From the NCBI GenBank assembly GCA_001821055.1, contig MHRT01000005.1:109533-154377 (forward strand): a stretch of 44,845 nt of DNA, in the 5' to 3' direction. Positions 1 to 44,845 of the stretch are shown in pieces. Numbering within the stretch: position 1 is the stretch's first letter; each line of letters begins with the position of its first letter. The notes beneath the pieces were generated by a model. It saw nothing but the letters and a program-made list of their open reading frames with translations, had not been told where the DNA came from and searched no databases. The translations under genes were made by a program, and so were the position numbers. The DNA is from Candidatus Taylorbacteria bacterium RIFCSPHIGHO2_12_FULL_45_16. Its GTDB lineage: Bacteria; Patescibacteriota; Minisyncoccia; Phycocordibacterales; PALSA-1337.

Positions 1-1
1 G

Positions 2-409
2 CCATTATTCACTGCCGTTTGGGAAGGCTTGCACTATACTGCGGTCATGGTTCGCGAAACTTCCGTGGGCTTATACACATTTGTCGCCAATATTTTTCAA
101 GGCACGGCCAACTTTTCTGATGTAGCCGGTCCGATCGGCATCGCGGGGATAGTCGGCAACGCGGCCGAACTTGGTTTTATTTATTTGATTATGATTACGG
201 CTCTCATCTCCATCAACCTTGGCGTAATCAATCTTATCCCATTTCCTGCGCTTGACGGCGGACGCACACTATTTGTACTAATTGAAGGCGTTATTCGTCG
301 GCGTATACCCATGAAGTTTACCAATACCGTCAACGCGGTTGGTTTTGCGCTCCTCATGCTCCTCATGGTCGTGGTGACCTATAAGGATGTGGTCAAGTTG
401 TTTAGGTAA
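2..409 (+). CDS. rseP: RIP/M50 membrane metalloprotease, C-terminal part (5'-truncated by window)
   Basis: GPIGIA and NLIPFPALDGG motifs with hydrophobic helices; lies upstream of proS. Confidence 0.9.
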   Translation, partial: PLFTAVWEGLHYTAVMVRETSVGLYTFVANIFQGTANFSDVAGPIGIAGIVGNAAELGFIYLIMITALISINLGVINLIPFPALDGGRTLFVLIEGVIRRRIPMKFTNTVNAVGFALLMLLMVVVTYKDVVKLFR

Positions 410-536
410 TTATTTCTTTGAATTGGCATTGTGATCTGGTGTTGATCGAAATAGTAATATAATCAATATAAAATCGGCATCTTGATGGAAATTTGCTAGT
501 GGCACTTTTCGCGATTATTCGCTATTATTACAACCA

Positions 537-1784
537 ATGAAACAATCCCATCTCTTCACCAAGACCCGCCACGAAGTGCCAAAAGATGAAGTTGCCAAGA
601 ATGCCCAGCTTCTGATTCGTGCCGGCTATATCAACAAAGAGATGTCTGGAGTTTATTCGTATCTGCCTCTGGGGTTGAGGGTGATGAATAAGGTGGTCAA
701 CATTATTCGTGAAGAGATGAACTCCATCGGTGGGCAGGAAGTGCATCTGGCAGCCTTGCAGGACAGAAAACTTTGGGAGGCGACTGGTCGTTGGGATGAT
801 TCTGTCGTGGACAATTGGTTCAAGACCAAGCTCAAGAATGGCGGTGATATCGGACTTGGATTCACCCACGAAGAGCCGCTCACAAATCTGATGAAGGATC
901 ATATTCGCTCATTTCGTGATTTACCGATTGCCGTCTATCAATTTCAAACCAAGTTCAGGAATGAAGAACGCGCCAAGTCCGGCATCATGCGTGCTCGGGA
1001 ATTCTTGATGAAGGATTTGTATTCTTTCAATGTGGATGAAAAATCTCATCAGGATTTTTATGAAGAAGCCAAGAAGGCTTACATAAGAGTTTTCGACCGG
1101 CTCGGGATCGGTGCGCAGACATACGTGACATTTGCCGCCGGCGGTTCATTTTCCAAATATTCGCATGAGTTCCAGACGATTACCGACGCCGGCGAGGATA
1201 TTATATATGTTCATAAAGACAAGAGATTGGCGGTAAACAGAGATGTCTTGAATGATGAAGTGCTAAAAGATCTGAGGATATCAAGGTCGGACCTCGAGGA
1301 AAACAAAGCTGTAGAAGTTGGCAACATTTTCAGTCTCGGCGCGAAGTTTTCTGACGCGCTTGGTTTAAATTACAAAGATGCTGAAGGGAAGTTGAGGCCG
1401 GTCATCATGGGCTCATATGGTATTGGTCCGGGACGTGTCATGGGTACGATTGCCGAATTGTGGTCCGACGACAAAGGTCTAGTCTGGCCGGAATCAGTTT
1501 CGCCGTTTGCCATTCATTTGATTGCCTTATTTGACTCTGAAGGTAAAGTTAAAAAAGTGACTGATGATTTGTATGAAAAATTAACCAAGAAAAGCGTGGA
1601 AGTTTTGTATGATGACCGAGAAGAAACTGCTGGGACGAAGTTTTCCGATTCTGATCTGATCGGTATTTCAAAAAGGATTGTAGTTAGTGAGAAGACGTTA
1701 AGAGAAAATTCAGTTGAGACAAAGGATAGAAGGACAGGAAAGGTTGAAATGGTGAAATCAATAAATGATCTGCTACTAGAATAG
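537..1784 (+). CDS. proS: prolyl-tRNA synthetase, short form without INS editing domain
   Basis: LLIRAGY, THEE, KFRNEERAKSGIMRAREFLMKDLYSF, MGSYGIG; C-terminal anticodon domain. Confidence 0.96.
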   Translation: MKQSHLFTKTRHEVPKDEVAKNAQLLIRAGYINKEMSGVYSYLPLGLRVMNKVVNIIREEMNSIGGQEVHLAALQDRKLWEATGRWDDSVVDNWFKTKLKNGGDIGLGFTHEEPLTNLMKDHIRSFRDLPIAVYQFQTKFRNEERAKSGIMRAREFLMKDLYSFNVDEKSHQDFYEEAKKAYIRVFDRLGIGAQTYVTFAAGGSFSKYSHEFQTITDAGEDIIYVHKDKRLAVNRDVLNDEVLKDLRISRSDLEENKAVEVGNIFSLGAKFSDALGLNYKDAEGKLRPVIMGSYGIGPGRVMGTIAELWSDDKGLVWPESVSPFAIHLIALFDSEGKVKKVTDDLYEKLTKKSVEVLYDDREETAGTKFSDSDLIGISKRIVVSEKTLRENSVETKDRRTGKVEMVKSINDLLLE

Positions 1785-1841
1785 CATGTATTAAATAATT
1801 TGTCAATTACCTGTTTTTTTTCTTTATGATACTCTTCAAGC

Positions 1842-2909
1842 ATGACTTTCAAAGAGAGAAAAGATCAGCTATTCAGCCGTTTTTCAAACGACATTGGCAT
1901 TGATCTTGGGACTGCCAACACTCTCGTCTATGTGCGGGGCAAGGGTATTGTGGTCAACGAACCATCTGTCGTTGCCGTCAACCAAAAGACCGGCCAAGTT
2001 GTAGCCGTCGGCCAAGTAGCCAAAGACATGCTCGGTCGGACACCGGCGCATATTGTTGCGGTTCGGCCACTCGTCGAAGGAGTTATTTCTGATTTTGAAG
2101 TCACCGAGGAAATGCTTTCATATCTCATGCAACGCGCTGGTGAATTTATGCCAAAAAAATTTCTCGGTCCTCGTGTCGTCGTCGGAGTTCCTTCAAGTGT
2201 GACTAATGTCGAAGTTCGCGCGGTTCGTGATGCCACCAAGAACGCTGGCGCGCGCGAAGTTTACATTGTCGAACAACCGATGGCCGGTGCCATCGGTATC
2301 CGTCTGCCTATCCACGATCCGGTCGGGAGCATGATCATAGATATCGGCGGCGGCACGACGGACATTGCCGTAATTTCTTTGGGTGGCATTGTCCGTTCAA
2401 AGAACATCAAAGTCGCCGGCGACAAACTTAACAACGACATTATTTCCTATATTCGAAATGAATTCAAAATTCTCATAGGTGAGACGACTGCGGAACAAGT
2501 GAAGAAAGATGTTGGCACGGTTATTTCAGGTGAGCCTCATGAGACAACCATTCGCGGCAGGGATCTCATTACGGGTCTTCCTCGCGAAGTGATAATCACG
2601 GATTCAGATATTCGTGAAGCAATAGGTCAATCTATTGACCTGTTACTGGAAGCAGCGAAAGAGGTTTTGGAGATAACGCCGCCGGAAATTCTTTCTGATG
2701 TCATGAAAAGAGGTATCCACTTAGTCGGAGGAGGGGCTCTCATCAATGGTCTTGACGCGTTGTTGTTCGAAATGCTCAATATACCCATAACTATCGCCGA
2801 AGATCCATTGACTGCCACCGCGCGAGGCGCCGGCATCATTTTGGAAGATTTGGAGAAATACCGTTCAGTGCTAATAGAAAGTGAAGATGATATACCTTCA
2901 AACTCATAA
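1842..2909 (+). CDS. mreB: rod shape-determining protein MreB
   Basis: DIGIDLGTANTLVY, EPSVVA, DIGGGTTD actin-fold motifs. Confidence 0.97.
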   Translation: MTFKERKDQLFSRFSNDIGIDLGTANTLVYVRGKGIVVNEPSVVAVNQKTGQVVAVGQVAKDMLGRTPAHIVAVRPLVEGVISDFEVTEEMLSYLMQRAGEFMPKKFLGPRVVVGVPSSVTNVEVRAVRDATKNAGAREVYIVEQPMAGAIGIRLPIHDPVGSMIIDIGGGTTDIAVISLGGIVRSKNIKVAGDKLNNDIISYIRNEFKILIGETTAEQVKKDVGTVISGEPHETTIRGRDLITGLPREVIITDSDIREAIGQSIDLLLEAAKEVLEITPPEILSDVMKRGIHLVGGGALINGLDALLFEMLNIPITIAEDPLTATARGAGIILEDLEKYRSVLIESEDDIPSNS

Positions 2910-3726
2910 ACATCCGCGCCGGTTTCTCAGGCAAATCCTTGGCCTGACGATTGTTCTGATCGTGGCGGCGGTGTCTGCCATACAATTTTTCACACCGCAC
3001 TTTTTGCCGAGTTTGTTCACGGCCGTAGCCCGACCATTTTGGCGCGTGGAATTTTCCATGAAAAGCGGTGCGCTTCATTCCATTGAGTCATTGTTGAATG
3101 AAAAAGAGCTTTTGATACGCCAATTGTCTGAAATCCGTGTTCGTCTTGACACTATTGAGGCGACTGAATTGGAAAATGTTGAGTTGAAAGCGCTTTTGGG
3201 GAGAGAGAGAGTATTTTCAACTGGAACATCTACGATTGAAACAACGACAAAGCTGGGGACTTTTGAAAAGAATGGGAACCTCGGTATCTTGGCGGCCGTT
3301 CTCAAACGTCCACCACTATTAGCATATGATGAAATAATCATAGATATCGGGCGTGATTATGATATCTCTACGAGCAGTTTAGTGTATGCCCCAGGCGATG
3401 TCCTGATTGGTCGAGTATTTGATGTGCTCACGACTACCGCCAAGGTCAAGTTTTTTTCTTCTCCCGGCGAATTATACCCTATCTCGATTGGACCGAAGCA
3501 TTCAGCCGCCACGGCGATCGGTCGTGGTGGTGGACAGTACGAAGCGCAAGTGTCTCGTGACATTGACGTGGAAGAAGGGGATTTTGTGCTCAATTCTGGT
3601 CTGAATGATAAACCATTCGGTTTTGTTTCCGCTGTGCTTCTTGATCCGACGCAACCGTTCAAAACTGTATTATTCGCGTCGCCGGTGAATATATATCAAC
3701 TGAGATGGGTCCTTATTAAGAAGTAG
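2887..3726 (+). CDS. mreC: rod shape-determining protein MreC
   Basis: N-terminal TM, coiled coil ending ENVELKALL, beta domain (IIIDIG, LIGRV); follows mreB. Confidence 0.88.
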   Translation: MIYLQTHKHPRRFLRQILGLTIVLIVAAVSAIQFFTPHFLPSLFTAVARPFWRVEFSMKSGALHSIESLLNEKELLIRQLSEIRVRLDTIEATELENVELKALLGRERVFSTGTSTIETTTKLGTFEKNGNLGILAAVLKRPPLLAYDEIIIDIGRDYDISTSSLVYAPGDVLIGRVFDVLTTTAKVKFFSSPGELYPISIGPKHSAATAIGRGGGQYEAQVSRDIDVEEGDFVLNSGLNDKPFGFVSAVLLDPTQPFKTVLFASPVNIYQLRWVLIKK

Positions 3727-3743
3727 GAGATTCAATATATATT

Positions 3744-4010
3744 ATGAATAAACGATTAATTCAAAGGATGATTCTGGATATGATAATCCTGATCTGTGTC
3801 ATCCACGCTTGGTGGTTTGTTGCGTTGCCGTTCATTTTCGTCGGCATGTGGAGATTCCCATTATTCGTGGAAATCATCATTGTCGGAATCATTTATGATT
3901 CTCTGTTCGGATTTTACCCCGAAATAGACATTTGGGGATATATTGGGACGATCTCTTCAGTCGCGATTTTTGGCATCATGTTTTTCATAAAAAAAATATT
4001 GAGGAGGTAA
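3744..4010 (+). CDS. small membrane protein in the MreD position
   Basis: 88 aa, hydrophobic, GIIYDSLFG resembles MreD; lies between mreC and pbp2. Confidence 0.55.
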   Translation: MNKRLIQRMILDMIILICVIHAWWFVALPFIFVGMWRFPLFVEIIIVGIIYDSLFGFYPEIDIWGYIGTISSVAIFGIMFFIKKILRR

Positions 4011-4064
4011 AGTCCTTATTCAGATTGATGTTTCAACATGAGATCCGTATGCTACTATTGATTC

Positions 4065-5801
4065 ATGTCATTTTTCTTAAAAAACTTCATGTTTTGGCGT
4101 TGGAATAGGAAGCGGCGGATTATTGAGATTGCTCCCGATGAAATCATGCTCGATTCGCGCAATCTGCCTGATTTTGACAGGGCGCAGTTCGAGGGGCGAT
4201 TGGAAAAACCGATTTCCAAATTGACTCTTTTTATGGTTGTGGGTGTATTTGGCGCATTGATGATAGTTTTTCTTGTCCAATCTTGGCATCTACAAATCAG
4301 GCTTGGCGAGGAATACTTGACGCGTAGCGAAAAAAATACTCTTCGCCCCATACCGATATTCGCTGGACGCGGAGTCTTACAAGACCGCGACGGCAGATTG
4401 TTGGCCTGGAATTCTCCGTCGCAAAAAGAAATGACGACTATCGTGGAAGACGCGGTTGCCATTCGCGAGTACGCGACATCAACTGGTTTGGCGCATATTC
4501 TCGGTTACGTGCAGTATCCATCAAAAGATAAAAATGGTTTTTATTATCAGGATGATTTTGAGGGAATAGCCGGCGCTGAAGAATATTTTAACGAAAGTCT
4601 GCAGGGGGTGAACGGTTCACGGCTTGTTGAGGTTGACGCTTTTGGCACCATCGTTTCAGAAAATGTTGTGCGTCGGCCGATACAGGGAAAATCAATCACA
4701 CTATCCATCGATAGCCGCGTACAATCCGCTCTTTACTACAACATAAAAGATATAGCCAGACGAGTTGGTTTTACAGGTGGCGCAGGTGTGATCATGGATG
4801 TCAATTCTGGAGAACTCATCGCTTTGACAAGTTACCCTGAATACAGCTCGCAAGTAATGTCCGATCGCAATGACACCGCTCAAGTCAAATCACTTCTCAC
4901 GAACCCCAGTCTACCGTTTTTGAATCGGGCGGTTGACGGGCTTTATACTCCCGGTTCTATCGTCAAACCCTATATTGCTCTCGGTGTTTTGGGCGAAAAT
5001 ATCATTGACCCTGCGACTGTTATCGTCACGACGGGATCAATTTCGATTCCGAATCCGTATGATCCGACAAAAAGCACTGTTTTCAAAGACTGGAAGAATA
5101 ACGGTTCGATCGATATGCTCCACGCCATTTCTGTGTCATCGGACGTCTATTTTTATATCGTCGGCGGTGGGTATAAAGATCAAAAAGGTTTGGGCATCGT
5201 GAACATAGACAAATATTTGCGATTGTTCGGTCTGGGTTCTAAAATACCAGAATCGTTTGCGCGTGGGAAAGCTGGAGTCATTCCGACCCCCGAATGGAAG
5301 AAAGCCACATTCAACGAAGATTGGTATATTGGAAATACATATCACACATCTATCGGTCAATATGGTTTTCAGGTGACATTGATACAAATAATCCGAGCCG
5401 TAGCAAGCTTGGCGAATAATGGTCTATTATTGGTGCCGAGCGTGACGAAAAACAGCGTGCCGCAGATAGAGAGGTCCATTGAAGAGATTCCAGATAAAAA
5501 TTTCGCAATTGTCCGTGAAGGCATGCGTCTCTCAGTAACTGAAGGCGTGGCGAAATCGCTCGATGTTCCATATGTGAAAGTGGCCGCGAAATCTGGAACG
5601 GCTGAACTTGGCGTGACAAAGGAAAAAGTCAACTCTTGGATTACGGGTTTTTGGCCGTATGAAAATCCGCGATATGCTTTTGTGGTGATGTTAGAGAGCG
5701 GCTCGGTTCACAATCTAGTGGGAGCGGCCGCGGCGATGAGACAACAATTGGATTGGATGAATGAGAATACGCCGGGATATTTCAACAAGGCCGAACCTTG
5801 A
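4065..5801 (+). CDS. mrdA: penicillin-binding protein 2 (class B transpeptidase)
   Basis: SxxK (PGSIVKP), SSD, KSGTAE; single N-terminal TM. Confidence 0.93.
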   Translation: MSFFLKNFMFWRWNRKRRIIEIAPDEIMLDSRNLPDFDRAQFEGRLEKPISKLTLFMVVGVFGALMIVFLVQSWHLQIRLGEEYLTRSEKNTLRPIPIFAGRGVLQDRDGRLLAWNSPSQKEMTTIVEDAVAIREYATSTGLAHILGYVQYPSKDKNGFYYQDDFEGIAGAEEYFNESLQGVNGSRLVEVDAFGTIVSENVVRRPIQGKSITLSIDSRVQSALYYNIKDIARRVGFTGGAGVIMDVNSGELIALTSYPEYSSQVMSDRNDTAQVKSLLTNPSLPFLNRAVDGLYTPGSIVKPYIALGVLGENIIDPATVIVTTGSISIPNPYDPTKSTVFKDWKNNGSIDMLHAISVSSDVYFYIVGGGYKDQKGLGIVNIDKYLRLFGLGSKIPESFARGKAGVIPTPEWKKATFNEDWYIGNTYHTSIGQYGFQVTLIQIIRAVASLANNGLLLVPSVTKNSVPQIERSIEEIPDKNFAIVREGMRLSVTEGVAKSLDVPYVKVAAKSGTAELGVTKEKVNSWITGFWPYENPRYAFVVMLESGSVHNLVGAAAAMRQQLDWMNENTPGYFNKAEP

Positions 5802-5899
5802 GGTTACCTGCGTTAAGGTCCGATCTTGCTTGAAATACCTCCCGCTGCAGTGCTACAATGGAACAATACAATCGCTTATTAACTAAGTGTTTTTATTTT

Positions 5900-6367
5900 A
5901 TGTCCACAGAAACTCAATATCTTACCAATGAAAAATTTGCTGAACTCACAAAGGAGTTGGAACATTTGAAGACCGTTAGACGAAAAGAAGTAGCCGATCA
6001 ACTTGAATATGCGAAAAAACTCGGTGATCTTTCGGAAAACGCGGAATATCATCAGGCGCGCGAAGATCAAGCTGAGATTGAGGACAGGATTGATAGACTT
6101 GAAAATTTACTCAAAAACGCGACCATCATGATTGCTGGTGGCAGTGATGTCGTGACCGTAGGCTCGACGATACGTTTGACCAAAGATGGCGAGAACAAAT
6201 CCTATCTTTACACCATTGTTGGTTCCGAAGAAGCGGATATGACTCAAGGAAAAGTTTCCAACATGTCGCCGTTGGGCTTGGCTCTTCTGGGACACAAGGT
6301 CAAGGATACAGTCAAAGTCACGACTCCAAAGGGCGTGGTCATTTACAACATTGCGGCAGTGAAATAA
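5900..6367 (+). CDS. greA: transcription elongation factor GreA
   Basis: GDLSENAEY; SPLGLALLG. Confidence 0.96.
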   Translation: MSTETQYLTNEKFAELTKELEHLKTVRRKEVADQLEYAKKLGDLSENAEYHQAREDQAEIEDRIDRLENLLKNATIMIAGGSDVVTVGSTIRLTKDGENKSYLYTIVGSEEADMTQGKVSNMSPLGLALLGHKVKDTVKVTTPKGVVIYNIAAVK

Positions 6368-6368
6368 G

Positions 6369-6489
6369 TGAAAAGTGCAACCCGTGAGTGAAGCGAACGG
6401 AGCCGTAGTCATATAACTGCAAAGTGCAAAGTTTAAAAGTACGACAACTACATAAATTTTCACTAAAACTTTGCAATTTGCACTTTTCA
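6369..6489. repeat. intergenic inverted repeat built from ~7-mer units
   Basis: tgaaaagtgcaa (6369-6380) pairs with ttgcacttttca (6478-6489); internal tgcaaag-type units. Confidence 0.65.
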
Positions 6490-6504
6490 TTGTAAACTTA
6501 CCTC

Positions 6505-7962
6505 ATGTCTTCAATAGATGAAATCCGCGCAACTCGTTTCGCCAAACTGGAACTTCTAAAAAATGCCGGCATGGAAGCCTATCCGGCCGAGGTTCCACGC
6601 GACCACTGTCTCAAAGATGCCAAAGCCAACTTTGTCGAGTACGAAAAATCACAGAAGCTGATCAATTTGGCTGGACGTCTTATGGCCATTCGCGGCCAAG
6701 GAGCGATTTTATTCGCGGTACTAGATGACGGCAAGGCGACATTCCAAGCAGTTATCAAGAAAGACGTTTTGGAACCAAAACTTTTTGATTTGTTTACAAC
6801 AGCCGTGGATATTGGCGATATAATAAGCGTCACTGGTACTTGTTTTACCACCCAAAGAGGTGAACAGAGTTTGCTGATCACTTCTTGGACCATGGCTTCA
6901 AAATCGCTCCTGCCTCTGCCAGAAAAATGGCATGGTCTGACGGACCCGGATGAAAAGTTCCGCAAACGGTATCTGGATTTTATTATGGATCCGGAGGCTC
7001 GAGAGATTTTCAAGAAAAAAGCTGCGTTTTGGGATGCAACCCGTAGGATTCTAAAAGAGGAGGGATTTCTAGAAGTTGAAACGCCGACTTTGGAAACAAC
7101 TACTGGCGGGGCTGAAGCAAAGCCATTCAAGACGCATCACAATGATTATGACATGGATGTTTATTTACGTATTTCGGTGGGGGAATTGTGGCAGAAACGC
7201 TTGATGGCTGGAGGTTTTCAAAGAACTTTTGAAATTGGTCGCATTTATCGCAATGAAGGCACCAGTCCGGAACATGCTCAGGAATTTACCAGCATGGAAT
7301 TTTATTCTTCATATATGTCTTTTGAGGAAGGGGTCGTTTTTAGTGAAAGACTGATCAAAGAAGTCATTCAAGAAGCATTTGGCACTCTCGAATTTGAGAT
7401 CAAAGGCACCAAAGTCAGTCTGGCAGAGGAATGGCCGAAGATTGATTATGTGGATACCGTAGAAAAAATGACTGGCATCAATGTGCTCAAAGCTTTGGAA
7501 AAGGATATGAAAGAAAAACTTCACGAACTGAAAGTTGAATATGAAGGTCTAAATCGCGAACGTCTTACCGATACCTTATGGAAATATTGTCGCAAGCAAA
7601 TAATAGGACCAGTATGGCTCATCAATGTTCCGAAGCTTGTTTCTCCTCTTTCCAAAATCAATTTGATGCGTCCTCATACAACACTCCGCGCCCAAATGAT
7701 ACTTGGGGGTTCGGAAATGACCAATGGTTTTGCGGAGTTGAATGATCCAGTAGATCAGAGGGAACGTTTTGATGTTCAAAATAAAATGATTGAAAAAGGT
7801 GATACCGAAGCTATGATGCCCGATTGGGAGTTTGTGGAGATGCTTGAGCACGCTATGCCACCAGCTTTCGGTTTTGCTTATGGTGAACGCCTTTTTGCGG
7901 TTCTAGCCGGCAAACCTCTCCGCGAAACGCAAATGTTTCCGCTGATGAAGCCGAAGAAATAA
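6505..7962 (+). CDS. lysS: lysyl-tRNA synthetase (class II)
   Basis: PLPEKWHGLTD, FRKRYLD, GGAEAKPFKTHHN, ELNDPVDQRERF. Confidence 0.97.
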   Translation: MSSIDEIRATRFAKLELLKNAGMEAYPAEVPRDHCLKDAKANFVEYEKSQKLINLAGRLMAIRGQGAILFAVLDDGKATFQAVIKKDVLEPKLFDLFTTAVDIGDIISVTGTCFTTQRGEQSLLITSWTMASKSLLPLPEKWHGLTDPDEKFRKRYLDFIMDPEAREIFKKKAAFWDATRRILKEEGFLEVETPTLETTTGGAEAKPFKTHHNDYDMDVYLRISVGELWQKRLMAGGFQRTFEIGRIYRNEGTSPEHAQEFTSMEFYSSYMSFEEGVVFSERLIKEVIQEAFGTLEFEIKGTKVSLAEEWPKIDYVDTVEKMTGINVLKALEKDMKEKLHELKVEYEGLNRERLTDTLWKYCRKQIIGPVWLINVPKLVSPLSKINLMRPHTTLRAQMILGGSEMTNGFAELNDPVDQRERFDVQNKMIEKGDTEAMMPDWEFVEMLEHAMPPAFGFAYGERLFAVLAGKPLRETQMFPLMKPKK

Positions 7963-7963
7963 C

Positions 7964-9073
7964 ATGTCCCTCTCTATCGGCATCGTCGGCCTACCAAACG
8001 TCGGTAAATCAACGCTATTTAACGCTCTTACCCGAAAGAGCGTGCTCGTGGCCAACTATCCTTTTGCCACGATAGATCCGTCAGTTGGTGTCGTAGCCGT
8101 GCCCGATGAACGTCTGTCTAAACTCTCGGCTTTTTCAAAGTCGGCAAAAACCGTTCCGGCAGCCATAGAATTTGTAGACATTGCCGGGTTGGTCAAGGGT
8201 GCATCCGATGGCGAGGGCCTAGGCAACCAATTCCTCACCAACATCCGCGAGACGGATGCTATCGCCGAGATAGTGCGCATTTTTGAAGATGATAATATTA
8301 TCCATGTGGATGGCAAGATCAACCCTCTAAAAGACATTGAAGTTATCAACTTGGAACTTATTTTGGCTGATCTGCAAACAGTGGCCAAGCGTCAGGCTAG
8401 TCTGGCCCGCGAGATCAAAGCCGGCAAAAAAGAGGCCATTATAGAAAATGGTTTGGTCGAAAAAATCATCACCTTATTAGAAGTCGGCAAGATGGCTTCA
8501 ACGGTTGTGGCAGATGAATTTGAAGCGCCTTTTTTGAAACAACTGCACCTGCTTACTTCAAAACCGTTCATGTATGTCTTGAATAAGAAGTCCGGCGGTA
8601 AAAATTTGGATGAACCTCGAGGTTTCACTTTGGATGAAAGATACCTAGCTCTAATGGCGTTTTTCAAAGAAAATAATGCCAAGTGGGTGATTGTGGATGC
8701 GGGCATCGAACATGAACTCAAAGATATTGATGACAAAGAAAAACAGGAACTTCGCGAGGTCCTAGGCTCCAAAGATGACGGCATCGATAACCTGATCAAA
8801 AAGGGTTACGAGCTTCTGAATCTGATTACCTACTTCACGACCGGAGTAGACGAATCCCGCGCCTGGACTATTATTCGCGGCTGGACTGCACCTGAAGCCG
8901 GCACGGCTATCCATAGTGATTTCAAAGATAAATTCATCCGCGCGGAAGTTATCGAGTGGGACAAGCTACTCGAATCCGGTTCATTTGCCACGGCGCGCGA
9001 GAAAGGTCTCTTGAGGACAGAAGGGAAGGAGTATGTAGTCAAGGATGGGGATGTGGTGGAGTTTAGAATCTAG
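7964..9073 (+). CDS. ychF: ribosome-associated ATPase YchF
   Basis: GIVGLPNVGKST, ANYPFATI, DIAGLVKGAS; C-terminus EGKEYVVKDGDVVEFRI. Confidence 0.97.
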   Translation: MSLSIGIVGLPNVGKSTLFNALTRKSVLVANYPFATIDPSVGVVAVPDERLSKLSAFSKSAKTVPAAIEFVDIAGLVKGASDGEGLGNQFLTNIRETDAIAEIVRIFEDDNIIHVDGKINPLKDIEVINLELILADLQTVAKRQASLAREIKAGKKEAIIENGLVEKIITLLEVGKMASTVVADEFEAPFLKQLHLLTSKPFMYVLNKKSGGKNLDEPRGFTLDERYLALMAFFKENNAKWVIVDAGIEHELKDIDDKEKQELREVLGSKDDGIDNLIKKGYELLNLITYFTTGVDESRAWTIIRGWTAPEAGTAIHSDFKDKFIRAEVIEWDKLLESGSFATAREKGLLRTEGKEYVVKDGDVVEFRI

Positions 9074-9086
9074 CCATAAAATTACT

Positions 9087-9347
9087 ATGAAATATATCCA
9101 AATAAAAACTGAAAATTTAGAATTCTATATTGAAATCGACGATCAAAGAATTGAAGTTAGAAAAGTTGAACTTGCAAACGAAGGATTACTCGGATTCGCA
9201 AGTAAAGATATTCAATTTCATGGAACGACTCTTGATCCAAAACCAATTCTCGAAAAGCATGATTTCAAAGAAACTCAAATTTCTAAAGAAGAATTTGAAC
9301 AGATTTGGGACCGTGCGATTCTGACTCAGAAGACGGTAGTGTCATAG
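9087..9347 (+). CDS. cassette 1: small acidic protein, DUF6881-like (possible immunity protein)
   Basis: 86 aa; YIEIDDQRIEVRKVE...GFAS...ISKEEFEQIW pattern; stop codon lies inside repeat 2. Confidence 0.6.
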   Translation: MKYIQIKTENLEFYIEIDDQRIEVRKVELANEGLLGFASKDIQFHGTTLDPKPILEKHDFKETQISKEEFEQIWDRAILTQKTVVS

Positions 9348-9387
9348 AGTTTAGGATTTGAGAAAATTGAGTTATAATAATTTCATC

Positions 9388-9819
9388 ATGGCGACATTAA
9401 AAGAAGATATCAAAACAGGTTCAAATTGGATTAGCGCAGCATTAAAATCATCAGGATATAAGGCTGACTTTTCTCTAAAGAGCTTGAAAGAAGTTGATAG
9501 ATTCTTTGATGAGCATTCCAAGGATGGAAAACCGACAGATGGTGGATTACTGTCAGAACAAATAGGAAATAGACTATTCTGTATTGGTTCCTATGTTGGA
9601 GAAGTTATTCGAAAGAAGATTGGTGGAGAATGGATTGTGAATGATTCTGATCCACAAGGTGAAATAAATATAACTCTAAAAACTACACACGGAACTCAGA
9701 TGTGGCCTGTCCAAAGAGTAATGAAAAGACTTCAAAATGGTGCAGAGGATTCAATTGCTGCATATGGGAGTTTTATTGGAACTGAAGACACGAAGAAACC
9801 ATTTTGGAAGTTTTGGTAA
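9388..9819 (+). CDS. cassette 2: hypothetical protein (immunity-like)
   Basis: 143 aa; DFSLKSLKEVD, IGSYVGEVIR, GGEW, C-terminal KKPFWKFW; TATAAT at 9373-9378. Confidence 0.7.
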   Translation: MATLKEDIKTGSNWISAALKSSGYKADFSLKSLKEVDRFFDEHSKDGKPTDGGLLSEQIGNRLFCIGSYVGEVIRKKIGGEWIVNDSDPQGEINITLKTTHGTQMWPVQRVMKRLQNGAEDSIAAYGSFIGTEDTKKPFWKFW

Positions 9820-9861
9820 CTTCTGAAGATGGTGGTGTCATAGAGTTTAGAATTTAGATAC

Positions 9862-9890
9862 TTGACAATAGCTACTATAAGGTGTATAAT
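9862..9890 (+). promoter_or_regulatory. consensus sigma70 promoter of cassette 3
   Basis: TTGACA-17 bp-TATAAT. Confidence 0.85.
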
Positions 9891-9901
9891 TATACAAGAT
9901 T

Positions 9902-10078
9902 ATGAAAAAAATTATATATCAAAACCATGAAGTTCAGCCTGGTGTCATCGTTGCTTTTTTGGAGGGAAATCCTTCAATAAAAGGCTTCGGGACCTCTGGC
10001 AGTGAGGCTGTTGGAAACCTCATTGAGATGCATCCCGATGTGTTTGGGATCGTCACTGAAAATCAAATTGAACACTAA
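9902..10078 (+). CDS. cassette 3: 58-aa protein, HicB-N-like
   Basis: Manually translated MKKIIYQNHEVQPGVIVAFLEGNPSIKGFGTSGSEAVGNLIEMHPDVFGIVTENQIEH; has its own promoter and terminator. Confidence 0.6.
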   Translation: MKKIIYQNHEVQPGVIVAFLEGNPSIKGFGTSGSEAVGNLIEMHPDVFGIVTENQIEH

Positions 10079-10100
10079 TCCTTAACCTACCACCAAGGTT

Positions 10101-10128
10101 AAAACCCACCTCGCGAGAGGTGGGTTTT
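10101..10128. terminator. intrinsic terminator, possibly bidirectional
   Basis: aaaacccacctc-gcga-gaggtgggtttt, perfect 12-bp stem. Confidence 0.85.
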
Positions 10129-10174
10129 CTGTTGGAAAAATACGGCAGTGTGATGGAGTTTAAGATTTAGGCAA

Positions 10175-10272
10175 CAAAAAACCCGCAGTTGCCCACGGGT
10201 TGCTTCTCAGAGAGAAGGTAAGACCTGTTTATTAGTCCGGAGAGCCAGGTCACATCCACTGATTCCAGATAT
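10175..10272 (-). ncRNA. cassette 4: candidate ~100-nt small RNA
   Basis: Minus-strand promoter, internal stems gacctg/caggtc and cttctc/gagaag, terminator acccgtgg-gcaa-ctgcgggt followed by a U tract. Confidence 0.55.
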
Positions 10273-10278
10273 GCTAAT

Positions 10279-10307
10279 AGTTTAGCAGGGTACTAATTTG
10301 TTGTCAA
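10279..10307 (-). promoter_or_regulatory. sigma70 promoter of the candidate sRNA
   Basis: TTGACA (10307-10302), 17 bp, TGc-TAAACT (10284-10279). Confidence 0.75.
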
Positions 10308-10510
10308 GTACTTAAATTGCAAATTATTGAAAACCTATATTTAGAGCCATATATAAGATGGTATTCGAATAGAGTTTAAGATTTAGACAAAAGAAAGCTG
10401 GAAACACGAGATTTTCGGCTCAAGATTTGACCATTGACACCAAAACGTCCATATGCTATTATTTAGCACTGTACTGTGACTTGTGTTGCTGTACGGCACC
10501 TTTAAAAAAT

Positions 10511-10702
10511 ATGCACTTATCGAGACTCACGCATTTTCGGCAACGAACTGGACGATCCAGGCGTTTTCAGTGGACCGCTGATCAAATTCATTACCAATCA
10601 CCCCAGCAGATTGTCAGGGGTGGAGGAGGTCCAATGATTGGTATCATGATAATCGTCATAATCACGATTGCCATGTGCGTCGGCAGCTTGTTCTTCCAGT
10701 AG
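10511..10702 (+). CDS. small basic protein with a C-terminal TM helix
   Basis: 63 aa; promoter TTGACA(10434)-17-TATTAT upstream. Confidence 0.5.
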   Translation: MHLSRLTHFRQRTGRSRRFQWTADQIHYQSPQQIVRGGGGPMIGIMIIVIITIAMCVGSLFFQ

Positions 10703-10790
10703 CAGTCCTCCGATCGCACGCACCGCCGGGCAGACCTTCAGTCACCGACATTTTTTGTAAAAACTCCTTTTTTGAGCTATGATTTGACCC

Positions 10791-13700
10791 ATGAAGAAGA
10801 ATACTGACAAGCGAGGTTTATCCTCGCTCAAACCTTACGACCATAAAACCATTGAGAAAAAGTGGCAGAAATATTGGGAGTCCCGAGGTGGAACCTCGGT
10901 GTCGGCAAAGAAATTTTACGGCTTGATCGAGTTTCCATACCCATCCGGTGACGGTCTGCATGTTGGCCACATCCGCAGCAATACGGCCATGGATGTCATC
11001 GCCCGCAAACGCCGCGCGCAGGGTTACAACGTGCTTTACCCTATAGGTTGGGATGCTTTTGGTCTACCAACGGAAAATTATGCCATCAAGAATGGTGTTC
11101 AGCCGGCTGTAGTGACAAAGAAAAATACAGATATTTTCCGCCGTCAACTAAAGGCGCTTGGCTTTTCATTTGATTGGTCACGCGAAATAAATACAACCGA
11201 TCCGGCATACTACAAATGGACGCAGTGGATTTTTCTGCAATTTCTGAAGAAAGGCCTGGCCTACAAGAAGAAGATGACCATCAATTGGTGTCCAAAGGAT
11301 TTGATCGGCCTAGCGAACGAAGAAGGGATTAACGGTGCCTGTGAGCGTTGCGGTACGCCGGTGGAAAAGCGCGAAAAAGAGCAGTGGATGTTGGCGATAA
11401 CGAAGTATGCGGACAAGCTATTGTCAGGATTAAACGCAAAGGTGGCTGAAGATGGCACGTTGATTGAGGATGACTTCGGTACCCCGTTGTTTACGCAAAT
11501 GACAGAAACTTCGGCGATTCGTCTGGAGCTTCCATATGTAGAACGCGATGCGATTATGGCGATTGTAAAGCATTGGTCAGAGGATAAATACATCGGCCTC
11601 AAATGGAAAAAGGTGGCGTGGAAAACCCTGATCACTGGAGGACCAGAAGGTAATCAGACTTTAGAAGAGGCGGCAATAGCAGAAATTGCTGAAGAAACCG
11701 GTTACAAAAATCCGAAACTTATAAGGCATTTAGATCGAGTGGATTCAAAATTTTTCCACGTGCCAAAAAATATAAATAGATACGCCCATTTTGATGTGAT
11801 GTATTTCGAACTTCAAAATAGTGACCGGAATGAAATAACGTCCGAAGAACAAGGAAACCATGATGTGGAGTGGCTCTCAAAAGAAGAAATGACCAAGTTT
11901 TTGACGCCAGCTTCGCATCAATATGTTTGGAAGAAATTTCTCAACCCTGATTTGAATGTGAATTCGTACGGTAAACCCCTGCTCGATTGGAAAGAATCGA
12001 TAAAAGATTCACAGCGGAACTGGATAGGGAAGTCGGAGGGCGCGGAACTGACTTTCAAAATCAAGGCAGCCAATTTGGACAAGCAAATAAAAGTTTTTAC
12101 CACCAGGCCCGACACTTTGTTTGGTGTGACCTATGTTGTTTTGGCGCCGGAACATGCCCTGGTCAAGGAATTATTGCCAAATGTCGAAAATAAAGAAGAA
12201 GTCGAAGCGTACATAGGGAAAGTCAAAAAAGAGTCAGACATCGAGCGGACTGACGCCAAGAAAGAAAAAACCGGCGTGGAATTGAAGGGTGTAAAAGCGG
12301 TAAACCCGGCGAACAATGAAGAAGTTCCGGTCTGGATTGCCGACTATGTACTGGCTGATTATGGCACCGGAGCGGTTATGGCTGTGCCGGCGCACGATGA
12401 GCGTGACGGAGATTTTGCCAAAAAATGCGGATTGCCACAAAGAGAAGTCGTCGCGCCGATGATCAATGTGACTGAGGGTGACTTTGCCTTTCGGCCGGGA
12501 GTCAAGATAGTCGATAGGCAGTGCGTTCTGGCCATTGTGAAGCATTGGGAAAAAGACGAGTATCTGTGTCTGACTTCAAAGAGACATGGTTGGACGACTT
12601 TTGTCATTGGCGGCATCGATCAGGGTGAAGATGCCGTCGCGGCGGCCAAGCGGGAAATAACGGAGGAGACCGGCTTCACGGATTTTGCGTCATTTAGACC
12701 GCTGGGCGGGCATGTGTATGCCAAACATTTCGCGCCGCACAAGAATGAAAATCGTTCGGCCAGACTCAATGGTTTTTACGTTGAACTAAAAAGTGGAACA
12801 CAACAGCCGGTGGCCGAACACGAAGCGAACCATCAGGAGATTTCCTGGATTCCGCGCAAAGACATTGCCAATAGACTGCACCCCAAAATAACCGATTGGG
12901 CTTTTTGGCAGAGATTTGAGAGTGATAAGGCATATGTAGGCGAAGGAATTTTGGAAAATTCCGGCAAATTCGACGGCCAAGATTCCGAATCGGCCAAAAA
13001 AGAAATTACCGAAGCTGTCGGCGGCAAATGGGTTACAACCTTCAAACTTCGCGACTGGATCTTTTCCCGCCAGCGCTATTGGGGCGAACCGATACCAGTG
13101 GTGCACTGCCAAAAATGTGGCATCGTGCCGGTTCCAGAAAAGGATCTGCCCGTAAAGTTGCCAAAGGTCAAAAATTACAAGCCGACGGAGACCGGCGAAT
13201 CACCGCTGGCCGCTATTTCCAAGTGGGTGAATACCAAGTGTCCGCAGTGTGTCGCTGATAAAAAAAAGACTAAGTATTTTATTTTTGATTTTGACGGGGT
13301 TTTGGGAAATACATGGGATATCATGAATTCAGCAAAAGTCAGGATGGGCGACGCGGAGACAATAGACGAGGCGGCAAAAGATTCACTATCCCACTTTGAT
13401 AAAAAACCGATTGATGCGAGAAACCATTTTTTGACGCCTGAACAAAGGAAGGAAAGACAAGAGTGGATAACGACATTTGGTAAACATCTTTCGGAATCAA
13501 ATTTTGGCTTGTTTGACGAGTTTATCAAGGAATTAAAGAAAATAAAAAATGTAAAACTGGCAGTTGCATCTTCTGGTTCTGCGCAATATGTTTTGCCCGC
13601 ACTCAAAAAATCCGGTTTGAAATTCACGCATATACTGGCATATGAGGATCATCATTCCAAAGAAGAAAAAGTCGAGCGTATTTGCGAGGATTGGGGTATA

Positions 13701-14858
13701 GACATAAAAAACGCATATTATTTTACCGATACAAAAGCTGATATTCTTGAATTGGAAAACATTATGGACAGAAAACAAATTGTCGGTTGTGCTTGGGGGT
13801 ATCATGGGTATGATAGATTGAAGGAATTACTTCCAGAAAAAAACATTCTCTTACACCCCAAAGATATTCATAGTTTTTTCAACACTAATTGCTCTGCCAA
13901 GCGCGAAACTGACACCATGCCCAACTGGGCCGGGTCGAGCTGGTACTATTTGCGTTACGCTGATCCGAAGAATAAAAAGGCGTTTGCCGATCCGAAAAAA
14001 TTGAAGTATTGGACACCAGTTGATTGGTACAACGGTGGGATGGAGCATACGACACTTCACCTCCTCTACTCACGATTTTGGCATAAATTCTTGTTTGATC
14101 TCGGTTTGGTGCCGACCAACGAACCATATCTCAAAAGGACTTCTCATGGCCTTATCTTGGCCAAAGGAGGCGAGAAGATGTCCAAATCAAAGCGAAATGT
14201 CATCAATCCTGACGATATCATTGAAACAGTCGGAGCGGATTCGTTGCGTTTGTATGAAATGTTTATGGGACCATTTGATCAATCCATAATTTGGAACACG
14301 GAGAATATAGCGGGAGTTCGGCGTTTTATTGAAAGAGTTTGGAAATTACAAGAAAGAATTGTGCCAAAAACAGATGAAAAAATCAGTGATTTTATGCTGG
14401 TCAACAAGATTATCCACAAAGCCATCAAGAAAGTCAGTGATGATATTGAGGGTATGCGCTTTAACACTGCTATAAGTATTCTGATGATCACACTCAATGA
14501 ACTGGAAAAGGCCGAAGCTGTGGATGACGAACAATATGGAACATTTTTGCAATTGCTGGCACCATTTGCTCCGCATGTGGCCGAAGAATTGTGGTCGTCA
14601 CTTGGTCATAAGAACTCGATTGGCACAGTCTCATGGCCAATCTACGATCCTGCTCTGGCGGCCGATACTGAGATTACAATCATGGTCCAGATCAATGGCA
14701 AAACACGCGGCTCATTTGTGGCGCCTGTAGATACCTCTAAGGAAGAGCTGGAAAAGCGCGCTAAAGCTATTCCAGAGTCTGCAAAATGGCTAAAAGGAAA
14801 GGATGTGAAGAAAGTTATCGTCGTACACAATAAATTGGTCAACATTATCACCAGCTAG
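10791..14858 (+). CDS. leuS: leucyl-tRNA synthetase with two Nudix and one HAD insertion
   Basis: PYPSG..LHVGH, FTTRPDT, GTGAVMAVPAHD, SRQRYWG, RETDTM, KMSKS; 1355 aa. Confidence 0.96.
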   Translation: MKKNTDKRGLSSLKPYDHKTIEKKWQKYWESRGGTSVSAKKFYGLIEFPYPSGDGLHVGHIRSNTAMDVIARKRRAQGYNVLYPIGWDAFGLPTENYAIKNGVQPAVVTKKNTDIFRRQLKALGFSFDWSREINTTDPAYYKWTQWIFLQFLKKGLAYKKKMTINWCPKDLIGLANEEGINGACERCGTPVEKREKEQWMLAITKYADKLLSGLNAKVAEDGTLIEDDFGTPLFTQMTETSAIRLELPYVERDAIMAIVKHWSEDKYIGLKWKKVAWKTLITGGPEGNQTLEEAAIAEIAEETGYKNPKLIRHLDRVDSKFFHVPKNINRYAHFDVMYFELQNSDRNEITSEEQGNHDVEWLSKEEMTKFLTPASHQYVWKKFLNPDLNVNSYGKPLLDWKESIKDSQRNWIGKSEGAELTFKIKAANLDKQIKVFTTRPDTLFGVTYVVLAPEHALVKELLPNVENKEEVEAYIGKVKKESDIERTDAKKEKTGVELKGVKAVNPANNEEVPVWIADYVLADYGTGAVMAVPAHDERDGDFAKKCGLPQREVVAPMINVTEGDFAFRPGVKIVDRQCVLAIVKHWEKDEYLCLTSKRHGWTTFVIGGIDQGEDAVAAAKREITEETGFTDFASFRPLGGHVYAKHFAPHKNENRSARLNGFYVELKSGTQQPVAEHEANHQEISWIPRKDIANRLHPKITDWAFWQRFESDKAYVGEGILENSGKFDGQDSESAKKEITEAVGGKWVTTFKLRDWIFSRQRYWGEPIPVVHCQKCGIVPVPEKDLPVKLPKVKNYKPTETGESPLAAISKWVNTKCPQCVADKKKTKYFIFDFDGVLGNTWDIMNSAKVRMGDAETIDEAAKDSLSHFDKKPIDARNHFLTPEQRKERQEWITTFGKHLSESNFGLFDEFIKELKKIKNVKLAVASSGSAQYVLPALKKSGLKFTHILAYEDHHSKEEKVERICEDWGIDIKNAYYFTDTKADILELENIMDRKQIVGCAWGYHGYDRLKELLPEKNILLHPKDIHSFFNTNCSAKRETDTMPNWAGSSWYYLRYADPKNKKAFADPKKLKYWTPVDWYNGGMEHTTLHLLYSRFWHKFLFDLGLVPTNEPYLKRTSHGLILAKGGEKMSKSKRNVINPDDIIETVGADSLRLYEMFMGPFDQSIIWNTENIAGVRRFIERVWKLQERIVPKTDEKISDFMLVNKIIHKAIKKVSDDIEGMRFNTAISILMITLNELEKAEAVDDEQYGTFLQLLAPFAPHVAEELWSSLGHKNSIGTVSWPIYDPALAADTEITIMVQINGKTRGSFVAPVDTSKEELEKRAKAIPESAKWLKGKDVKKVIVVHNKLVNIITS

Positions 14859-15039
14859 ACTCGAACAGTTGGGTATGTTTTGGCAGTGGGTGTAACCGAT
14901 TTGTCCGATTTGACAACAATTTTCCAATGAGGTAGGGTTAAGTGTAATAAGCCTGGGTATGGGAATTACACATTCCCACGAAATTGACTTTAGGACAAGC
15001 TAGTGATACAACTATAGGAATTATTTATTAACAACTCAT

Positions 15040-16077
15040 ATGGCCACATCAACTATTTCGTTTAAACCCAAGCAAATCGTCAAACGCCTCCTTTCATCAC
15101 TTCCTGATCGTGCCCGTGAAGTCATCGTTTACCGTTACGGACTTGGCGTCGATACTCGTCGCATGACCCTAGATGCCATAGGTAAAAAATACGGAATTAC
15201 TCGTGAACGCGTCCGCCAAATTGAGAATTACGCTCTGGGCATAGTCCGCAAATCAAATGAATATAAGCTTGAGAAGGCGGTTTTTGCCGAGCTTGAGAGC
15301 ACCCTGCATGCGTTGGGTGGAATAGTCGTTGAGGATGATTTTCTAGGATCTATCTCCAAAGACAAAAGTCTTCAAAATCACATTCATTTTCTTCTCATCA
15401 TCGGTGAACCGTTCAAAAAAAGGAGAGAAGACGATGATTTCAATCATCGCTGGCATGTCAACGAAGAACTCGCCACACAAGTTGAAGATGCTCTGCGCAA
15501 GCTATACGGCAGTTTGAGCACAAAAGATCTGTTGCCCGAATCGGAGATAATCAATAAATTTCTCCAGCATCTTGAGAACGTCTCTGAACGCTACAAAAAT
15601 CAGGAGATAATGAGGCGTTGGTTGAAACTCTCCAAATCCATAGGCGTTAATGCTTTGGGTGATTGGGGTTCTTCAAATTCTTCCAACATTAAAACCAAGG
15701 GCATGCGCGATTACGCTTTTCTTGTCATCCGTAAACACGGCTCGCCGATTCATTTTCGCGATGTTGCCAAGCAGATCATGGTGATGTTCAAGAAAAAGGC
15801 CCATGTTGCCACGACGCACAATGAATTGATTAAGGATCCTCGCTTTGTACTTGTCGGACGCGGTCTGTATGCTTTGGCCGAATGGGGGTACGCGCCCGGT
15901 ATTGTCCGTGATGTTGTTCGTCTGGTGATTGAGAAACACGGCCCTCTGACCAAGGAAGAAATTATTGCCAAGGTCATGAAGGAACGTTATGTCAAAGAAA
16001 ACACCATCGCCGTTAATCTCCAAAATCCAAAATATTTCAAGAGGGACAAGGATGGAAAGTACTCGGTAGTTATATAA
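15040..16077 (+). CDS. sigma70 region 4 HTH plus winged-helix (HARE-HTH/RNAP delta-like) protein
   Basis: TLDAIGKKYGITRERVRQIE; HNELIKDPRFVLVGRGLYALAEWG. Confidence 0.8.
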   Translation: MATSTISFKPKQIVKRLLSSLPDRAREVIVYRYGLGVDTRRMTLDAIGKKYGITRERVRQIENYALGIVRKSNEYKLEKAVFAELESTLHALGGIVVEDDFLGSISKDKSLQNHIHFLLIIGEPFKKRREDDDFNHRWHVNEELATQVEDALRKLYGSLSTKDLLPESEIINKFLQHLENVSERYKNQEIMRRWLKLSKSIGVNALGDWGSSNSSNIKTKGMRDYAFLVIRKHGSPIHFRDVAKQIMVMFKKKAHVATTHNELIKDPRFVLVGRGLYALAEWGYAPGIVRDVVRLVIEKHGPLTKEEIIAKVMKERYVKENTIAVNLQNPKYFKRDKDGKYSVVI

Positions 16078-16083
16078 GCAAAA

Positions 16084-16132
16084 CAAAGAAGCAAAAAGGA
16101 AAGATTAGACATCTTTCCTTTTTGCTTCTTTG
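16084..16132. terminator. perfect 22-bp inverted repeat
   Basis: caaagaagcaaaaaggaaagat-tagac-atctttcctttttgcttctttg. Confidence 0.7.
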
Positions 16133-16150
16133 CTTGGTATAATGCATTCC

Positions 16151-17446
16151 ATGCCCATTGAACAATTATTTCCCGTCTTGGTTGATGATTTTCAGTCGAC
16201 GATATTGCCACAAGCAATACAATATGTCATTTTTATCTCGCCCGTCGTCTTGGCCGTGATGTTGGCGGTTTTTTTGTGGCCTTTGTGGGTGCGTTATGTT
16301 CGAGCCAAACAATTTCTCTCTCTCAAATACACCGTTCTGGAAATCAAACTACCCAAAGACACCTTCAAGTCGCCATTGGCTATGGAGGTTTTTTTGCAAT
16401 CTCTCCACAATACGGCTGATGGCAGCTCTTTTGCCAAATATTGGAAAGGGGAGACGCGGCCATGGTATTCATTGGAAATTGCTTCTATTGAAGGCAAAGT
16501 TAAATTTTATATTTGGACCGAGGATCGGCGCAAAGGTGGCGTGATGTCGGCATTGTATTCACAATTTCCTGGGGTGGAAGTGCACGAAAGTGGTGATTAT
16601 ACCCAATCAGTCCATTTTGATCCAAAAACTATGAAGATTTGGGCAGCGGAGTTCAAATTCACGAAGCCCGATCCGTATCCGATTAAAACTTATGTTGATT
16701 ATGGATTGGACAAAGATCCCAAAGAGGAATTCAAAGTTGATCCACTTTTACCAATGCTTGAATTTTTGGGTAGCGTAGGTCCAAATCAACAAATATGGAT
16801 ACAAATACTCATTCGCGCGCACAAGGATGATCAAAAAAAATTGGGTCACTGGTTCAAAAATACTGATACATGGCAGGATGAAGCAAAGAAGCTGGTCAAT
16901 ACGATGTTAATCCGTGATGCCAAAACCAAGATAACCGGCGAAATAGATCCAAAGACCGGTAAAATTGTTCCAGCCAAAGAATTTGCAAAACTGCCGACGA
17001 TTTCCCAAGGTGAACGAGATATCATCGAAGCCATTGAACGGAGCGTGACCAAGTTGGCTTTCGATGCCGGTATACGAGCTCTCTATATTGCTAAAAAAGA
17101 AGTTTTCAACACGCCTTTTGGAATTGGTGGGATTATCGGCAACATGAAGCATTTCAACACTGAAAGCTTGAATGGTTTCAAACCAAATGGGGATGTCTGG
17201 CACAATCGTTTGAGTGATCCATGGCAGGATTACAAAGATATTCGTCGCAATCGCTATGCTAGAGAAGGTTTGGCTATGTACAAGCGTCGTTCATATTTTT
17301 ACGCGCCACGGGAAGGCAAGTCTTTGGTGCTTAATACCGAGGAATTAGCTACCATCTACCATTTCCCAGGGTCGGTCGCGGCTACGCCGACCTTGGAGCG
17401 TTTGCCATCAAAAAAGACCGAGGCACCGTCAAATTTACCGACATAA
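16151..17446 (+). CDS. conserved CPR-type membrane-anchored hypothetical protein
   Basis: N-terminal TM; SLEIAS, LNTEELATIYHFP motifs. Confidence 0.75.
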   Translation: MPIEQLFPVLVDDFQSTILPQAIQYVIFISPVVLAVMLAVFLWPLWVRYVRAKQFLSLKYTVLEIKLPKDTFKSPLAMEVFLQSLHNTADGSSFAKYWKGETRPWYSLEIASIEGKVKFYIWTEDRRKGGVMSALYSQFPGVEVHESGDYTQSVHFDPKTMKIWAAEFKFTKPDPYPIKTYVDYGLDKDPKEEFKVDPLLPMLEFLGSVGPNQQIWIQILIRAHKDDQKKLGHWFKNTDTWQDEAKKLVNTMLIRDAKTKITGEIDPKTGKIVPAKEFAKLPTISQGERDIIEAIERSVTKLAFDAGIRALYIAKKEVFNTPFGIGGIIGNMKHFNTESLNGFKPNGDVWHNRLSDPWQDYKDIRRNRYAREGLAMYKRRSYFYAPREGKSLVLNTEELATIYHFPGSVAATPTLERLPSKKTEAPSNLPT

Positions 17447-17481
17447 ATAATGCGAATCTACGAATTAGACAAATACCTAGA

Positions 17482-18465
17482 ATGATGAGGAAACGAATTA
17501 ACTTGCCGGATTTTATTTTGAAATACAAAATAGCCATTGCGGCTATTTTGGTATTATCATTGATTTTCTGCGCGGGCGTGATTGTTGCTTCCATTCCACC
17601 GTCATCATTTCCGCGAAACGTGATTGTCCGAATCGACAAAGATATGACAGTCTCGGAAGCTGCCTTGATTTTAGAAGAAAAAGGTATCATAAAGTCTGAT
17701 TTTTTTTACAAAATATATATAAGGCTTCTGCATAATGGAAAGGGCGTGCAGACGGGAAGTTATTTGTTCGACGAACCACAATCAGCACTTAAGGTGGCGT
17801 ATCGCACTGCGTATGGTGTAAAAAATATTGAAAAAATAAGACTGACAATTTTTGAGGGCATGAACTCGAAAGAACTTGCCGCTTTATTAAAGAAAAATCT
17901 TCCAATGTTTGATGTCGTCAATTTTCTTGTTCAAGCTAAAGCGGATGAAGGCTATCTTTTTCCCGAGACTTATTTTATTGATCCGGACGTGGAGCCGAGT
18001 GAAGTCATTGGGATGATGCGCAGACAGTTTGATGTCATGGTTAAACCACTCAAGGAAGGATTCGCTACTTCGACTCGTTCGGTGAAGGATATTATCATCA
18101 TGGCATCTATTCTGGAGAAAGAAGCGAATAATATGACTGACAGAAAAATTATTTCAGGTATTCTCTGGAAGCGCCTTGATCAAGGCATGGCCCTCCAAAT
18201 TGATGTGCCTTTCTATTACATTTTGAACAAAGGTTCAAATCCATTGACTCTAGATGATCTGGCCACACCATCACCCTACAATACTTATCTAAACAAAGGA
18301 TTACCGCCGACCCCCATCGCCAATCCGGGTTTGGATTCAATCATCGCCGCCCTATATCCTACCCAAACGCCGCATTATTTCTATTTGGCGGACAAAGAAG
18401 GCATTACGCATTACGCGGTTACTCATGACGAGCATGTGGCAAATAAGTTGAAATATTTAAAATAA
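17482..18465 (+). CDS. mltG: endolytic transglycosylase MltG
   Basis: EGYLFPETY, MASILEKEA, SPYNTY, GLPPTPIANPG. Confidence 0.95.
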   Translation: MMRKRINLPDFILKYKIAIAAILVLSLIFCAGVIVASIPPSSFPRNVIVRIDKDMTVSEAALILEEKGIIKSDFFYKIYIRLLHNGKGVQTGSYLFDEPQSALKVAYRTAYGVKNIEKIRLTIFEGMNSKELAALLKKNLPMFDVVNFLVQAKADEGYLFPETYFIDPDVEPSEVIGMMRRQFDVMVKPLKEGFATSTRSVKDIIIMASILEKEANNMTDRKIISGILWKRLDQGMALQIDVPFYYILNKGSNPLTLDDLATPSPYNTYLNKGLPPTPIANPGLDSIIAALYPTQTPHYFYLADKEGITHYAVTHDEHVANKLKYLK

Positions 18466-18516
18466 AAAAAGTCCGCGGAGTTTTAATTCCGCGGATGGGT
18501 GAGGTGGTGGAGACGA

Positions 18517-18948
18517 TCACCCTCCGGCGACAGTCTGAGTCTTTTCAAAGTCTTGGGCCAATAATCTGAGAAGGATTCCAAATCCGATGGGTTTTGAGAT
18601 GAATCTGCTGATTCCGAAGCTAGTCAGGTCACCAAAATATGTTTCTGACGTACCGGACCAAAGCCAGATAACATAAGTCCTTGAGCCTGATTGGATTCTT
18701 TTGGCCAACTCAATCCCTGTCATCCCATGACCCATTTTGTAATCGGTCAAGATTAGATCATAAGGCCTCTCATCTGCTTCACTAATCAAGACCAAACTGT
18801 AAGCTTCCTCACCGTTGGATGCAGTTGTGACGATATGACCGTCATGTTCAAGTATCCTCAGAGCTGTTTTGCGCACATCGGCTTCGAATTCCACTACCAA
18901 TATATTAAGTTTCGTTTTCAATTGTTCCTTATTTGTTTTTCCAACCAC
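18517..18948 (-). CDS. stand-alone response-regulator receiver protein
   Basis: ILVVE, DLILTDYKM, TGIEL, ISKP; no kinase in the window. Confidence 0.8.
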   Translation of the reverse strand: MVGKTNKEQLKTKLNILVVEFEADVRKTALRILEHDGHIVTTASNGEEAYSLVLISEADERPYDLILTDYKMGHGMTGIELAKRIQSGSRTYVIWLWSGTSETYFGDLTSFGISRFISKPIGFGILLRLLAQDFEKTQTVAGG

Positions 18949-18986
18949 ATTGGTCAGCTACTAAAAATTATGCTAGCATGATAAAT

Positions 18987-20147
18987 ATGAATAGTCAAGT
19001 AAATTATCCTCAAACAACTGCGCAGAGCAATCATGTGACTACGGCTCCGTCCACTTTACTCACGGGTTGTAGACCTACGCACAAGCGAGTATTCGTGGGC
19101 ATGTCCGGTGGCGTTGATTCGTCGGTTTCGGCGGTATTGCTCAAAAAGGCTGGATATGATGTTACGGGCGTTTTTATCAAAGTTTGGCAACCGGATTGGC
19201 TCATGTGCACCTGGCGTGAAGATCGTCGCGATGCCATGCGTGTTGCCGCGTGTCTGGATATCCCGTTTGTCACTCTAGATTTAGAGAAAGAATACAAAAA
19301 AGACGTAGTCGATTATATGATTTCAGAATACAAGGTCGGTAGAACGCCAAATCCAGATGTTATGTGTAATCGGTATGTTAAATTTGGTGGATTTTTTAGT
19401 TGGGCAATGGGACAAGGCGCTGATTATGTGGCCACTGGACACTATGCCCAAGTATTGAAGCGACTATCCAATGTCTTAGATGATCGCTTCAAACTTGTCG
19501 TAAGTACGGACAAAAACAAAGACCAGACTTATTTTTTATGGACTCTTACTCAAGATCAGCTCTCCAAAACGCTCTTTCCGGTCGGGGACTTGGAAAAACT
19601 TGAAGTCCGAAAACTGGCTAGAAAATTTAGACTGCCAAATGCCGAGAAAAAAGACAGTCAAGGTCTGTGTTTCATCGGCAAGATTGATGTCAAAGAGTTC
19701 CTGTCTCATTACATCACGCCCAAGAAGGGTGTCGTGCTTGATATTCACGGCCAAACAGTCGGTAAACACAATGGTGCGTTTTTCTACACGATCGGCGAGC
19801 GCCATGGATTTCTTATCACGAAGAAAACCTCAGATGACAAGCCGTTATATGTTGTGGCAAAAAATATTGCGGCAAATACGATTACGGTTTCACACAAGAC
19901 CGCTGACGGAGAATTGCCGAGTGTCAAAACAGAAATAATATTGAAAGACATGAATTGGAATCAAGACATCGTCCCGATGAACAAAAACCTTCAAGTTCGT
20001 TCACGATATCGAGAATCATTGCAAGACGCGCGTCTTTCTGGATCCGATGCTGTCATCTTTAAAAAACCGCAGTCTACTCTTTCATCCGGTCAATCACTTG
20101 TTGTGTACGATGGTGAAGTCTGTCTTGGTGGTGGGATTATAGTGTAA
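18987..20147 (+). CDS. mnmA: tRNA 2-thiouridylase MnmA
   Basis: GMSGGVDSS, TPNPDVMCN, ATGHY, KDQTYFL, DSQGLCF; start chosen from TGcTAGCAT 7 nt upstream. Confidence 0.95.
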   Translation: MNSQVNYPQTTAQSNHVTTAPSTLLTGCRPTHKRVFVGMSGGVDSSVSAVLLKKAGYDVTGVFIKVWQPDWLMCTWREDRRDAMRVAACLDIPFVTLDLEKEYKKDVVDYMISEYKVGRTPNPDVMCNRYVKFGGFFSWAMGQGADYVATGHYAQVLKRLSNVLDDRFKLVVSTDKNKDQTYFLWTLTQDQLSKTLFPVGDLEKLEVRKLARKFRLPNAEKKDSQGLCFIGKIDVKEFLSHYITPKKGVVLDIHGQTVGKHNGAFFYTIGERHGFLITKKTSDDKPLYVVAKNIAANTITVSHKTADGELPSVKTEIILKDMNWNQDIVPMNKNLQVRSRYRESLQDARLSGSDAVIFKKPQSTLSSGQSLVVYDGEVCLGGGIIV

Positions 20148-20218
20148 GCAAGCGTCTGTGGAGTGTTTTTGGATCTGTTTTTATCGTGTAAGTTTCTATT
20201 ACGGGTTATAATATCTCC

Positions 20219-20953
20219 ATGAACTATCATCGTCTGGGAATAACAGCGCTTGTCTTGATCTTATTTTTGACGCTAATATATATGATTCAAAGACTCATGC
20301 CAGACAGAAAGCTTCTTGTCGACGCGATACAAATCGGATTTGAAGATAAAGTTCCAAGCCCGATTACTCACGGAGACGTGAGCAAAAGACAAGTCATATT
20401 TACCTTTGATGGTGGTGAAGGCTCACAGTCTGCTTTCGTTGTATTGGACATATTGCGAAAACATCATGCTCGCGGCACTTTTTTTCTTACTGGAAAATGG
20501 GTATTGCGCAATCCGGATTTGATTCGAAGGATGCAAGCCGAGGGACACGAGATTTATAATCATTCCTTGACGCATCCTCACTTGCCATTTTTGACTGACA
20601 GAGAAATAGCCAATGAACTTGGCAATATGGATAGAACGCTGTTGAATCTCATCAATACTTCAACAAAACCTTATTTTCGCCCTCCTTATGGAGATTATGA
20701 TGAACGGGTTCTTTTTGCCGCGGCGCGCCATGGTTACCGTGCCGTGATGTGGACCATTGACGCCGGTGATTGGATGGAGTCGGAAGGATTTACGGCCGAC
20801 GCGGTTCGCGCGCGCATTTATAGTCATATTGAACCGGGCGCGATTGTTCTCATGCATCTGGGCGATCATATTACCGGTTTGATCTTGGATGAGATATTTA
20901 CCCAGATTGAAGATTTGGGATATAAGATAGTTTCGTTGACGCAGGGGATATAG
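20219..20953 (+). CDS. polysaccharide deacetylase (CE4/NodB family)
   Basis: TFDGG, NHSLTHP, FRPPYG, IVLMH; N-terminal TM. Confidence 0.9.
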   Translation: MNYHRLGITALVLILFLTLIYMIQRLMPDRKLLVDAIQIGFEDKVPSPITHGDVSKRQVIFTFDGGEGSQSAFVVLDILRKHHARGTFFLTGKWVLRNPDLIRRMQAEGHEIYNHSLTHPHLPFLTDREIANELGNMDRTLLNLINTSTKPYFRPPYGDYDERVLFAAARHGYRAVMWTIDAGDWMESEGFTADAVRARIYSHIEPGAIVLMHLGDHITGLILDEIFTQIEDLGYKIVSLTQGI

Positions 20954-21002
20954 AATTTTTTTAATCTTTTCATTTCCCCTTCTTTACTTGTATAATGTCA
21001 TC

Positions 21003-21851
21003 ATGAATCATCTGATATACATAACCAAGTCCGATGGGACAAAACAATTGTTTGAAGAGGACAAATTGGTCAATTCGCTCAAGCACGCGGGAGCTTCCGA
21101 TGAATCAGTAGACGAAATAATCAATCAGGTTGAAGCGAGCATGAAAGAGGGCATGACGACCAATGAAATTTATGGCCATGCTTTCTCTTTGTTGCGAAAA
21201 CACTCCGTGCATACGGCCACGCGGTACTCTGTCCGACGAGCCTTAACGGAGCTCGGACCTGACGGTTTTCCATTTGAAAAATTTGTCGCGCGCATCTTTA
21301 ACGCGCGAGGGTACGAGACGCTAACGGATCAGCATATCATGGGTATATGCATTGAACATGAGATGGATGTGGTGGCCTGGAAAGATGACGCATTGGCTAT
21401 GGTTGAAGCAAAATTTCACAACGAGTTTGGCTTAAAATCAGATGTCAAAGTCGCTTTATATGTCAAAGCGCGTTTTGATGATATTGCCCAGAATACTTTT
21501 GATTATGGTGGCCTGAAGAGAAAATTGACCGAGCGTTACCTTTTTACCAATACCAAATTTACGGATCAAGCGGTGAAATACGGCGTCTGCAATCATATTG
21601 AACTCATAGGCTGGAATTATCCGGTTAACAAAAATCTTCACACCATCATTGAACAATACAAACTTCATCCTATCACTTGCCTTATCGGACTTTCATACCA
21701 ACAAAAGAAAGATTTGGTGGGAAGAAATATTGTTACCTGTGCGGACATGATCAAGTGTCCGGATATTCTAAAGGAGATTGGTATTCGTCCCGAAGAAAAA
21801 ATTGAAAAAATCTTGCATGAGGCCAGAATGATTACCGGAGTTGCGATTTAA
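21003..21851 (+). CDS. ATP-cone plus PD-(D/E)XK nuclease-like protein
   Basis: N-terminal ITKSDG..F...KL; FEKFV...HEMDVVA...VEAKFH. Confidence 0.75.
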   Translation: MNHLIYITKSDGTKQLFEEDKLVNSLKHAGASDESVDEIINQVEASMKEGMTTNEIYGHAFSLLRKHSVHTATRYSVRRALTELGPDGFPFEKFVARIFNARGYETLTDQHIMGICIEHEMDVVAWKDDALAMVEAKFHNEFGLKSDVKVALYVKARFDDIAQNTFDYGGLKRKLTERYLFTNTKFTDQAVKYGVCNHIELIGWNYPVNKNLHTIIEQYKLHPITCLIGLSYQQKKDLVGRNIVTCADMIKCPDILKEIGIRPEEKIEKILHEARMITGVAI

Positions 21852-21967
21852 CAAAAATCACATGAGTGAAAAATTAGACATTGTAAATGAAAAAACCGGT
21901 GATTTTGGGGTAGAAACATACAAGACATGGTTTGAGATGCCAACACATTGGAACTAATCTCCTAATT

Positions 21968-22564
21968 ATGACCAAGACAGATCAGATGCGCACTATTCGC
22001 GACGAAATATTGACTCTAAAAAAGTCGCCTTTGTATGAATATCGTACGGCCAATAATTTTTTTCCCGTTATCGGAGAGGGAAGTCATGACGCGAAAATAA
22101 TGTTTGTGGGAGAAGCTCCGGGAAGAAATGAAGCGAAAACCGGCAAGCCGTTCTGTGGAGCCGCTGGGAAAGTGCTCGATCAATTGCTTGAACATGTCGG
22201 TATTCCGCGCCCAACGGTATATGTGACCAATATCGTCAAAGATCGTCCGCCAGAAAATCGAGATCCGACCCCGAAAGAAATTGAAACCTATGGCCCATTT
22301 TTGGATCGACAAGTAGAGATTATCAAGCCTCGAGTCGTTGTGGCGCTTGGTCGCTATGCCATGGGTTATATTATGACCAAGTTCGGATTGGAATTGCAGA
22401 TTGAGCCCATTGGGAAGGCACATGGCAAATCGTACCCGACCAATCTTGAGGTCGGACCTCAAGGCATAGTTGTGCTGTATCATCCTTGCGTTGCCGTGTA
22501 TAATCCCAACAACCTGCCAAATCTCAAAAAAGATTTTGAAATATTAACGCAGTACAAAGAATAA
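21968..22564 (+). CDS. uracil-DNA glycosylase family 4
   Basis: GEAPG, PFCGAAG, RPPENRDP, LYHP. Confidence 0.92.
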   Translation: MTKTDQMRTIRDEILTLKKSPLYEYRTANNFFPVIGEGSHDAKIMFVGEAPGRNEAKTGKPFCGAAGKVLDQLLEHVGIPRPTVYVTNIVKDRPPENRDPTPKEIETYGPFLDRQVEIIKPRVVVALGRYAMGYIMTKFGLELQIEPIGKAHGKSYPTNLEVGPQGIVVLYHPCVAVYNPNNLPNLKKDFEILTQYKE

Positions 22565-22577
22565 CAGAACAAAGACA

Positions 22578-24431
22578 ATGAAGAAAAATTCCCCGGAAAA
22601 CAAGCTGGATATCCTTAGTTCAAGATTTTCGTCAGCCAAAGATCTTCTCGATTATTTGAATGAGTCATACAATAAACTCCATACCAAGTATGAGAATTAT
22701 TTCTGGCTGTCATACATGGGCGATCATAGCGTTGACGCATTGATGAATAAGGCGCAAATCAGACGTGACTCATTTCGTTCGAATGCCGTTTTGAAAACGG
22801 AAACCGACTATCACCTCAAAAAATCTTCAGGTGAATACAAAAATCGCCTTAAATCATGGAATCATTTTTTTGGTCTGTATCAAACTCCCGTCCAAGCGGT
22901 TCCGTTTAAGAAAAAAGCCATAGAATTGGAGACGAAAATCTTGCGAAAAAGGACGAAACGCACTGAAGGATATATTGATCCAAGGACGCACAAGTTTGTC
23001 GAAGCGTCTGAAAACAAGATGCGCGCCGTGATGCGAACAAATCCTGATGAAGCCACTAGACAAGCCTGCTTTGAGGCAATGGAAAAACTTCCGCTTGATT
23101 ATATAGATGAGTATGTAGAAGTGGTTCGTGTCCGGAATGAATTCGCCCGAACACTTGGATATGCGGATTTTTATGAATACAAAGCTCGGATTGATGAGAA
23201 TATGAGTAAAAAGGAGCTGTTTTCTGTTTTTGAAGATGTTTACGAAAAAACAAAATATGCATTTAAAAATGTTCGTCAAATCGAAAAGACTAGACCAGGA
23301 TTACGAAAACCGTGGAATTTTGCCTATATGATGACTGGTGATTTTGTTGAAAAGGAAGACCAGTATTTCCAATTTGAAAATGTACTCTCGTATTGGGGTC
23401 GTTCGTTTGCCGCTTTGGGTATTGATTTTCAGGGCGGTGAAGTTAGATTGGATCTTCTGGATAGGAAAGGAAAATCCAACAACGGGTTCTGTCATTATCC
23501 GAAGCTTGTTCAGTATAAAGACGGTAGACGGATTTCCGGTTCAAGTGGCTTTAGTTCGAATGCCATACCCAGACAAGTCGGTTCGGGCGCGCAAGGCATT
23601 CATACCGTTTTTCATGAAGGAGGGCATGCCGCAGATAGGCTCAATTCATTCCAGAAAGACGCCTGCGTCAATTCTGAGTATCCGCCGTCAACTGTTTCAT
23701 GGGCGGAGACGCATAGCATGTTCATGGATACTATTTCAAGTAGTGTTGAATGGCGTACGCGATATGCAAAAAACGACGCCGGAGATCCGTACCCATTTGA
23801 GCTTTTTGAAAAGGAGGCCCGAGCGTTACATATGCTCAGGCCTTTGGATATGATGAGTATATGTTTTGTCGTGTTTTTTGAAAAAGAAATTTACGAATGT
23901 AAAAATTTGACCAGAGAATTTGTCATCAAAGCCGCCCAAAAGGCATCAAAAAAATATCTTGACCGCTCTTTGAATTCAATTTCAATTTTGAATGTGCCTC
24001 ATATTTATTCATGGGAAAGCTCCGCTTATTATCATGGATACGGCTTGGCCAAATTGGGTGTAAGTCAATGGAGGGAATATTTTTTCAAAAAATACGGATA
24101 TATCGTGGACAATCCAAAAATCGGGGAGGAGTTGAAAAAGATTTGGTCATACGCGTCGGTATATTCAGCAAAGAAACTGATCTTTATGGCAACCGGCAAA
24201 AAATTAAGTCCAGACGCGTTCATTCGGGATGTTACCAGACCGATTGACGATATCATCGTCGACGCAAAGGCCAAAATTAGACGCCTCGATAAGGTCAGAC
24301 GACACACCAGACCAATCAATCTGGGTGGCAAGATAATAATGATGCACGGCAAAAAGAAAATAACCGATAATAGCACATCTTTTGAGTCCATGGACAAAAA
24401 ATACAAGGCCTGGTTAAGGACTGCATCTTAA
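22578..24431 (+). CDS. M3-family oligopeptidase
   Basis: RKGKSNNGFCH, FHEGGHA (HExxH), AETHSMF. Confidence 0.85.
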   Translation: MKKNSPENKLDILSSRFSSAKDLLDYLNESYNKLHTKYENYFWLSYMGDHSVDALMNKAQIRRDSFRSNAVLKTETDYHLKKSSGEYKNRLKSWNHFFGLYQTPVQAVPFKKKAIELETKILRKRTKRTEGYIDPRTHKFVEASENKMRAVMRTNPDEATRQACFEAMEKLPLDYIDEYVEVVRVRNEFARTLGYADFYEYKARIDENMSKKELFSVFEDVYEKTKYAFKNVRQIEKTRPGLRKPWNFAYMMTGDFVEKEDQYFQFENVLSYWGRSFAALGIDFQGGEVRLDLLDRKGKSNNGFCHYPKLVQYKDGRRISGSSGFSSNAIPRQVGSGAQGIHTVFHEGGHAADRLNSFQKDACVNSEYPPSTVSWAETHSMFMDTISSSVEWRTRYAKNDAGDPYPFELFEKEARALHMLRPLDMMSICFVVFFEKEIYECKNLTREFVIKAAQKASKKYLDRSLNSISILNVPHIYSWESSAYYHGYGLAKLGVSQWREYFFKKYGYIVDNPKIGEELKKIWSYASVYSAKKLIFMATGKKLSPDAFIRDVTRPIDDIIVDAKAKIRRLDKVRRHTRPINLGGKIIMMHGKKKITDNSTSFESMDKKYKAWLRTAS

Positions 24432-24462
24432 TATCTGCGCATCTGTTATAATGGGGGTTCCC

Positions 24463-24855
24463 ATGAAACCTGAAGAATTCAATCGCTATATTGATAATCA
24501 GCTTCGACAGGGCATACCGCGACAGGTCTTGACGGCCAATCTACGCGCCGGAGGATGGAATCAAGAGCAAATTGATCAAGCTCTTATTCAGCATGACAGA
24601 CGAATTCACAAGGAACTATTGTCCGCGCGTAGGCATACCTATTCACTGCGAGAAAAAGTTCTCATAGCGATTTTACTCATAGTGATGGTATATGCTGGAC
24701 TTTTCCATCTTTCATTCATCAGTCTTGACTATCGGAGCGTTATCGACAAAATCGTCGGAGTCTATGACGCGTATAAAAAGACCGGAAACACCCCGCCGTC
24801 GTCATTGGCTCCAGTCCAATCGTCTCAAATATCAACGGTGTTTGGTATTGAATAA
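24463..24855 (+). CDS. hypothetical membrane protein
   Basis: LRAGGWNQEQIDQA helical N-domain plus one TM. Confidence 0.6.
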   Translation: MKPEEFNRYIDNQLRQGIPRQVLTANLRAGGWNQEQIDQALIQHDRRIHKELLSARRHTYSLREKVLIAILLIVMVYAGLFHLSFISLDYRSVIDKIVGVYDAYKKTGNTPPSSLAPVQSSQISTVFGIE

Positions 24856-24877
24856 TTCTCGTGCTACACTTTTGTCT

Positions 24878-26773
24878 ATGCAGTCATTCGAAATCCGTTC
24901 ACGGTTTCTGAGTTTTTTTGAAAAACGCGGACATGCCGTCATTCCGTCGGCTTCGTTGGTCACTTCTAATGAAAAGGGCGAGACTAATGCCACACTTTTT
25001 AATACCGCCGGAATGCAGCCGCTTATCCCATACTTGCTTGGAAAACCGTATTTAATTGATAATCGGGAAATAAAACGCCTTGTCAATGCGCAAAAATGCC
25101 TGCGCACAGTGGACATTGATGATGTTGGCGATAAAACCCATGCCACATTCTTTGAAATGTTGGGCAACTGGTCTCTTGGGGATTATTTCAAGTGGGAGGC
25201 CATAAAATGGAGCTATGAGTTTTTGACAAATTCCGTAGACGCGCCGGATGGCGATAAGGGTCTCGGCTTGGATCCAAAACGCCTGTATGTGACGGTTTTT
25301 GCCGGAGATTCCGATTCGGGACGAGATGATGAATCCGCGAAAATCTGGGAATCCATCGGTATACCGAAACACCGTATATATTTCAAAGATGCGGCTTCCA
25401 ACTGGTGGCCGGCTGTTAAAAACGATAAAGAAAATAATTGGACTGGGCCGACGGGTCCATGTTCCGAGATGTTCTATGATATTACCAAGGAAGGTTTGGG
25501 TGATTTGACGCAAAGACAGTTTGAACAAGCTGATAATGACCAAAAAGTAGTTGAGATTTGGAATGATGTTTTTATGGAGTTTGAGAAAAAAATGGGCAAA
25601 ATCGTCGGCAATCTTTCGAAAAAGAATGTTGATACGGGCGCGGGGTTGGAGAGATTGGCAACCGTGTTGCAGAAAACAGACAATATCTATGATACGGATC
25701 TTTTTAGTCCACTGATGGCGGTTGCTGGACCGATGGGGCGTGACGATATCAGACGACAGAGAATAATTGCCGATCATATCCGCTCGTCAATCTTCATGAT
25801 TGCTGATGGAGTAAGGCCGTCAAACACAGACAAGGGGTATATCCTTCGTCGTATTCTTCGCCGCGCCATTTTCTGCACGGAAAATAAAAAAATAAACGAA
25901 AATGAAATTTCCTCTTTCGTGGAGATAATCGCCAAGGTCATCTATAAAGGGATGTACGAAAATATTGAAAAACAAAAAGAAGAAATCGTTGAGGTTATTT
26001 TCAAGGAGTCAGAACAGTTCAGAAGAACCATAGATAAGGGTCTTAAGGAATTTGATAGGATAACTTCTTCAAGTCGCGATACCGATTGCATCTCCGGAAA
26101 AGACGCCTTCATTTTATTTTCCACCTACGGTTTTCCGATCGAAATGACAAAAGAATTGGCCAAAGAAAGAAAAATAGAAATAGACGAGAAGGGATTCGAG
26201 AACGAATTTGAAAGGCACCAAGCTCTTTCTCGCGCTGGCGCCTCACAAAAATTCAGGGGCGGTTTGGCTGACGCCGATGATCCGATGGTTGTCAGATATC
26301 ACACCGCTACGCATCTGCTTCACCAAGCTTTGCATGATGTCTTGGGTGAAAATGAAGGTAACCAAAAAGGTTCCAACATTACATCGGAACGATTGCGTTT
26401 TGATTTTACCTACGGGGCGAAGATGACCGATGAACAGAAAAAGAAGGTTGAGAACATCGTAAATGAAAAAATATCCGCGGCATTACCGGTGAACAATCTT
26501 ATTGTTCCGCGCGCGGAAGCCGAAAAGACCGGCGCCAAACATTTTTTTGGAGAAAAATATGGCGAACATGTTTCCATTTATTTTATTGGGCTGTCCTCCA
26601 ACCAGCCCTCGGTCGATGATTCCAAGAATGCCTACTCAAAAGAATTTTGCGGTGGTCCACATGTCAAAAATACCATCGAACTGGCCGGGCCGGAAGGGCG
26701 GTGGCGTTTCAAAATCCAGAAGGAAGAAGCCGTGTCGCAAGGAATACGAAGAATCAAAGCCGTTCTTGTCTAG
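24878..26773 (+). CDS. alaS: alanyl-tRNA synthetase lacking the C-Ala domain
   Basis: FFEMLGNWS, DTGAGLERL, IIADHIR, HTATHLLH, EFCGGPHV; ends GIRRIKAVLV. Confidence 0.95.
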   Translation: MQSFEIRSRFLSFFEKRGHAVIPSASLVTSNEKGETNATLFNTAGMQPLIPYLLGKPYLIDNREIKRLVNAQKCLRTVDIDDVGDKTHATFFEMLGNWSLGDYFKWEAIKWSYEFLTNSVDAPDGDKGLGLDPKRLYVTVFAGDSDSGRDDESAKIWESIGIPKHRIYFKDAASNWWPAVKNDKENNWTGPTGPCSEMFYDITKEGLGDLTQRQFEQADNDQKVVEIWNDVFMEFEKKMGKIVGNLSKKNVDTGAGLERLATVLQKTDNIYDTDLFSPLMAVAGPMGRDDIRRQRIIADHIRSSIFMIADGVRPSNTDKGYILRRILRRAIFCTENKKINENEISSFVEIIAKVIYKGMYENIEKQKEEIVEVIFKESEQFRRTIDKGLKEFDRITSSSRDTDCISGKDAFILFSTYGFPIEMTKELAKERKIEIDEKGFENEFERHQALSRAGASQKFRGGLADADDPMVVRYHTATHLLHQALHDVLGENEGNQKGSNITSERLRFDFTYGAKMTDEQKKKVENIVNEKISAALPVNNLIVPRAEAEKTGAKHFFGEKYGEHVSIYFIGLSSNQPSVDDSKNAYSKEFCGGPHVKNTIELAGPEGRWRFKIQKEEAVSQGIRRIKAVLV

Positions 26774-26830
26774 GATACCGTAACGGAAAGTCATATTATT
26801 CACAACAACTATTGTGATATACTACCAGCA

Positions 26831-27976
26831 ATGTTTTTCTCAAATCCACACGGAGAACTGATGTTGATCATAGATGTGCAGAGTTCCATCGTGCGAGGTT
26901 CGCTTGTTTATGAGAGTCCGTTGACGATCCCCTCGATCATATACACGCATAACATCTCTATTCCTTACAAATCTGGCGGTGGCAGTAGTTATCTTATTAA
27001 GATGGCCACCCGTGCTGTTGAAGAAATCACTCAGGTTGTCATGGCGAATATTCAGAAGGAATCGAATTCCGATGACTTGCCACACCATGTTTCTTCCGTG
27101 CATTATGTTCTTTCGTCACCGTGGGTGGTTTCGCAAGCAAAGACTTTATCCATGTCGTTTGAGAAGGATACGATGATTAGTCGGGCTTATATTACCGGCA
27201 TGATTTGGGAAGAACGAGCAAAAATGACCGCCAACACATCCGATGATATCCGAGTCATTGAAGAAAAGGTCTTTGATGTGCGTCTCAATGGTTATTCGGT
27301 GACATCGTGGGAAAGTAAACACACCAAAGAGCTTGGCGTTTCTTTTGTCGTCAGCATCGCCGGCGGACGGATGATAGATCGTTTTGTGGAAATTTCTCAA
27401 AGTCTCGTACGTAAAAAAGATCGTGTTAAATTTCATTCTTCGTTATTTTTGCAACACATTGGCATACAAAAGATTATTCCGGATTCATCGGATTATGTGC
27501 TGGTGCATATCCACGGAGAACTGACTGATGTCGCGATTATTCGTGCGCGTTCCTGTTCATTTTTTGGTTCATATCCATTCGGCATCCATAGTATTATCCG
27601 TGCCGTCGCGCTAGAGACGAAAACAACGGAAGATGTCGCCGAATCAACACTCAACTTGATTCTTGATGGGGATATTGACTCTAATAAGTCAAAAGAGTTT
27701 GTTTTTGTAGAAAACATGAAGCAGAGATGGGTAGATGAATTTAAGAAATTGCTCAAAACAAGTTCGACACCCGAAGCGGCTTTGGATCGAGTTATCATAT
27801 CGGCGCGATCACATGAAGATTTTTTTGTGAAAAGCCTCCAGTTGGCGTATCCTCAAGCTTCGCCAGAACTGTTGGTTATAGAAAATATTTTACCGAATGT
27901 CTCGTACGAAATTAACGCAGAGCGTATCCTCTTGACGGGCGTATATGTTACGGCTATTCACAGTTTATTGAAATAA
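26831..27976 (+). CDS. divergent FtsA/PilM-like actin-fold protein
   Basis: LIIDVQSS, VRLNGY, LVHIHGELTD, SYPFG. Confidence 0.55.
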   Translation: MFFSNPHGELMLIIDVQSSIVRGSLVYESPLTIPSIIYTHNISIPYKSGGGSSYLIKMATRAVEEITQVVMANIQKESNSDDLPHHVSSVHYVLSSPWVVSQAKTLSMSFEKDTMISRAYITGMIWEERAKMTANTSDDIRVIEEKVFDVRLNGYSVTSWESKHTKELGVSFVVSIAGGRMIDRFVEISQSLVRKKDRVKFHSSLFLQHIGIQKIIPDSSDYVLVHIHGELTDVAIIRARSCSFFGSYPFGIHSIIRAVALETKTTEDVAESTLNLILDGDIDSNKSKEFVFVENMKQRWVDEFKKLLKTSSTPEAALDRVIISARSHEDFFVKSLQLAYPQASPELLVIENILPNVSYEINAERILLTGVYVTAIHSLLK

Positions 27977-28003
27977 AGAAATTGTGGTATAATTTTTCCA
28001 TAT

Positions 28004-29419
28004 ATGCCCAGACGTGTTCAAGATATTATCCCGAACTCCAACCGTTCAATACGAAACATCCCTTTGGAACGCTCGTCTATCATCGTGCCGTTGCAACCCC
28101 CCAAGAAAAAACTTGGTAGCTCTATTTTAGCGCAGATGCGTCAGCCCGAAGAAAAGACCAATGAACATGAATTAGAGCCAAGAAACGATACTCGCAAAAA
28201 AACAAATTTTCCGGAGATGAAGATGCCGATTATGCCACCGCGAAAGATGCGAAAGTCTGGGGCAAAGAAATGGCTTTTTCTCCTTATGAGTATCGTTGTC
28301 ATTATCGCGATAGCCGGATATATTGCCTCCGTTTATTTTTCCCGCGCCTCTTTTGTCATAGTTCCGAAGACCGTTCCATTTTCCGTGAACAGCACCTATA
28401 TTTCACAAAGTACACAAGGTAAAGGTGTTCTTATGTACGAATTGGCGTCCATCAAAGGGGATTCTGCTGTGACTGTTCCCGCGACCGATGGGCCGAAAAT
28501 ATCCACATCCGCGAAAGGAAAAATTACTATCTACAATAATTTCAGCGTCCAGTCGCAACGCCTTATCGCCGGCACAAGATTTGCCGATGACAAAGGACGC
28601 GTGTATCGGCTTTCAAGTTCAGTTGTCGTCCCCGGATACAACAAAGTCGGATCAACCATTACGCCAGGCACCCTCTCAGCGTCAGTGGTCGCCGATCAAG
28701 CCGGAGAATCCTATAACATAACCAAGATTGACCCTATAAGCGATTTTAAAATAGTAGCCTACAAAGGTAATCCAAAATACGAAAGCATATATGGACGTCT
28801 GGCCACCGATATAACCGGCGGGTTCATGGGCACGAAAAAAACAATCAATCCCGCCGTACTAGCTTCAACTACTGCCACTCTCCAATCAAAGATAGTCTCT
28901 GATTTGCTGGCCAAACTGAAGACAAGCGTGCCGGATGGATATATCATGTACCCAAATGCTTATGTGCCAATATTTTCCGCTCCAGTGATTGGTGGCACCG
29001 ATCCAAGATCAGCGACAGTCACTCTCCAAGGAACCGTCTATGGAATATTGTTCGAACGCTCTGGGCTTGTGGCACGCGTCGCTGGCGAGCAGTCAGTCGC
29101 TATATTTGATGATTTCTCATATGAAACTCCTGGTTTGGATTCTCTCGATTTTAGCATAGCCAATATCAAAGATTTTTCTCCTGAAAAGAAAAACACTTTG
29201 ATTATAAAACTCAAAGGAGATGCTATGCTCGTCGGTACGATACCTATAAATTCTCTCAAAACAAAACTTGCCGGGCTCTCTCTAGCAGAGACAAGCTCAG
29301 TATTGCGGTCCTTCAAGTCAGTTATAGAAATAGAAAAAAGTTCCGGCTATGTAACGCCGCCATGGTCTAAAGTTCCAAGCAATCCGGACAGGATAACAAT
29401 AGAAGTATTGACGAAATAG
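28004..29419 (+). CDS. membrane-anchored protein with a baseplate-J-like extracellular domain
   Basis: One TM; AKGKITIYN, LIAGTRF, VVADQAGESYNI. Confidence 0.6.
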   Translation: MPRRVQDIIPNSNRSIRNIPLERSSIIVPLQPPKKKLGSSILAQMRQPEEKTNEHELEPRNDTRKKTNFPEMKMPIMPPRKMRKSGAKKWLFLLMSIVVIIAIAGYIASVYFSRASFVIVPKTVPFSVNSTYISQSTQGKGVLMYELASIKGDSAVTVPATDGPKISTSAKGKITIYNNFSVQSQRLIAGTRFADDKGRVYRLSSSVVVPGYNKVGSTITPGTLSASVVADQAGESYNITKIDPISDFKIVAYKGNPKYESIYGRLATDITGGFMGTKKTINPAVLASTTATLQSKIVSDLLAKLKTSVPDGYIMYPNAYVPIFSAPVIGGTDPRSATVTLQGTVYGILFERSGLVARVAGEQSVAIFDDFSYETPGLDSLDFSIANIKDFSPEKKNTLIIKLKGDAMLVGTIPINSLKTKLAGLSLAETSSVLRSFKSVIEIEKSSGYVTPPWSKVPSNPDRITIEVLTK

Positions 29420-29460
29420 CATGATATCTGCTAGTATGTGACCTACGCGCCTAATACCAG

Positions 29461-29694
29461 ATGGAACCTGCGCTACAACCAAAAAATGGCTCGAGGAATA
29501 CCGTTAGCGGTATTGTTGTTGAAGCATTGCCTAATACGTTGTTTAAAGTCGAACTTCAAGAAACCAAGGAAGTCATTCTTGCGTATCTGGCGGGTAAAAT
29601 GAGGATGAATCGTATACGGGTCCTCATTGGAGACAAAGTGGATTTGGAACTTGATCCATATGGTGGTCGTGCTCGTATCACGCGACGTTCATAA
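29461..29694 (+). CDS. infA: translation initiation factor IF-1
   Basis: [30 protein letters not shown]. Confidence 0.96.
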
Positions 29695-29698
29695 AATT

Positions 29699-29815
29699 AT
29701 GAGAGTAAAAGCATCAGTCAAACGTATCTGTCCAAAGTGCACTGTCGTCCGCCGATGGGGATATGTCTATGTGGTGTGCAAATCAAACCCCCGGCACAAA
29801 CAGAGACAAGGGTAA
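29699..29815 (+). CDS. rpmJ: 50S ribosomal protein L36
   Basis: [14 protein letters not shown]...[10 protein letters not shown]. Confidence 0.96.
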
Positions 29816-29823
29816 GAAAATTA

Positions 29824-29897
29824 CAAGACGCAGGATTCAAGATTCAGGAATAAATACGAAGCACAGAAACATATTCTTGAATCGTGAATCTTGAATC
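29824..29897. repeat. inverted repeat made of 7-mer units between rpmJ and rpsM
   Basis: caagacg-caggatt-caagatt-caggaat ... attcttg-aatcgtg-aatcttg-aatc. Confidence 0.7.
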
Positions 29898-29929
29898 AGA
29901 TAAGATTAAACCACCAAAACACCAATCAT

Positions 29930-30310
29930 ATGCGTATCCTCGGTATTACAGTTCCGGAAAATAAGCGACTTGAATTCGCCTTGACTGCCATATACGGTAT
30001 AGGACGTTCTCGTGCCATCCAGATTTTGAAAACCGCGAAGGTTGACGCCAGTCTCCGTTCAAACGTTCTGACGGTCGAACAGGAAAATCAGATACGCAAG
30101 ATTATTGAGAGTTTCAAAATCGAAGGCGATCTCAGACGAGAGGTTGCGGGCAATGTCAAACGCTTGAAAGACATCAAATCATATCGTGGCAGCCGACACG
30201 CCCGTCATCTTCCGGCGCGCGGTCAAAGGACAAAAACAAATTCCCGGACTGTTCGAGGCAATGTCAGAAAGACCATGGGGTCCGGTAAACGCAAAGAAGA
30301 GAAGAAATAA
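29930..30310 (+). CDS. rpsM: 30S ribosomal protein S13
   Basis: ALTAIYGIG, EGDLRR, LPARGQRTKTN. Confidence 0.97.
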   Translation: MRILGITVPENKRLEFALTAIYGIGRSRAIQILKTAKVDASLRSNVLTVEQENQIRKIIESFKIEGDLRREVAGNVKRLKDIKSYRGSRHARHLPARGQRTKTNSRTVRGNVRKTMGSGKRKEEKK

Positions 30311-30336
30311 AAACAATGTAACCATTTCATATCATC

Positions 30337-30765
30337 ATGGGTAAAAAAAGAATCGTCACAACCGCCGGGACCGAATCAACTGATGCAAAAAAAGCACCTG
30401 TTGTTTCGGCAAAAAAACGCGTCGAATCCGGCATACTGCATGTCCAATCCACTTACAACAACACCAAGGTAATGCTCACTGATATCAAAGGTAATGCTCT
30501 TTTGTGGGGTTCGAGTGGCGGCGCGGGATTTCGCGGAGCGAAAAAAGGCACGCCGTTCGCGGCGGCCAAGGTTGGTGAAATATTGGCCCTGAAAGCCATT
30601 GGCATTGGCCTAAAAGAGGTCGCCGTGATAGTCAAAGGTGTTGGTTCAGGTCGTGAATCGGCGATTCGTGGATTTATCAGTAAAGGCATTATCATCACTT
30701 CCATTAAAGATAAGACCCCGATTCCATTCAATGGTCCTCAACCGAAAAAGCCTCGTCGTGTTTGA
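30337..30765 (+). CDS. rpsK: 30S ribosomal protein S11
   Basis: STYNNT, KKGTPFAA, GVGSGRESA. Confidence 0.97.
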   Translation: MGKKRIVTTAGTESTDAKKAPVVSAKKRVESGILHVQSTYNNTKVMLTDIKGNALLWGSSGGAGFRGAKKGTPFAAAKVGEILALKAIGIGLKEVAVIVKGVGSGRESAIRGFISKGIIITSIKDKTPIPFNGPQPKKPRRV

Positions 30766-30789
30766 TTATTAATTTTTTTCAATATCATC

Positions 30790-31395
30790 ATGTTAATTGG
30801 TCCACGATATAAAAAAGCTCGCTATCTCGGTGCCGCCGTTTTTCGTAAGACACAAACGCCAAAGTATTCCTTGCGTGTGCAAACAAAGGCCAAGAACACC
30901 AAACGCCGCGGCGCGAAAAGCGAATACGGTCGTCAACTCTTGGAAAAACAAAAGGCCCGCTACAGTTACGGTATTTCCGGCGGCCAATTTACCAACTATG
31001 TCAAATCCGCACTCAAGACTACTGGAGACAACGCCAAAAATCTTCTCCGTATTCTCGAAGGCAGACTTGACAATGTAGTTCTGCGCGCCGGTTTCGCGTT
31101 GAGTCGTGCGTCCGCCCGTCAGATGGTCAACCATGGTCACATTATGGTCAACGACAAAATAGTCAACATTCCTTCATATCAGGTGCGCATCGGTGATACT
31201 TTGACCATTCGTGAAGGGAGTAAAAAGAAAGCGATTTTCAGCAAGTTGGATGATGAGCTAAAAAATATCAAAGCTCCGGCGTGGATCTCGGTCAACACGG
31301 AAAAAAAAGAGATAAGGGTCGAAGGTGAGCCGGTGACGGACATGTCTGAATTGCTCTTTGATGTGCGCGCCGTGCTTGAGTTTTATACTCGCTAG
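30790..31395 (+). CDS. rpsD: 30S ribosomal protein S4
   Basis: SEYGRQLLEKQK, LEGRLDNVV, ARQMVNHGH. Confidence 0.97.
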   Translation: MLIGPRYKKARYLGAAVFRKTQTPKYSLRVQTKAKNTKRRGAKSEYGRQLLEKQKARYSYGISGGQFTNYVKSALKTTGDNAKNLLRILEGRLDNVVLRAGFALSRASARQMVNHGHIMVNDKIVNIPSYQVRIGDTLTIREGSKKKAIFSKLDDELKNIKAPAWISVNTEKKEIRVEGEPVTDMSELLFDVRAVLEFYTR

Positions 31396-31445
31396 ACAAA
31401 TATTATTTTTTAATATATAATTAACCACCAATATTTATAAATATC

Positions 31446-32417
31446 ATGACACACGATCTTATTCTTCCTTCAAAGCCAAGAATCATCAATGAGCACGGTA
31501 CCAGCGGTACCTATGAGATTGACGGTCTTTACCCTGGTTACGGACACACATTGGGCAACTCGCTCCGTCGCATCATCCTCTCATCGCTTCCTGGTGCGGC
31601 CGTTACCAAGGTCAAAATCAAGAATGTCGAGCATGAATTTTCGGCAATAGACGGTATAAAGGAAGACGTCATCACTATTTTACTTGCATTAAAAAAACTC
31701 CGAGTTCGCATTAGCGGCGACGAGGCGGTCAATCTTACTATCAAAGTCAAGGGTGCAAAGGAAGTCACCGCCAAAGATATTGATGTTCCAGGACAGGTTG
31801 AGATTCTTAATCCGGAACTTCATATCGCTTCGCTGACCGAAAAATCATCGGAACTTGATGTGGAAATCATGGTGGAAAAAGGCCTTGGTTATGTTTCGAA
31901 GGAAATCATCCAAAAAGAACGCGTGGAAATTGGCGCCATCACCCTTGATGCCGCATTCACTCCTATTCGTAAAGCTAATTATGAAGTTGAGAATATGCGC
32001 GTCGGCGATCGCACGGATTTCAATCGTCTTCGTGTGACGATTGAAACCGATGGTACGATTTCTCCTCGTGAAGCGTTGGAAAAATCCATCGCCATAATGA
32101 TTCACCAACTCAAAGCCATTGTCGGTTTCACCGAGAAAGACACGGAAGTTGATATGGTTGAATCTGTCGATAAAAAAACGGAATCTCCTGAAGGATCGCT
32201 CAAGGACATTAATTCTGATCTGTTGAAGACTCGCGTCGACGCACTTGGTTTTTCTGTTCGCACTGCCAAAGCGCTTTCTAACAGCAATGTCCGTACACTG
32301 GGCGGCTTGGCACGCAAAAAAGAGTCGGATATTATGGACATTGACGGGCTAGGCGCCAAAGGTATGCAAGAGATCAAAAAATTATTGGCTCAGCACGGCA
32401 TAACGCTAAAGCAATAA
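31446..32417 (+). CDS. rpoA: RNA polymerase alpha subunit
   Basis: GYGHTLGNSLRRIILSSLPGAA, HEFS. Confidence 0.97.
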   Translation: MTHDLILPSKPRIINEHGTSGTYEIDGLYPGYGHTLGNSLRRIILSSLPGAAVTKVKIKNVEHEFSAIDGIKEDVITILLALKKLRVRISGDEAVNLTIKVKGAKEVTAKDIDVPGQVEILNPELHIASLTEKSSELDVEIMVEKGLGYVSKEIIQKERVEIGAITLDAAFTPIRKANYEVENMRVGDRTDFNRLRVTIETDGTISPREALEKSIAIMIHQLKAIVGFTEKDTEVDMVESVDKKTESPEGSLKDINSDLLKTRVDALGFSVRTAKALSNSNVRTLGGLARKKESDIMDIDGLGAKGMQEIKKLLAQHGITLKQ

Positions 32418-32429
32418 TCTGTTATTTTT

Positions 32430-32780
32430 ATGAGACATCATTCAAACAAGAGAAAATTCGGCAGAGAAAAGAATCAGAGAAACGCTTTGATGTCTTCGTT
32501 GGCGCGAAACTTGATTCGTGACAACCGGATAAAAACCACGACTATGAAAGCTAAAGAGCTCCGCCCGATGGTCGAGAAACTTATCACCAAAGCTAAGATT
32601 GCGACTATCGTCTCGCGCCGCCTGATTATCTCACGGATCCACGCTGTTGCCGAAACCAAAAAACTCATTGAAACAATTGCGCCAAGATATGTGAACCGCA
32701 AAGGTGGTTATACCCGTATCATCCGTCTGCCAAATCGCGATTTGGATGGCAGTCCGATGTCATTAATTGAATTTGTATAA
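32430..32780 (+). CDS. rplQ: 50S ribosomal protein L17
   Basis: MRH, KAKELR, GGYTRI. Confidence 0.97.
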   Translation: MRHHSNKRKFGREKNQRNALMSSLARNLIRDNRIKTTTMKAKELRPMVEKLITKAKIATIVSRRLIISRIHAVAETKKLIETIAPRYVNRKGGYTRIIRLPNRDLDGSPMSLIEFV

Positions 32781-32810
32781 AAATAACACCAGTTCACGAG
32801 TGTCACAATC

Positions 32811-33155
32811 ATGAAACACACCATCGACGCACAAGGTAAAAAGATAGGACGCATTGCTAGTCAAGCGGCGGTTATTCTTTTAGGAAAACATTCGCCCGCG
32901 TTTGCTAAAAATAAAGTGTCAATTGATACGGTCGAAATTGTCAACGCTTCAAAAGTTGATCTTACTTTAAAAAAGAAAATCAATGATATTTTTGTGACAT
33001 ACACTGGTTTTCGTGGCGGTTTGAAAAATGAATCTTTAGGAGAGCTGATCGCGCGCCGAGGCATGACGGAAGTATTCCGTCGAGCCGTCACCCGCATGTT
33101 GCCCAACAACCGTCTGCGCGATGAAAGGATTAAGAATCTGACCATAAAAGAATGA
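32811..33155 (+). CDS. rplM: 50S ribosomal protein L13 (short form)
   Basis: IDAQGKKIGRIAS, YTGFRGGL, RMLPNNRL. Confidence 0.95.
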   Translation: MKHTIDAQGKKIGRIASQAAVILLGKHSPAFAKNKVSIDTVEIVNASKVDLTLKKKINDIFVTYTGFRGGLKNESLGELIARRGMTEVFRRAVTRMLPNNRLRDERIKNLTIKE

Positions 33156-33167
33156 ATATAAAATAAG

Positions 33168-33578
33168 ATGACGACCAAACCAACAATTCACAAATACTTT
33201 GAAGCTGTCGGTCGCAGGAAAACTGCCATTGCTCGCGTGCGTCTTTTTCCTGCTACAAAAACTGGATTCGAGATCAACGGCAAGTCATTGGAGATATATT
33301 TTCCAGTCAAAGAAATGCAAATGAATGTTACCGATCCTTTCACCAATGGTAAGGCCGCAGAGAAATTCCATGTGACTGCTAAGCTCACAGGTGGAGGCAT
33401 TTCAGCTCAATCAGAAGCACTCCGTCACGGTATCTCCCGCGCTTTACTTGTTTATGATATAGAGCTCCGTGGCAAACTCAAAAAGCTTGGTTACTTGAAA
33501 CGTGACCCTCGTGCCAAAGAGCGCCGCAAGTTTGGTTTCAAAAAAGCCCGTAAGTCTCCACAGTGGAGTAAGAGATAA
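33168..33578 (+). CDS. rpsI: 30S ribosomal protein S9
   Basis: GRRKTAIARV, GGGISAQ, KKARKSPQWSKR. Confidence 0.97.
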   Translation: MTTKPTIHKYFEAVGRRKTAIARVRLFPATKTGFEINGKSLEIYFPVKEMQMNVTDPFTNGKAAEKFHVTAKLTGGGISAQSEALRHGISRALLVYDIELRGKLKKLGYLKRDPRAKERRKFGFKKARKSPQWSKR

Positions 33579-33596
33579 CTTACCGCCGCAGTGGTC
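33558..33596 (+). repeat. attL, overlapping the rpsI 3' end
   Basis: ccacagtggagtaagagataacttaccgccgcagtggtc; 38/39 identical to 44069-44107. Confidence 0.92.
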
Positions 33597-33627
33597 TAAA
33601 CGATAAACGAGCCTTCTTTATGAAAAG

Positions 33628-33660
33628 ATTAAGACGCCCAGAGATGGGCGTTTTAATTTT
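33628..33660 (+). terminator. intrinsic terminator after rpsI, inside the element
   Basis: attaagacgccca-gaga-tgggcgttttaat followed by T-rich tail. Confidence 0.75.
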
Positions 33661-33666
33661 ATCTAC

Positions 33667-33828
33667 ATGGATAAATACCCTAGGTTAAATTCAGTTGTTG
33701 TCCTCGAACATGGTCAAGATATCGTGCGTGTTTATAACGCTCTTGTAATGGCTGTCGAAGCCGGAGAGGGCAAGGAAAGAGATCACTACCAGTCTATTAT
33801 TGAGCGTCTATTTTTAGAATCTCCATGA
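33667..33828 (+). CDS. 53-aa hypothetical phage protein
   Basis: MDKYPRLN...LFLESP; ATGA overlap with the next ORF. Confidence 0.5.
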   Translation: MDKYPRLNSVVVLEHGQDIVRVYNALVMAVEAGEGKERDHYQSIIERLFLESP

Positions 33829-33968
33829 AAAACATATTCCACATTTTTGGAGGAAAGAGGAGGTCACGTCACATTAAAAGTAAGATGAAGTACTTTTCGG
33901 GTAGAGGGTATAAACCGCGTGCGGCTCTGCAATTACAAAAAATGTACCCGTCGGCTCGAATTAAATAA
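33825..33968 (+). CDS. 47-aa basic hypothetical protein
   Basis: MKNIFHIFGGKRRSRH...ARIK; translationally coupled to the previous ORF. Confidence 0.45.
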   Translation: MKNIFHIFGGKRRSRHIKSKMKYFSGRGYKPRAALQLQKMYPSARIK

Positions 33969-33977
33969 ATAATCACC

Positions 33978-34121
33978 ATGAGAATCATTAAAAACGATCA
34001 TCTTATAGAAATGGCTTGGTCAAAAATAGCAGAGGGATTGGCACGTAGAGATTTTCTTGTCGTACAGAAGAATTTTTACTGGCTACGTAGGTTACTTAAA
34101 GAGGCAGAAATTAAATTCTGA
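33978..34121 (+). CDS. 47-aa hypothetical protein
   Basis: MRIIKNDH...EIKF; TGATG overlap with the next ORF. Confidence 0.5.
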   Translation: MRIIKNDHLIEMAWSKIAEGLARRDFLVVQKNFYWLRRLLKEAEIKF

Positions 34122-34321
34122 TGATTACCCAATGGCATTGCGACATAGAAGCTTCTTCGTCTGACTGCTATGTAACGGCCAGCACTACGATCAGCTCAAC
34201 TTCAAGCCCGATCTATTCACAGGATGCAGGGAACATCAGTTTTGGTCTTGCGGTTCAGATTGTCCTCATGGGATTGATAGCTTGTGGTCTGGTCTTTAAT
34301 GTTTTCTTTAAGCGTAAATAA
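34121..34321 (+). CDS. small TM protein (minor coat-like)
   Basis: 66 aa; C-terminal TM followed by KRK. Confidence 0.6.
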   Translation: MITQWHCDIEASSSDCYVTASTTISSTSSPIYSQDAGNISFGLAVQIVLMGLIACGLVFNVFFKRK

Positions 34322-34322
34322 C

Positions 34323-34490
34323 ATGTTTGATCCAAATTACCAATTTGCTACTCCTCTACTCATGGCATTCAATGCGGTCTTTATTTTTCTCGCTACATGG
34401 ATTCCTGTATATGCGGCGATTTCTTTTTTTATCGGCCTGATAGTTAGATTTTTTCGCAAAGGTGGTTCACGTAATGTATTGCGAATATGA
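34323..34490 (+). CDS. small TM protein (coat-like)
   Basis: 55 aa, hydrophobic, basic C-tail. Confidence 0.6.
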   Translation: MFDPNYQFATPLLMAFNAVFIFLATWIPVYAAISFFIGLIVRFFRKGGSRNVLRI

Positions 34491-34588
34491 TTACACCCGA
34501 AATTTACTTTCTCTATATTTTTGCGATGTTGCTTTCGATAGTGATCTACACTTTTTTGCGACTTATTAAACGATTTCTAAACTGGTGA
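34487..34588 (+). CDS. 33-aa TM protein (pVII/pIX-like)
   Basis: MITPEIYFLYIFAMLLSIVIYTFLRLIKRFLNW; ATGA overlap. Confidence 0.55.
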   Translation: MITPEIYFLYIFAMLLSIVIYTFLRLIKRFLNW

Positions 34589-34646
34589 TCTCGGCAATGC
34601 CAATAAGCCCGAAGCCAAGTCGATTTATCAAAATAACATCATAAAC

Positions 34647-34856
34647 ATGACCTCTACAACCACAGCCATTTTTACCGCACTAGGCATTCCTTGGGCAACC
34701 ATGTATGCCTCGGTACAAACGGCAGTAGGCCAAGCAGGGCAAGTCCTTTTGGACATCTTTGTGACCTTGTGGCCGCTCTGGCTCGGTATAGGTGTTTTGC
34801 TTTTCGTGATCGGCATCCCTTGGGTGCTCTATCGACGCGCCACCCACGCAAGGTAA
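34647..34856 (+). CDS. candidate major coat protein (pVIII-like)
   Basis: 69 aa; amphipathic N-part, TM, basic tail YRRATHAR; directly before the pIII-like gene. Confidence 0.65.
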   Translation: MTSTTTAIFTALGIPWATMYASVQTAVGQAGQVLLDIFVTLWPLWLGIGVLLFVIGIPWVLYRRATHAR

Positions 34857-34915
34857 ACACAGAAAAGACCCCCTATTCGGAGGCCTTTCGTAATACACCA
34901 TAATTTTACCATCTT

Positions 34916-36364
34916 ATGAGAAATTCCTGCAAGTGGCTAGGCATTATAGGAGTAGTGGCTACTCTCGTATTTTTTGCCGACGTGCCACGCGCGAGTGCTG
35001 ATATTCAGCAATTGGAAAACAGCGTGTTGTATCAGAACGGTCAGACCATAGACCAGGCACTGGGTACAGGTCTTTCTGGGTCAATTGATAGTATCGGTGT
35101 ATATGCTGAATACTATAGCGGTTCAGGCATCTTTATTGTGGCGATTGCCTGTTACGACGATGCGGCCTACACCCTAATATGTGGAGGAGGTACGGATGGA
35201 ACTCATTTTCGTTCAGAAAATGTTGACGTAACTACACTCAACGGGTACATAAATATCGAATCGAATGGCGTTTATGTAGACACATTTACACCTACGAAAT
35301 ACTACCGATTAGCAGTACGTTCAGATGGTTTCTATTCAATTGGCGGAGCTTCTTCTGGCTCCCCATATGCCTTTGGTGATGTTTTGCCTGACTCTTTAAG
35401 TCCGAATACATCACCATCAATAACTGGAAAGGATCTGTATTTTTGGATAAATGCTGACTATTCAGCGATTCCTGATACCTCAACTCGCTTTATCTTTCTT
35501 TCTCCTGTCGCAAGTTCGACTGTGGCAACAAGCACTACAGTCGGAGCGCATGTGTATGTAAATGAATCTGACTGGGAAGATGGGACGTACTTGTCCCTCG
35601 CATATACCAATCAGACTGTGGCACATGTAGGTGGCTCGGCTCTCGATGCGTGGTACGCGGCATTTGGCACAGGTTCGACGGGAGGCGATACCGCGATCCA
35701 CTTACCACTGCTTGCCGGAGATAACGATGTAGCAACTTCGACAGTATTTCCGTTTATCGGCCGAACGATAGGAAATTACAAAATTATTAGACCATCTGCA
35801 TACGAAGGGTTGTGGTTGATAGGGCGTTTCTTTGGAGGACAGACGATCGTAGCTTCTTCTACTTCTTTCATTGTCGTCCAAAGAACAGGTGTGGATATTG
35901 CGGTGGAGGCGGGCGGGACAGCATTGATTGATGCTCTGATTACGGGTACCACTACTGCTCCGATCTTAAACTGTCACGTAACGAGCTTTTCACTCGAACT
36001 CTGCCTAATCTCGCTCATTGTACCGCCAGCTTCAGTTTTGAAGGCCGATTTTGAACGATTCCGCGATGCCTTCCTAACTAAATGGCCTCTAGGTTACGTT
36101 ACGCGAGTAATTTCCGTAATGGCGACCACAACCCCCGTAGCATTACCCACACTCGACTTTACAATGCCGTCCGTGATTGGGGGACAGCATGTAGAACTTG
36201 ATCCGTGGCCATATCTTTTCAGTGCTTCTTCGACTATCGGATCAGCAAGCTCTACGGAGGGGCAGACATTCCGTGAAATTACGGAGCCATATTGGTACAT
36301 GTTGTGGGCTGTAATCCTCGTACTCGCAATTACCAAGCATGTAATAGGGATGAGACACCACTAA
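34916..36364 (+). CDS. adsorption protein (pIII-like)
   Basis: Signal peptide, S/T/G-rich body, C-terminal TM anchor; inovirus gene order. Confidence 0.7.
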   Translation: MRNSCKWLGIIGVVATLVFFADVPRASADIQQLENSVLYQNGQTIDQALGTGLSGSIDSIGVYAEYYSGSGIFIVAIACYDDAAYTLICGGGTDGTHFRSENVDVTTLNGYINIESNGVYVDTFTPTKYYRLAVRSDGFYSIGGASSGSPYAFGDVLPDSLSPNTSPSITGKDLYFWINADYSAIPDTSTRFIFLSPVASSTVATSTTVGAHVYVNESDWEDGTYLSLAYTNQTVAHVGGSALDAWYAAFGTGSTGGDTAIHLPLLAGDNDVATSTVFPFIGRTIGNYKIIRPSAYEGLWLIGRFFGGQTIVASSTSFIVVQRTGVDIAVEAGGTALIDALITGTTTAPILNCHVTSFSLELCLISLIVPPASVLKADFERFRDAFLTKWPLGYVTRVISVMATTTPVALPTLDFTMPSVIGGQHVELDPWPYLFSASSTIGSASSTEGQTFREITEPYWYMLWAVILVLAITKHVIGMRHH

Positions 36365-36365
36365 A

Positions 36366-36635
36366 ATGATATTGCAATTGATTCTAACAATTCTGATCGG
36401 AGCAATAGAAATTTTATTTGGATGGCTTCCCGATGCGAGTACCTTACCGAGTGTTTTCGGGTATTCATTGGATACTGCTTTTGTTACAGCGATGGGATAC
36501 TGGCAGTCATTTTCTAGTGTTGTCTGGCCAGTGGTATTTCCATTTCAGTGCGCCCTGTTCTATATGGGCTTCTTATTAACAATCCAAGTCGTAAAGATTT
36601 TCTTAGGCCATAGAACGCCTAGCGCAACAACATAA
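36366..36635 (+). CDS. pVI-like membrane protein
   Basis: 89 aa, hydrophobic; lies between the pIII-like gene and Zot. Confidence 0.65.
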   Translation: MILQLILTILIGAIEILFGWLPDASTLPSVFGYSLDTAFVTAMGYWQSFSSVVWPVVFPFQCALFYMGFLLTIQVVKIFLGHRTPSATT

Positions 36636-37549
36636 TGCCTACATTCATACCAAACAAAGCGGGAACCGCTGTTAAGGAAATTGACTTACTTGATCTTTTC
36701 GAGGCCGAGGAGGGCACAATCAATCAGTATTATGGCCGAGTTGGACAAGGAAAGACGTATGCGGCGACAAAAGATGTGCTTGATGATCTGGCAAATGGGC
36801 AAGTGATCTATGCGAACTGGCATCTGAACTTTGAAGGACATGATGACAGATATTCGTTGAAGTACGCTTCGCGAAATTTCTTTTTCTTTAGGAAAAGGTA
36901 CTACCGATTCCCAAAAGAAAACTTCCACTTCATAGAAATAGACGATCAATTTATGGATAAATTCGAGAAATTGACGGACTGCAAAGTGTATCTCGACGAA
37001 GGGCACGTAATCTTTGATTCGTATGAAATGGCCAAAATGTCTTTACGGAAACGTAAAAGCATTTTACATACGCGCCATTTCAACAGAACGATCAATATTA
37101 TTTCACAACGTCCAACAGCGGTGCATGTTTCCGCTCGCGGAAATGTAAATATATTCTATCGTTGCACAAAGATTTGGACGTGGCCGGTCATGCTCTTTCG
37201 GCGACAGGAATTCCAAGATATGACAGGGGAGACTGTTGATGAGACAGCCGATCCCATCTCTACACGCTTCTACATGGGAAGAAAGCGTGTCTTTGAGGCA
37301 TACAACTCAAAGTATCTTCGTGGAGGAATTCCGAGATCGCAGAAAGTGTATGTCGAGGCTTGGGATTTGAGCTTCACGGAGCGATTTTGGCTTTTGTGCT
37401 CTGTGATTCAACGTGTGCTTCCGCTTAAGCGGAAGCACACGCCCGCGCGCGAAAGCGCGTCGCCGAGGGGGTTAAATGGGGCTAACGGCGTTAAAGAATC
37501 ATCCGGCGTGCCCACTACGGATGATCGGACGGGGGAACTCCCGTTTTAA
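36635..37549 (+). CDS. Zot/pI-like assembly ATPase
   Basis: Walker A GRVGQGKT, IYAN, Walker B VYLDEGH, HTRH, IISQ. Confidence 0.88.
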   Translation: MPTFIPNKAGTAVKEIDLLDLFEAEEGTINQYYGRVGQGKTYAATKDVLDDLANGQVIYANWHLNFEGHDDRYSLKYASRNFFFFRKRYYRFPKENFHFIEIDDQFMDKFEKLTDCKVYLDEGHVIFDSYEMAKMSLRKRKSILHTRHFNRTINIISQRPTAVHVSARGNVNIFYRCTKIWTWPVMLFRRQEFQDMTGETVDETADPISTRFYMGRKRVFEAYNSKYLRGGIPRSQKVYVEAWDLSFTERFWLLCSVIQRVLPLKRKHTPARESASPRGLNGANGVKESSGVPTTDDRTGELPF

Positions 37550-37610
37550 GTTGTCTCACGCTTCGTGTTGGCTTGTCAGCTGTCTAACGCTGTCGAGGGA
37601 TAATACACGT

Positions 37611-37653
37611 CGAGCGGCCTACTCTGCTGTCATCAGCGGAGTAGGGGCGCTCG
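37611..37653. other. GC-rich hairpin after Zot (candidate packaging signal or origin)
   Basis: cgagcg-g-cctactctgctg-tcat-cagcggagtagg-gg-cgctcg; no U tract. Confidence 0.45.
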
Positions 37654-37731
37654 TGAAAACAAGAGGGATATTATATACGGAACAGCGATTGTCACAATAC
37701 AATTAAATAACAATGTGCTAGATTTATACAC

Positions 37732-37992
37732 ATGAACCCAACTGAAATGAAATACGCATTGCTATGTTTGGCGACTTTAGGACTTTCAAGTTACACTTTT
37801 TATCTCTCTAATATTATTCTTGGAATACCACTGACAATCATCGGGATACTCTTTGGCATCAGGAGTACCAGTGCAAACAAACCTAAATGGAAGCAGGGTA
37901 TTTGGGTAGCCATCGGAGCTGTAGTCTTGGGATATACTGTTGCCGCACTTTTACTCGGATCAATTACTGGTTACTGTATGAACTGTGGATAA
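37732..37992 (+). CDS. small 3-TM protein
   Basis: 86 aa, hydrophobic; TGcTAGATT 7 nt before the ATG. Confidence 0.65.
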   Translation: MNPTEMKYALLCLATLGLSSYTFYLSNIILGIPLTIIGILFGIRSTSANKPKWKQGIWVAIGAVVLGYTVAALLLGSITGYCMNCG

Positions 37993-38065
37993 CCAAAATT
38001 AGAAGGGGTATTTTTATGCTATACTATTGTTCGTACTCTTAATAATTGAGTGGCCAATTATATAT

Positions 38066-38332
38066 ATGAAAAAAAATATTTATATTGCTATAGGTTCGTA
38101 TGTTCTTGCTTTGTTAGTTATGCTTATAGGAATTCCTGTAAGTGCATCGCCCGATACAAATAATTTAACGATCGCCATAGTCACTGCTATTTTTTTGGTA
38201 ATAGGAATTATATTCAGTCTTAAAAGCAACAAAGCAAAAGAATCATCTTGGATCGGAAGTCTCCTCGGTATTATAGGTATTCTTTGGCTGATATTCACTT
38301 TCATTGTCCTCTATTTGTCATCGATGCAATAA
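38066..38332 (+). CDS. small 3-TM protein, paralog A
   Basis: YVLALL...SNKAKESSWIG. Confidence 0.7.
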   Translation: MKKNIYIAIGSYVLALLVMLIGIPVSASPDTNNLTIAIVTAIFLVIGIIFSLKSNKAKESSWIGSLLGIIGILWLIFTFIVLYLSSMQ

Positions 38333-38601
38333 TGCAAAAGTATAAAAATACTTATATTTCCGTTGCATTTTACGTGCTGGCGCTTTTGTTTTATTTTATA
38401 TTAAACTCACCGGCGACTGCACCTTATTTCATCTGCGCAGTTATAGGTATCTTCTTTGCTCATATGAGTAACAGGAAGAAGGAATCATCTTGGGGAGGAA
38501 ATCTTTTACTGGTAGTTGGAATCTTACTGGTTTTGTTTCCTTTCTTAATAGTGCCCCTCTCATTCATGCTGTCAGGAACTTTGTACAATATTAGTCATTA
38601 G
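38332..38601 (+). CDS. small 3-TM protein, paralog B
   Basis: YVLALL...SNRKKESSWGG; TAATG overlap. Confidence 0.7.
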   Translation: MQKYKNTYISVAFYVLALLFYFILNSPATAPYFICAVIGIFFAHMSNRKKESSWGGNLLLVVGILLVLFPFLIVPLSFMLSGTLYNISH

Positions 38602-38626
38602 AAAGTGGAGAGTGGTGACTACAAAT

Positions 38627-38655
38627 AAAAAAGGGCCTGCCCTGAAGCAAGCCCT
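38627..38655 (-). terminator. intrinsic terminator of the 907-aa gene
   Basis: Minus strand agggcttgc-loop-gcaggccct followed by a U tract. Confidence 0.65.
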
Positions 38656-38675
38656 GTGACTAAGAGAACTACCGA

Positions 38676-41399
38676 TTAGTACGGCGAAACCCCACGATAG
38701 AATTTCATCGGAGCGTTCGTCGAACTTTGATCGTAGAAACGAACCAAGCCATTAGTGTTGGCGAGGACTGCGATGTCTGTCCAATTGAGAAGGTTAGTCG
38801 AGGCTTGGATGTGATAATCAAACCCTGCCTCTCCTGTCAACTGCTGTACCATCGCTCCGTTCGTCGTGCTTCCTGTAAATGACAACGAGAACGGCTGACT
38901 TACGCCGATCTGATTAAGTGCGATGTTCGTCACAGTCACGACTGACTGAATGTTTGTGAACGGATCGAGACGGAAGCCCAAGATGTGGCTACTGTTCGCA
39001 ACAGCATTCGGAAACCTAAACGTATAGTGGTTTGTGTTCACGATTCGCTCATCAACTGTTCCGATGATTTGGTCATCCCATAGCACCGACAATACTCCTT
39101 GCGCTCCATTGGTACTCGTAAATTGAGTATTGAAGGAGACAACATTGATTGGATTGGTGCTGGAAACGACAGTTGCAATCCATGCCGGTGACCCACTGAA
39201 CAGTTTGAGAGATTCGATCCATTTCTGAATCGTTCCCGTGTCACTCTGTATGATTGGCGATTGAGTAAAGTCAATCACAGTATTCACGTACGACGGCGGC
39301 GTCACTTGTATATCTGGCGTGCACGTCGGATCAGCAGTGCCGAGAAGTTGAGCTGGATCATTTCCTGGCGTATAACTTGGCACGCCTGAACTCCAACCGC
39401 CACCTTCTTTACTTAAAGGAAAACCAAATCCTTGGTAATCCGTAGTTACGTTACCTGTAATCGTGTTTGAGTAGAACTCGTATGGCCAGCTATGTGAGGT
39501 GATAGTCCTAACGCAAGGTTCCATTAAACCAGTAGCAGATGACCTAAACTTCGCACCAACGATCTTGTGCGGATCGAGCGGTGTAACGTCCAAGTTGTAT
39601 GCATGGTCAAGGGGACTTTCAGTGAACGGCCCAGTTAGAACGCTTCCGAATTGTGTCAGTGAATCACGTGAGAAGTACTGATCTGCCCAATCCGCTCCAC
39701 TACCGTATCTTCCTACCCCTTCAAATTCTTTACCTACATAGGGATCAAGAAACGTGCAATGGACAGTTGTACTCGGTGATAAGGCTTTGATCCTCTCGCT
39801 TGCCGCTTGAATCAGACCAGCTCCAGCACTATGTGATATCAGATGAACATGTGTCCATCCTTGCGCAGCAATGCAATCTCCCAACATTTTACCCTCTTGT
39901 TTCGCGTTGTTTAACGCATGCGTAGGATAAAATGTCCACGCCTTATCGATCCATTTGTAGGTATTGACTTGCCATGTGGTCAAACTATTTGCCACGAGAT
40001 AACTATTTATAGCATTCGACATCCCATCAAGCCATGATACATCAGGTTGTGGAAATGTCGGTGTTACGAATAGTTGCCACCCGTGCGTTGCCAATATCAA
40101 GTTACTCTTTCCCGATCCTTTGGACACACAATTTGCATACGTAGGTTGAGACGGCTGTGCCTCAATAGCATCTCTCCAGCCCGCAGATAGCGGATCAAGC
40201 AGAAATGCATGCGTCTGTCCCGACGGGTTCAATCCGTAGCCGACGATCTGACCCTTGTCATTGATAGCGGTTGCAGACTGAAGTGTCCACGGAGTGCCGT
40301 GCTGTATAGTCACATCGTTCAAGTCCTTCATTGAGCCGTTCGAGAAAAGAAAAGCCCGATTGCCAGACGAACCGACCACGTGAGCATTCACATTGATTCC
40401 GTAGGCATCTGATGATCCACCACTAAGAACGCCGAGATCTTGCATCGTTCCATTTTGGTAGTCATAGAACATTGCGTGATGCGCACCTCCGCTGGTGGTT
40501 GCGTAACCAACAACTTCTGCGTACATATTGATTGCATAGGCCGCGCTTTCATTGCCTCCCAATGTACCGATGTCCTGCATTACACTGTCGGCATAGAGGA
40601 AGGCGTGAACATGCCCATTTGTCGTCGAACTACCTGCAATATCGCCGTAGTCGTTGATGCCATAGGCGATACTTAGATGTGAACCAGTATTGCCAGGGAA
40701 AGTCCCGATATCCTGCATTGAGCCTCCAGAATAGAGGTATGCATGATAGTAGGCATTTCCACTGATGAGAGACCAGCCAACGATAGAATCGTTATTATTG
40801 ATCCCAAATGCCTGACTGTCCGATCCACCCAATGTGCCCAGATCGCTCATGGAACCACCTGCGTACAAGAATGCGTGAGCGCTTGAGCTACTGTATGCCG
40901 CCGCACCTACGACCTTTCCCGCAGAGTTGACCTCGTGTGCATTGCTGTCAGGGCCTCCAAGAGTACCCAGATTTTGCATTGAGCCGTTCGAATACAGGAA
41001 GGCATAAGCGTTAGCTCTGCCAACTACTTTGCCATCGTTATTGATCCCATTAGCGAAACTATCAGTGCCTCCTAGGGCACCGAGATCAATGACATTGTAA
41101 TCGTATTCAGGAGCAGGATCGTTCGGACTTGGCCCATCCAGTGCCATTATGATTGGTCGTACTGGCCGCGCAGGTTTTACTGGCCCGACGAAAGGCAGGG
41201 GATTATCTCCCCATTCTTTCAGCCAGTCCAGATACGCTGGCGGATAGATTTCCAAGGGCATCTTACTTCCCATGATTTTTTCGAGTGTTTCCGTGCCAGT
41301 CGGCTGATTTGTTTCTTCGGTTTGAGCCGAGACCTTCACGATCGTTGTTATCGCCATGATGAGAATCATGGTCGCCAGTAGGAGGACATTTCTTTTCAT
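38676..41399 (-). CDS. secreted protein: HAF repeats, alpha/beta-hydrolase-like domain and C-terminal STNL..W/FYR tail
   Basis: Signal peptide; seven DLGTLGG..S.A..IN..G.VVG..HAFLY repeats; THGW and ISHSAG. Confidence 0.85.
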   Translation of the reverse strand: MKRNVLLLATMILIMAITTIVKVSAQTEETNQPTGTETLEKIMGSKMPLEIYPPAYLDWLKEWGDNPLPFVGPVKPARPVRPIIMALDGPSPNDPAPEYDYNVIDLGALGGTDSFANGINNDGKVVGRANAYAFLYSNGSMQNLGTLGGPDSNAHEVNSAGKVVGAAAYSSSSAHAFLYAGGSMSDLGTLGGSDSQAFGINNNDSIVGWSLISGNAYYHAYLYSGGSMQDIGTFPGNTGSHLSIAYGINDYGDIAGSSTTNGHVHAFLYADSVMQDIGTLGGNESAAYAINMYAEVVGYATTSGGAHHAMFYDYQNGTMQDLGVLSGGSSDAYGINVNAHVVGSSGNRAFLFSNGSMKDLNDVTIQHGTPWTLQSATAINDKGQIVGYGLNPSGQTHAFLLDPLSAGWRDAIEAQPSQPTYANCVSKGSGKSNLILATHGWQLFVTPTFPQPDVSWLDGMSNAINSYLVANSLTTWQVNTYKWIDKAWTFYPTHALNNAKQEGKMLGDCIAAQGWTHVHLISHSAGAGLIQAASERIKALSPSTTVHCTFLDPYVGKEFEGVGRYGSGADWADQYFSRDSLTQFGSVLTGPFTESPLDHAYNLDVTPLDPHKIVGAKFRSSATGLMEPCVRTITSHSWPYEFYSNTITGNVTTDYQGFGFPLSKEGGGWSSGVPSYTPGNDPAQLLGTADPTCTPDIQVTPPSYVNTVIDFTQSPIIQSDTGTIQKWIESLKLFSGSPAWIATVVSSTNPINVVSFNTQFTSTNGAQGVLSVLWDDQIIGTVDERIVNTNHYTFRFPNAVANSSHILGFRLDPFTNIQSVVTVTNIALNQIGVSQPFSLSFTGSTTNGAMVQQLTGEAGFDYHIQASTNLLNWTDIAVLANTNGLVRFYDQSSTNAPMKFYRGVSPY

Positions 41400-41543
41400 A
41401 ATACTAATCCCGTTTCTGATTGTTTATTCAGTTGTCAAAGGCAACACACAACAGGTGTGAAGCCGAACTAATTGGTAGTCATGTATACCAACAGAAGGTT
41501 GATCTGTCAACCCCCCGCATATAGACACAACCTCCTGCGGGAT

Positions 41544-41692
41544 GCAAAAAGCCCACCGCGGAGTGAAGGCTCGAAGCCTTCCATGCCGGTTTCCCGACAT
41601 GGCCAGTGACGACAGTCCCCACGATGGGTTCTCTGATCGCCACTGGTCTTTTTGCCATGCCATTTTACTGGTTTAGGCTCCTATTCGATTGT
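41544..41692 (-). ncRNA. candidate structured RNA
   Basis: Promoter TTGCTA-17-TATGCT (41727-41699); nested stems, GAAA loop; G-U pairs favour the minus strand. Confidence 0.55.
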
Positions 41693-41783
41693 GAGAACAG
41701 CATACAATATTATTCACTCATTAGCAATTAAGCATCTTGAAATACGGATATAAATATGCTAGGGTTTCAGTAATTAAAAAATT

Positions 41784-42854
41784 ATGGAAGCTACAGAGCT
41801 AAAATCCATCCAAGAAGAGGCAGTCCGCCAAGGAGCTGAAATTAAGGCTGTTCTTGATTCAGTAAAAGGCTACACATCAGAGTTAGACACAATAAAGGAG
41901 GAGATAAGTTCAAAACGTCGTGCGGTTGCCCAGATCAGCACCAATGCGGAAACGAGAAAGACTGAAATTGAGGCTTCTCAATCGGTGATTGTTTCTTTGG
42001 AGACTAAAGCAAAAGAATTAGTCCAGAAAATTGAAACTGAAAATACAAAACTTGCGGAATATATTAGTACTTTTGAAAATACGCGAACAAAACTAGATGG
42101 CGGGGATGATGGCCTTGAAGCTGTATTCACTTGGGCACAACAGCAGAAAGAGGAGATTGGGAAACTCCTTGGACAATCACGCTTAGATCAAGCGGCGGTG
42201 ACAGAAATGAAGACGACTTCCGCAAAAGATACCGAGGGTATCGCAGGTCACAAAAAAGAAGTCGAGGGTTATCGTAAAGAAATCGAAAAGGTGTACGGAT
42301 TCATCAACGGACAGGGATTGGCGCATTCATTTAGTGACCGGCAGAAAAAATTACATCTTCCACTAATTCTGTGGAGTATAATGTTGTTCAGCGCGACATT
42401 CTTGGTCACCTGGGCTTTGTACGAAGTATTCAAAGAACTACCAATCGATATTGTCTCTGGCAAGAGAATATTTGACCCCTCCTCTCTTTTCTACAGGCTC
42501 TCTTTTGTTTCCCCAATTTTGCTTATCTTCTTCGTAGCATTGAGACAATATTCCCGTGAGCGTCGTTTGCTTGAAAGCTATGCGTTCAAAGCCGCCACAG
42601 CAAAGGCGTTAGAGAGCTACACGGAGATATTGGCACGCAGGTTTCCTGAAGAAAAATTTAGAAACCGCATTCTTGCATTCGTCCTTCATGCAATGGTGGG
42701 GATATATAGACATCCGAATAATGAACTGACGAAGGTCGAGGATGAAAAGGAGTGGGCGGAGAGTTTTGGTGAGATGGTTGATAAGGTCAGCAAACCTGTA
42801 GTTGAAAACGCCAAAAATGCTGTTTCCTCCGTTATTCCTGGGCTTAATAAGTAA
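41784..42854 (+). CDS. coiled-coil protein with two C-terminal TM helices
   Basis: ~190-aa heptad-rich region, two hydrophobic helices, YAFKAATAKALESY. Confidence 0.7.
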   Translation: MEATELKSIQEEAVRQGAEIKAVLDSVKGYTSELDTIKEEISSKRRAVAQISTNAETRKTEIEASQSVIVSLETKAKELVQKIETENTKLAEYISTFENTRTKLDGGDDGLEAVFTWAQQQKEEIGKLLGQSRLDQAAVTEMKTTSAKDTEGIAGHKKEVEGYRKEIEKVYGFINGQGLAHSFSDRQKKLHLPLILWSIMLFSATFLVTWALYEVFKELPIDIVSGKRIFDPSSLFYRLSFVSPILLIFFVALRQYSRERRLLESYAFKAATAKALESYTEILARRFPEEKFRNRILAFVLHAMVGIYRHPNNELTKVEDEKEWAESFGEMVDKVSKPVVENAKNAVSSVIPGLNK

Positions 42855-42878
42855 GCCTTCTGCTCAAAGGAGAAATCC

Positions 42879-43064
42879 TTGACAATAGGTTAAACTCGTG
42901 TAAGGTTAAAAGTATTACAAGTTAATAACCCAGTCGCTCCCAAGAGGAGTACGCCCGCGAGGGCTAGACGCTAACGACTAGAGCTTGTACAGGTATTCCA
43001 GCACAGTATTTGGTGCGGTATACTTGTCTATGAAGCCCGTCTGATTAGCGTCAGGCGGGTTTCA
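42879..43064 (+). promoter_or_regulatory. integrase promoter and structured 5' leader
   Basis: TTGACA at 42879; multibranch stems and a 14-bp hairpin ending 4 nt before the ATG. Confidence 0.6.
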
Positions 43065-43068
43065 ATTT

Positions 43069-43950
43069 ATGAGTATGAACCCAAACATTGTTTTGCGGGA
43101 CTACTTTGAGGAATATCTGACATTCAGAGCGCAAGAGGGAAATGTATCAAAGACGCTAGTGGAGCATAGGAGATTTTTAGAAGGACCATTAGAAACAGCA
43201 GTGGGTCACAAGAAGGTAGAAGATTTGCGGATTATTGACAGGGCGGCACTGATTGAAGCGGGCAAGCCTTATGGGATTTATGGATCTCAAAGAGCTGTAG
43301 TTACGTTCAGGCAGTTGTGTCGCTTTCTTAATCAGCGCGGTACTAAACTGCCATTTGATTGGCGAGACATCGAGACACCAAAAGTCCCTAGTAAGATGGT
43401 CGATTATCTGACGAGCGATGAGATTGAGAAAATACGTAATGCGTTCAATCCCAATAGTATGCCTGGATTACGCACTCGTAGCTTGATCGAGTTTTTGCTC
43501 GATACAGGTATGAGGATAGGGGAAGCGTGCAGTGTAAATAGAGACGATGTGAACTTTGACACCCATGAGATACGCATTAAGAATTGCAAAACGCATGAGG
43601 ACAACGTGGTTTACTTCACAGATCGAAGTGCGGAATGGATCAAGATGTATTTAGGCGCACGGCGCGACAAACATCCTGCATTATTCCTTTCCGGCCGAGA
43701 TCGTATGCTTCCTTTGACTTCACGAAACTACATCAGAGCGAAGACGAAAAATCTCGGTATCAAGAAAAAGATCGGCCACCATGTTTTTAGAAAAACATGC
43801 GGTACATATCTCTTACAAAACCAAGTTGACATCAAAAGCGTGCAAACATTACTAAGGCACAAAAGCGAACGCACCACGCTTAGGTATTATATTGGTATTG
43901 ATAAGGAGAAATGCAAAGTGATGCACCAAGCAGTGATGGCGGGCATATAG
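43069..43950 (+). CDS. tyrosine recombinase/integrase
   Basis: TGMRIGE (R), HVFRK (HxxR), LLRHKS (H), TTLRYY (Y); adjacent to attR. Confidence 0.93.
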   Translation: MSMNPNIVLRDYFEEYLTFRAQEGNVSKTLVEHRRFLEGPLETAVGHKKVEDLRIIDRAALIEAGKPYGIYGSQRAVVTFRQLCRFLNQRGTKLPFDWRDIETPKVPSKMVDYLTSDEIEKIRNAFNPNSMPGLRTRSLIEFLLDTGMRIGEACSVNRDDVNFDTHEIRIKNCKTHEDNVVYFTDRSAEWIKMYLGARRDKHPALFLSGRDRMLPLTSRNYIRAKTKNLGIKKKIGHHVFRKTCGTYLLQNQVDIKSVQTLLRHKSERTTLRYYIGIDKEKCKVMHQAVMAGI

Positions 43951-44068
43951 CAGAGAATATGTCCACAGGCTATCCACTTTGCGTTATGTACTCCGTCCCT
44001 AAATGGGGTATACTTAATTTTGTAATCTCTGTGTGATCTAGCATTTTCATAAAACAGCTCGTAGGATG

Positions 44069-44107
44069 CCACAGTGGAGTAAGAGATAACTTACCGCCAC
44101 AGTGGTC
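44069..44107 (+). repeat. attR
   Basis: ccacagtggagtaagagataacttaccgccacagtggtc. Confidence 0.92.
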
Positions 44108-44228
44108 AAGAGATAAGGGTTTGACGAATTGAAGCCCGATTGGATGGCGTTCACAGAAGAAGGGTGGAAACATCTCTTTTTTTGTGTTAGCATTTTTTTA
44201 AACACAAACCAGCAACCGTTTGATAATT

Positions 44229-44633
44229 ATGTTAACTGAACTAAGCAATGAACCGTTGATTATTTGGGCAATCTATGGGGGATGTGCTTTGGCCTTAATC
44301 TTCATTGTGAGACACATCTGTATTGTCTCCAACAGACCTATGAGAAGAAGCGAGTTGGTCCGTCAGGTCAAGATGATCTTTGACCCGGCGGGTCGTGATG
44401 ACGCGTCTCAGAGATATGAACACTGCGAGCATATCTGCTCGCACTATGGCATTTCTTTATTCGAAGTGGCTTCGCATACGGGATTTGTCGGAGACATGCA
44501 GGACCTTTTGCAGGAAGCTAAAAGATCCGAAAAACGATCAAGTTATCGGAAGATTCTGCTTGAAGATGAAGTACGAGAGCACCCGCAGAGATTTCCGTCT
44601 GGTAGCTCCTTAGATACGAATGCGAAGATTTGA
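44229..44633 (+). CDS. hypothetical membrane-anchored protein
   Basis: ORF with an N-terminal TM; start codon uncertain. Confidence 0.55.
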   Translation: MLTELSNEPLIIWAIYGGCALALIFIVRHICIVSNRPMRRSELVRQVKMIFDPAGRDDASQRYEHCEHICSHYGISLFEVASHTGFVGDMQDLLQEAKRSEKRSSYRKILLEDEVREHPQRFPSGSSLDTNAKI

Positions 44634-44662
44634 AATGATATAATCCATACCCTGATCGTCGC

Positions 44663-44685
44663 ACGGCGCGCTTGCGCCGTTTTTT
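44663..44685 (+). terminator. intrinsic terminator
   Basis: acggcgc-gctt-gcgccgt-ttttt. Confidence 0.7.
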
Positions 44686-44724
44686 ATTGCATCTTTTTTA
44701 TTTTTTAGTTATGCTGTGGACACT

Positions 44725-44845
44725 ATGTTTAAAAAGAAGCCAACTGACGATGATATTATCCCTGAATTGGAAGCCACAGGACTTGATACTTTGGATGATT
44801 CGGTCGTGGCAGAAGAAGCTATGACTGAAACCATCAAGAAACTTC
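44725..44845 (+). CDS. grpE: probable GrpE N-terminus (truncated by window)
   Basis: Acidic MFKKKPTDDD...ETIKKL leading into a coiled coil; position after rplM-rpsI fits; only 40 aa visible. Confidence 0.45.
   Translation, partial: MFKKKPTDDDIIPELEATGLDTLDDSVVAEEAMTETIKKL

Follow-up and report, generated by a model that had tools for sequence, protein, structure and literature searches.

Results

A repeat array separates ychF from leuS

The window analysed here, a 44,845-nucleotide stretch from the genome of Candidatus Taylorbacteria bacterium RIFCSPHIGHO2_12_FULL_45_16 (G000; relatives are labelled G, metagenome loci L and runs X, each with a number), carries the conserved genes ychF and leuS, separated by four small units that each end in a variant of the ychF tail (Table 1). 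Orthologs of ychF were found in 56 of the 61 relatives searched, and in 17 of the 20 relatives fetched leuS followed ychF within 6 kb, across a gap of -4 to 3087 bp that varied even between close relatives without site copies. The window holds no detectable tRNA or tmRNA gene, and a search of 8900-11000 against Rfam (E <= 1) returned only three weak, chance-level matches, with no family for u4 or the leuS upstream region.

Table 1 Features of the ychF-leuS region (window coordinates)
Feature	Position	Strand	Evidence and remarks
ychF, 369 aa	7964..9073	+	ORF; Pfam YchF-GTPase_C and MMR_HSR1; 3' end is the putative chromosomal attachment site
Native site copy, attL type	9041..9073	+	last 11 ychF codons including stop; host-type left arm GGG GAT GTG GTG
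Cassette u1, 288 bp	9074..9361	+	ORF 9087-9347, 86 aa; site copy 9329-9361
Cassette u2, 496 bp	9362..9857	+	ORF 9388-9819, 143 aa; site copy 9825-9857
Cassette u3, 313 bp	9858..10170	+	promoter 9862-9890; ORF 9902-10078 (58 aa); terminator 10101-10128; site copy 10138-10170
Cassette u4, 216 bp	10171..10386	-	no ORF; promoter 10307-10279; terminator 10201-10180; site copy 10354-10386 on +
Trailing region to leuS	10387..10790	+	no further site copy bounds it; GC 0.458, host-like; strong promoter 10434-10462
leuS, conserved right-hand neighbour of the hot spot	10791..14858	+	ORF

A repeat search of the window returned a single family of five direct 30-nt copies, at 9044, 9332, 9828, 10141 and 10357, which reproduces exactly the positions and the spacings (288, 496, 313 and 216) given in an earlier, sequence-only reading of this DNA. 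The copies are, as described there, free of indels and each retains a stop codon (TAG, TGA, TAG, TAG and TAG); the accompanying statement that the distal copies are the most diverged was not confirmed, identity to the ychF copy being 63, 80, 70 and 63% in order and thus not monotonic. The repeat does coincide with the ychF tail, but it spans about 33 nt rather than 30, beginning 3 nt further upstream with a GAA codon. A 15-nt core pattern (at most one mismatch) matched five times in the window against 0.15 expected, a count reached in 0 of 100 shuffles, and a weight matrix applied to the whole 754,352-base genome scored only these five copies above 16 (next best 15.8). In matrix scoring of the sites, the native copy reached 19.8 and the cassette copies 37-52. 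On the same contig, the reverse strand has one unrelated match to the plain 15-nt pattern. A 2036-base contig in run X9, a run that carries no flag as a possible source, covers 8891-10926 with 0 differences, which removes the objection that the array was created during assembly. Beyond the last site copy, the region up to leuS is probably chromosomal DNA (the B' side, upstream of leuS).

The cassettes carry compact genes of foreign appearance

Predictions of ORFs, promoters and terminators agreed with the earlier description of the four units as two small proteins, one promoter-gene-terminator unit and one candidate small RNA. The u1 protein matches Pfam DUF6881 (E 1e-14), and its ORF ends at a +1-frame TAG inside the site copy. 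The u2 protein belongs to a widespread uncharacterised family with 467 homologs at E <= 0.001, showing 52-89% identity among the 120 matches listed, some of them named from other phyla; it had no Pfam match, and DUF3806 is a lead only. The u3 promoter agrees with the consensus at 12 of 12 positions, while in u4 the minus-strand promoter and terminator bracket a candidate small RNA of about 100 nt, whose fold z-score of -1.28 does not point to special structure other than the terminator. The GC content of the units, from 0.31 (u1) to 0.40 versus 0.447 for the genome, together with the occurrence of the u2 family in distant phyla, makes the content look foreign.

When the array DNA was compared with 92 congeners (three candidates scored per genome), only u4 (in G035) and the right end of u3 (in G003 and G113) had nucleotide relatives, and u1 and u2 had none. 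Across the arrays, the cargo includes a SET-domain protein, DUF6881, the family common to distant phyla, small membrane proteins and the candidate small RNA; PADLOC matched 0 of 10 cassette proteins.

The repeat matches the attachment site of a temperate phage

The 46 non-native copies have in common the sequence GAA GAT GGT nGT GTn ATA GAG TTT AAG ATn TAn, whereas 12 native ychF tails share GGG GAT GTG nTG, and conservation ends at 33 nt on both sides. The extra copies are therefore not duplicates of the host tail (G-D-V-V-E-F), as had been supposed, and are instead of a phage type (G-[GS]-V-I-E-F). A repeat search revealed no inverted repeat inside any of the five copies of the window. Several distal copies in relatives are degenerate (G036 at 38581, G082, G093 and G004), and in G083 a host-type copy occupies the third array position.

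The same site bounds two prophages. In G036, site copies at 297 and 37956 (coordinates of the oriented stretch) flank a 37.7-kb element; it encodes a terminase, a major head protein, an endolysin, a Sak4-like protein and methyltransferases, and about 355 bp separate the end of its tyrosine integrase (PF00589) from the right site copy that follows. A related 36.9-kb prophage in G088 directly follows the native ychF tail. The two prophages align over 23.4 kb at 69-90%, their integrases are 99% identical and their left junctions are the same. Among metagenome loci, this integrase (88-100% identity) was present just upstream of a site copy in 14 of 55, and two contigs (L088 and L121) show integrase, site and phage left end in succession, as at an unintegrated attP junction; positions 3550-4612 of L088 are 69% identical to the left end of the G088 prophage. 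These free junctions (and a doubtful third, L131) contain one site copy each and no cassette. A viral contig collection gave 0 matches to the cassette-type site pattern and yielded no phage of this family.

Judging by these junctions, which come from relatives and metagenome contigs outside the window itself, the repeat serves a temperate phage family as attP/attB, with attL/attR identity. The phage carries its own version of the ychF tail as attP, so that integration would restore the gene, and its two-domain integrase, with no arm-binding domain detected, fits a short site. The view of the array as an integrase-less, undescribed system thus stands in part: the units and G000 are devoid of a relevant integrase, but the repeat is the att site of a phage with a tyrosine integrase. 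A pneumococcal prophage at ychF was considered as a precedent and set aside, since, according to the available part of the source, it integrates upstream of ychF, in the promoter, and not at the 3' end.

Cassettes vary and are shared among relatives

At least 12 of 93 congeners carry small site-bounded units, which also occur in metagenomes and in further families of the order, and the locus is variable, as predicted, with numbers and contents of units differing between relatives. The genus contributed 38 units of 67-657 bp (median 331.5) plus the two prophages, and 47 metagenome loci contributed 39 intervals of 73-1513 bp (median 354). The intervals form two size groups with almost nothing between: 77 measure about 1.5 kb or less, the other 2 about 37 kb. 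Arrays reach 5-6 units; many units in relatives begin with TTGACA or bear a minus-strand promoter and terminator, and some cassette ORFs terminate within the site. Several metagenome ychF contigs break off less than 1 kb downstream of the gene.

Anchoring at ychF was seen in several genomes, but arrays also occur elsewhere: after mnmA in G004, between rnc and smc in L095, and at other loci in G113 (C5) and G035 (C33). At the left edge of the three non-ychF arrays of the genus, no recognisable site copy was present. Of 8 ychF-anchored arrays, 5 agree with the proposed polarity of addition, their last copy fitting the consensus worse than the first, which does not establish it.

Whole cassettes are common to arrays at different positions, with the repeats bounding the homology, as the sequence-only reading had anticipated. 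Thus u3 is 78% identical to a site-bounded unit of L095 (positions 5-283 of 283) whose neighbours differ, and u4 is 81% identical over 135-155 nt to the second unit of the array in G035 (C33); likewise, unit 2 of G003 matches unit 3 of G004 (80% over 315 nt), and unit 4 of G004 matches unit 1 of G093 (79% over 218 nt). Assembled contigs mapped to the locus (runs X9, X10, X12 and X14; contigs only) revealed neither a circle nor a joint at the boundaries of the sites; stretches left uncovered in X10, X12 and X14 are uninformative. One contig joint, 8949->9826 (side 32, likeness threshold 88), was set aside as the likely product of another organism's ychF.

Recombinases in the window and in relatives

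No recombinase gene lies beside the array, in line with the earlier statement; within the window, however, a tyrosine recombinase gene is present 33 kb away (43069-43950). PF00589 was detected in G000 only at C1:59676 and at 43405-43899 of the window. The window recombinase was set aside as a candidate for the array enzyme, since only G061 and G084, both with single site copies, have orthologs of it; used as a query against 92 congeners, it retrieved from 60 of them a distant Xer-like relative, at 31-39% identity. Large serine recombinases, which occur in G000 and G036, were likewise rejected, being absent from the array-bearing G003 and G039.

G000 holds no ortholog of the phage integrase, and the best tblastn matches there (24% and 21% identical) are other recombinases. 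Homologs of the phage integrase were found in 8 of 93 congeners, the close type only in G036, G088 and G087. The fetched flanks of the distant homologs (46-57%; G003, G106, G101, G067 and G007) lack a ychF-like site, and these enzymes probably target other sites.

Discussion

We put at roughly 0.55 the probability that the units are integrase-less mini-cassettes, accumulated by tandem accretion and moved by an integrase that a phage elsewhere provides; the arrangement looks like a variant of accretion and cis-mobilisation with integron-like features, and not like a self-contained new system. In such a scheme, the ychF 3' end would act as chromosomal attB and the site, of about 33 bp, as a simple recombination site of the phage tyrosine integrase, while each unit would pair a compact gene, equipped with a promoter of its own, a terminator or both, with one phage-type site at the right end of the unit. 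Units would stack in tandem through site-specific recombination at a site copy, and a phage, whether infecting or resident, could provide in trans the integrase that excises or shuffles them. A prophage sitting inside an array might, on excision via the outer sites, take neighbouring units along, and after its departure the cassettes would remain, which would explain arrays in genomes devoid of the integrase. We infer that the phage integrase may act on the cassette sites, with circular intermediates and transport by the phage.

The model does not account for how a new cassette gains its 33-nt site. Counted against it are the contigs free of circles and site joints, the rarity of the integrase, the cassette-free phage junctions, the unproven polarity and the missing left site at the non-ychF arrays, and the host-type copy in third position in G083 is not predicted by simple accretion.

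Decay offers an unlikely alternative, in which larger integrase-bearing elements (phages or islands of various families) entered the site one after another and were almost wholly deleted. An integrase-bearing prophage does use exactly this site, the degenerate distal copies listed above would fit, and decay is established in other systems, where CIMEs (covered in PMC5704250) and the partial tRNA copies scattered through islands are classically traced to it. Against this, the small units and the trailing regions share with the two prophages only 24-38 nt of the site region, apart from one 24-nt match (G107 unit 3 in the G036 prophage), and tblastx of units against prophages gave nothing at E <= 1e-4; integrase fragments are absent, the two size groups have almost no intermediates, the units are complete promoter-gene-terminator modules, some with ORFs ending in the site, and the sites bound the homology between arrays. 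The anticipated objection that the units are eroded islands was therefore not borne out, as they are not recognisable ends of the integrase-bearing element known from this site; decay from another, unseen element family is conceivable.

It seems more improbable still that the locus is a host-driven hot spot, with the repeats offering RecA-type recombination short stretches of homology, or a host recombinase such as the housekeeping Xer its sites, and the cassettes being gained, lost and exchanged by DNA uptake and recombination without phage integrase. Arrays persisting in genomes that lack this integrase, the Xer-like relative present in most congeners, the variability of the whole ychF-leuS gap and the host-type copy in the G083 array would all suit this explanation. 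Homology anchors, however, need no phage-type left arm, so its retention under apparent constraint across unrelated cassettes and families counts against it; in addition, no dif-like dyad is visible in the site by eye, and the distributions of the window recombinase and of the large serine recombinases do not follow that of the arrays. An assembly artefact or chance repetition is scarcely credible: metagenome assemblies do often break at this locus, but the X9 contig, from another sample, spans the array without a difference, all sampled words are present in eight runs, no shuffle reached five matches, and the architecture recurs in many genomes.

The accretion model has parallels in several known systems. 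ICESt1 and ICESt3 at fda of Streptococcus thermophilus exemplify tandem accretion and CIMEs. In the available part of PMC5704250, which sets out the accretion model, CIMEs are decayed ICEs or IMEs that are flanked by att sites and lack their own integration genes. The arrays resemble them as tandem, att-flanked units that lack an integrase and follow the 3' end of a conserved gene for a protein, and in having a related integrase-bearing element that shares the site and can sit inside the tandem (G036), with proposed transport via the outer sites. CIMEs span several kilobases, whereas the units here are single genes of 0.07-0.66 kb without similarity to the helper; that helper is a phage and not a conjugative element, its role in cis-mobilisation is a proposal, and the comparison with the two prophages gave no sign of the decay of an ICE, IME or phage that defines a CIME.

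Integrons combine a platform of intI, attI and Pc with attC sites, which are imperfect palindromes conserved in structure rather than sequence; their cassettes are mostly promoterless, share one orientation and are read from Pc, and CALINs are clusters of attC sites without an integrase. As in integrons and CALINs (cf. 10.1101/2022.08.03.502626), the cassettes here are ordered, carry single genes with one 3'-side site each, vary and are shared between arrays, and can occur with no neighbouring integrase. Unlike integrons, the arrays have no adjacent intI/attI/Pc platform and their entry point is the coding end of ychF; the site is a conserved 33-bp sequence identical to a phage attP and not a hairpin; and many cassettes have their own promoter, in either orientation, as u3 and u4 illustrate. 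The pdif modules of Acinetobacter plasmids are moved by XerC/XerD at dif-like sites inverted in pairs. They are likewise small gene modules with short recombinase sites and an enzyme encoded elsewhere, but they rely on host Xer and reside on plasmids, while here direct repeats form chromosomal arrays at the site of a phage integrase.

Prochlorococcus tycheposons, as described in the available part of 10.1101/2020.12.28.424599, leave island arrays of partial tRNA copies by integrating at one site time and again, which displaces the older elements inward. The likeness extends to extra partial target copies in a hypervariable island of a streamlined genome; on the same partial basis, tycheposons target tRNA genes, are kilobase-sized and have, or once had, their own integrase, whereas the present units are tiny, sit at a protein-coding tail and bear no integrase trace. 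Tandem genomic islands at ssrA in Dehalococcoides (PMC3146451) and tandem and secondary-site integration of SGI1 at trmE (PMC2297512), each again from the available part of the source, are alike in targeting, site-specifically, the 3' end of a conserved gene present in one copy, with tandem copies and secondary attachment sites; they are large and encode their own integrase, in contrast to the sub-kilobase cassettes. No description of arrays of sub-kilobase cassettes, whether at ychF or at the att site of a phage, turned up in a literature search covering little of the subscription journals.

Tentatively, and at odds that we judge somewhat short of even, the arrays may mean that the integron principle was invented a second time, independently, in a form in which self-expressing single-gene cassettes of about 0.3 kb, each with a 33-bp phage attP, would be inserted, excised and reshuffled by a phage integrase in trans and by hitch-hiking, with the ychF end (and occasionally other loci) as landing pad. 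Were this so, a phage would drive and transport a cassette metagenome across species and families of small-genome groundwater bacteria.

Few routes of gene gain are known for very small bacterial genomes, and the locus constitutes a site-specific store of small foreign genes that recurs across many species of one genus and in further families of its order. If it is the phage integrase that moves the cassettes, accessory genes would be delivered by phages that do not carry them permanently, a 33-bp site would suffice to mobilise any small gene, and integron-like systems could stem from ordinary phage integration modules.

Five copies of the ychF tail delimit four small units

A repeat search of the window, together with a reading of the region, bore out the recurrence proposed from the sequence: the last ten codons of ychF occur as five direct copies, spaced 288, 496, 313 and 216 nt apart, all with a stop codon and none with an indel, within the gene order lysS, ychF, array, leuS. 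A 15-nt core gave five matches in the window against 0.15 expected, a number reached in 0 of 100 shuffles, and a weight matrix run over the genome (754,352 bases, 12 contigs, 98% complete) scored above 16 at just these five positions. The units have a GC content of 0.31–0.40, compared to 0.447 genome-wide.

Features of the array and of other genes discussed (window coordinates)
Feature	Position	Strand	Content
ychF-tail copies	9044, 9332, 9828, 10141, 10357		last ten codons
u1	9074–9361		86-aa DUF6881 protein (E 1e-14)
u2	9362–9857		ORF 9388–9819, 143-aa protein
u3	9858–10170		consensus promoter, 58-aa ORF, terminator
u4	10171–10386	-	minus-strand promoter and terminator flanking ~100 nt; ORF absent
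Last site copy to leuS	10387–10790		404 bases; strong promoter 10434–10462 (11/12, with TG)
leuS	10791–14858		1355 aa
mnmA	18933–20147		Pfam tRNA_Me_trans
Second tyrosine recombinase	43069–43950		293 aa, PF00589
Recombinase neighbours	38676–41399, 41784–42854

The stretch between the last copy and leuS, which yielded neither a convincing ORF nor an Rfam match, is possibly the leader of leuS or a further small RNA. LeuS is usually about 800–860 aa long; the protein encoded here exceeds that by several hundred residues, its translation containing two similar inserted segments and another long insert, and relatives align to it only piecewise. A small genome, from groundwater and soil sources, is consistent with the Patescibacteria label.

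The repeated site belongs to a temperate phage

We aligned 46 non-native copies of the repeat with 12 native ychF tails. Conservation drops abruptly at either edge of a 33-nt site, for which the non-native consensus is GAA GAT GGT nGT GTn ATA GAG TTT AAG ATn TAn, while native tails read GGG GAT GTG nTG GAG TTT. Because the non-native copies have a consensus of their own, they represent a foreign version of the site; the recurrence of a ychF 3' end thus stands, but not its description as copies of the host's tail. Since the consensus site reads ..aTAGagttTAAgattTAG, it carries stops in all three frames (window 9329–9361 and all cassette copies); several cassette ORFs stop inside it (G000_u1, G004_u3 and G035c33_u1, named by genome and unit, G000 being the genome of the window), and several use the +1-frame TAG.

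The foreign version comes from a temperate phage. In the related genome G036, two site copies enclose a 37.7-kb stretch encoding a terminase large subunit, a major head protein, an endolysin, a Sak4-like protein and methyltransferases, and at its right end a 317-aa tyrosine integrase whose stop lies ~355 bp ahead of the right copy. A related 36.9-kb prophage lies immediately 3' of the native ychF tail in G088; the two align over 23.4 kb at 69–90%, with an identical left junction and integrases 99% identical. A contig of G087 begins inside the same integrase, one of G103 begins with the same right-end hairpin and site, and in 14 of 55 metagenome loci this integrase (88–100% identity) lies directly upstream of a site copy. 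At the metagenome loci L088 and L121, the integrase-adjacent site is followed by the phage left end (L088 3550–4612 being 69% identical to that of G088), a junction that is unintegrated attP. These free junctions, together with a doubtful third (L131), have one site and zero cassettes. The sequence-only reading had taken the integrase-less array as the best candidate for an undescribed system; these phage loci do not support a system that is new in principle or independent of an integrase.

Across attP, attL and attR, the terminal ...GATATAA always accompanies the phage left end and the host-specific TTC of G088 remains with ychF, pointing to a crossover within about TTYARGAT. Only a catalytic and a weak SAM-like core-binding domain were detected in the integrase, a two-domain make-up that fits a short, simple site. 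Homologs are found in just 8 of 93 genus genomes, and an ortholog is absent from G000, where the top matches are other recombinases at 24% and 21% identity; the flanks examined of five distant homologs (46–57% identity) lack a ychF-like site. The assembled contigs aligned to the locus showed neither a circle nor an excision joint.

As to other recombinases in G000, orthologs of the window's second tyrosine recombinase were confined to two of 92 congeners, G061 (91% identity) and G084 (83%, with a stop), and the gene is a probable marker of a further mobile element close to the window end. Contigs C1, C7, C10 and C12 contain several large serine recombinase genes (frames of 463–549 aa, PF00239), a high load for a 0.75-Mb genome.

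Units are self-contained and shared between arrays

Interval sizes form two groups: the genus has 38 units of 67–657 bp (median 331.5) and the two prophages, and 39 metagenome intervals (47 loci; eight apparent duplicates dropped) measure 73–1513 bp, with a median of 354. Units are self-contained and lie in either orientation, plus-strand units often starting with TTGACA a few bases past the preceding stop, and minus-strand units placing the terminator against the left site and the promoter shortly before the right one. Several lack an ORF. When three cassette proteins from the window and ten from relatives were scanned, the Pfam curated cut-off was passed by DUF6881 and a SET domain alone, a pyrophosphatase-like match being weak; several unit ORFs are strongly hydrophobic, judged by reading their translations, and none of ten cassette proteins tested matched PADLOC. 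The u2 protein belongs to an uncharacterised family, for which an atlas search yielded just a DUF3806 lead; a search at E <= 0.001 gave 467 homologs. Identity is 52–89% among the 120 matches listed, some of which carry names from Alphaproteobacteria, Planctomycetota and Streptomyces or, at family level, Xanthobacteraceae and Thermoguttaceae.

The expected sharing of cassettes between genomes was confirmed. u3 is 78% identical over positions 5–283 of 283 to one unit of the six-copy metagenome array L095, the likeness spanning promoter, ORF and terminator and ending at the site copies, with unrelated adjoining units; u4 is 81% identical over 135–155 nt to unit 2 of an array on contig G035:C33. 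Similarly, G003_u2 resembles G004_u3 (80% over 315 nt) and G004_u4 resembles G093_u1 (79% over 218 nt), with differing neighbours. Right-end sub-families, consisting of terminator hairpin and site, are common to otherwise different units in G000, G003, G113 and G035. For u1 and u2, nucleotide relatives were absent from the 92 congeners searched, three candidates being scored in each.

Arrays vary among relatives and occur at other loci

ychF was detected in 56 of 61 genomes searched. Downstream DNA was examined in 20 relatives, of which 17 have leuS within 6 kb. The gap between the two genes measures -4 to 3087 bp, with mostly unrelated content in different genomes. Across all 93 genus genomes, a degenerate pattern found multiple copies in G000, G003, G004, G025, G035, G036, G083, G087, G088, G107 and G113, and a matrix scan of retrieved stretches brought to light additional degenerate copies, as well as more arrays, in G082 and G093; small units bounded by site copies occur in at least 12 of 93 congeners. 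A stricter cassette-type pattern matched 11 of 401 genomes of the order, with matches in other families (G164, G237, G265, G285, G310, G368, G369, G461), those in G214 and G270 resembling native tails. The 55 metagenome loci found with this pattern comprise 14 with the integrase, 28 with ychF, mostly its tail followed by one to three cassette-type copies, and 13 without both. These prevalence figures are lower bounds, because degenerate copies and arrays that failed to assemble escape pattern searches, with several ychF contigs stopping <1 kb past the gene.

Breaks in assemblies are common at this hot spot, many ychF contigs stopping 100–900 bases past the gene (G013:C13, G005:C44, G035:C43, G033:C48, G030:C6, G032:C12), a hint of heterogeneous populations or of repeats there. 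At the extreme end of one (G035:C43, locus L021, positions 84 and 127), the native ychF tail is followed 43 nt later by an inverted copy, possibly an assembly fold-back. Separately, ychF of G006, G020, G029, G034 and G043 aligns as two pieces around a variable, single-frame insert after about residue 218–273, a lineage-specific insertion in the protein.

Anchoring on ychF holds for the window but not for every array: that of G004 begins 6 nt past the stop of mnmA, an ortholog of the window gene, L095 has rnc and a 116-aa ORF on one side and smc on the other, and those on G113:C5 and G035:C33 occupy yet other loci. The three non-ychF arrays of the genus lack a site-like copy at the left edge, an appearance that a secondary-site hybrid attL would also give. 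The suggested polarity of addition is weak, the last copy fitting the consensus worse than the first in just 5 of 8 ychF-anchored arrays. In G083 (L070, G083:C1:152600–158000; copies at 102 and 1156), two degenerate copies precede a third repeat that is a host-type ychF tail including the preceding codons, which a simple accretion model does not explain.

Origin of the arrays

We favour, with a probability of roughly 0.55, a reading in which the 33-bp sequence is the site of the phage tyrosine integrase, the ychF tail its main attB, and the units accreting integrase-less mini-elements. That they are instead what is left of successive larger, decayed elements is the classical alternative, and we regard it as unlikely: such remnants are lacking, sizes fall into two groups and homology is cassette-bounded, although the source could still be an unseen element family. 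When every unit and trailing region was compared with the two prophages by blastn, matches were confined to the 24–38-nt site region, save that G107_u3 matched the interior of the G036 prophage over 24 nt, and tblastx gave zero matches at E <= 1e-4; by these comparisons the small units are not recognisable debris of this phage, nor recognisable eroded ends of the integrase-bearing element at this site, eroded ends of large islands being a counter-explanation named in the sequence-only reading. Rather less likely still is a host-driven hot spot, with the repeats serving as short homology or Xer sites, which would account for arrays without an integrase but would leave the retention of the phage-type arm unaccounted for. 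An assembly artefact is excluded, as a single 2036-base contig from another sample's run (X9) spans 8891–10926 with zero differences, and eight further runs, from which this DNA may itself derive, contain every sampled word.

Known systems share parts of this organisation. ICESt1 at fda is an example of how a housekeeping gene's 3' end can host accretion and cis-mobilizable elements. By the definition and model in PMC5704250, such site-specific accretion follows the same logic as the ychF arrays. The arrays also resemble islands that arise when integration recurs at one target and leaves additional partial copies of it, as in tycheposon islands (10.1101/2020.12.28.424599) and Dehalococcoides ssrA islands (PMC3146451). 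Compared to all three, ychF-type units are ~0.3 kb, consist of single self-expressed genes unrelated to the helper, and form arrays of up to six. Integrons and CALINs are similar in architecture; however, ychF-type arrays fail their defining tests, having no intI/attI/Pc platform, a sequence-conserved, non-palindromic site in place of attC, and cassettes with their own promoters in both orientations. A description of such cassette arrays was not found in a literature search mostly outside subscription journals and without supplements.

The order in G036 (cassette, prophage, cassette, cassette) is the intermediate demanded by the phage-integrase model. Under that model, each small unit would be an integrase-less mini-element with one phage-type site, and units would accrete in tandem; an infecting or resident phage would supply the integrase by which they are reshuffled and, through use of the outer sites, units may travel together with the phage.

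Follow-up and report, generated by a model that had tools for sequence, protein, structure and literature searches.

The 44,845-nucleotide stretch of DNA analysed here (the window) contains a 10.5-kb region that is supported as an integrated inovirus-like element of an ultra-small bacterium. I give roughly even odds to the reading that it is an intact, mobile element made of two parts, which has lost its replication initiator (Rep) and borrows one in trans. The host is a member of the Parcubacteria, in the same genus as the record 'Parcubacteria bacterium C7867-002', with a 754 kb genome that is 98% complete. That the region is an integrated inovirus-like element had been proposed in a first-pass annotation made from the letters of the window, and is borne out by its direct repeat, Zot match, gene order and integrase. 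The features are listed in Table 1.

Table 1. Features of the element and of its insertion site, in window positions.
Feature	Position	Strand	Basis or remark
rpsI (ribosomal protein S9), target gene, intact	33168..33578	+	PF00380, 1.6e-38; end KSPQWSKR-stop
attL, left copy of 39-bp direct repeat	33558..33596	.	rpsI end plus second, synonymous end copy
Hairpin with T run just inside attL; likely replacement terminator for rpsI	33622..33663	+	Hairpin search
53-aa acidic ORF, window-specific	33667..33828	+	L001 and L070 have no homolog
Very basic protein of 47 aa with 14 K+R and no D/E; DNA-binding candidate	33825..33968	+	Composition
47-aa helical ORF	33978..34121	+	Look-alikes in L070 and L073 by eye, unscored
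Candidate minor coat protein, 66 aa, with N-terminal W-x-C motif and C-terminal TM helix	34121..34321	+	Hydrophobicity scan, homologs
68-aa TM protein	34284..34490	+	Hydrophobicity scan, comparison with L001 and L070
Candidate major coat protein, 69 aa, with a single TM helix and basic C-terminal tail	34647..34856	+	Hydrophobicity scan
pIII-like protein of 482 aa, with a signal peptide and a membrane anchor at the C-terminus	34916..36364	+	Hydrophobicity scan
89-aa pVI-like multi-TM protein	36366..36635	+	Hydrophobicity scan, homologs
Zot/pI-type assembly ATPase, 304 aa	36635..37549	+	PF05707; Walker A GQGKT, DE in Walker B
Hairpin cluster resembling an 'intergenic region', including a terminator-like hairpin at the Zot stop	37400..37700	.	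ssDNA folding
30-bp perfect palindrome within the 3'-terminal part of the Zot ORF; centre CGCTTAAGCG	37412..37441	.	Palindrome search
Small multi-TM proteins (86, 101 and 117 aa), in relatives' Rep position	37732..38601	+	Hydrophobicity scan
907-aa secreted protein	38676..41399	-	TIGR02913, 1.8e-64; signal peptide, 7 HAF repeats
LOOT RNA (RF03000)	41565..41679	-	76.5 bits against gathering score 46.4; full length, 1-121
356-aa coiled-coil protein, two TM segments, variable cargo slot	41784..42854	+	Profile and hydrophobicity scans
Conserved non-coding stretch before the integrase gene	42903..43063	.	Nucleotide alignment
Xer-like tyrosine integrase, the element's most conserved protein	43069..43950	+	PF00589, 8e-34, profile 2-168 of 172
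attR, right copy of direct repeat	44069..44107	.	Repeat search

The element is bracketed, as had been described, by a 39-nt direct repeat with one G/A mismatch and a spacing of 10,511 bp, which is the core of a longer repeat family (33540-33596 and 44051-44107; 57 nt, 88%). Between positions 32000 and 44845, no second repeat longer than 32 nt or of similar exactness was found. The left copy overlaps the final 21 nt of rpsI, and the second, synonymous copy of the rpsI end, CCGCAGTGGTCTAAACGATAA, continues to position 33606; before attR, the element carries its own look-alike of rpsI codons (K-T-A-R-R-M). The earlier claim of integration in rpsI was right about the site, the 3' end of the gene, but the gene is not interrupted, because attL provides a synonymous PQWSKR-stop end. 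Two other copies of the element, L001 and L070, have equivalent hairpins near attL, with stems that differ from that of the window. In relatives, grpE-dnaK directly follows rpsI in 23 of 29 loci and element genes do so in none; their empty sites have one rpsI end only, and the sites are empty in the closer relatives of the window host (rpsI 84-92% identical). The region therefore combines the attributes of a site-specific integrative element, namely a catalytic integrase, flanking direct repeats, a restored target and an empty site in relatives. The data on the element are assembled contigs of DNA runs. In the contigs of four such runs it is present in its integrated form only; as contigs drop rare variants, this tests excision weakly.

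The gene sizes and order of the left part are as the first-pass annotation gave them, including upstream ORFs of 53, 47 and 47 aa. The very basic 47-aa protein has weak homologs in the circular relative L073 (E 0.017) and in L001 (6e-4), and the 66-aa protein is 54-57% identical to its counterparts in L001 and L070, with a W-x-C motif that recurs in relatives. The candidate major coat protein is 75-78% identical to those of L001 and L070, which are 96% identical to each other (dN/dS 0.04), while the pIII-like protein evolves fast (34-35% identity to L001 and L070) and has homologs in circular relatives. No curated family in Pfam, PHROGs or NCBIfam matched the coat, pIII-like or pVI-like proteins; these were assigned from size, topology and order, which fit inovirus coat, pIII and pVI, and from their homologs in circular relatives of 4.5-5.4 kb. 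Three of these circles (L073, L074 and L100) have the same cassette gene order.

A comparison of Zot and coat proteins with HMMs, suggested as a check, succeeded for Zot, with PF05707 above its cut-off (32.7 bits against 20.3), but not for the coat candidate, which had no match in PHROGs. In a profile search of the PDB, the Zot N-domain structure 2r2a was the sole sequence match at E<0.1. It is also the top Foldseek match to the Zot model (pLDDT 79; E 6e-7, TM 0.65 by target), ranking above RecA chains, and the ATPase thus groups with Zot/pI, as claimed. In PHROGs, the best description is 'Zot-like' (1e-6), with a terminase family close behind (2e-6). A TM segment, which canonical pI has, is absent from the protein (no 19-residue window reaches 1.6 on the Kyte-Doolittle scale), and the short Zots of relatives also stop before any TM segment. 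The available text of Roux et al. 2019 gives one or two transmembrane domains as a criterion for pI (PMC6813254), and on this point the element's Zot departs from it.

Neither Pfam nor PHROGs revealed a Rep or a single-stranded-DNA-binding protein (SSB) in the element, in agreement with the first-pass annotation; tblastn gave a best E of 3.7 with the Reps of four relatives, and was negative with the SSB-like proteins of L061, L074, L076 and L100. These four SSB-like proteins are themselves without a family name. The expectation that homologous elements would also lack Rep holds for the closest, L001 and L070, but not for more distant ones (Zot 39-59% identical), in which a gene for an HUH Rep (PF23343) immediately follows Zot; three of these are in the same genus. 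Such a Rep lies directly 3' of Zot in L066, L067, L068, L061, L074, L075, L076, L077, L082 and others, and the Zot-then-Rep order occurs in 15 of the 36 loci from metagenomes and viruses, and several of these 15 duplicate each other. In the Zot tree, rows with Rep flank the window clade on both sides. Because more distant relatives have the PF23343 Rep right after Zot, comparison of these loci indicates that Rep was lost in the window lineage. Two of the circular relatives, L073 and L100 (4.5 kb), have neither Rep nor integrase, and beyond assembly proteins and the tiny basic protein, no protein is common to all Rep-less genomes.

Among the small proteins now found in the Rep position, the 86-aa one is 70% identical in L070, and the 101- and 117-aa ORFs overlap. 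The 907-aa protein is predicted, from structure leads, to contain an alpha/beta-hydrolase (lipase-like) region at about residues 420-690 and, at the C-terminus, a domain whose fold is unknown; compared with L001 and L070, its C-terminal half is conserved and its N-terminal half swapped. The LOOT RNA sits 165 nt upstream of this gene on the same strand, is found in L001, L070 and G829 as well, and goes with recombinase-bearing elements in this bacterial class. The 356-aa protein is absent from L001, which has ThsB-TIR and 8xMP instead, and from L070. The non-coding segment before the integrase gene has 86-87% nucleotide identity between the window and L001, and between L001 and L070, with lower values for the flanking genes. 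All the catalytic motifs of the integrase (R, K, HxxR, H and Y) are readable and intact, as had been reported; it is 88-91% identical to those of L001 and L070, and its best NCBIfam rows are XerA/XerD, under their cut-offs.

Rep-less copies occupy rpsI in three hosts: those of the window, L001 and L070. For the pair L001 and L070, identities are 92% for Zot, 96% for coat, 93% for pVI and 91% for the integrase, with dN/dS of 0.03-0.06; those of the hosts are 69% for rpoA, 63% for rplQ and 61.5% for rpsI, with dS saturated or higher. The element proteins are far more alike than the host proteins at a low dN/dS, which therefore argues for a lineage that spreads horizontally, moving between hosts under strong purifying selection. 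All ORFs are intact in the three copies, and a second, decayed copy lies in tandem in L070. In G829, the same site holds an integrase of this family, LOOT and the post-Zot segment, but the assembled contigs contain no assembly genes; the backbone may therefore be able to persist without the cassette.

The palindrome at the end of the Zot gene is unique in the genome and is kept in L001, L070, L073 and L078 by full Watson-Crick swaps: 9 of 13 pairs are changed on both sides with 96.9% paired, a value reached by none of 500 shuffles. The hairpin cluster around it folds as ssDNA at -72.8 kcal/mol (z -7.35), which none of 100 shuffles equalled, and hairpins lie at the same position in L077 and L082, which have Rep. 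A 76-aa ORF here (37476-37706) is unlikely to be a gene.

In the preferred reading, one part of the element would be an inovirus assembly cassette, with coat-type membrane proteins, pIII-like and pVI-like proteins and Zot/pI, and the other a backbone of Xer-like integrase, LOOT-led HAF/lipase-like gene and variable cargo slot. The integrase would recombine in the CCNCAGTGG core and place the element at the rpsI 3' end; since the element carries synonymous last codons, S9 would be unchanged. Its ancestors would have been 5-9-kb inoviruses with an HUH rolling-circle initiator (PF23343) right after pI, whose gene has gone, with membrane-protein genes in its place. The chromosome would maintain the element passively, and ssDNA for packaging would need an initiator in trans, from a resident rolling-circle element or a co-infecting relative with Rep, acting at the conserved hairpin region where the pI gene ends. 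Supply of Rep in trans is my best guess. The first-pass annotation had called the element helper-dependent or atypically replicating, and since the Rep-less form is found in three hosts, mobile and under selection, this stays the best reading; Rep is absent for a reason other than decay, although no helper was found. A pool of possible helpers exists: among 93 genomes of the genus, a PF23343 Rep is present in 24 and Zot in 5. The window genome has one such Rep, at C10:39715-40500 (40% identical to an inovirus Rep), and the element shares no DNA above chance with this Rep island; G802, the L001 host genome (89% complete), has no PF23343 match. More tentatively, the whole clade may have given up its initiator, and would then make progeny DNA solely with rolling-circle initiators borrowed from its hosts' many Rep-encoding plasmids and islands, or by a Rep-independent route through the palindrome; in the same tentative proposal, its members might be chromosomal passengers with an integrase or 4.5-kb circles, and would rank among the smallest self-assembling viruses.

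The absence of both Rep and SSB would also fit an exapted filament module, whose product, a filament on the surface or a channel for export, benefits element or host (e.g., in adhesion of an episymbiont); it would package no DNA, and the element would spread as dsDNA by transformation and integrase. The pIII-like protein evolves fast in the manner of an adhesin, the secreted HAF/lipase-like protein is co-inherited, backbone and cassette appear separable in G829, and purifying selection on assembly genes is compatible with any function. I nevertheless consider this unlikely: cassette and integrase travelled together between distant hosts, the circular 4.5-kb relatives without integrase or Rep are free replicons or virion genomes, and the very basic small protein and conserved palindrome suggest that DNA handling is kept. 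These circles imply that Rep-free persistence of some kind exists in the clade, which would favour autonomous replication without an HUH or Rep_trans protein, by a small unannotated protein or by the Xer-like recombinase acting at the palindrome, whose 12-bp arms around CTTAAG have the layout of a tyrosine-recombinase core site. The palindrome's conservation through compensatory change in five loci, and the integrase being the most constrained protein across the three copies, point the same way. But L073 and L100 lack the integrase too, the Rep-less genomes share no candidate beyond the assembly proteins and the tiny basic one, hairpins lie in the same place where Rep is present, and I know of no tyrosine recombinase that initiates rolling-circle replication; I hold this route to be a shade less probable still than exaptation.

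It had been argued that a Rep carried by close relatives and deleted here would mark a defective prophage, a remnant whose remaining genes are decaying. Half of this was found, as distant relatives do have Rep and its position now holds other genes; the lack of excised forms in the four runs, weak test as it is, also fits. Decay is yet contradicted by ORFs intact in all three copies at the dN/dS given above, and by elements much more alike than their hosts, making a remnant very improbable.

If helper dependence in replication is true, the element would be a 'replication-dependent' counterpart of assembly-dependent inovirus satellites. The lineage poses the question of how ssDNA viruses outsource replication. 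Inoviruses are in practice defined by pI and a rolling-circle initiator, and screens for this pair can miss or misjudge Rep-less elements. Few prophages of Parcubacteria are known, and the element adds a documented phage type. It also offers an experimentally usable integrase/att pair for the universal gene rpsI, in organisms without genetic tools, and ties the orphan LOOT RNA to a phage-borne gene for a secreted hydrolase. With LOOT-bearing CPR integrative elements it shares a recombinase at one end and LOOT just upstream of membrane- or secreted-protein cargo; here LOOT stands alongside a tyrosine integrase, an rpsI target and an inovirus cassette.

In Ff phages (M13/fd), small coat genes are followed by pVIII, pIII, pVI, pI and a hairpin-rich region, and pIII has a signal peptide and a C-terminal anchor. 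The candidate coat, pIII-like and pVI-like genes of the element, its Zot/pI gene and its hairpin-rich region follow the order of these classical Inoviridae, and its pIII-like protein has the pIII topology, but it lacks gII/gX (Rep), gV (SSB), a secretin and the TM segment of pI, and has in addition an integrase plus accessory genes of about 5 kb. The Vibrio satellites RS1 and TLC-Knphi1 (helpers CTXphi and fs2) keep replication genes and borrow assembly. Labour divided between filamentous elements, here putatively, and tandem-array integration are common to both; the element is the inverse, keeping assembly without replication, with a putative dependence that, if true of the clade, would make this the first 'replication-parasitic' inovirus, a mirror image of the known satellites. 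CPR-associated inoviruses were detected by Roux et al. 2019, where, in the available text, replication initiators are one criterion for genuine pI families; compared with the inoviruses described there, the window lineage is without an initiator (PMC6813254). Calling a ribosomal-protein gene an unusual attB, as the first-pass annotation did, overstated the case, since the available text on Streptococcus reports the rpsI 3' end as a target of tyrosine-integrase ICEs (PMC4701971). These share with the element a site-specific tyrosine integrase at the rpsI 3' end that leaves the gene unharmed, but they are conjugative and belong to Firmicutes (PMC4701971).

The genome that carries the element is 754 kb long and 98% complete, with the window at 109533-154377 of its contig C5, and its genus is that of the record 'Parcubacteria bacterium C7867-002'. 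A repeat search over positions 32000-44845 returned one outstanding direct repeat family, whose core copies are spaced 10,511 bp apart; this bears out the 39-bp, one-mismatch repeats around about 10.5 kb described in the first-pass annotation, as a reading of the ORFs does for its gene sizes and order between them. Because the ribosomal protein S9 ORF ends at 33578, the left repeat spans the last 21 nt of rpsI.

By a hydrophobicity scan, the 66-, 68- and 69-aa proteins each have one C-terminal transmembrane (TM) helix, the 482-aa protein combines a signal peptide with a C-terminal anchor, the 89-aa protein has several TM segments and the 304-aa ATPase has none. Zot is the sole Pfam match of this ATPase (32.7 bits, for a curated cut-off of 20.3). 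In PHROGs, Zot-like (1e-6) and terminase (2e-6) families lie close together, and its fold was therefore tested. A profile of six relatives matched only 2r2a below E 0.1 in the PDB, and an AlphaFold model generated from a 23-sequence alignment (pLDDT 79, pTM 0.71) has as its top Foldseek match the same structure, the N-terminal domain of Neisseria Zot (E 6e-7, TM 0.65 by target), with generic RecA chains ranking after it. The coat-, pIII- and pVI-like proteins matched no curated family in profile searches (Pfam and PHROGs among them); their homologues are found, in conserved order, in small circular contigs otherwise typical of inovirus genomes. The integrase matches PF00589 across its whole catalytic domain, and its best profile matches are XerA/XerD models, at scores under their cut-offs.

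The lack of a replication gene, already remarked on in the first-pass annotation, held in tblastn searches with four Reps (HUH rolling-circle initiators), the best match inside the element having an E value of 3.7. Relatives of its Zot are rare (2/401 sampled genomes of the class, 2/401 of the order and 5/93 of the genus); scans with a Zot alignment identified 30 loci in metagenome contigs and 6 in viral contigs, while a single Zot as query retrieved no relatives from the viral contigs. The question of whether homologous elements also lack Rep has a divided answer: the two closest copies, L001 in genome G802 of the same genus and L070 on an 89-kb contig from a metagenome, have the window's architecture at the rpsI end, and no Rep was found in either, but in other relatives Rep directly follows Zot. 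By tblastn this is so in 15 of the 36 metagenome and viral loci, several of them mutually duplicate, and in the genus members G836, G829 and G841 as well. These Reps belong to PF23343, REP_ORF2-G2P (2e-22, 8e-20, 9e-17), and in integrated copies are followed by a different tyrosine integrase, ∼26% identical to that of the window. The relative L074, complete as a circle of 5,384 bp, encodes Rep as well as an SSB-like protein, coat proteins, pIII, pVI and Zot. Where relatives have Rep, the window has a stretch rich in hairpins, together with three ORFs for small membrane proteins. In one Rep-bearing inovirus-like prophage, L068, a tRNA-Val gene lies between the coat-like and pIII-like genes.

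It could be argued that the element is simply a defective prophage, which has lost the Rep that relatives carry after Zot. In an unrooted Zot tree, Rep-bearing sequences flank the window clade on both sides, which requires Rep to have been gained or lost at least twice, and loss in the window lineage is therefore the simpler reading. Decay of the element as a whole is nonetheless unlikely. Zot, coat, pVI and integrase of L001 and L070 are 92%, 96%, 93% and 91% identical at the amino acid level, with dN/dS of 0.03-0.06 and dS of about 1-1.9 for each, versus 69% and 63% for the host RpoA and RplQ (dS saturated in both) and 61.5% for the host S9 (dS 1.5). The element is far more alike than the host genes, and is thus much younger than the host split; relative to the window, too, the rpoA, rplQ and rpsI of L070 are only 58-68% identical. 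Since that divergence, strong purifying selection has acted on the assembly genes and on the integrase. In addition, the circular contigs L073 (4,579 bp) and L100 (4,500 bp) encode Zot, pIII, pVI and coat proteins; both lack Rep and an integrase, and their unassigned ORFs are at most 194 aa long. I conclude that this is a genuine element, intact and mobile, and that its missing replication gene is real and lineage-wide.

Coordinates of features in the window and in the loci compared with it
Feature	Locus	Position	Remarks
rpsI (ribosomal protein S9)	window	33168-33578	PF00380, 1.6e-38
Direct repeat	window	33540-33596 / 44051-44107	57 nt, 88%
Repeat core	window	33558-33596 / 44069-44107	39 nt, one base different
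47-aa ORF	window	33825-33968	14 K+R, zero acidic residues
Hairpin region	window	37400-37700	Folding z -7.35 as single-stranded DNA
Perfect palindrome	window	37412-37441	30 bp
LOOT RNA (RF03000)	window	41565-41679 (-)	Rfam; 165 nt upstream of 907-aa gene
137-aa ORF	window	44220-44633	Host gene
grpE	window	44716-45309	Downstream of attR, then dnaK
PF23343 Rep	contig C10, window's genome	39715-40500	One in this genome
Rep island	contig C10, window's genome	∼31.6-42.6 kb	
Integrase, LOOT and post-Zot segment, range 1	L118 (G829)	6400-11639	Integrase 83% identical
Integrase, LOOT and post-Zot segment, range 2	L120 (G829)	880-1050	Post-Zot segment 140 nt long, 17 nt after rpsI
Decayed second element start	L070	16586-17011	Directly after attR
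ThsB-like TIR + 8xMP pair	L001	14954-15884	Before integrase
ThsB-like TIR + 8xMP pair	L082 (Rep-bearing)	7375-8305	Between Rep and integrase
tRNA-Val	L068	12755-12828 (-)	
∼130-aa protein	L072	4762-5169	No visible HUH Rep
∼130-aa protein	L094	5513-5902	No visible HUH Rep
∼130-aa protein	L095	5066-5473	No visible HUH Rep
∼130-aa protein	L091	5454-5891	No visible HUH Rep
∼130-aa protein	L102	4886-5233	No visible HUH Rep

The insertion site was compared with that of relatives. All 31 possess rpsI, and in 23 of 29 loci grpE is found no more than 1.5 kb downstream, in most cases with dnaK after it; element genes are present around rpsI in none of the 29. In one additional genome grpE is 3.2 kb downstream. 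Three species nearer to the window's host (rpsI 84-92% identical) also have empty sites, and the 137-aa ORF beyond attR has homologues at the same place in two relatives with an empty site. At vacant sites the rpsI end occurs once, as CCNCAGTGG...TAA/TAG. At the window's attL, the rpsI end is followed 7 nt on by a second, synonymous copy (P-Q-W-S-K-R-stop), and attR likewise has two copies, ahead of which the element carries a look-alike of the codons upstream; L070 has one copy at attL and three at attR. These numbers would fit repeated integration, with the crossover taking place in the CCNCAGTGG core. In L070, the sequence immediately beyond attR is the start of another copy of the element in a decayed state, with a small helical ORF and a W-x-C protein that is truncated; this indicates tandem integration at rpsI. 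As for excision, contigs from 4 of 18 DNA runs, which are blind to rare circles, gave the integrated form only, at flat depth and with no att-site joints.

A further member of the genus, G829, may have the backbone without the cassette. One contig contains the integrase, attR, grpE and dnaK, with LOOT, a secreted protein and an NYN protein upstream; on another, rpsI is followed by a segment 92% identical to that following Zot in L001 and L070, then by unrelated genes up to the contig end. No Zot or assembly gene was found at this rpsI-grpE site in the assembled contigs, and the assembly cassette and the backbone are therefore separable. The G829 element is a mosaic, its integrase being an outgroup and its post-Zot segment not; its cassette was either lost or never there.

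The hairpin region at the Zot end folds better than all of 100 shuffles. It opens with the palindrome, within the last 45 Zot codons and at the exact end point of relatives' shorter Zots. The palindrome is also present, with different arms, in L001, L070, L073 and the related locus L078: 9 of 13 pairs are changed on both sides and 0 on one side only, with 96.9% of cells paired (25-42% in slid controls), values reached by 0/500 shuffles. Since all the changes are complete Watson-Crick swaps, both strands retain the symmetry, which fits a DNA hairpin/cruciform as well as a symmetric protein site. Its centre, CGCTTAAGCG, is invariant, and the motif occurs once in the genome and in none of the Rep-bearing loci searched. 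A strict tie to Rep loss was rejected, as different GC hairpins, of 9-10 bp, occupy this position in the Rep-bearing L077 and L082; arms of at least 8 bp near the Zot end are found in 12/31 loci, and a GCTTAAGC-centred palindrome in 5/31. Other perfect palindromes, with 14-20-bp arms and in some cases common GAGGTCGGACCTC or CCGAGGTGGAACCTCGG cores, are scattered over contigs C1, C5, C7 and C10 of this genome, and may be a family of palindromic repeats.

The LOOT RNA is shared by L001, L070 and G829, and a sample of 151 genomes from the class contained it in 29. The gene 60-200 nt downstream of it usually encodes a small protein of the membrane or secreted type, and a serine recombinase often lies beside the RNA (loci L034-L053); ten neighbouring genes tested included 3 large serine recombinases and 1 ParB-methylase. 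No paper on the motif was found in the literature search, and in the part of PMC5737381 covered, supplements aside, 'Loot' occurs as an author name only. The 907-aa protein possesses a signal peptide and seven HAF repeats; it gave no match in a PDB sequence search, and Atlas structure leads suggest a lipase-like alpha/beta-hydrolase region. In L001 and L070, an FGE-sulfatase-type domain replaces its N-terminal half. The slot before the integrase is variable: the window has a membrane protein with coiled coils there, L001 a pair of ThsB-like TIR and 8xMP proteins, and L070 nothing. PADLOC returned only coiled-coil noise on the cargo proteins, for the 356-aa protein. The TIR-8xMP pairs of L001 and L082 are 67-71% identical at the amino acid level, and phages of these types appear to exchange a defence-type cassette.

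How such an element replicates may depend on genes elsewhere. Of 93 genomes of the genus, 24 encode PF23343 Reps, with a maximum of 7 in one genome, and the window's own genome has one on contig C10; the Rep of locus L061, all statements on which rest on the unpublished genome G654, is 40% identical to it. The C10 island also includes two serine recombinases, DNA methylases, restriction-modification genes and a NUDIX gene, and with an inovirus-type Rep and no assembly genes is the complement of the window's element. A shared origin in the two was rejected, blastn-short against C10:30-45 kb giving 13-17-nt chance matches only. G802, the host of L001 (89% complete), has no PF23343 Rep. An initiator acting in trans to produce ssDNA is the preferred, if unproven, explanation. 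In several relatives where no HUH Rep is visible, a conserved ∼130-aa protein is a candidate alternative replication or processing gene; its reading by eye as a nuclease was not retained, since it has no Pfam match, and it has no homologue in the window.

A non-exhaustive literature search, with supplements outside it, returned no description of a Rep-less, integrase-bearing and horizontally spreading inovirus lineage, nor a paper on Rep-less inoviruses in general, and no paper on an inovirus at rpsI. The site itself has a parallel, as rpsI is reported as an integration target of streptococcal ICEs too (PMC4701971). Roux et al. (2019; PMC6813254) reported inoviruses in the Candidate Phyla Radiation, so that the kind of element described here is already known.
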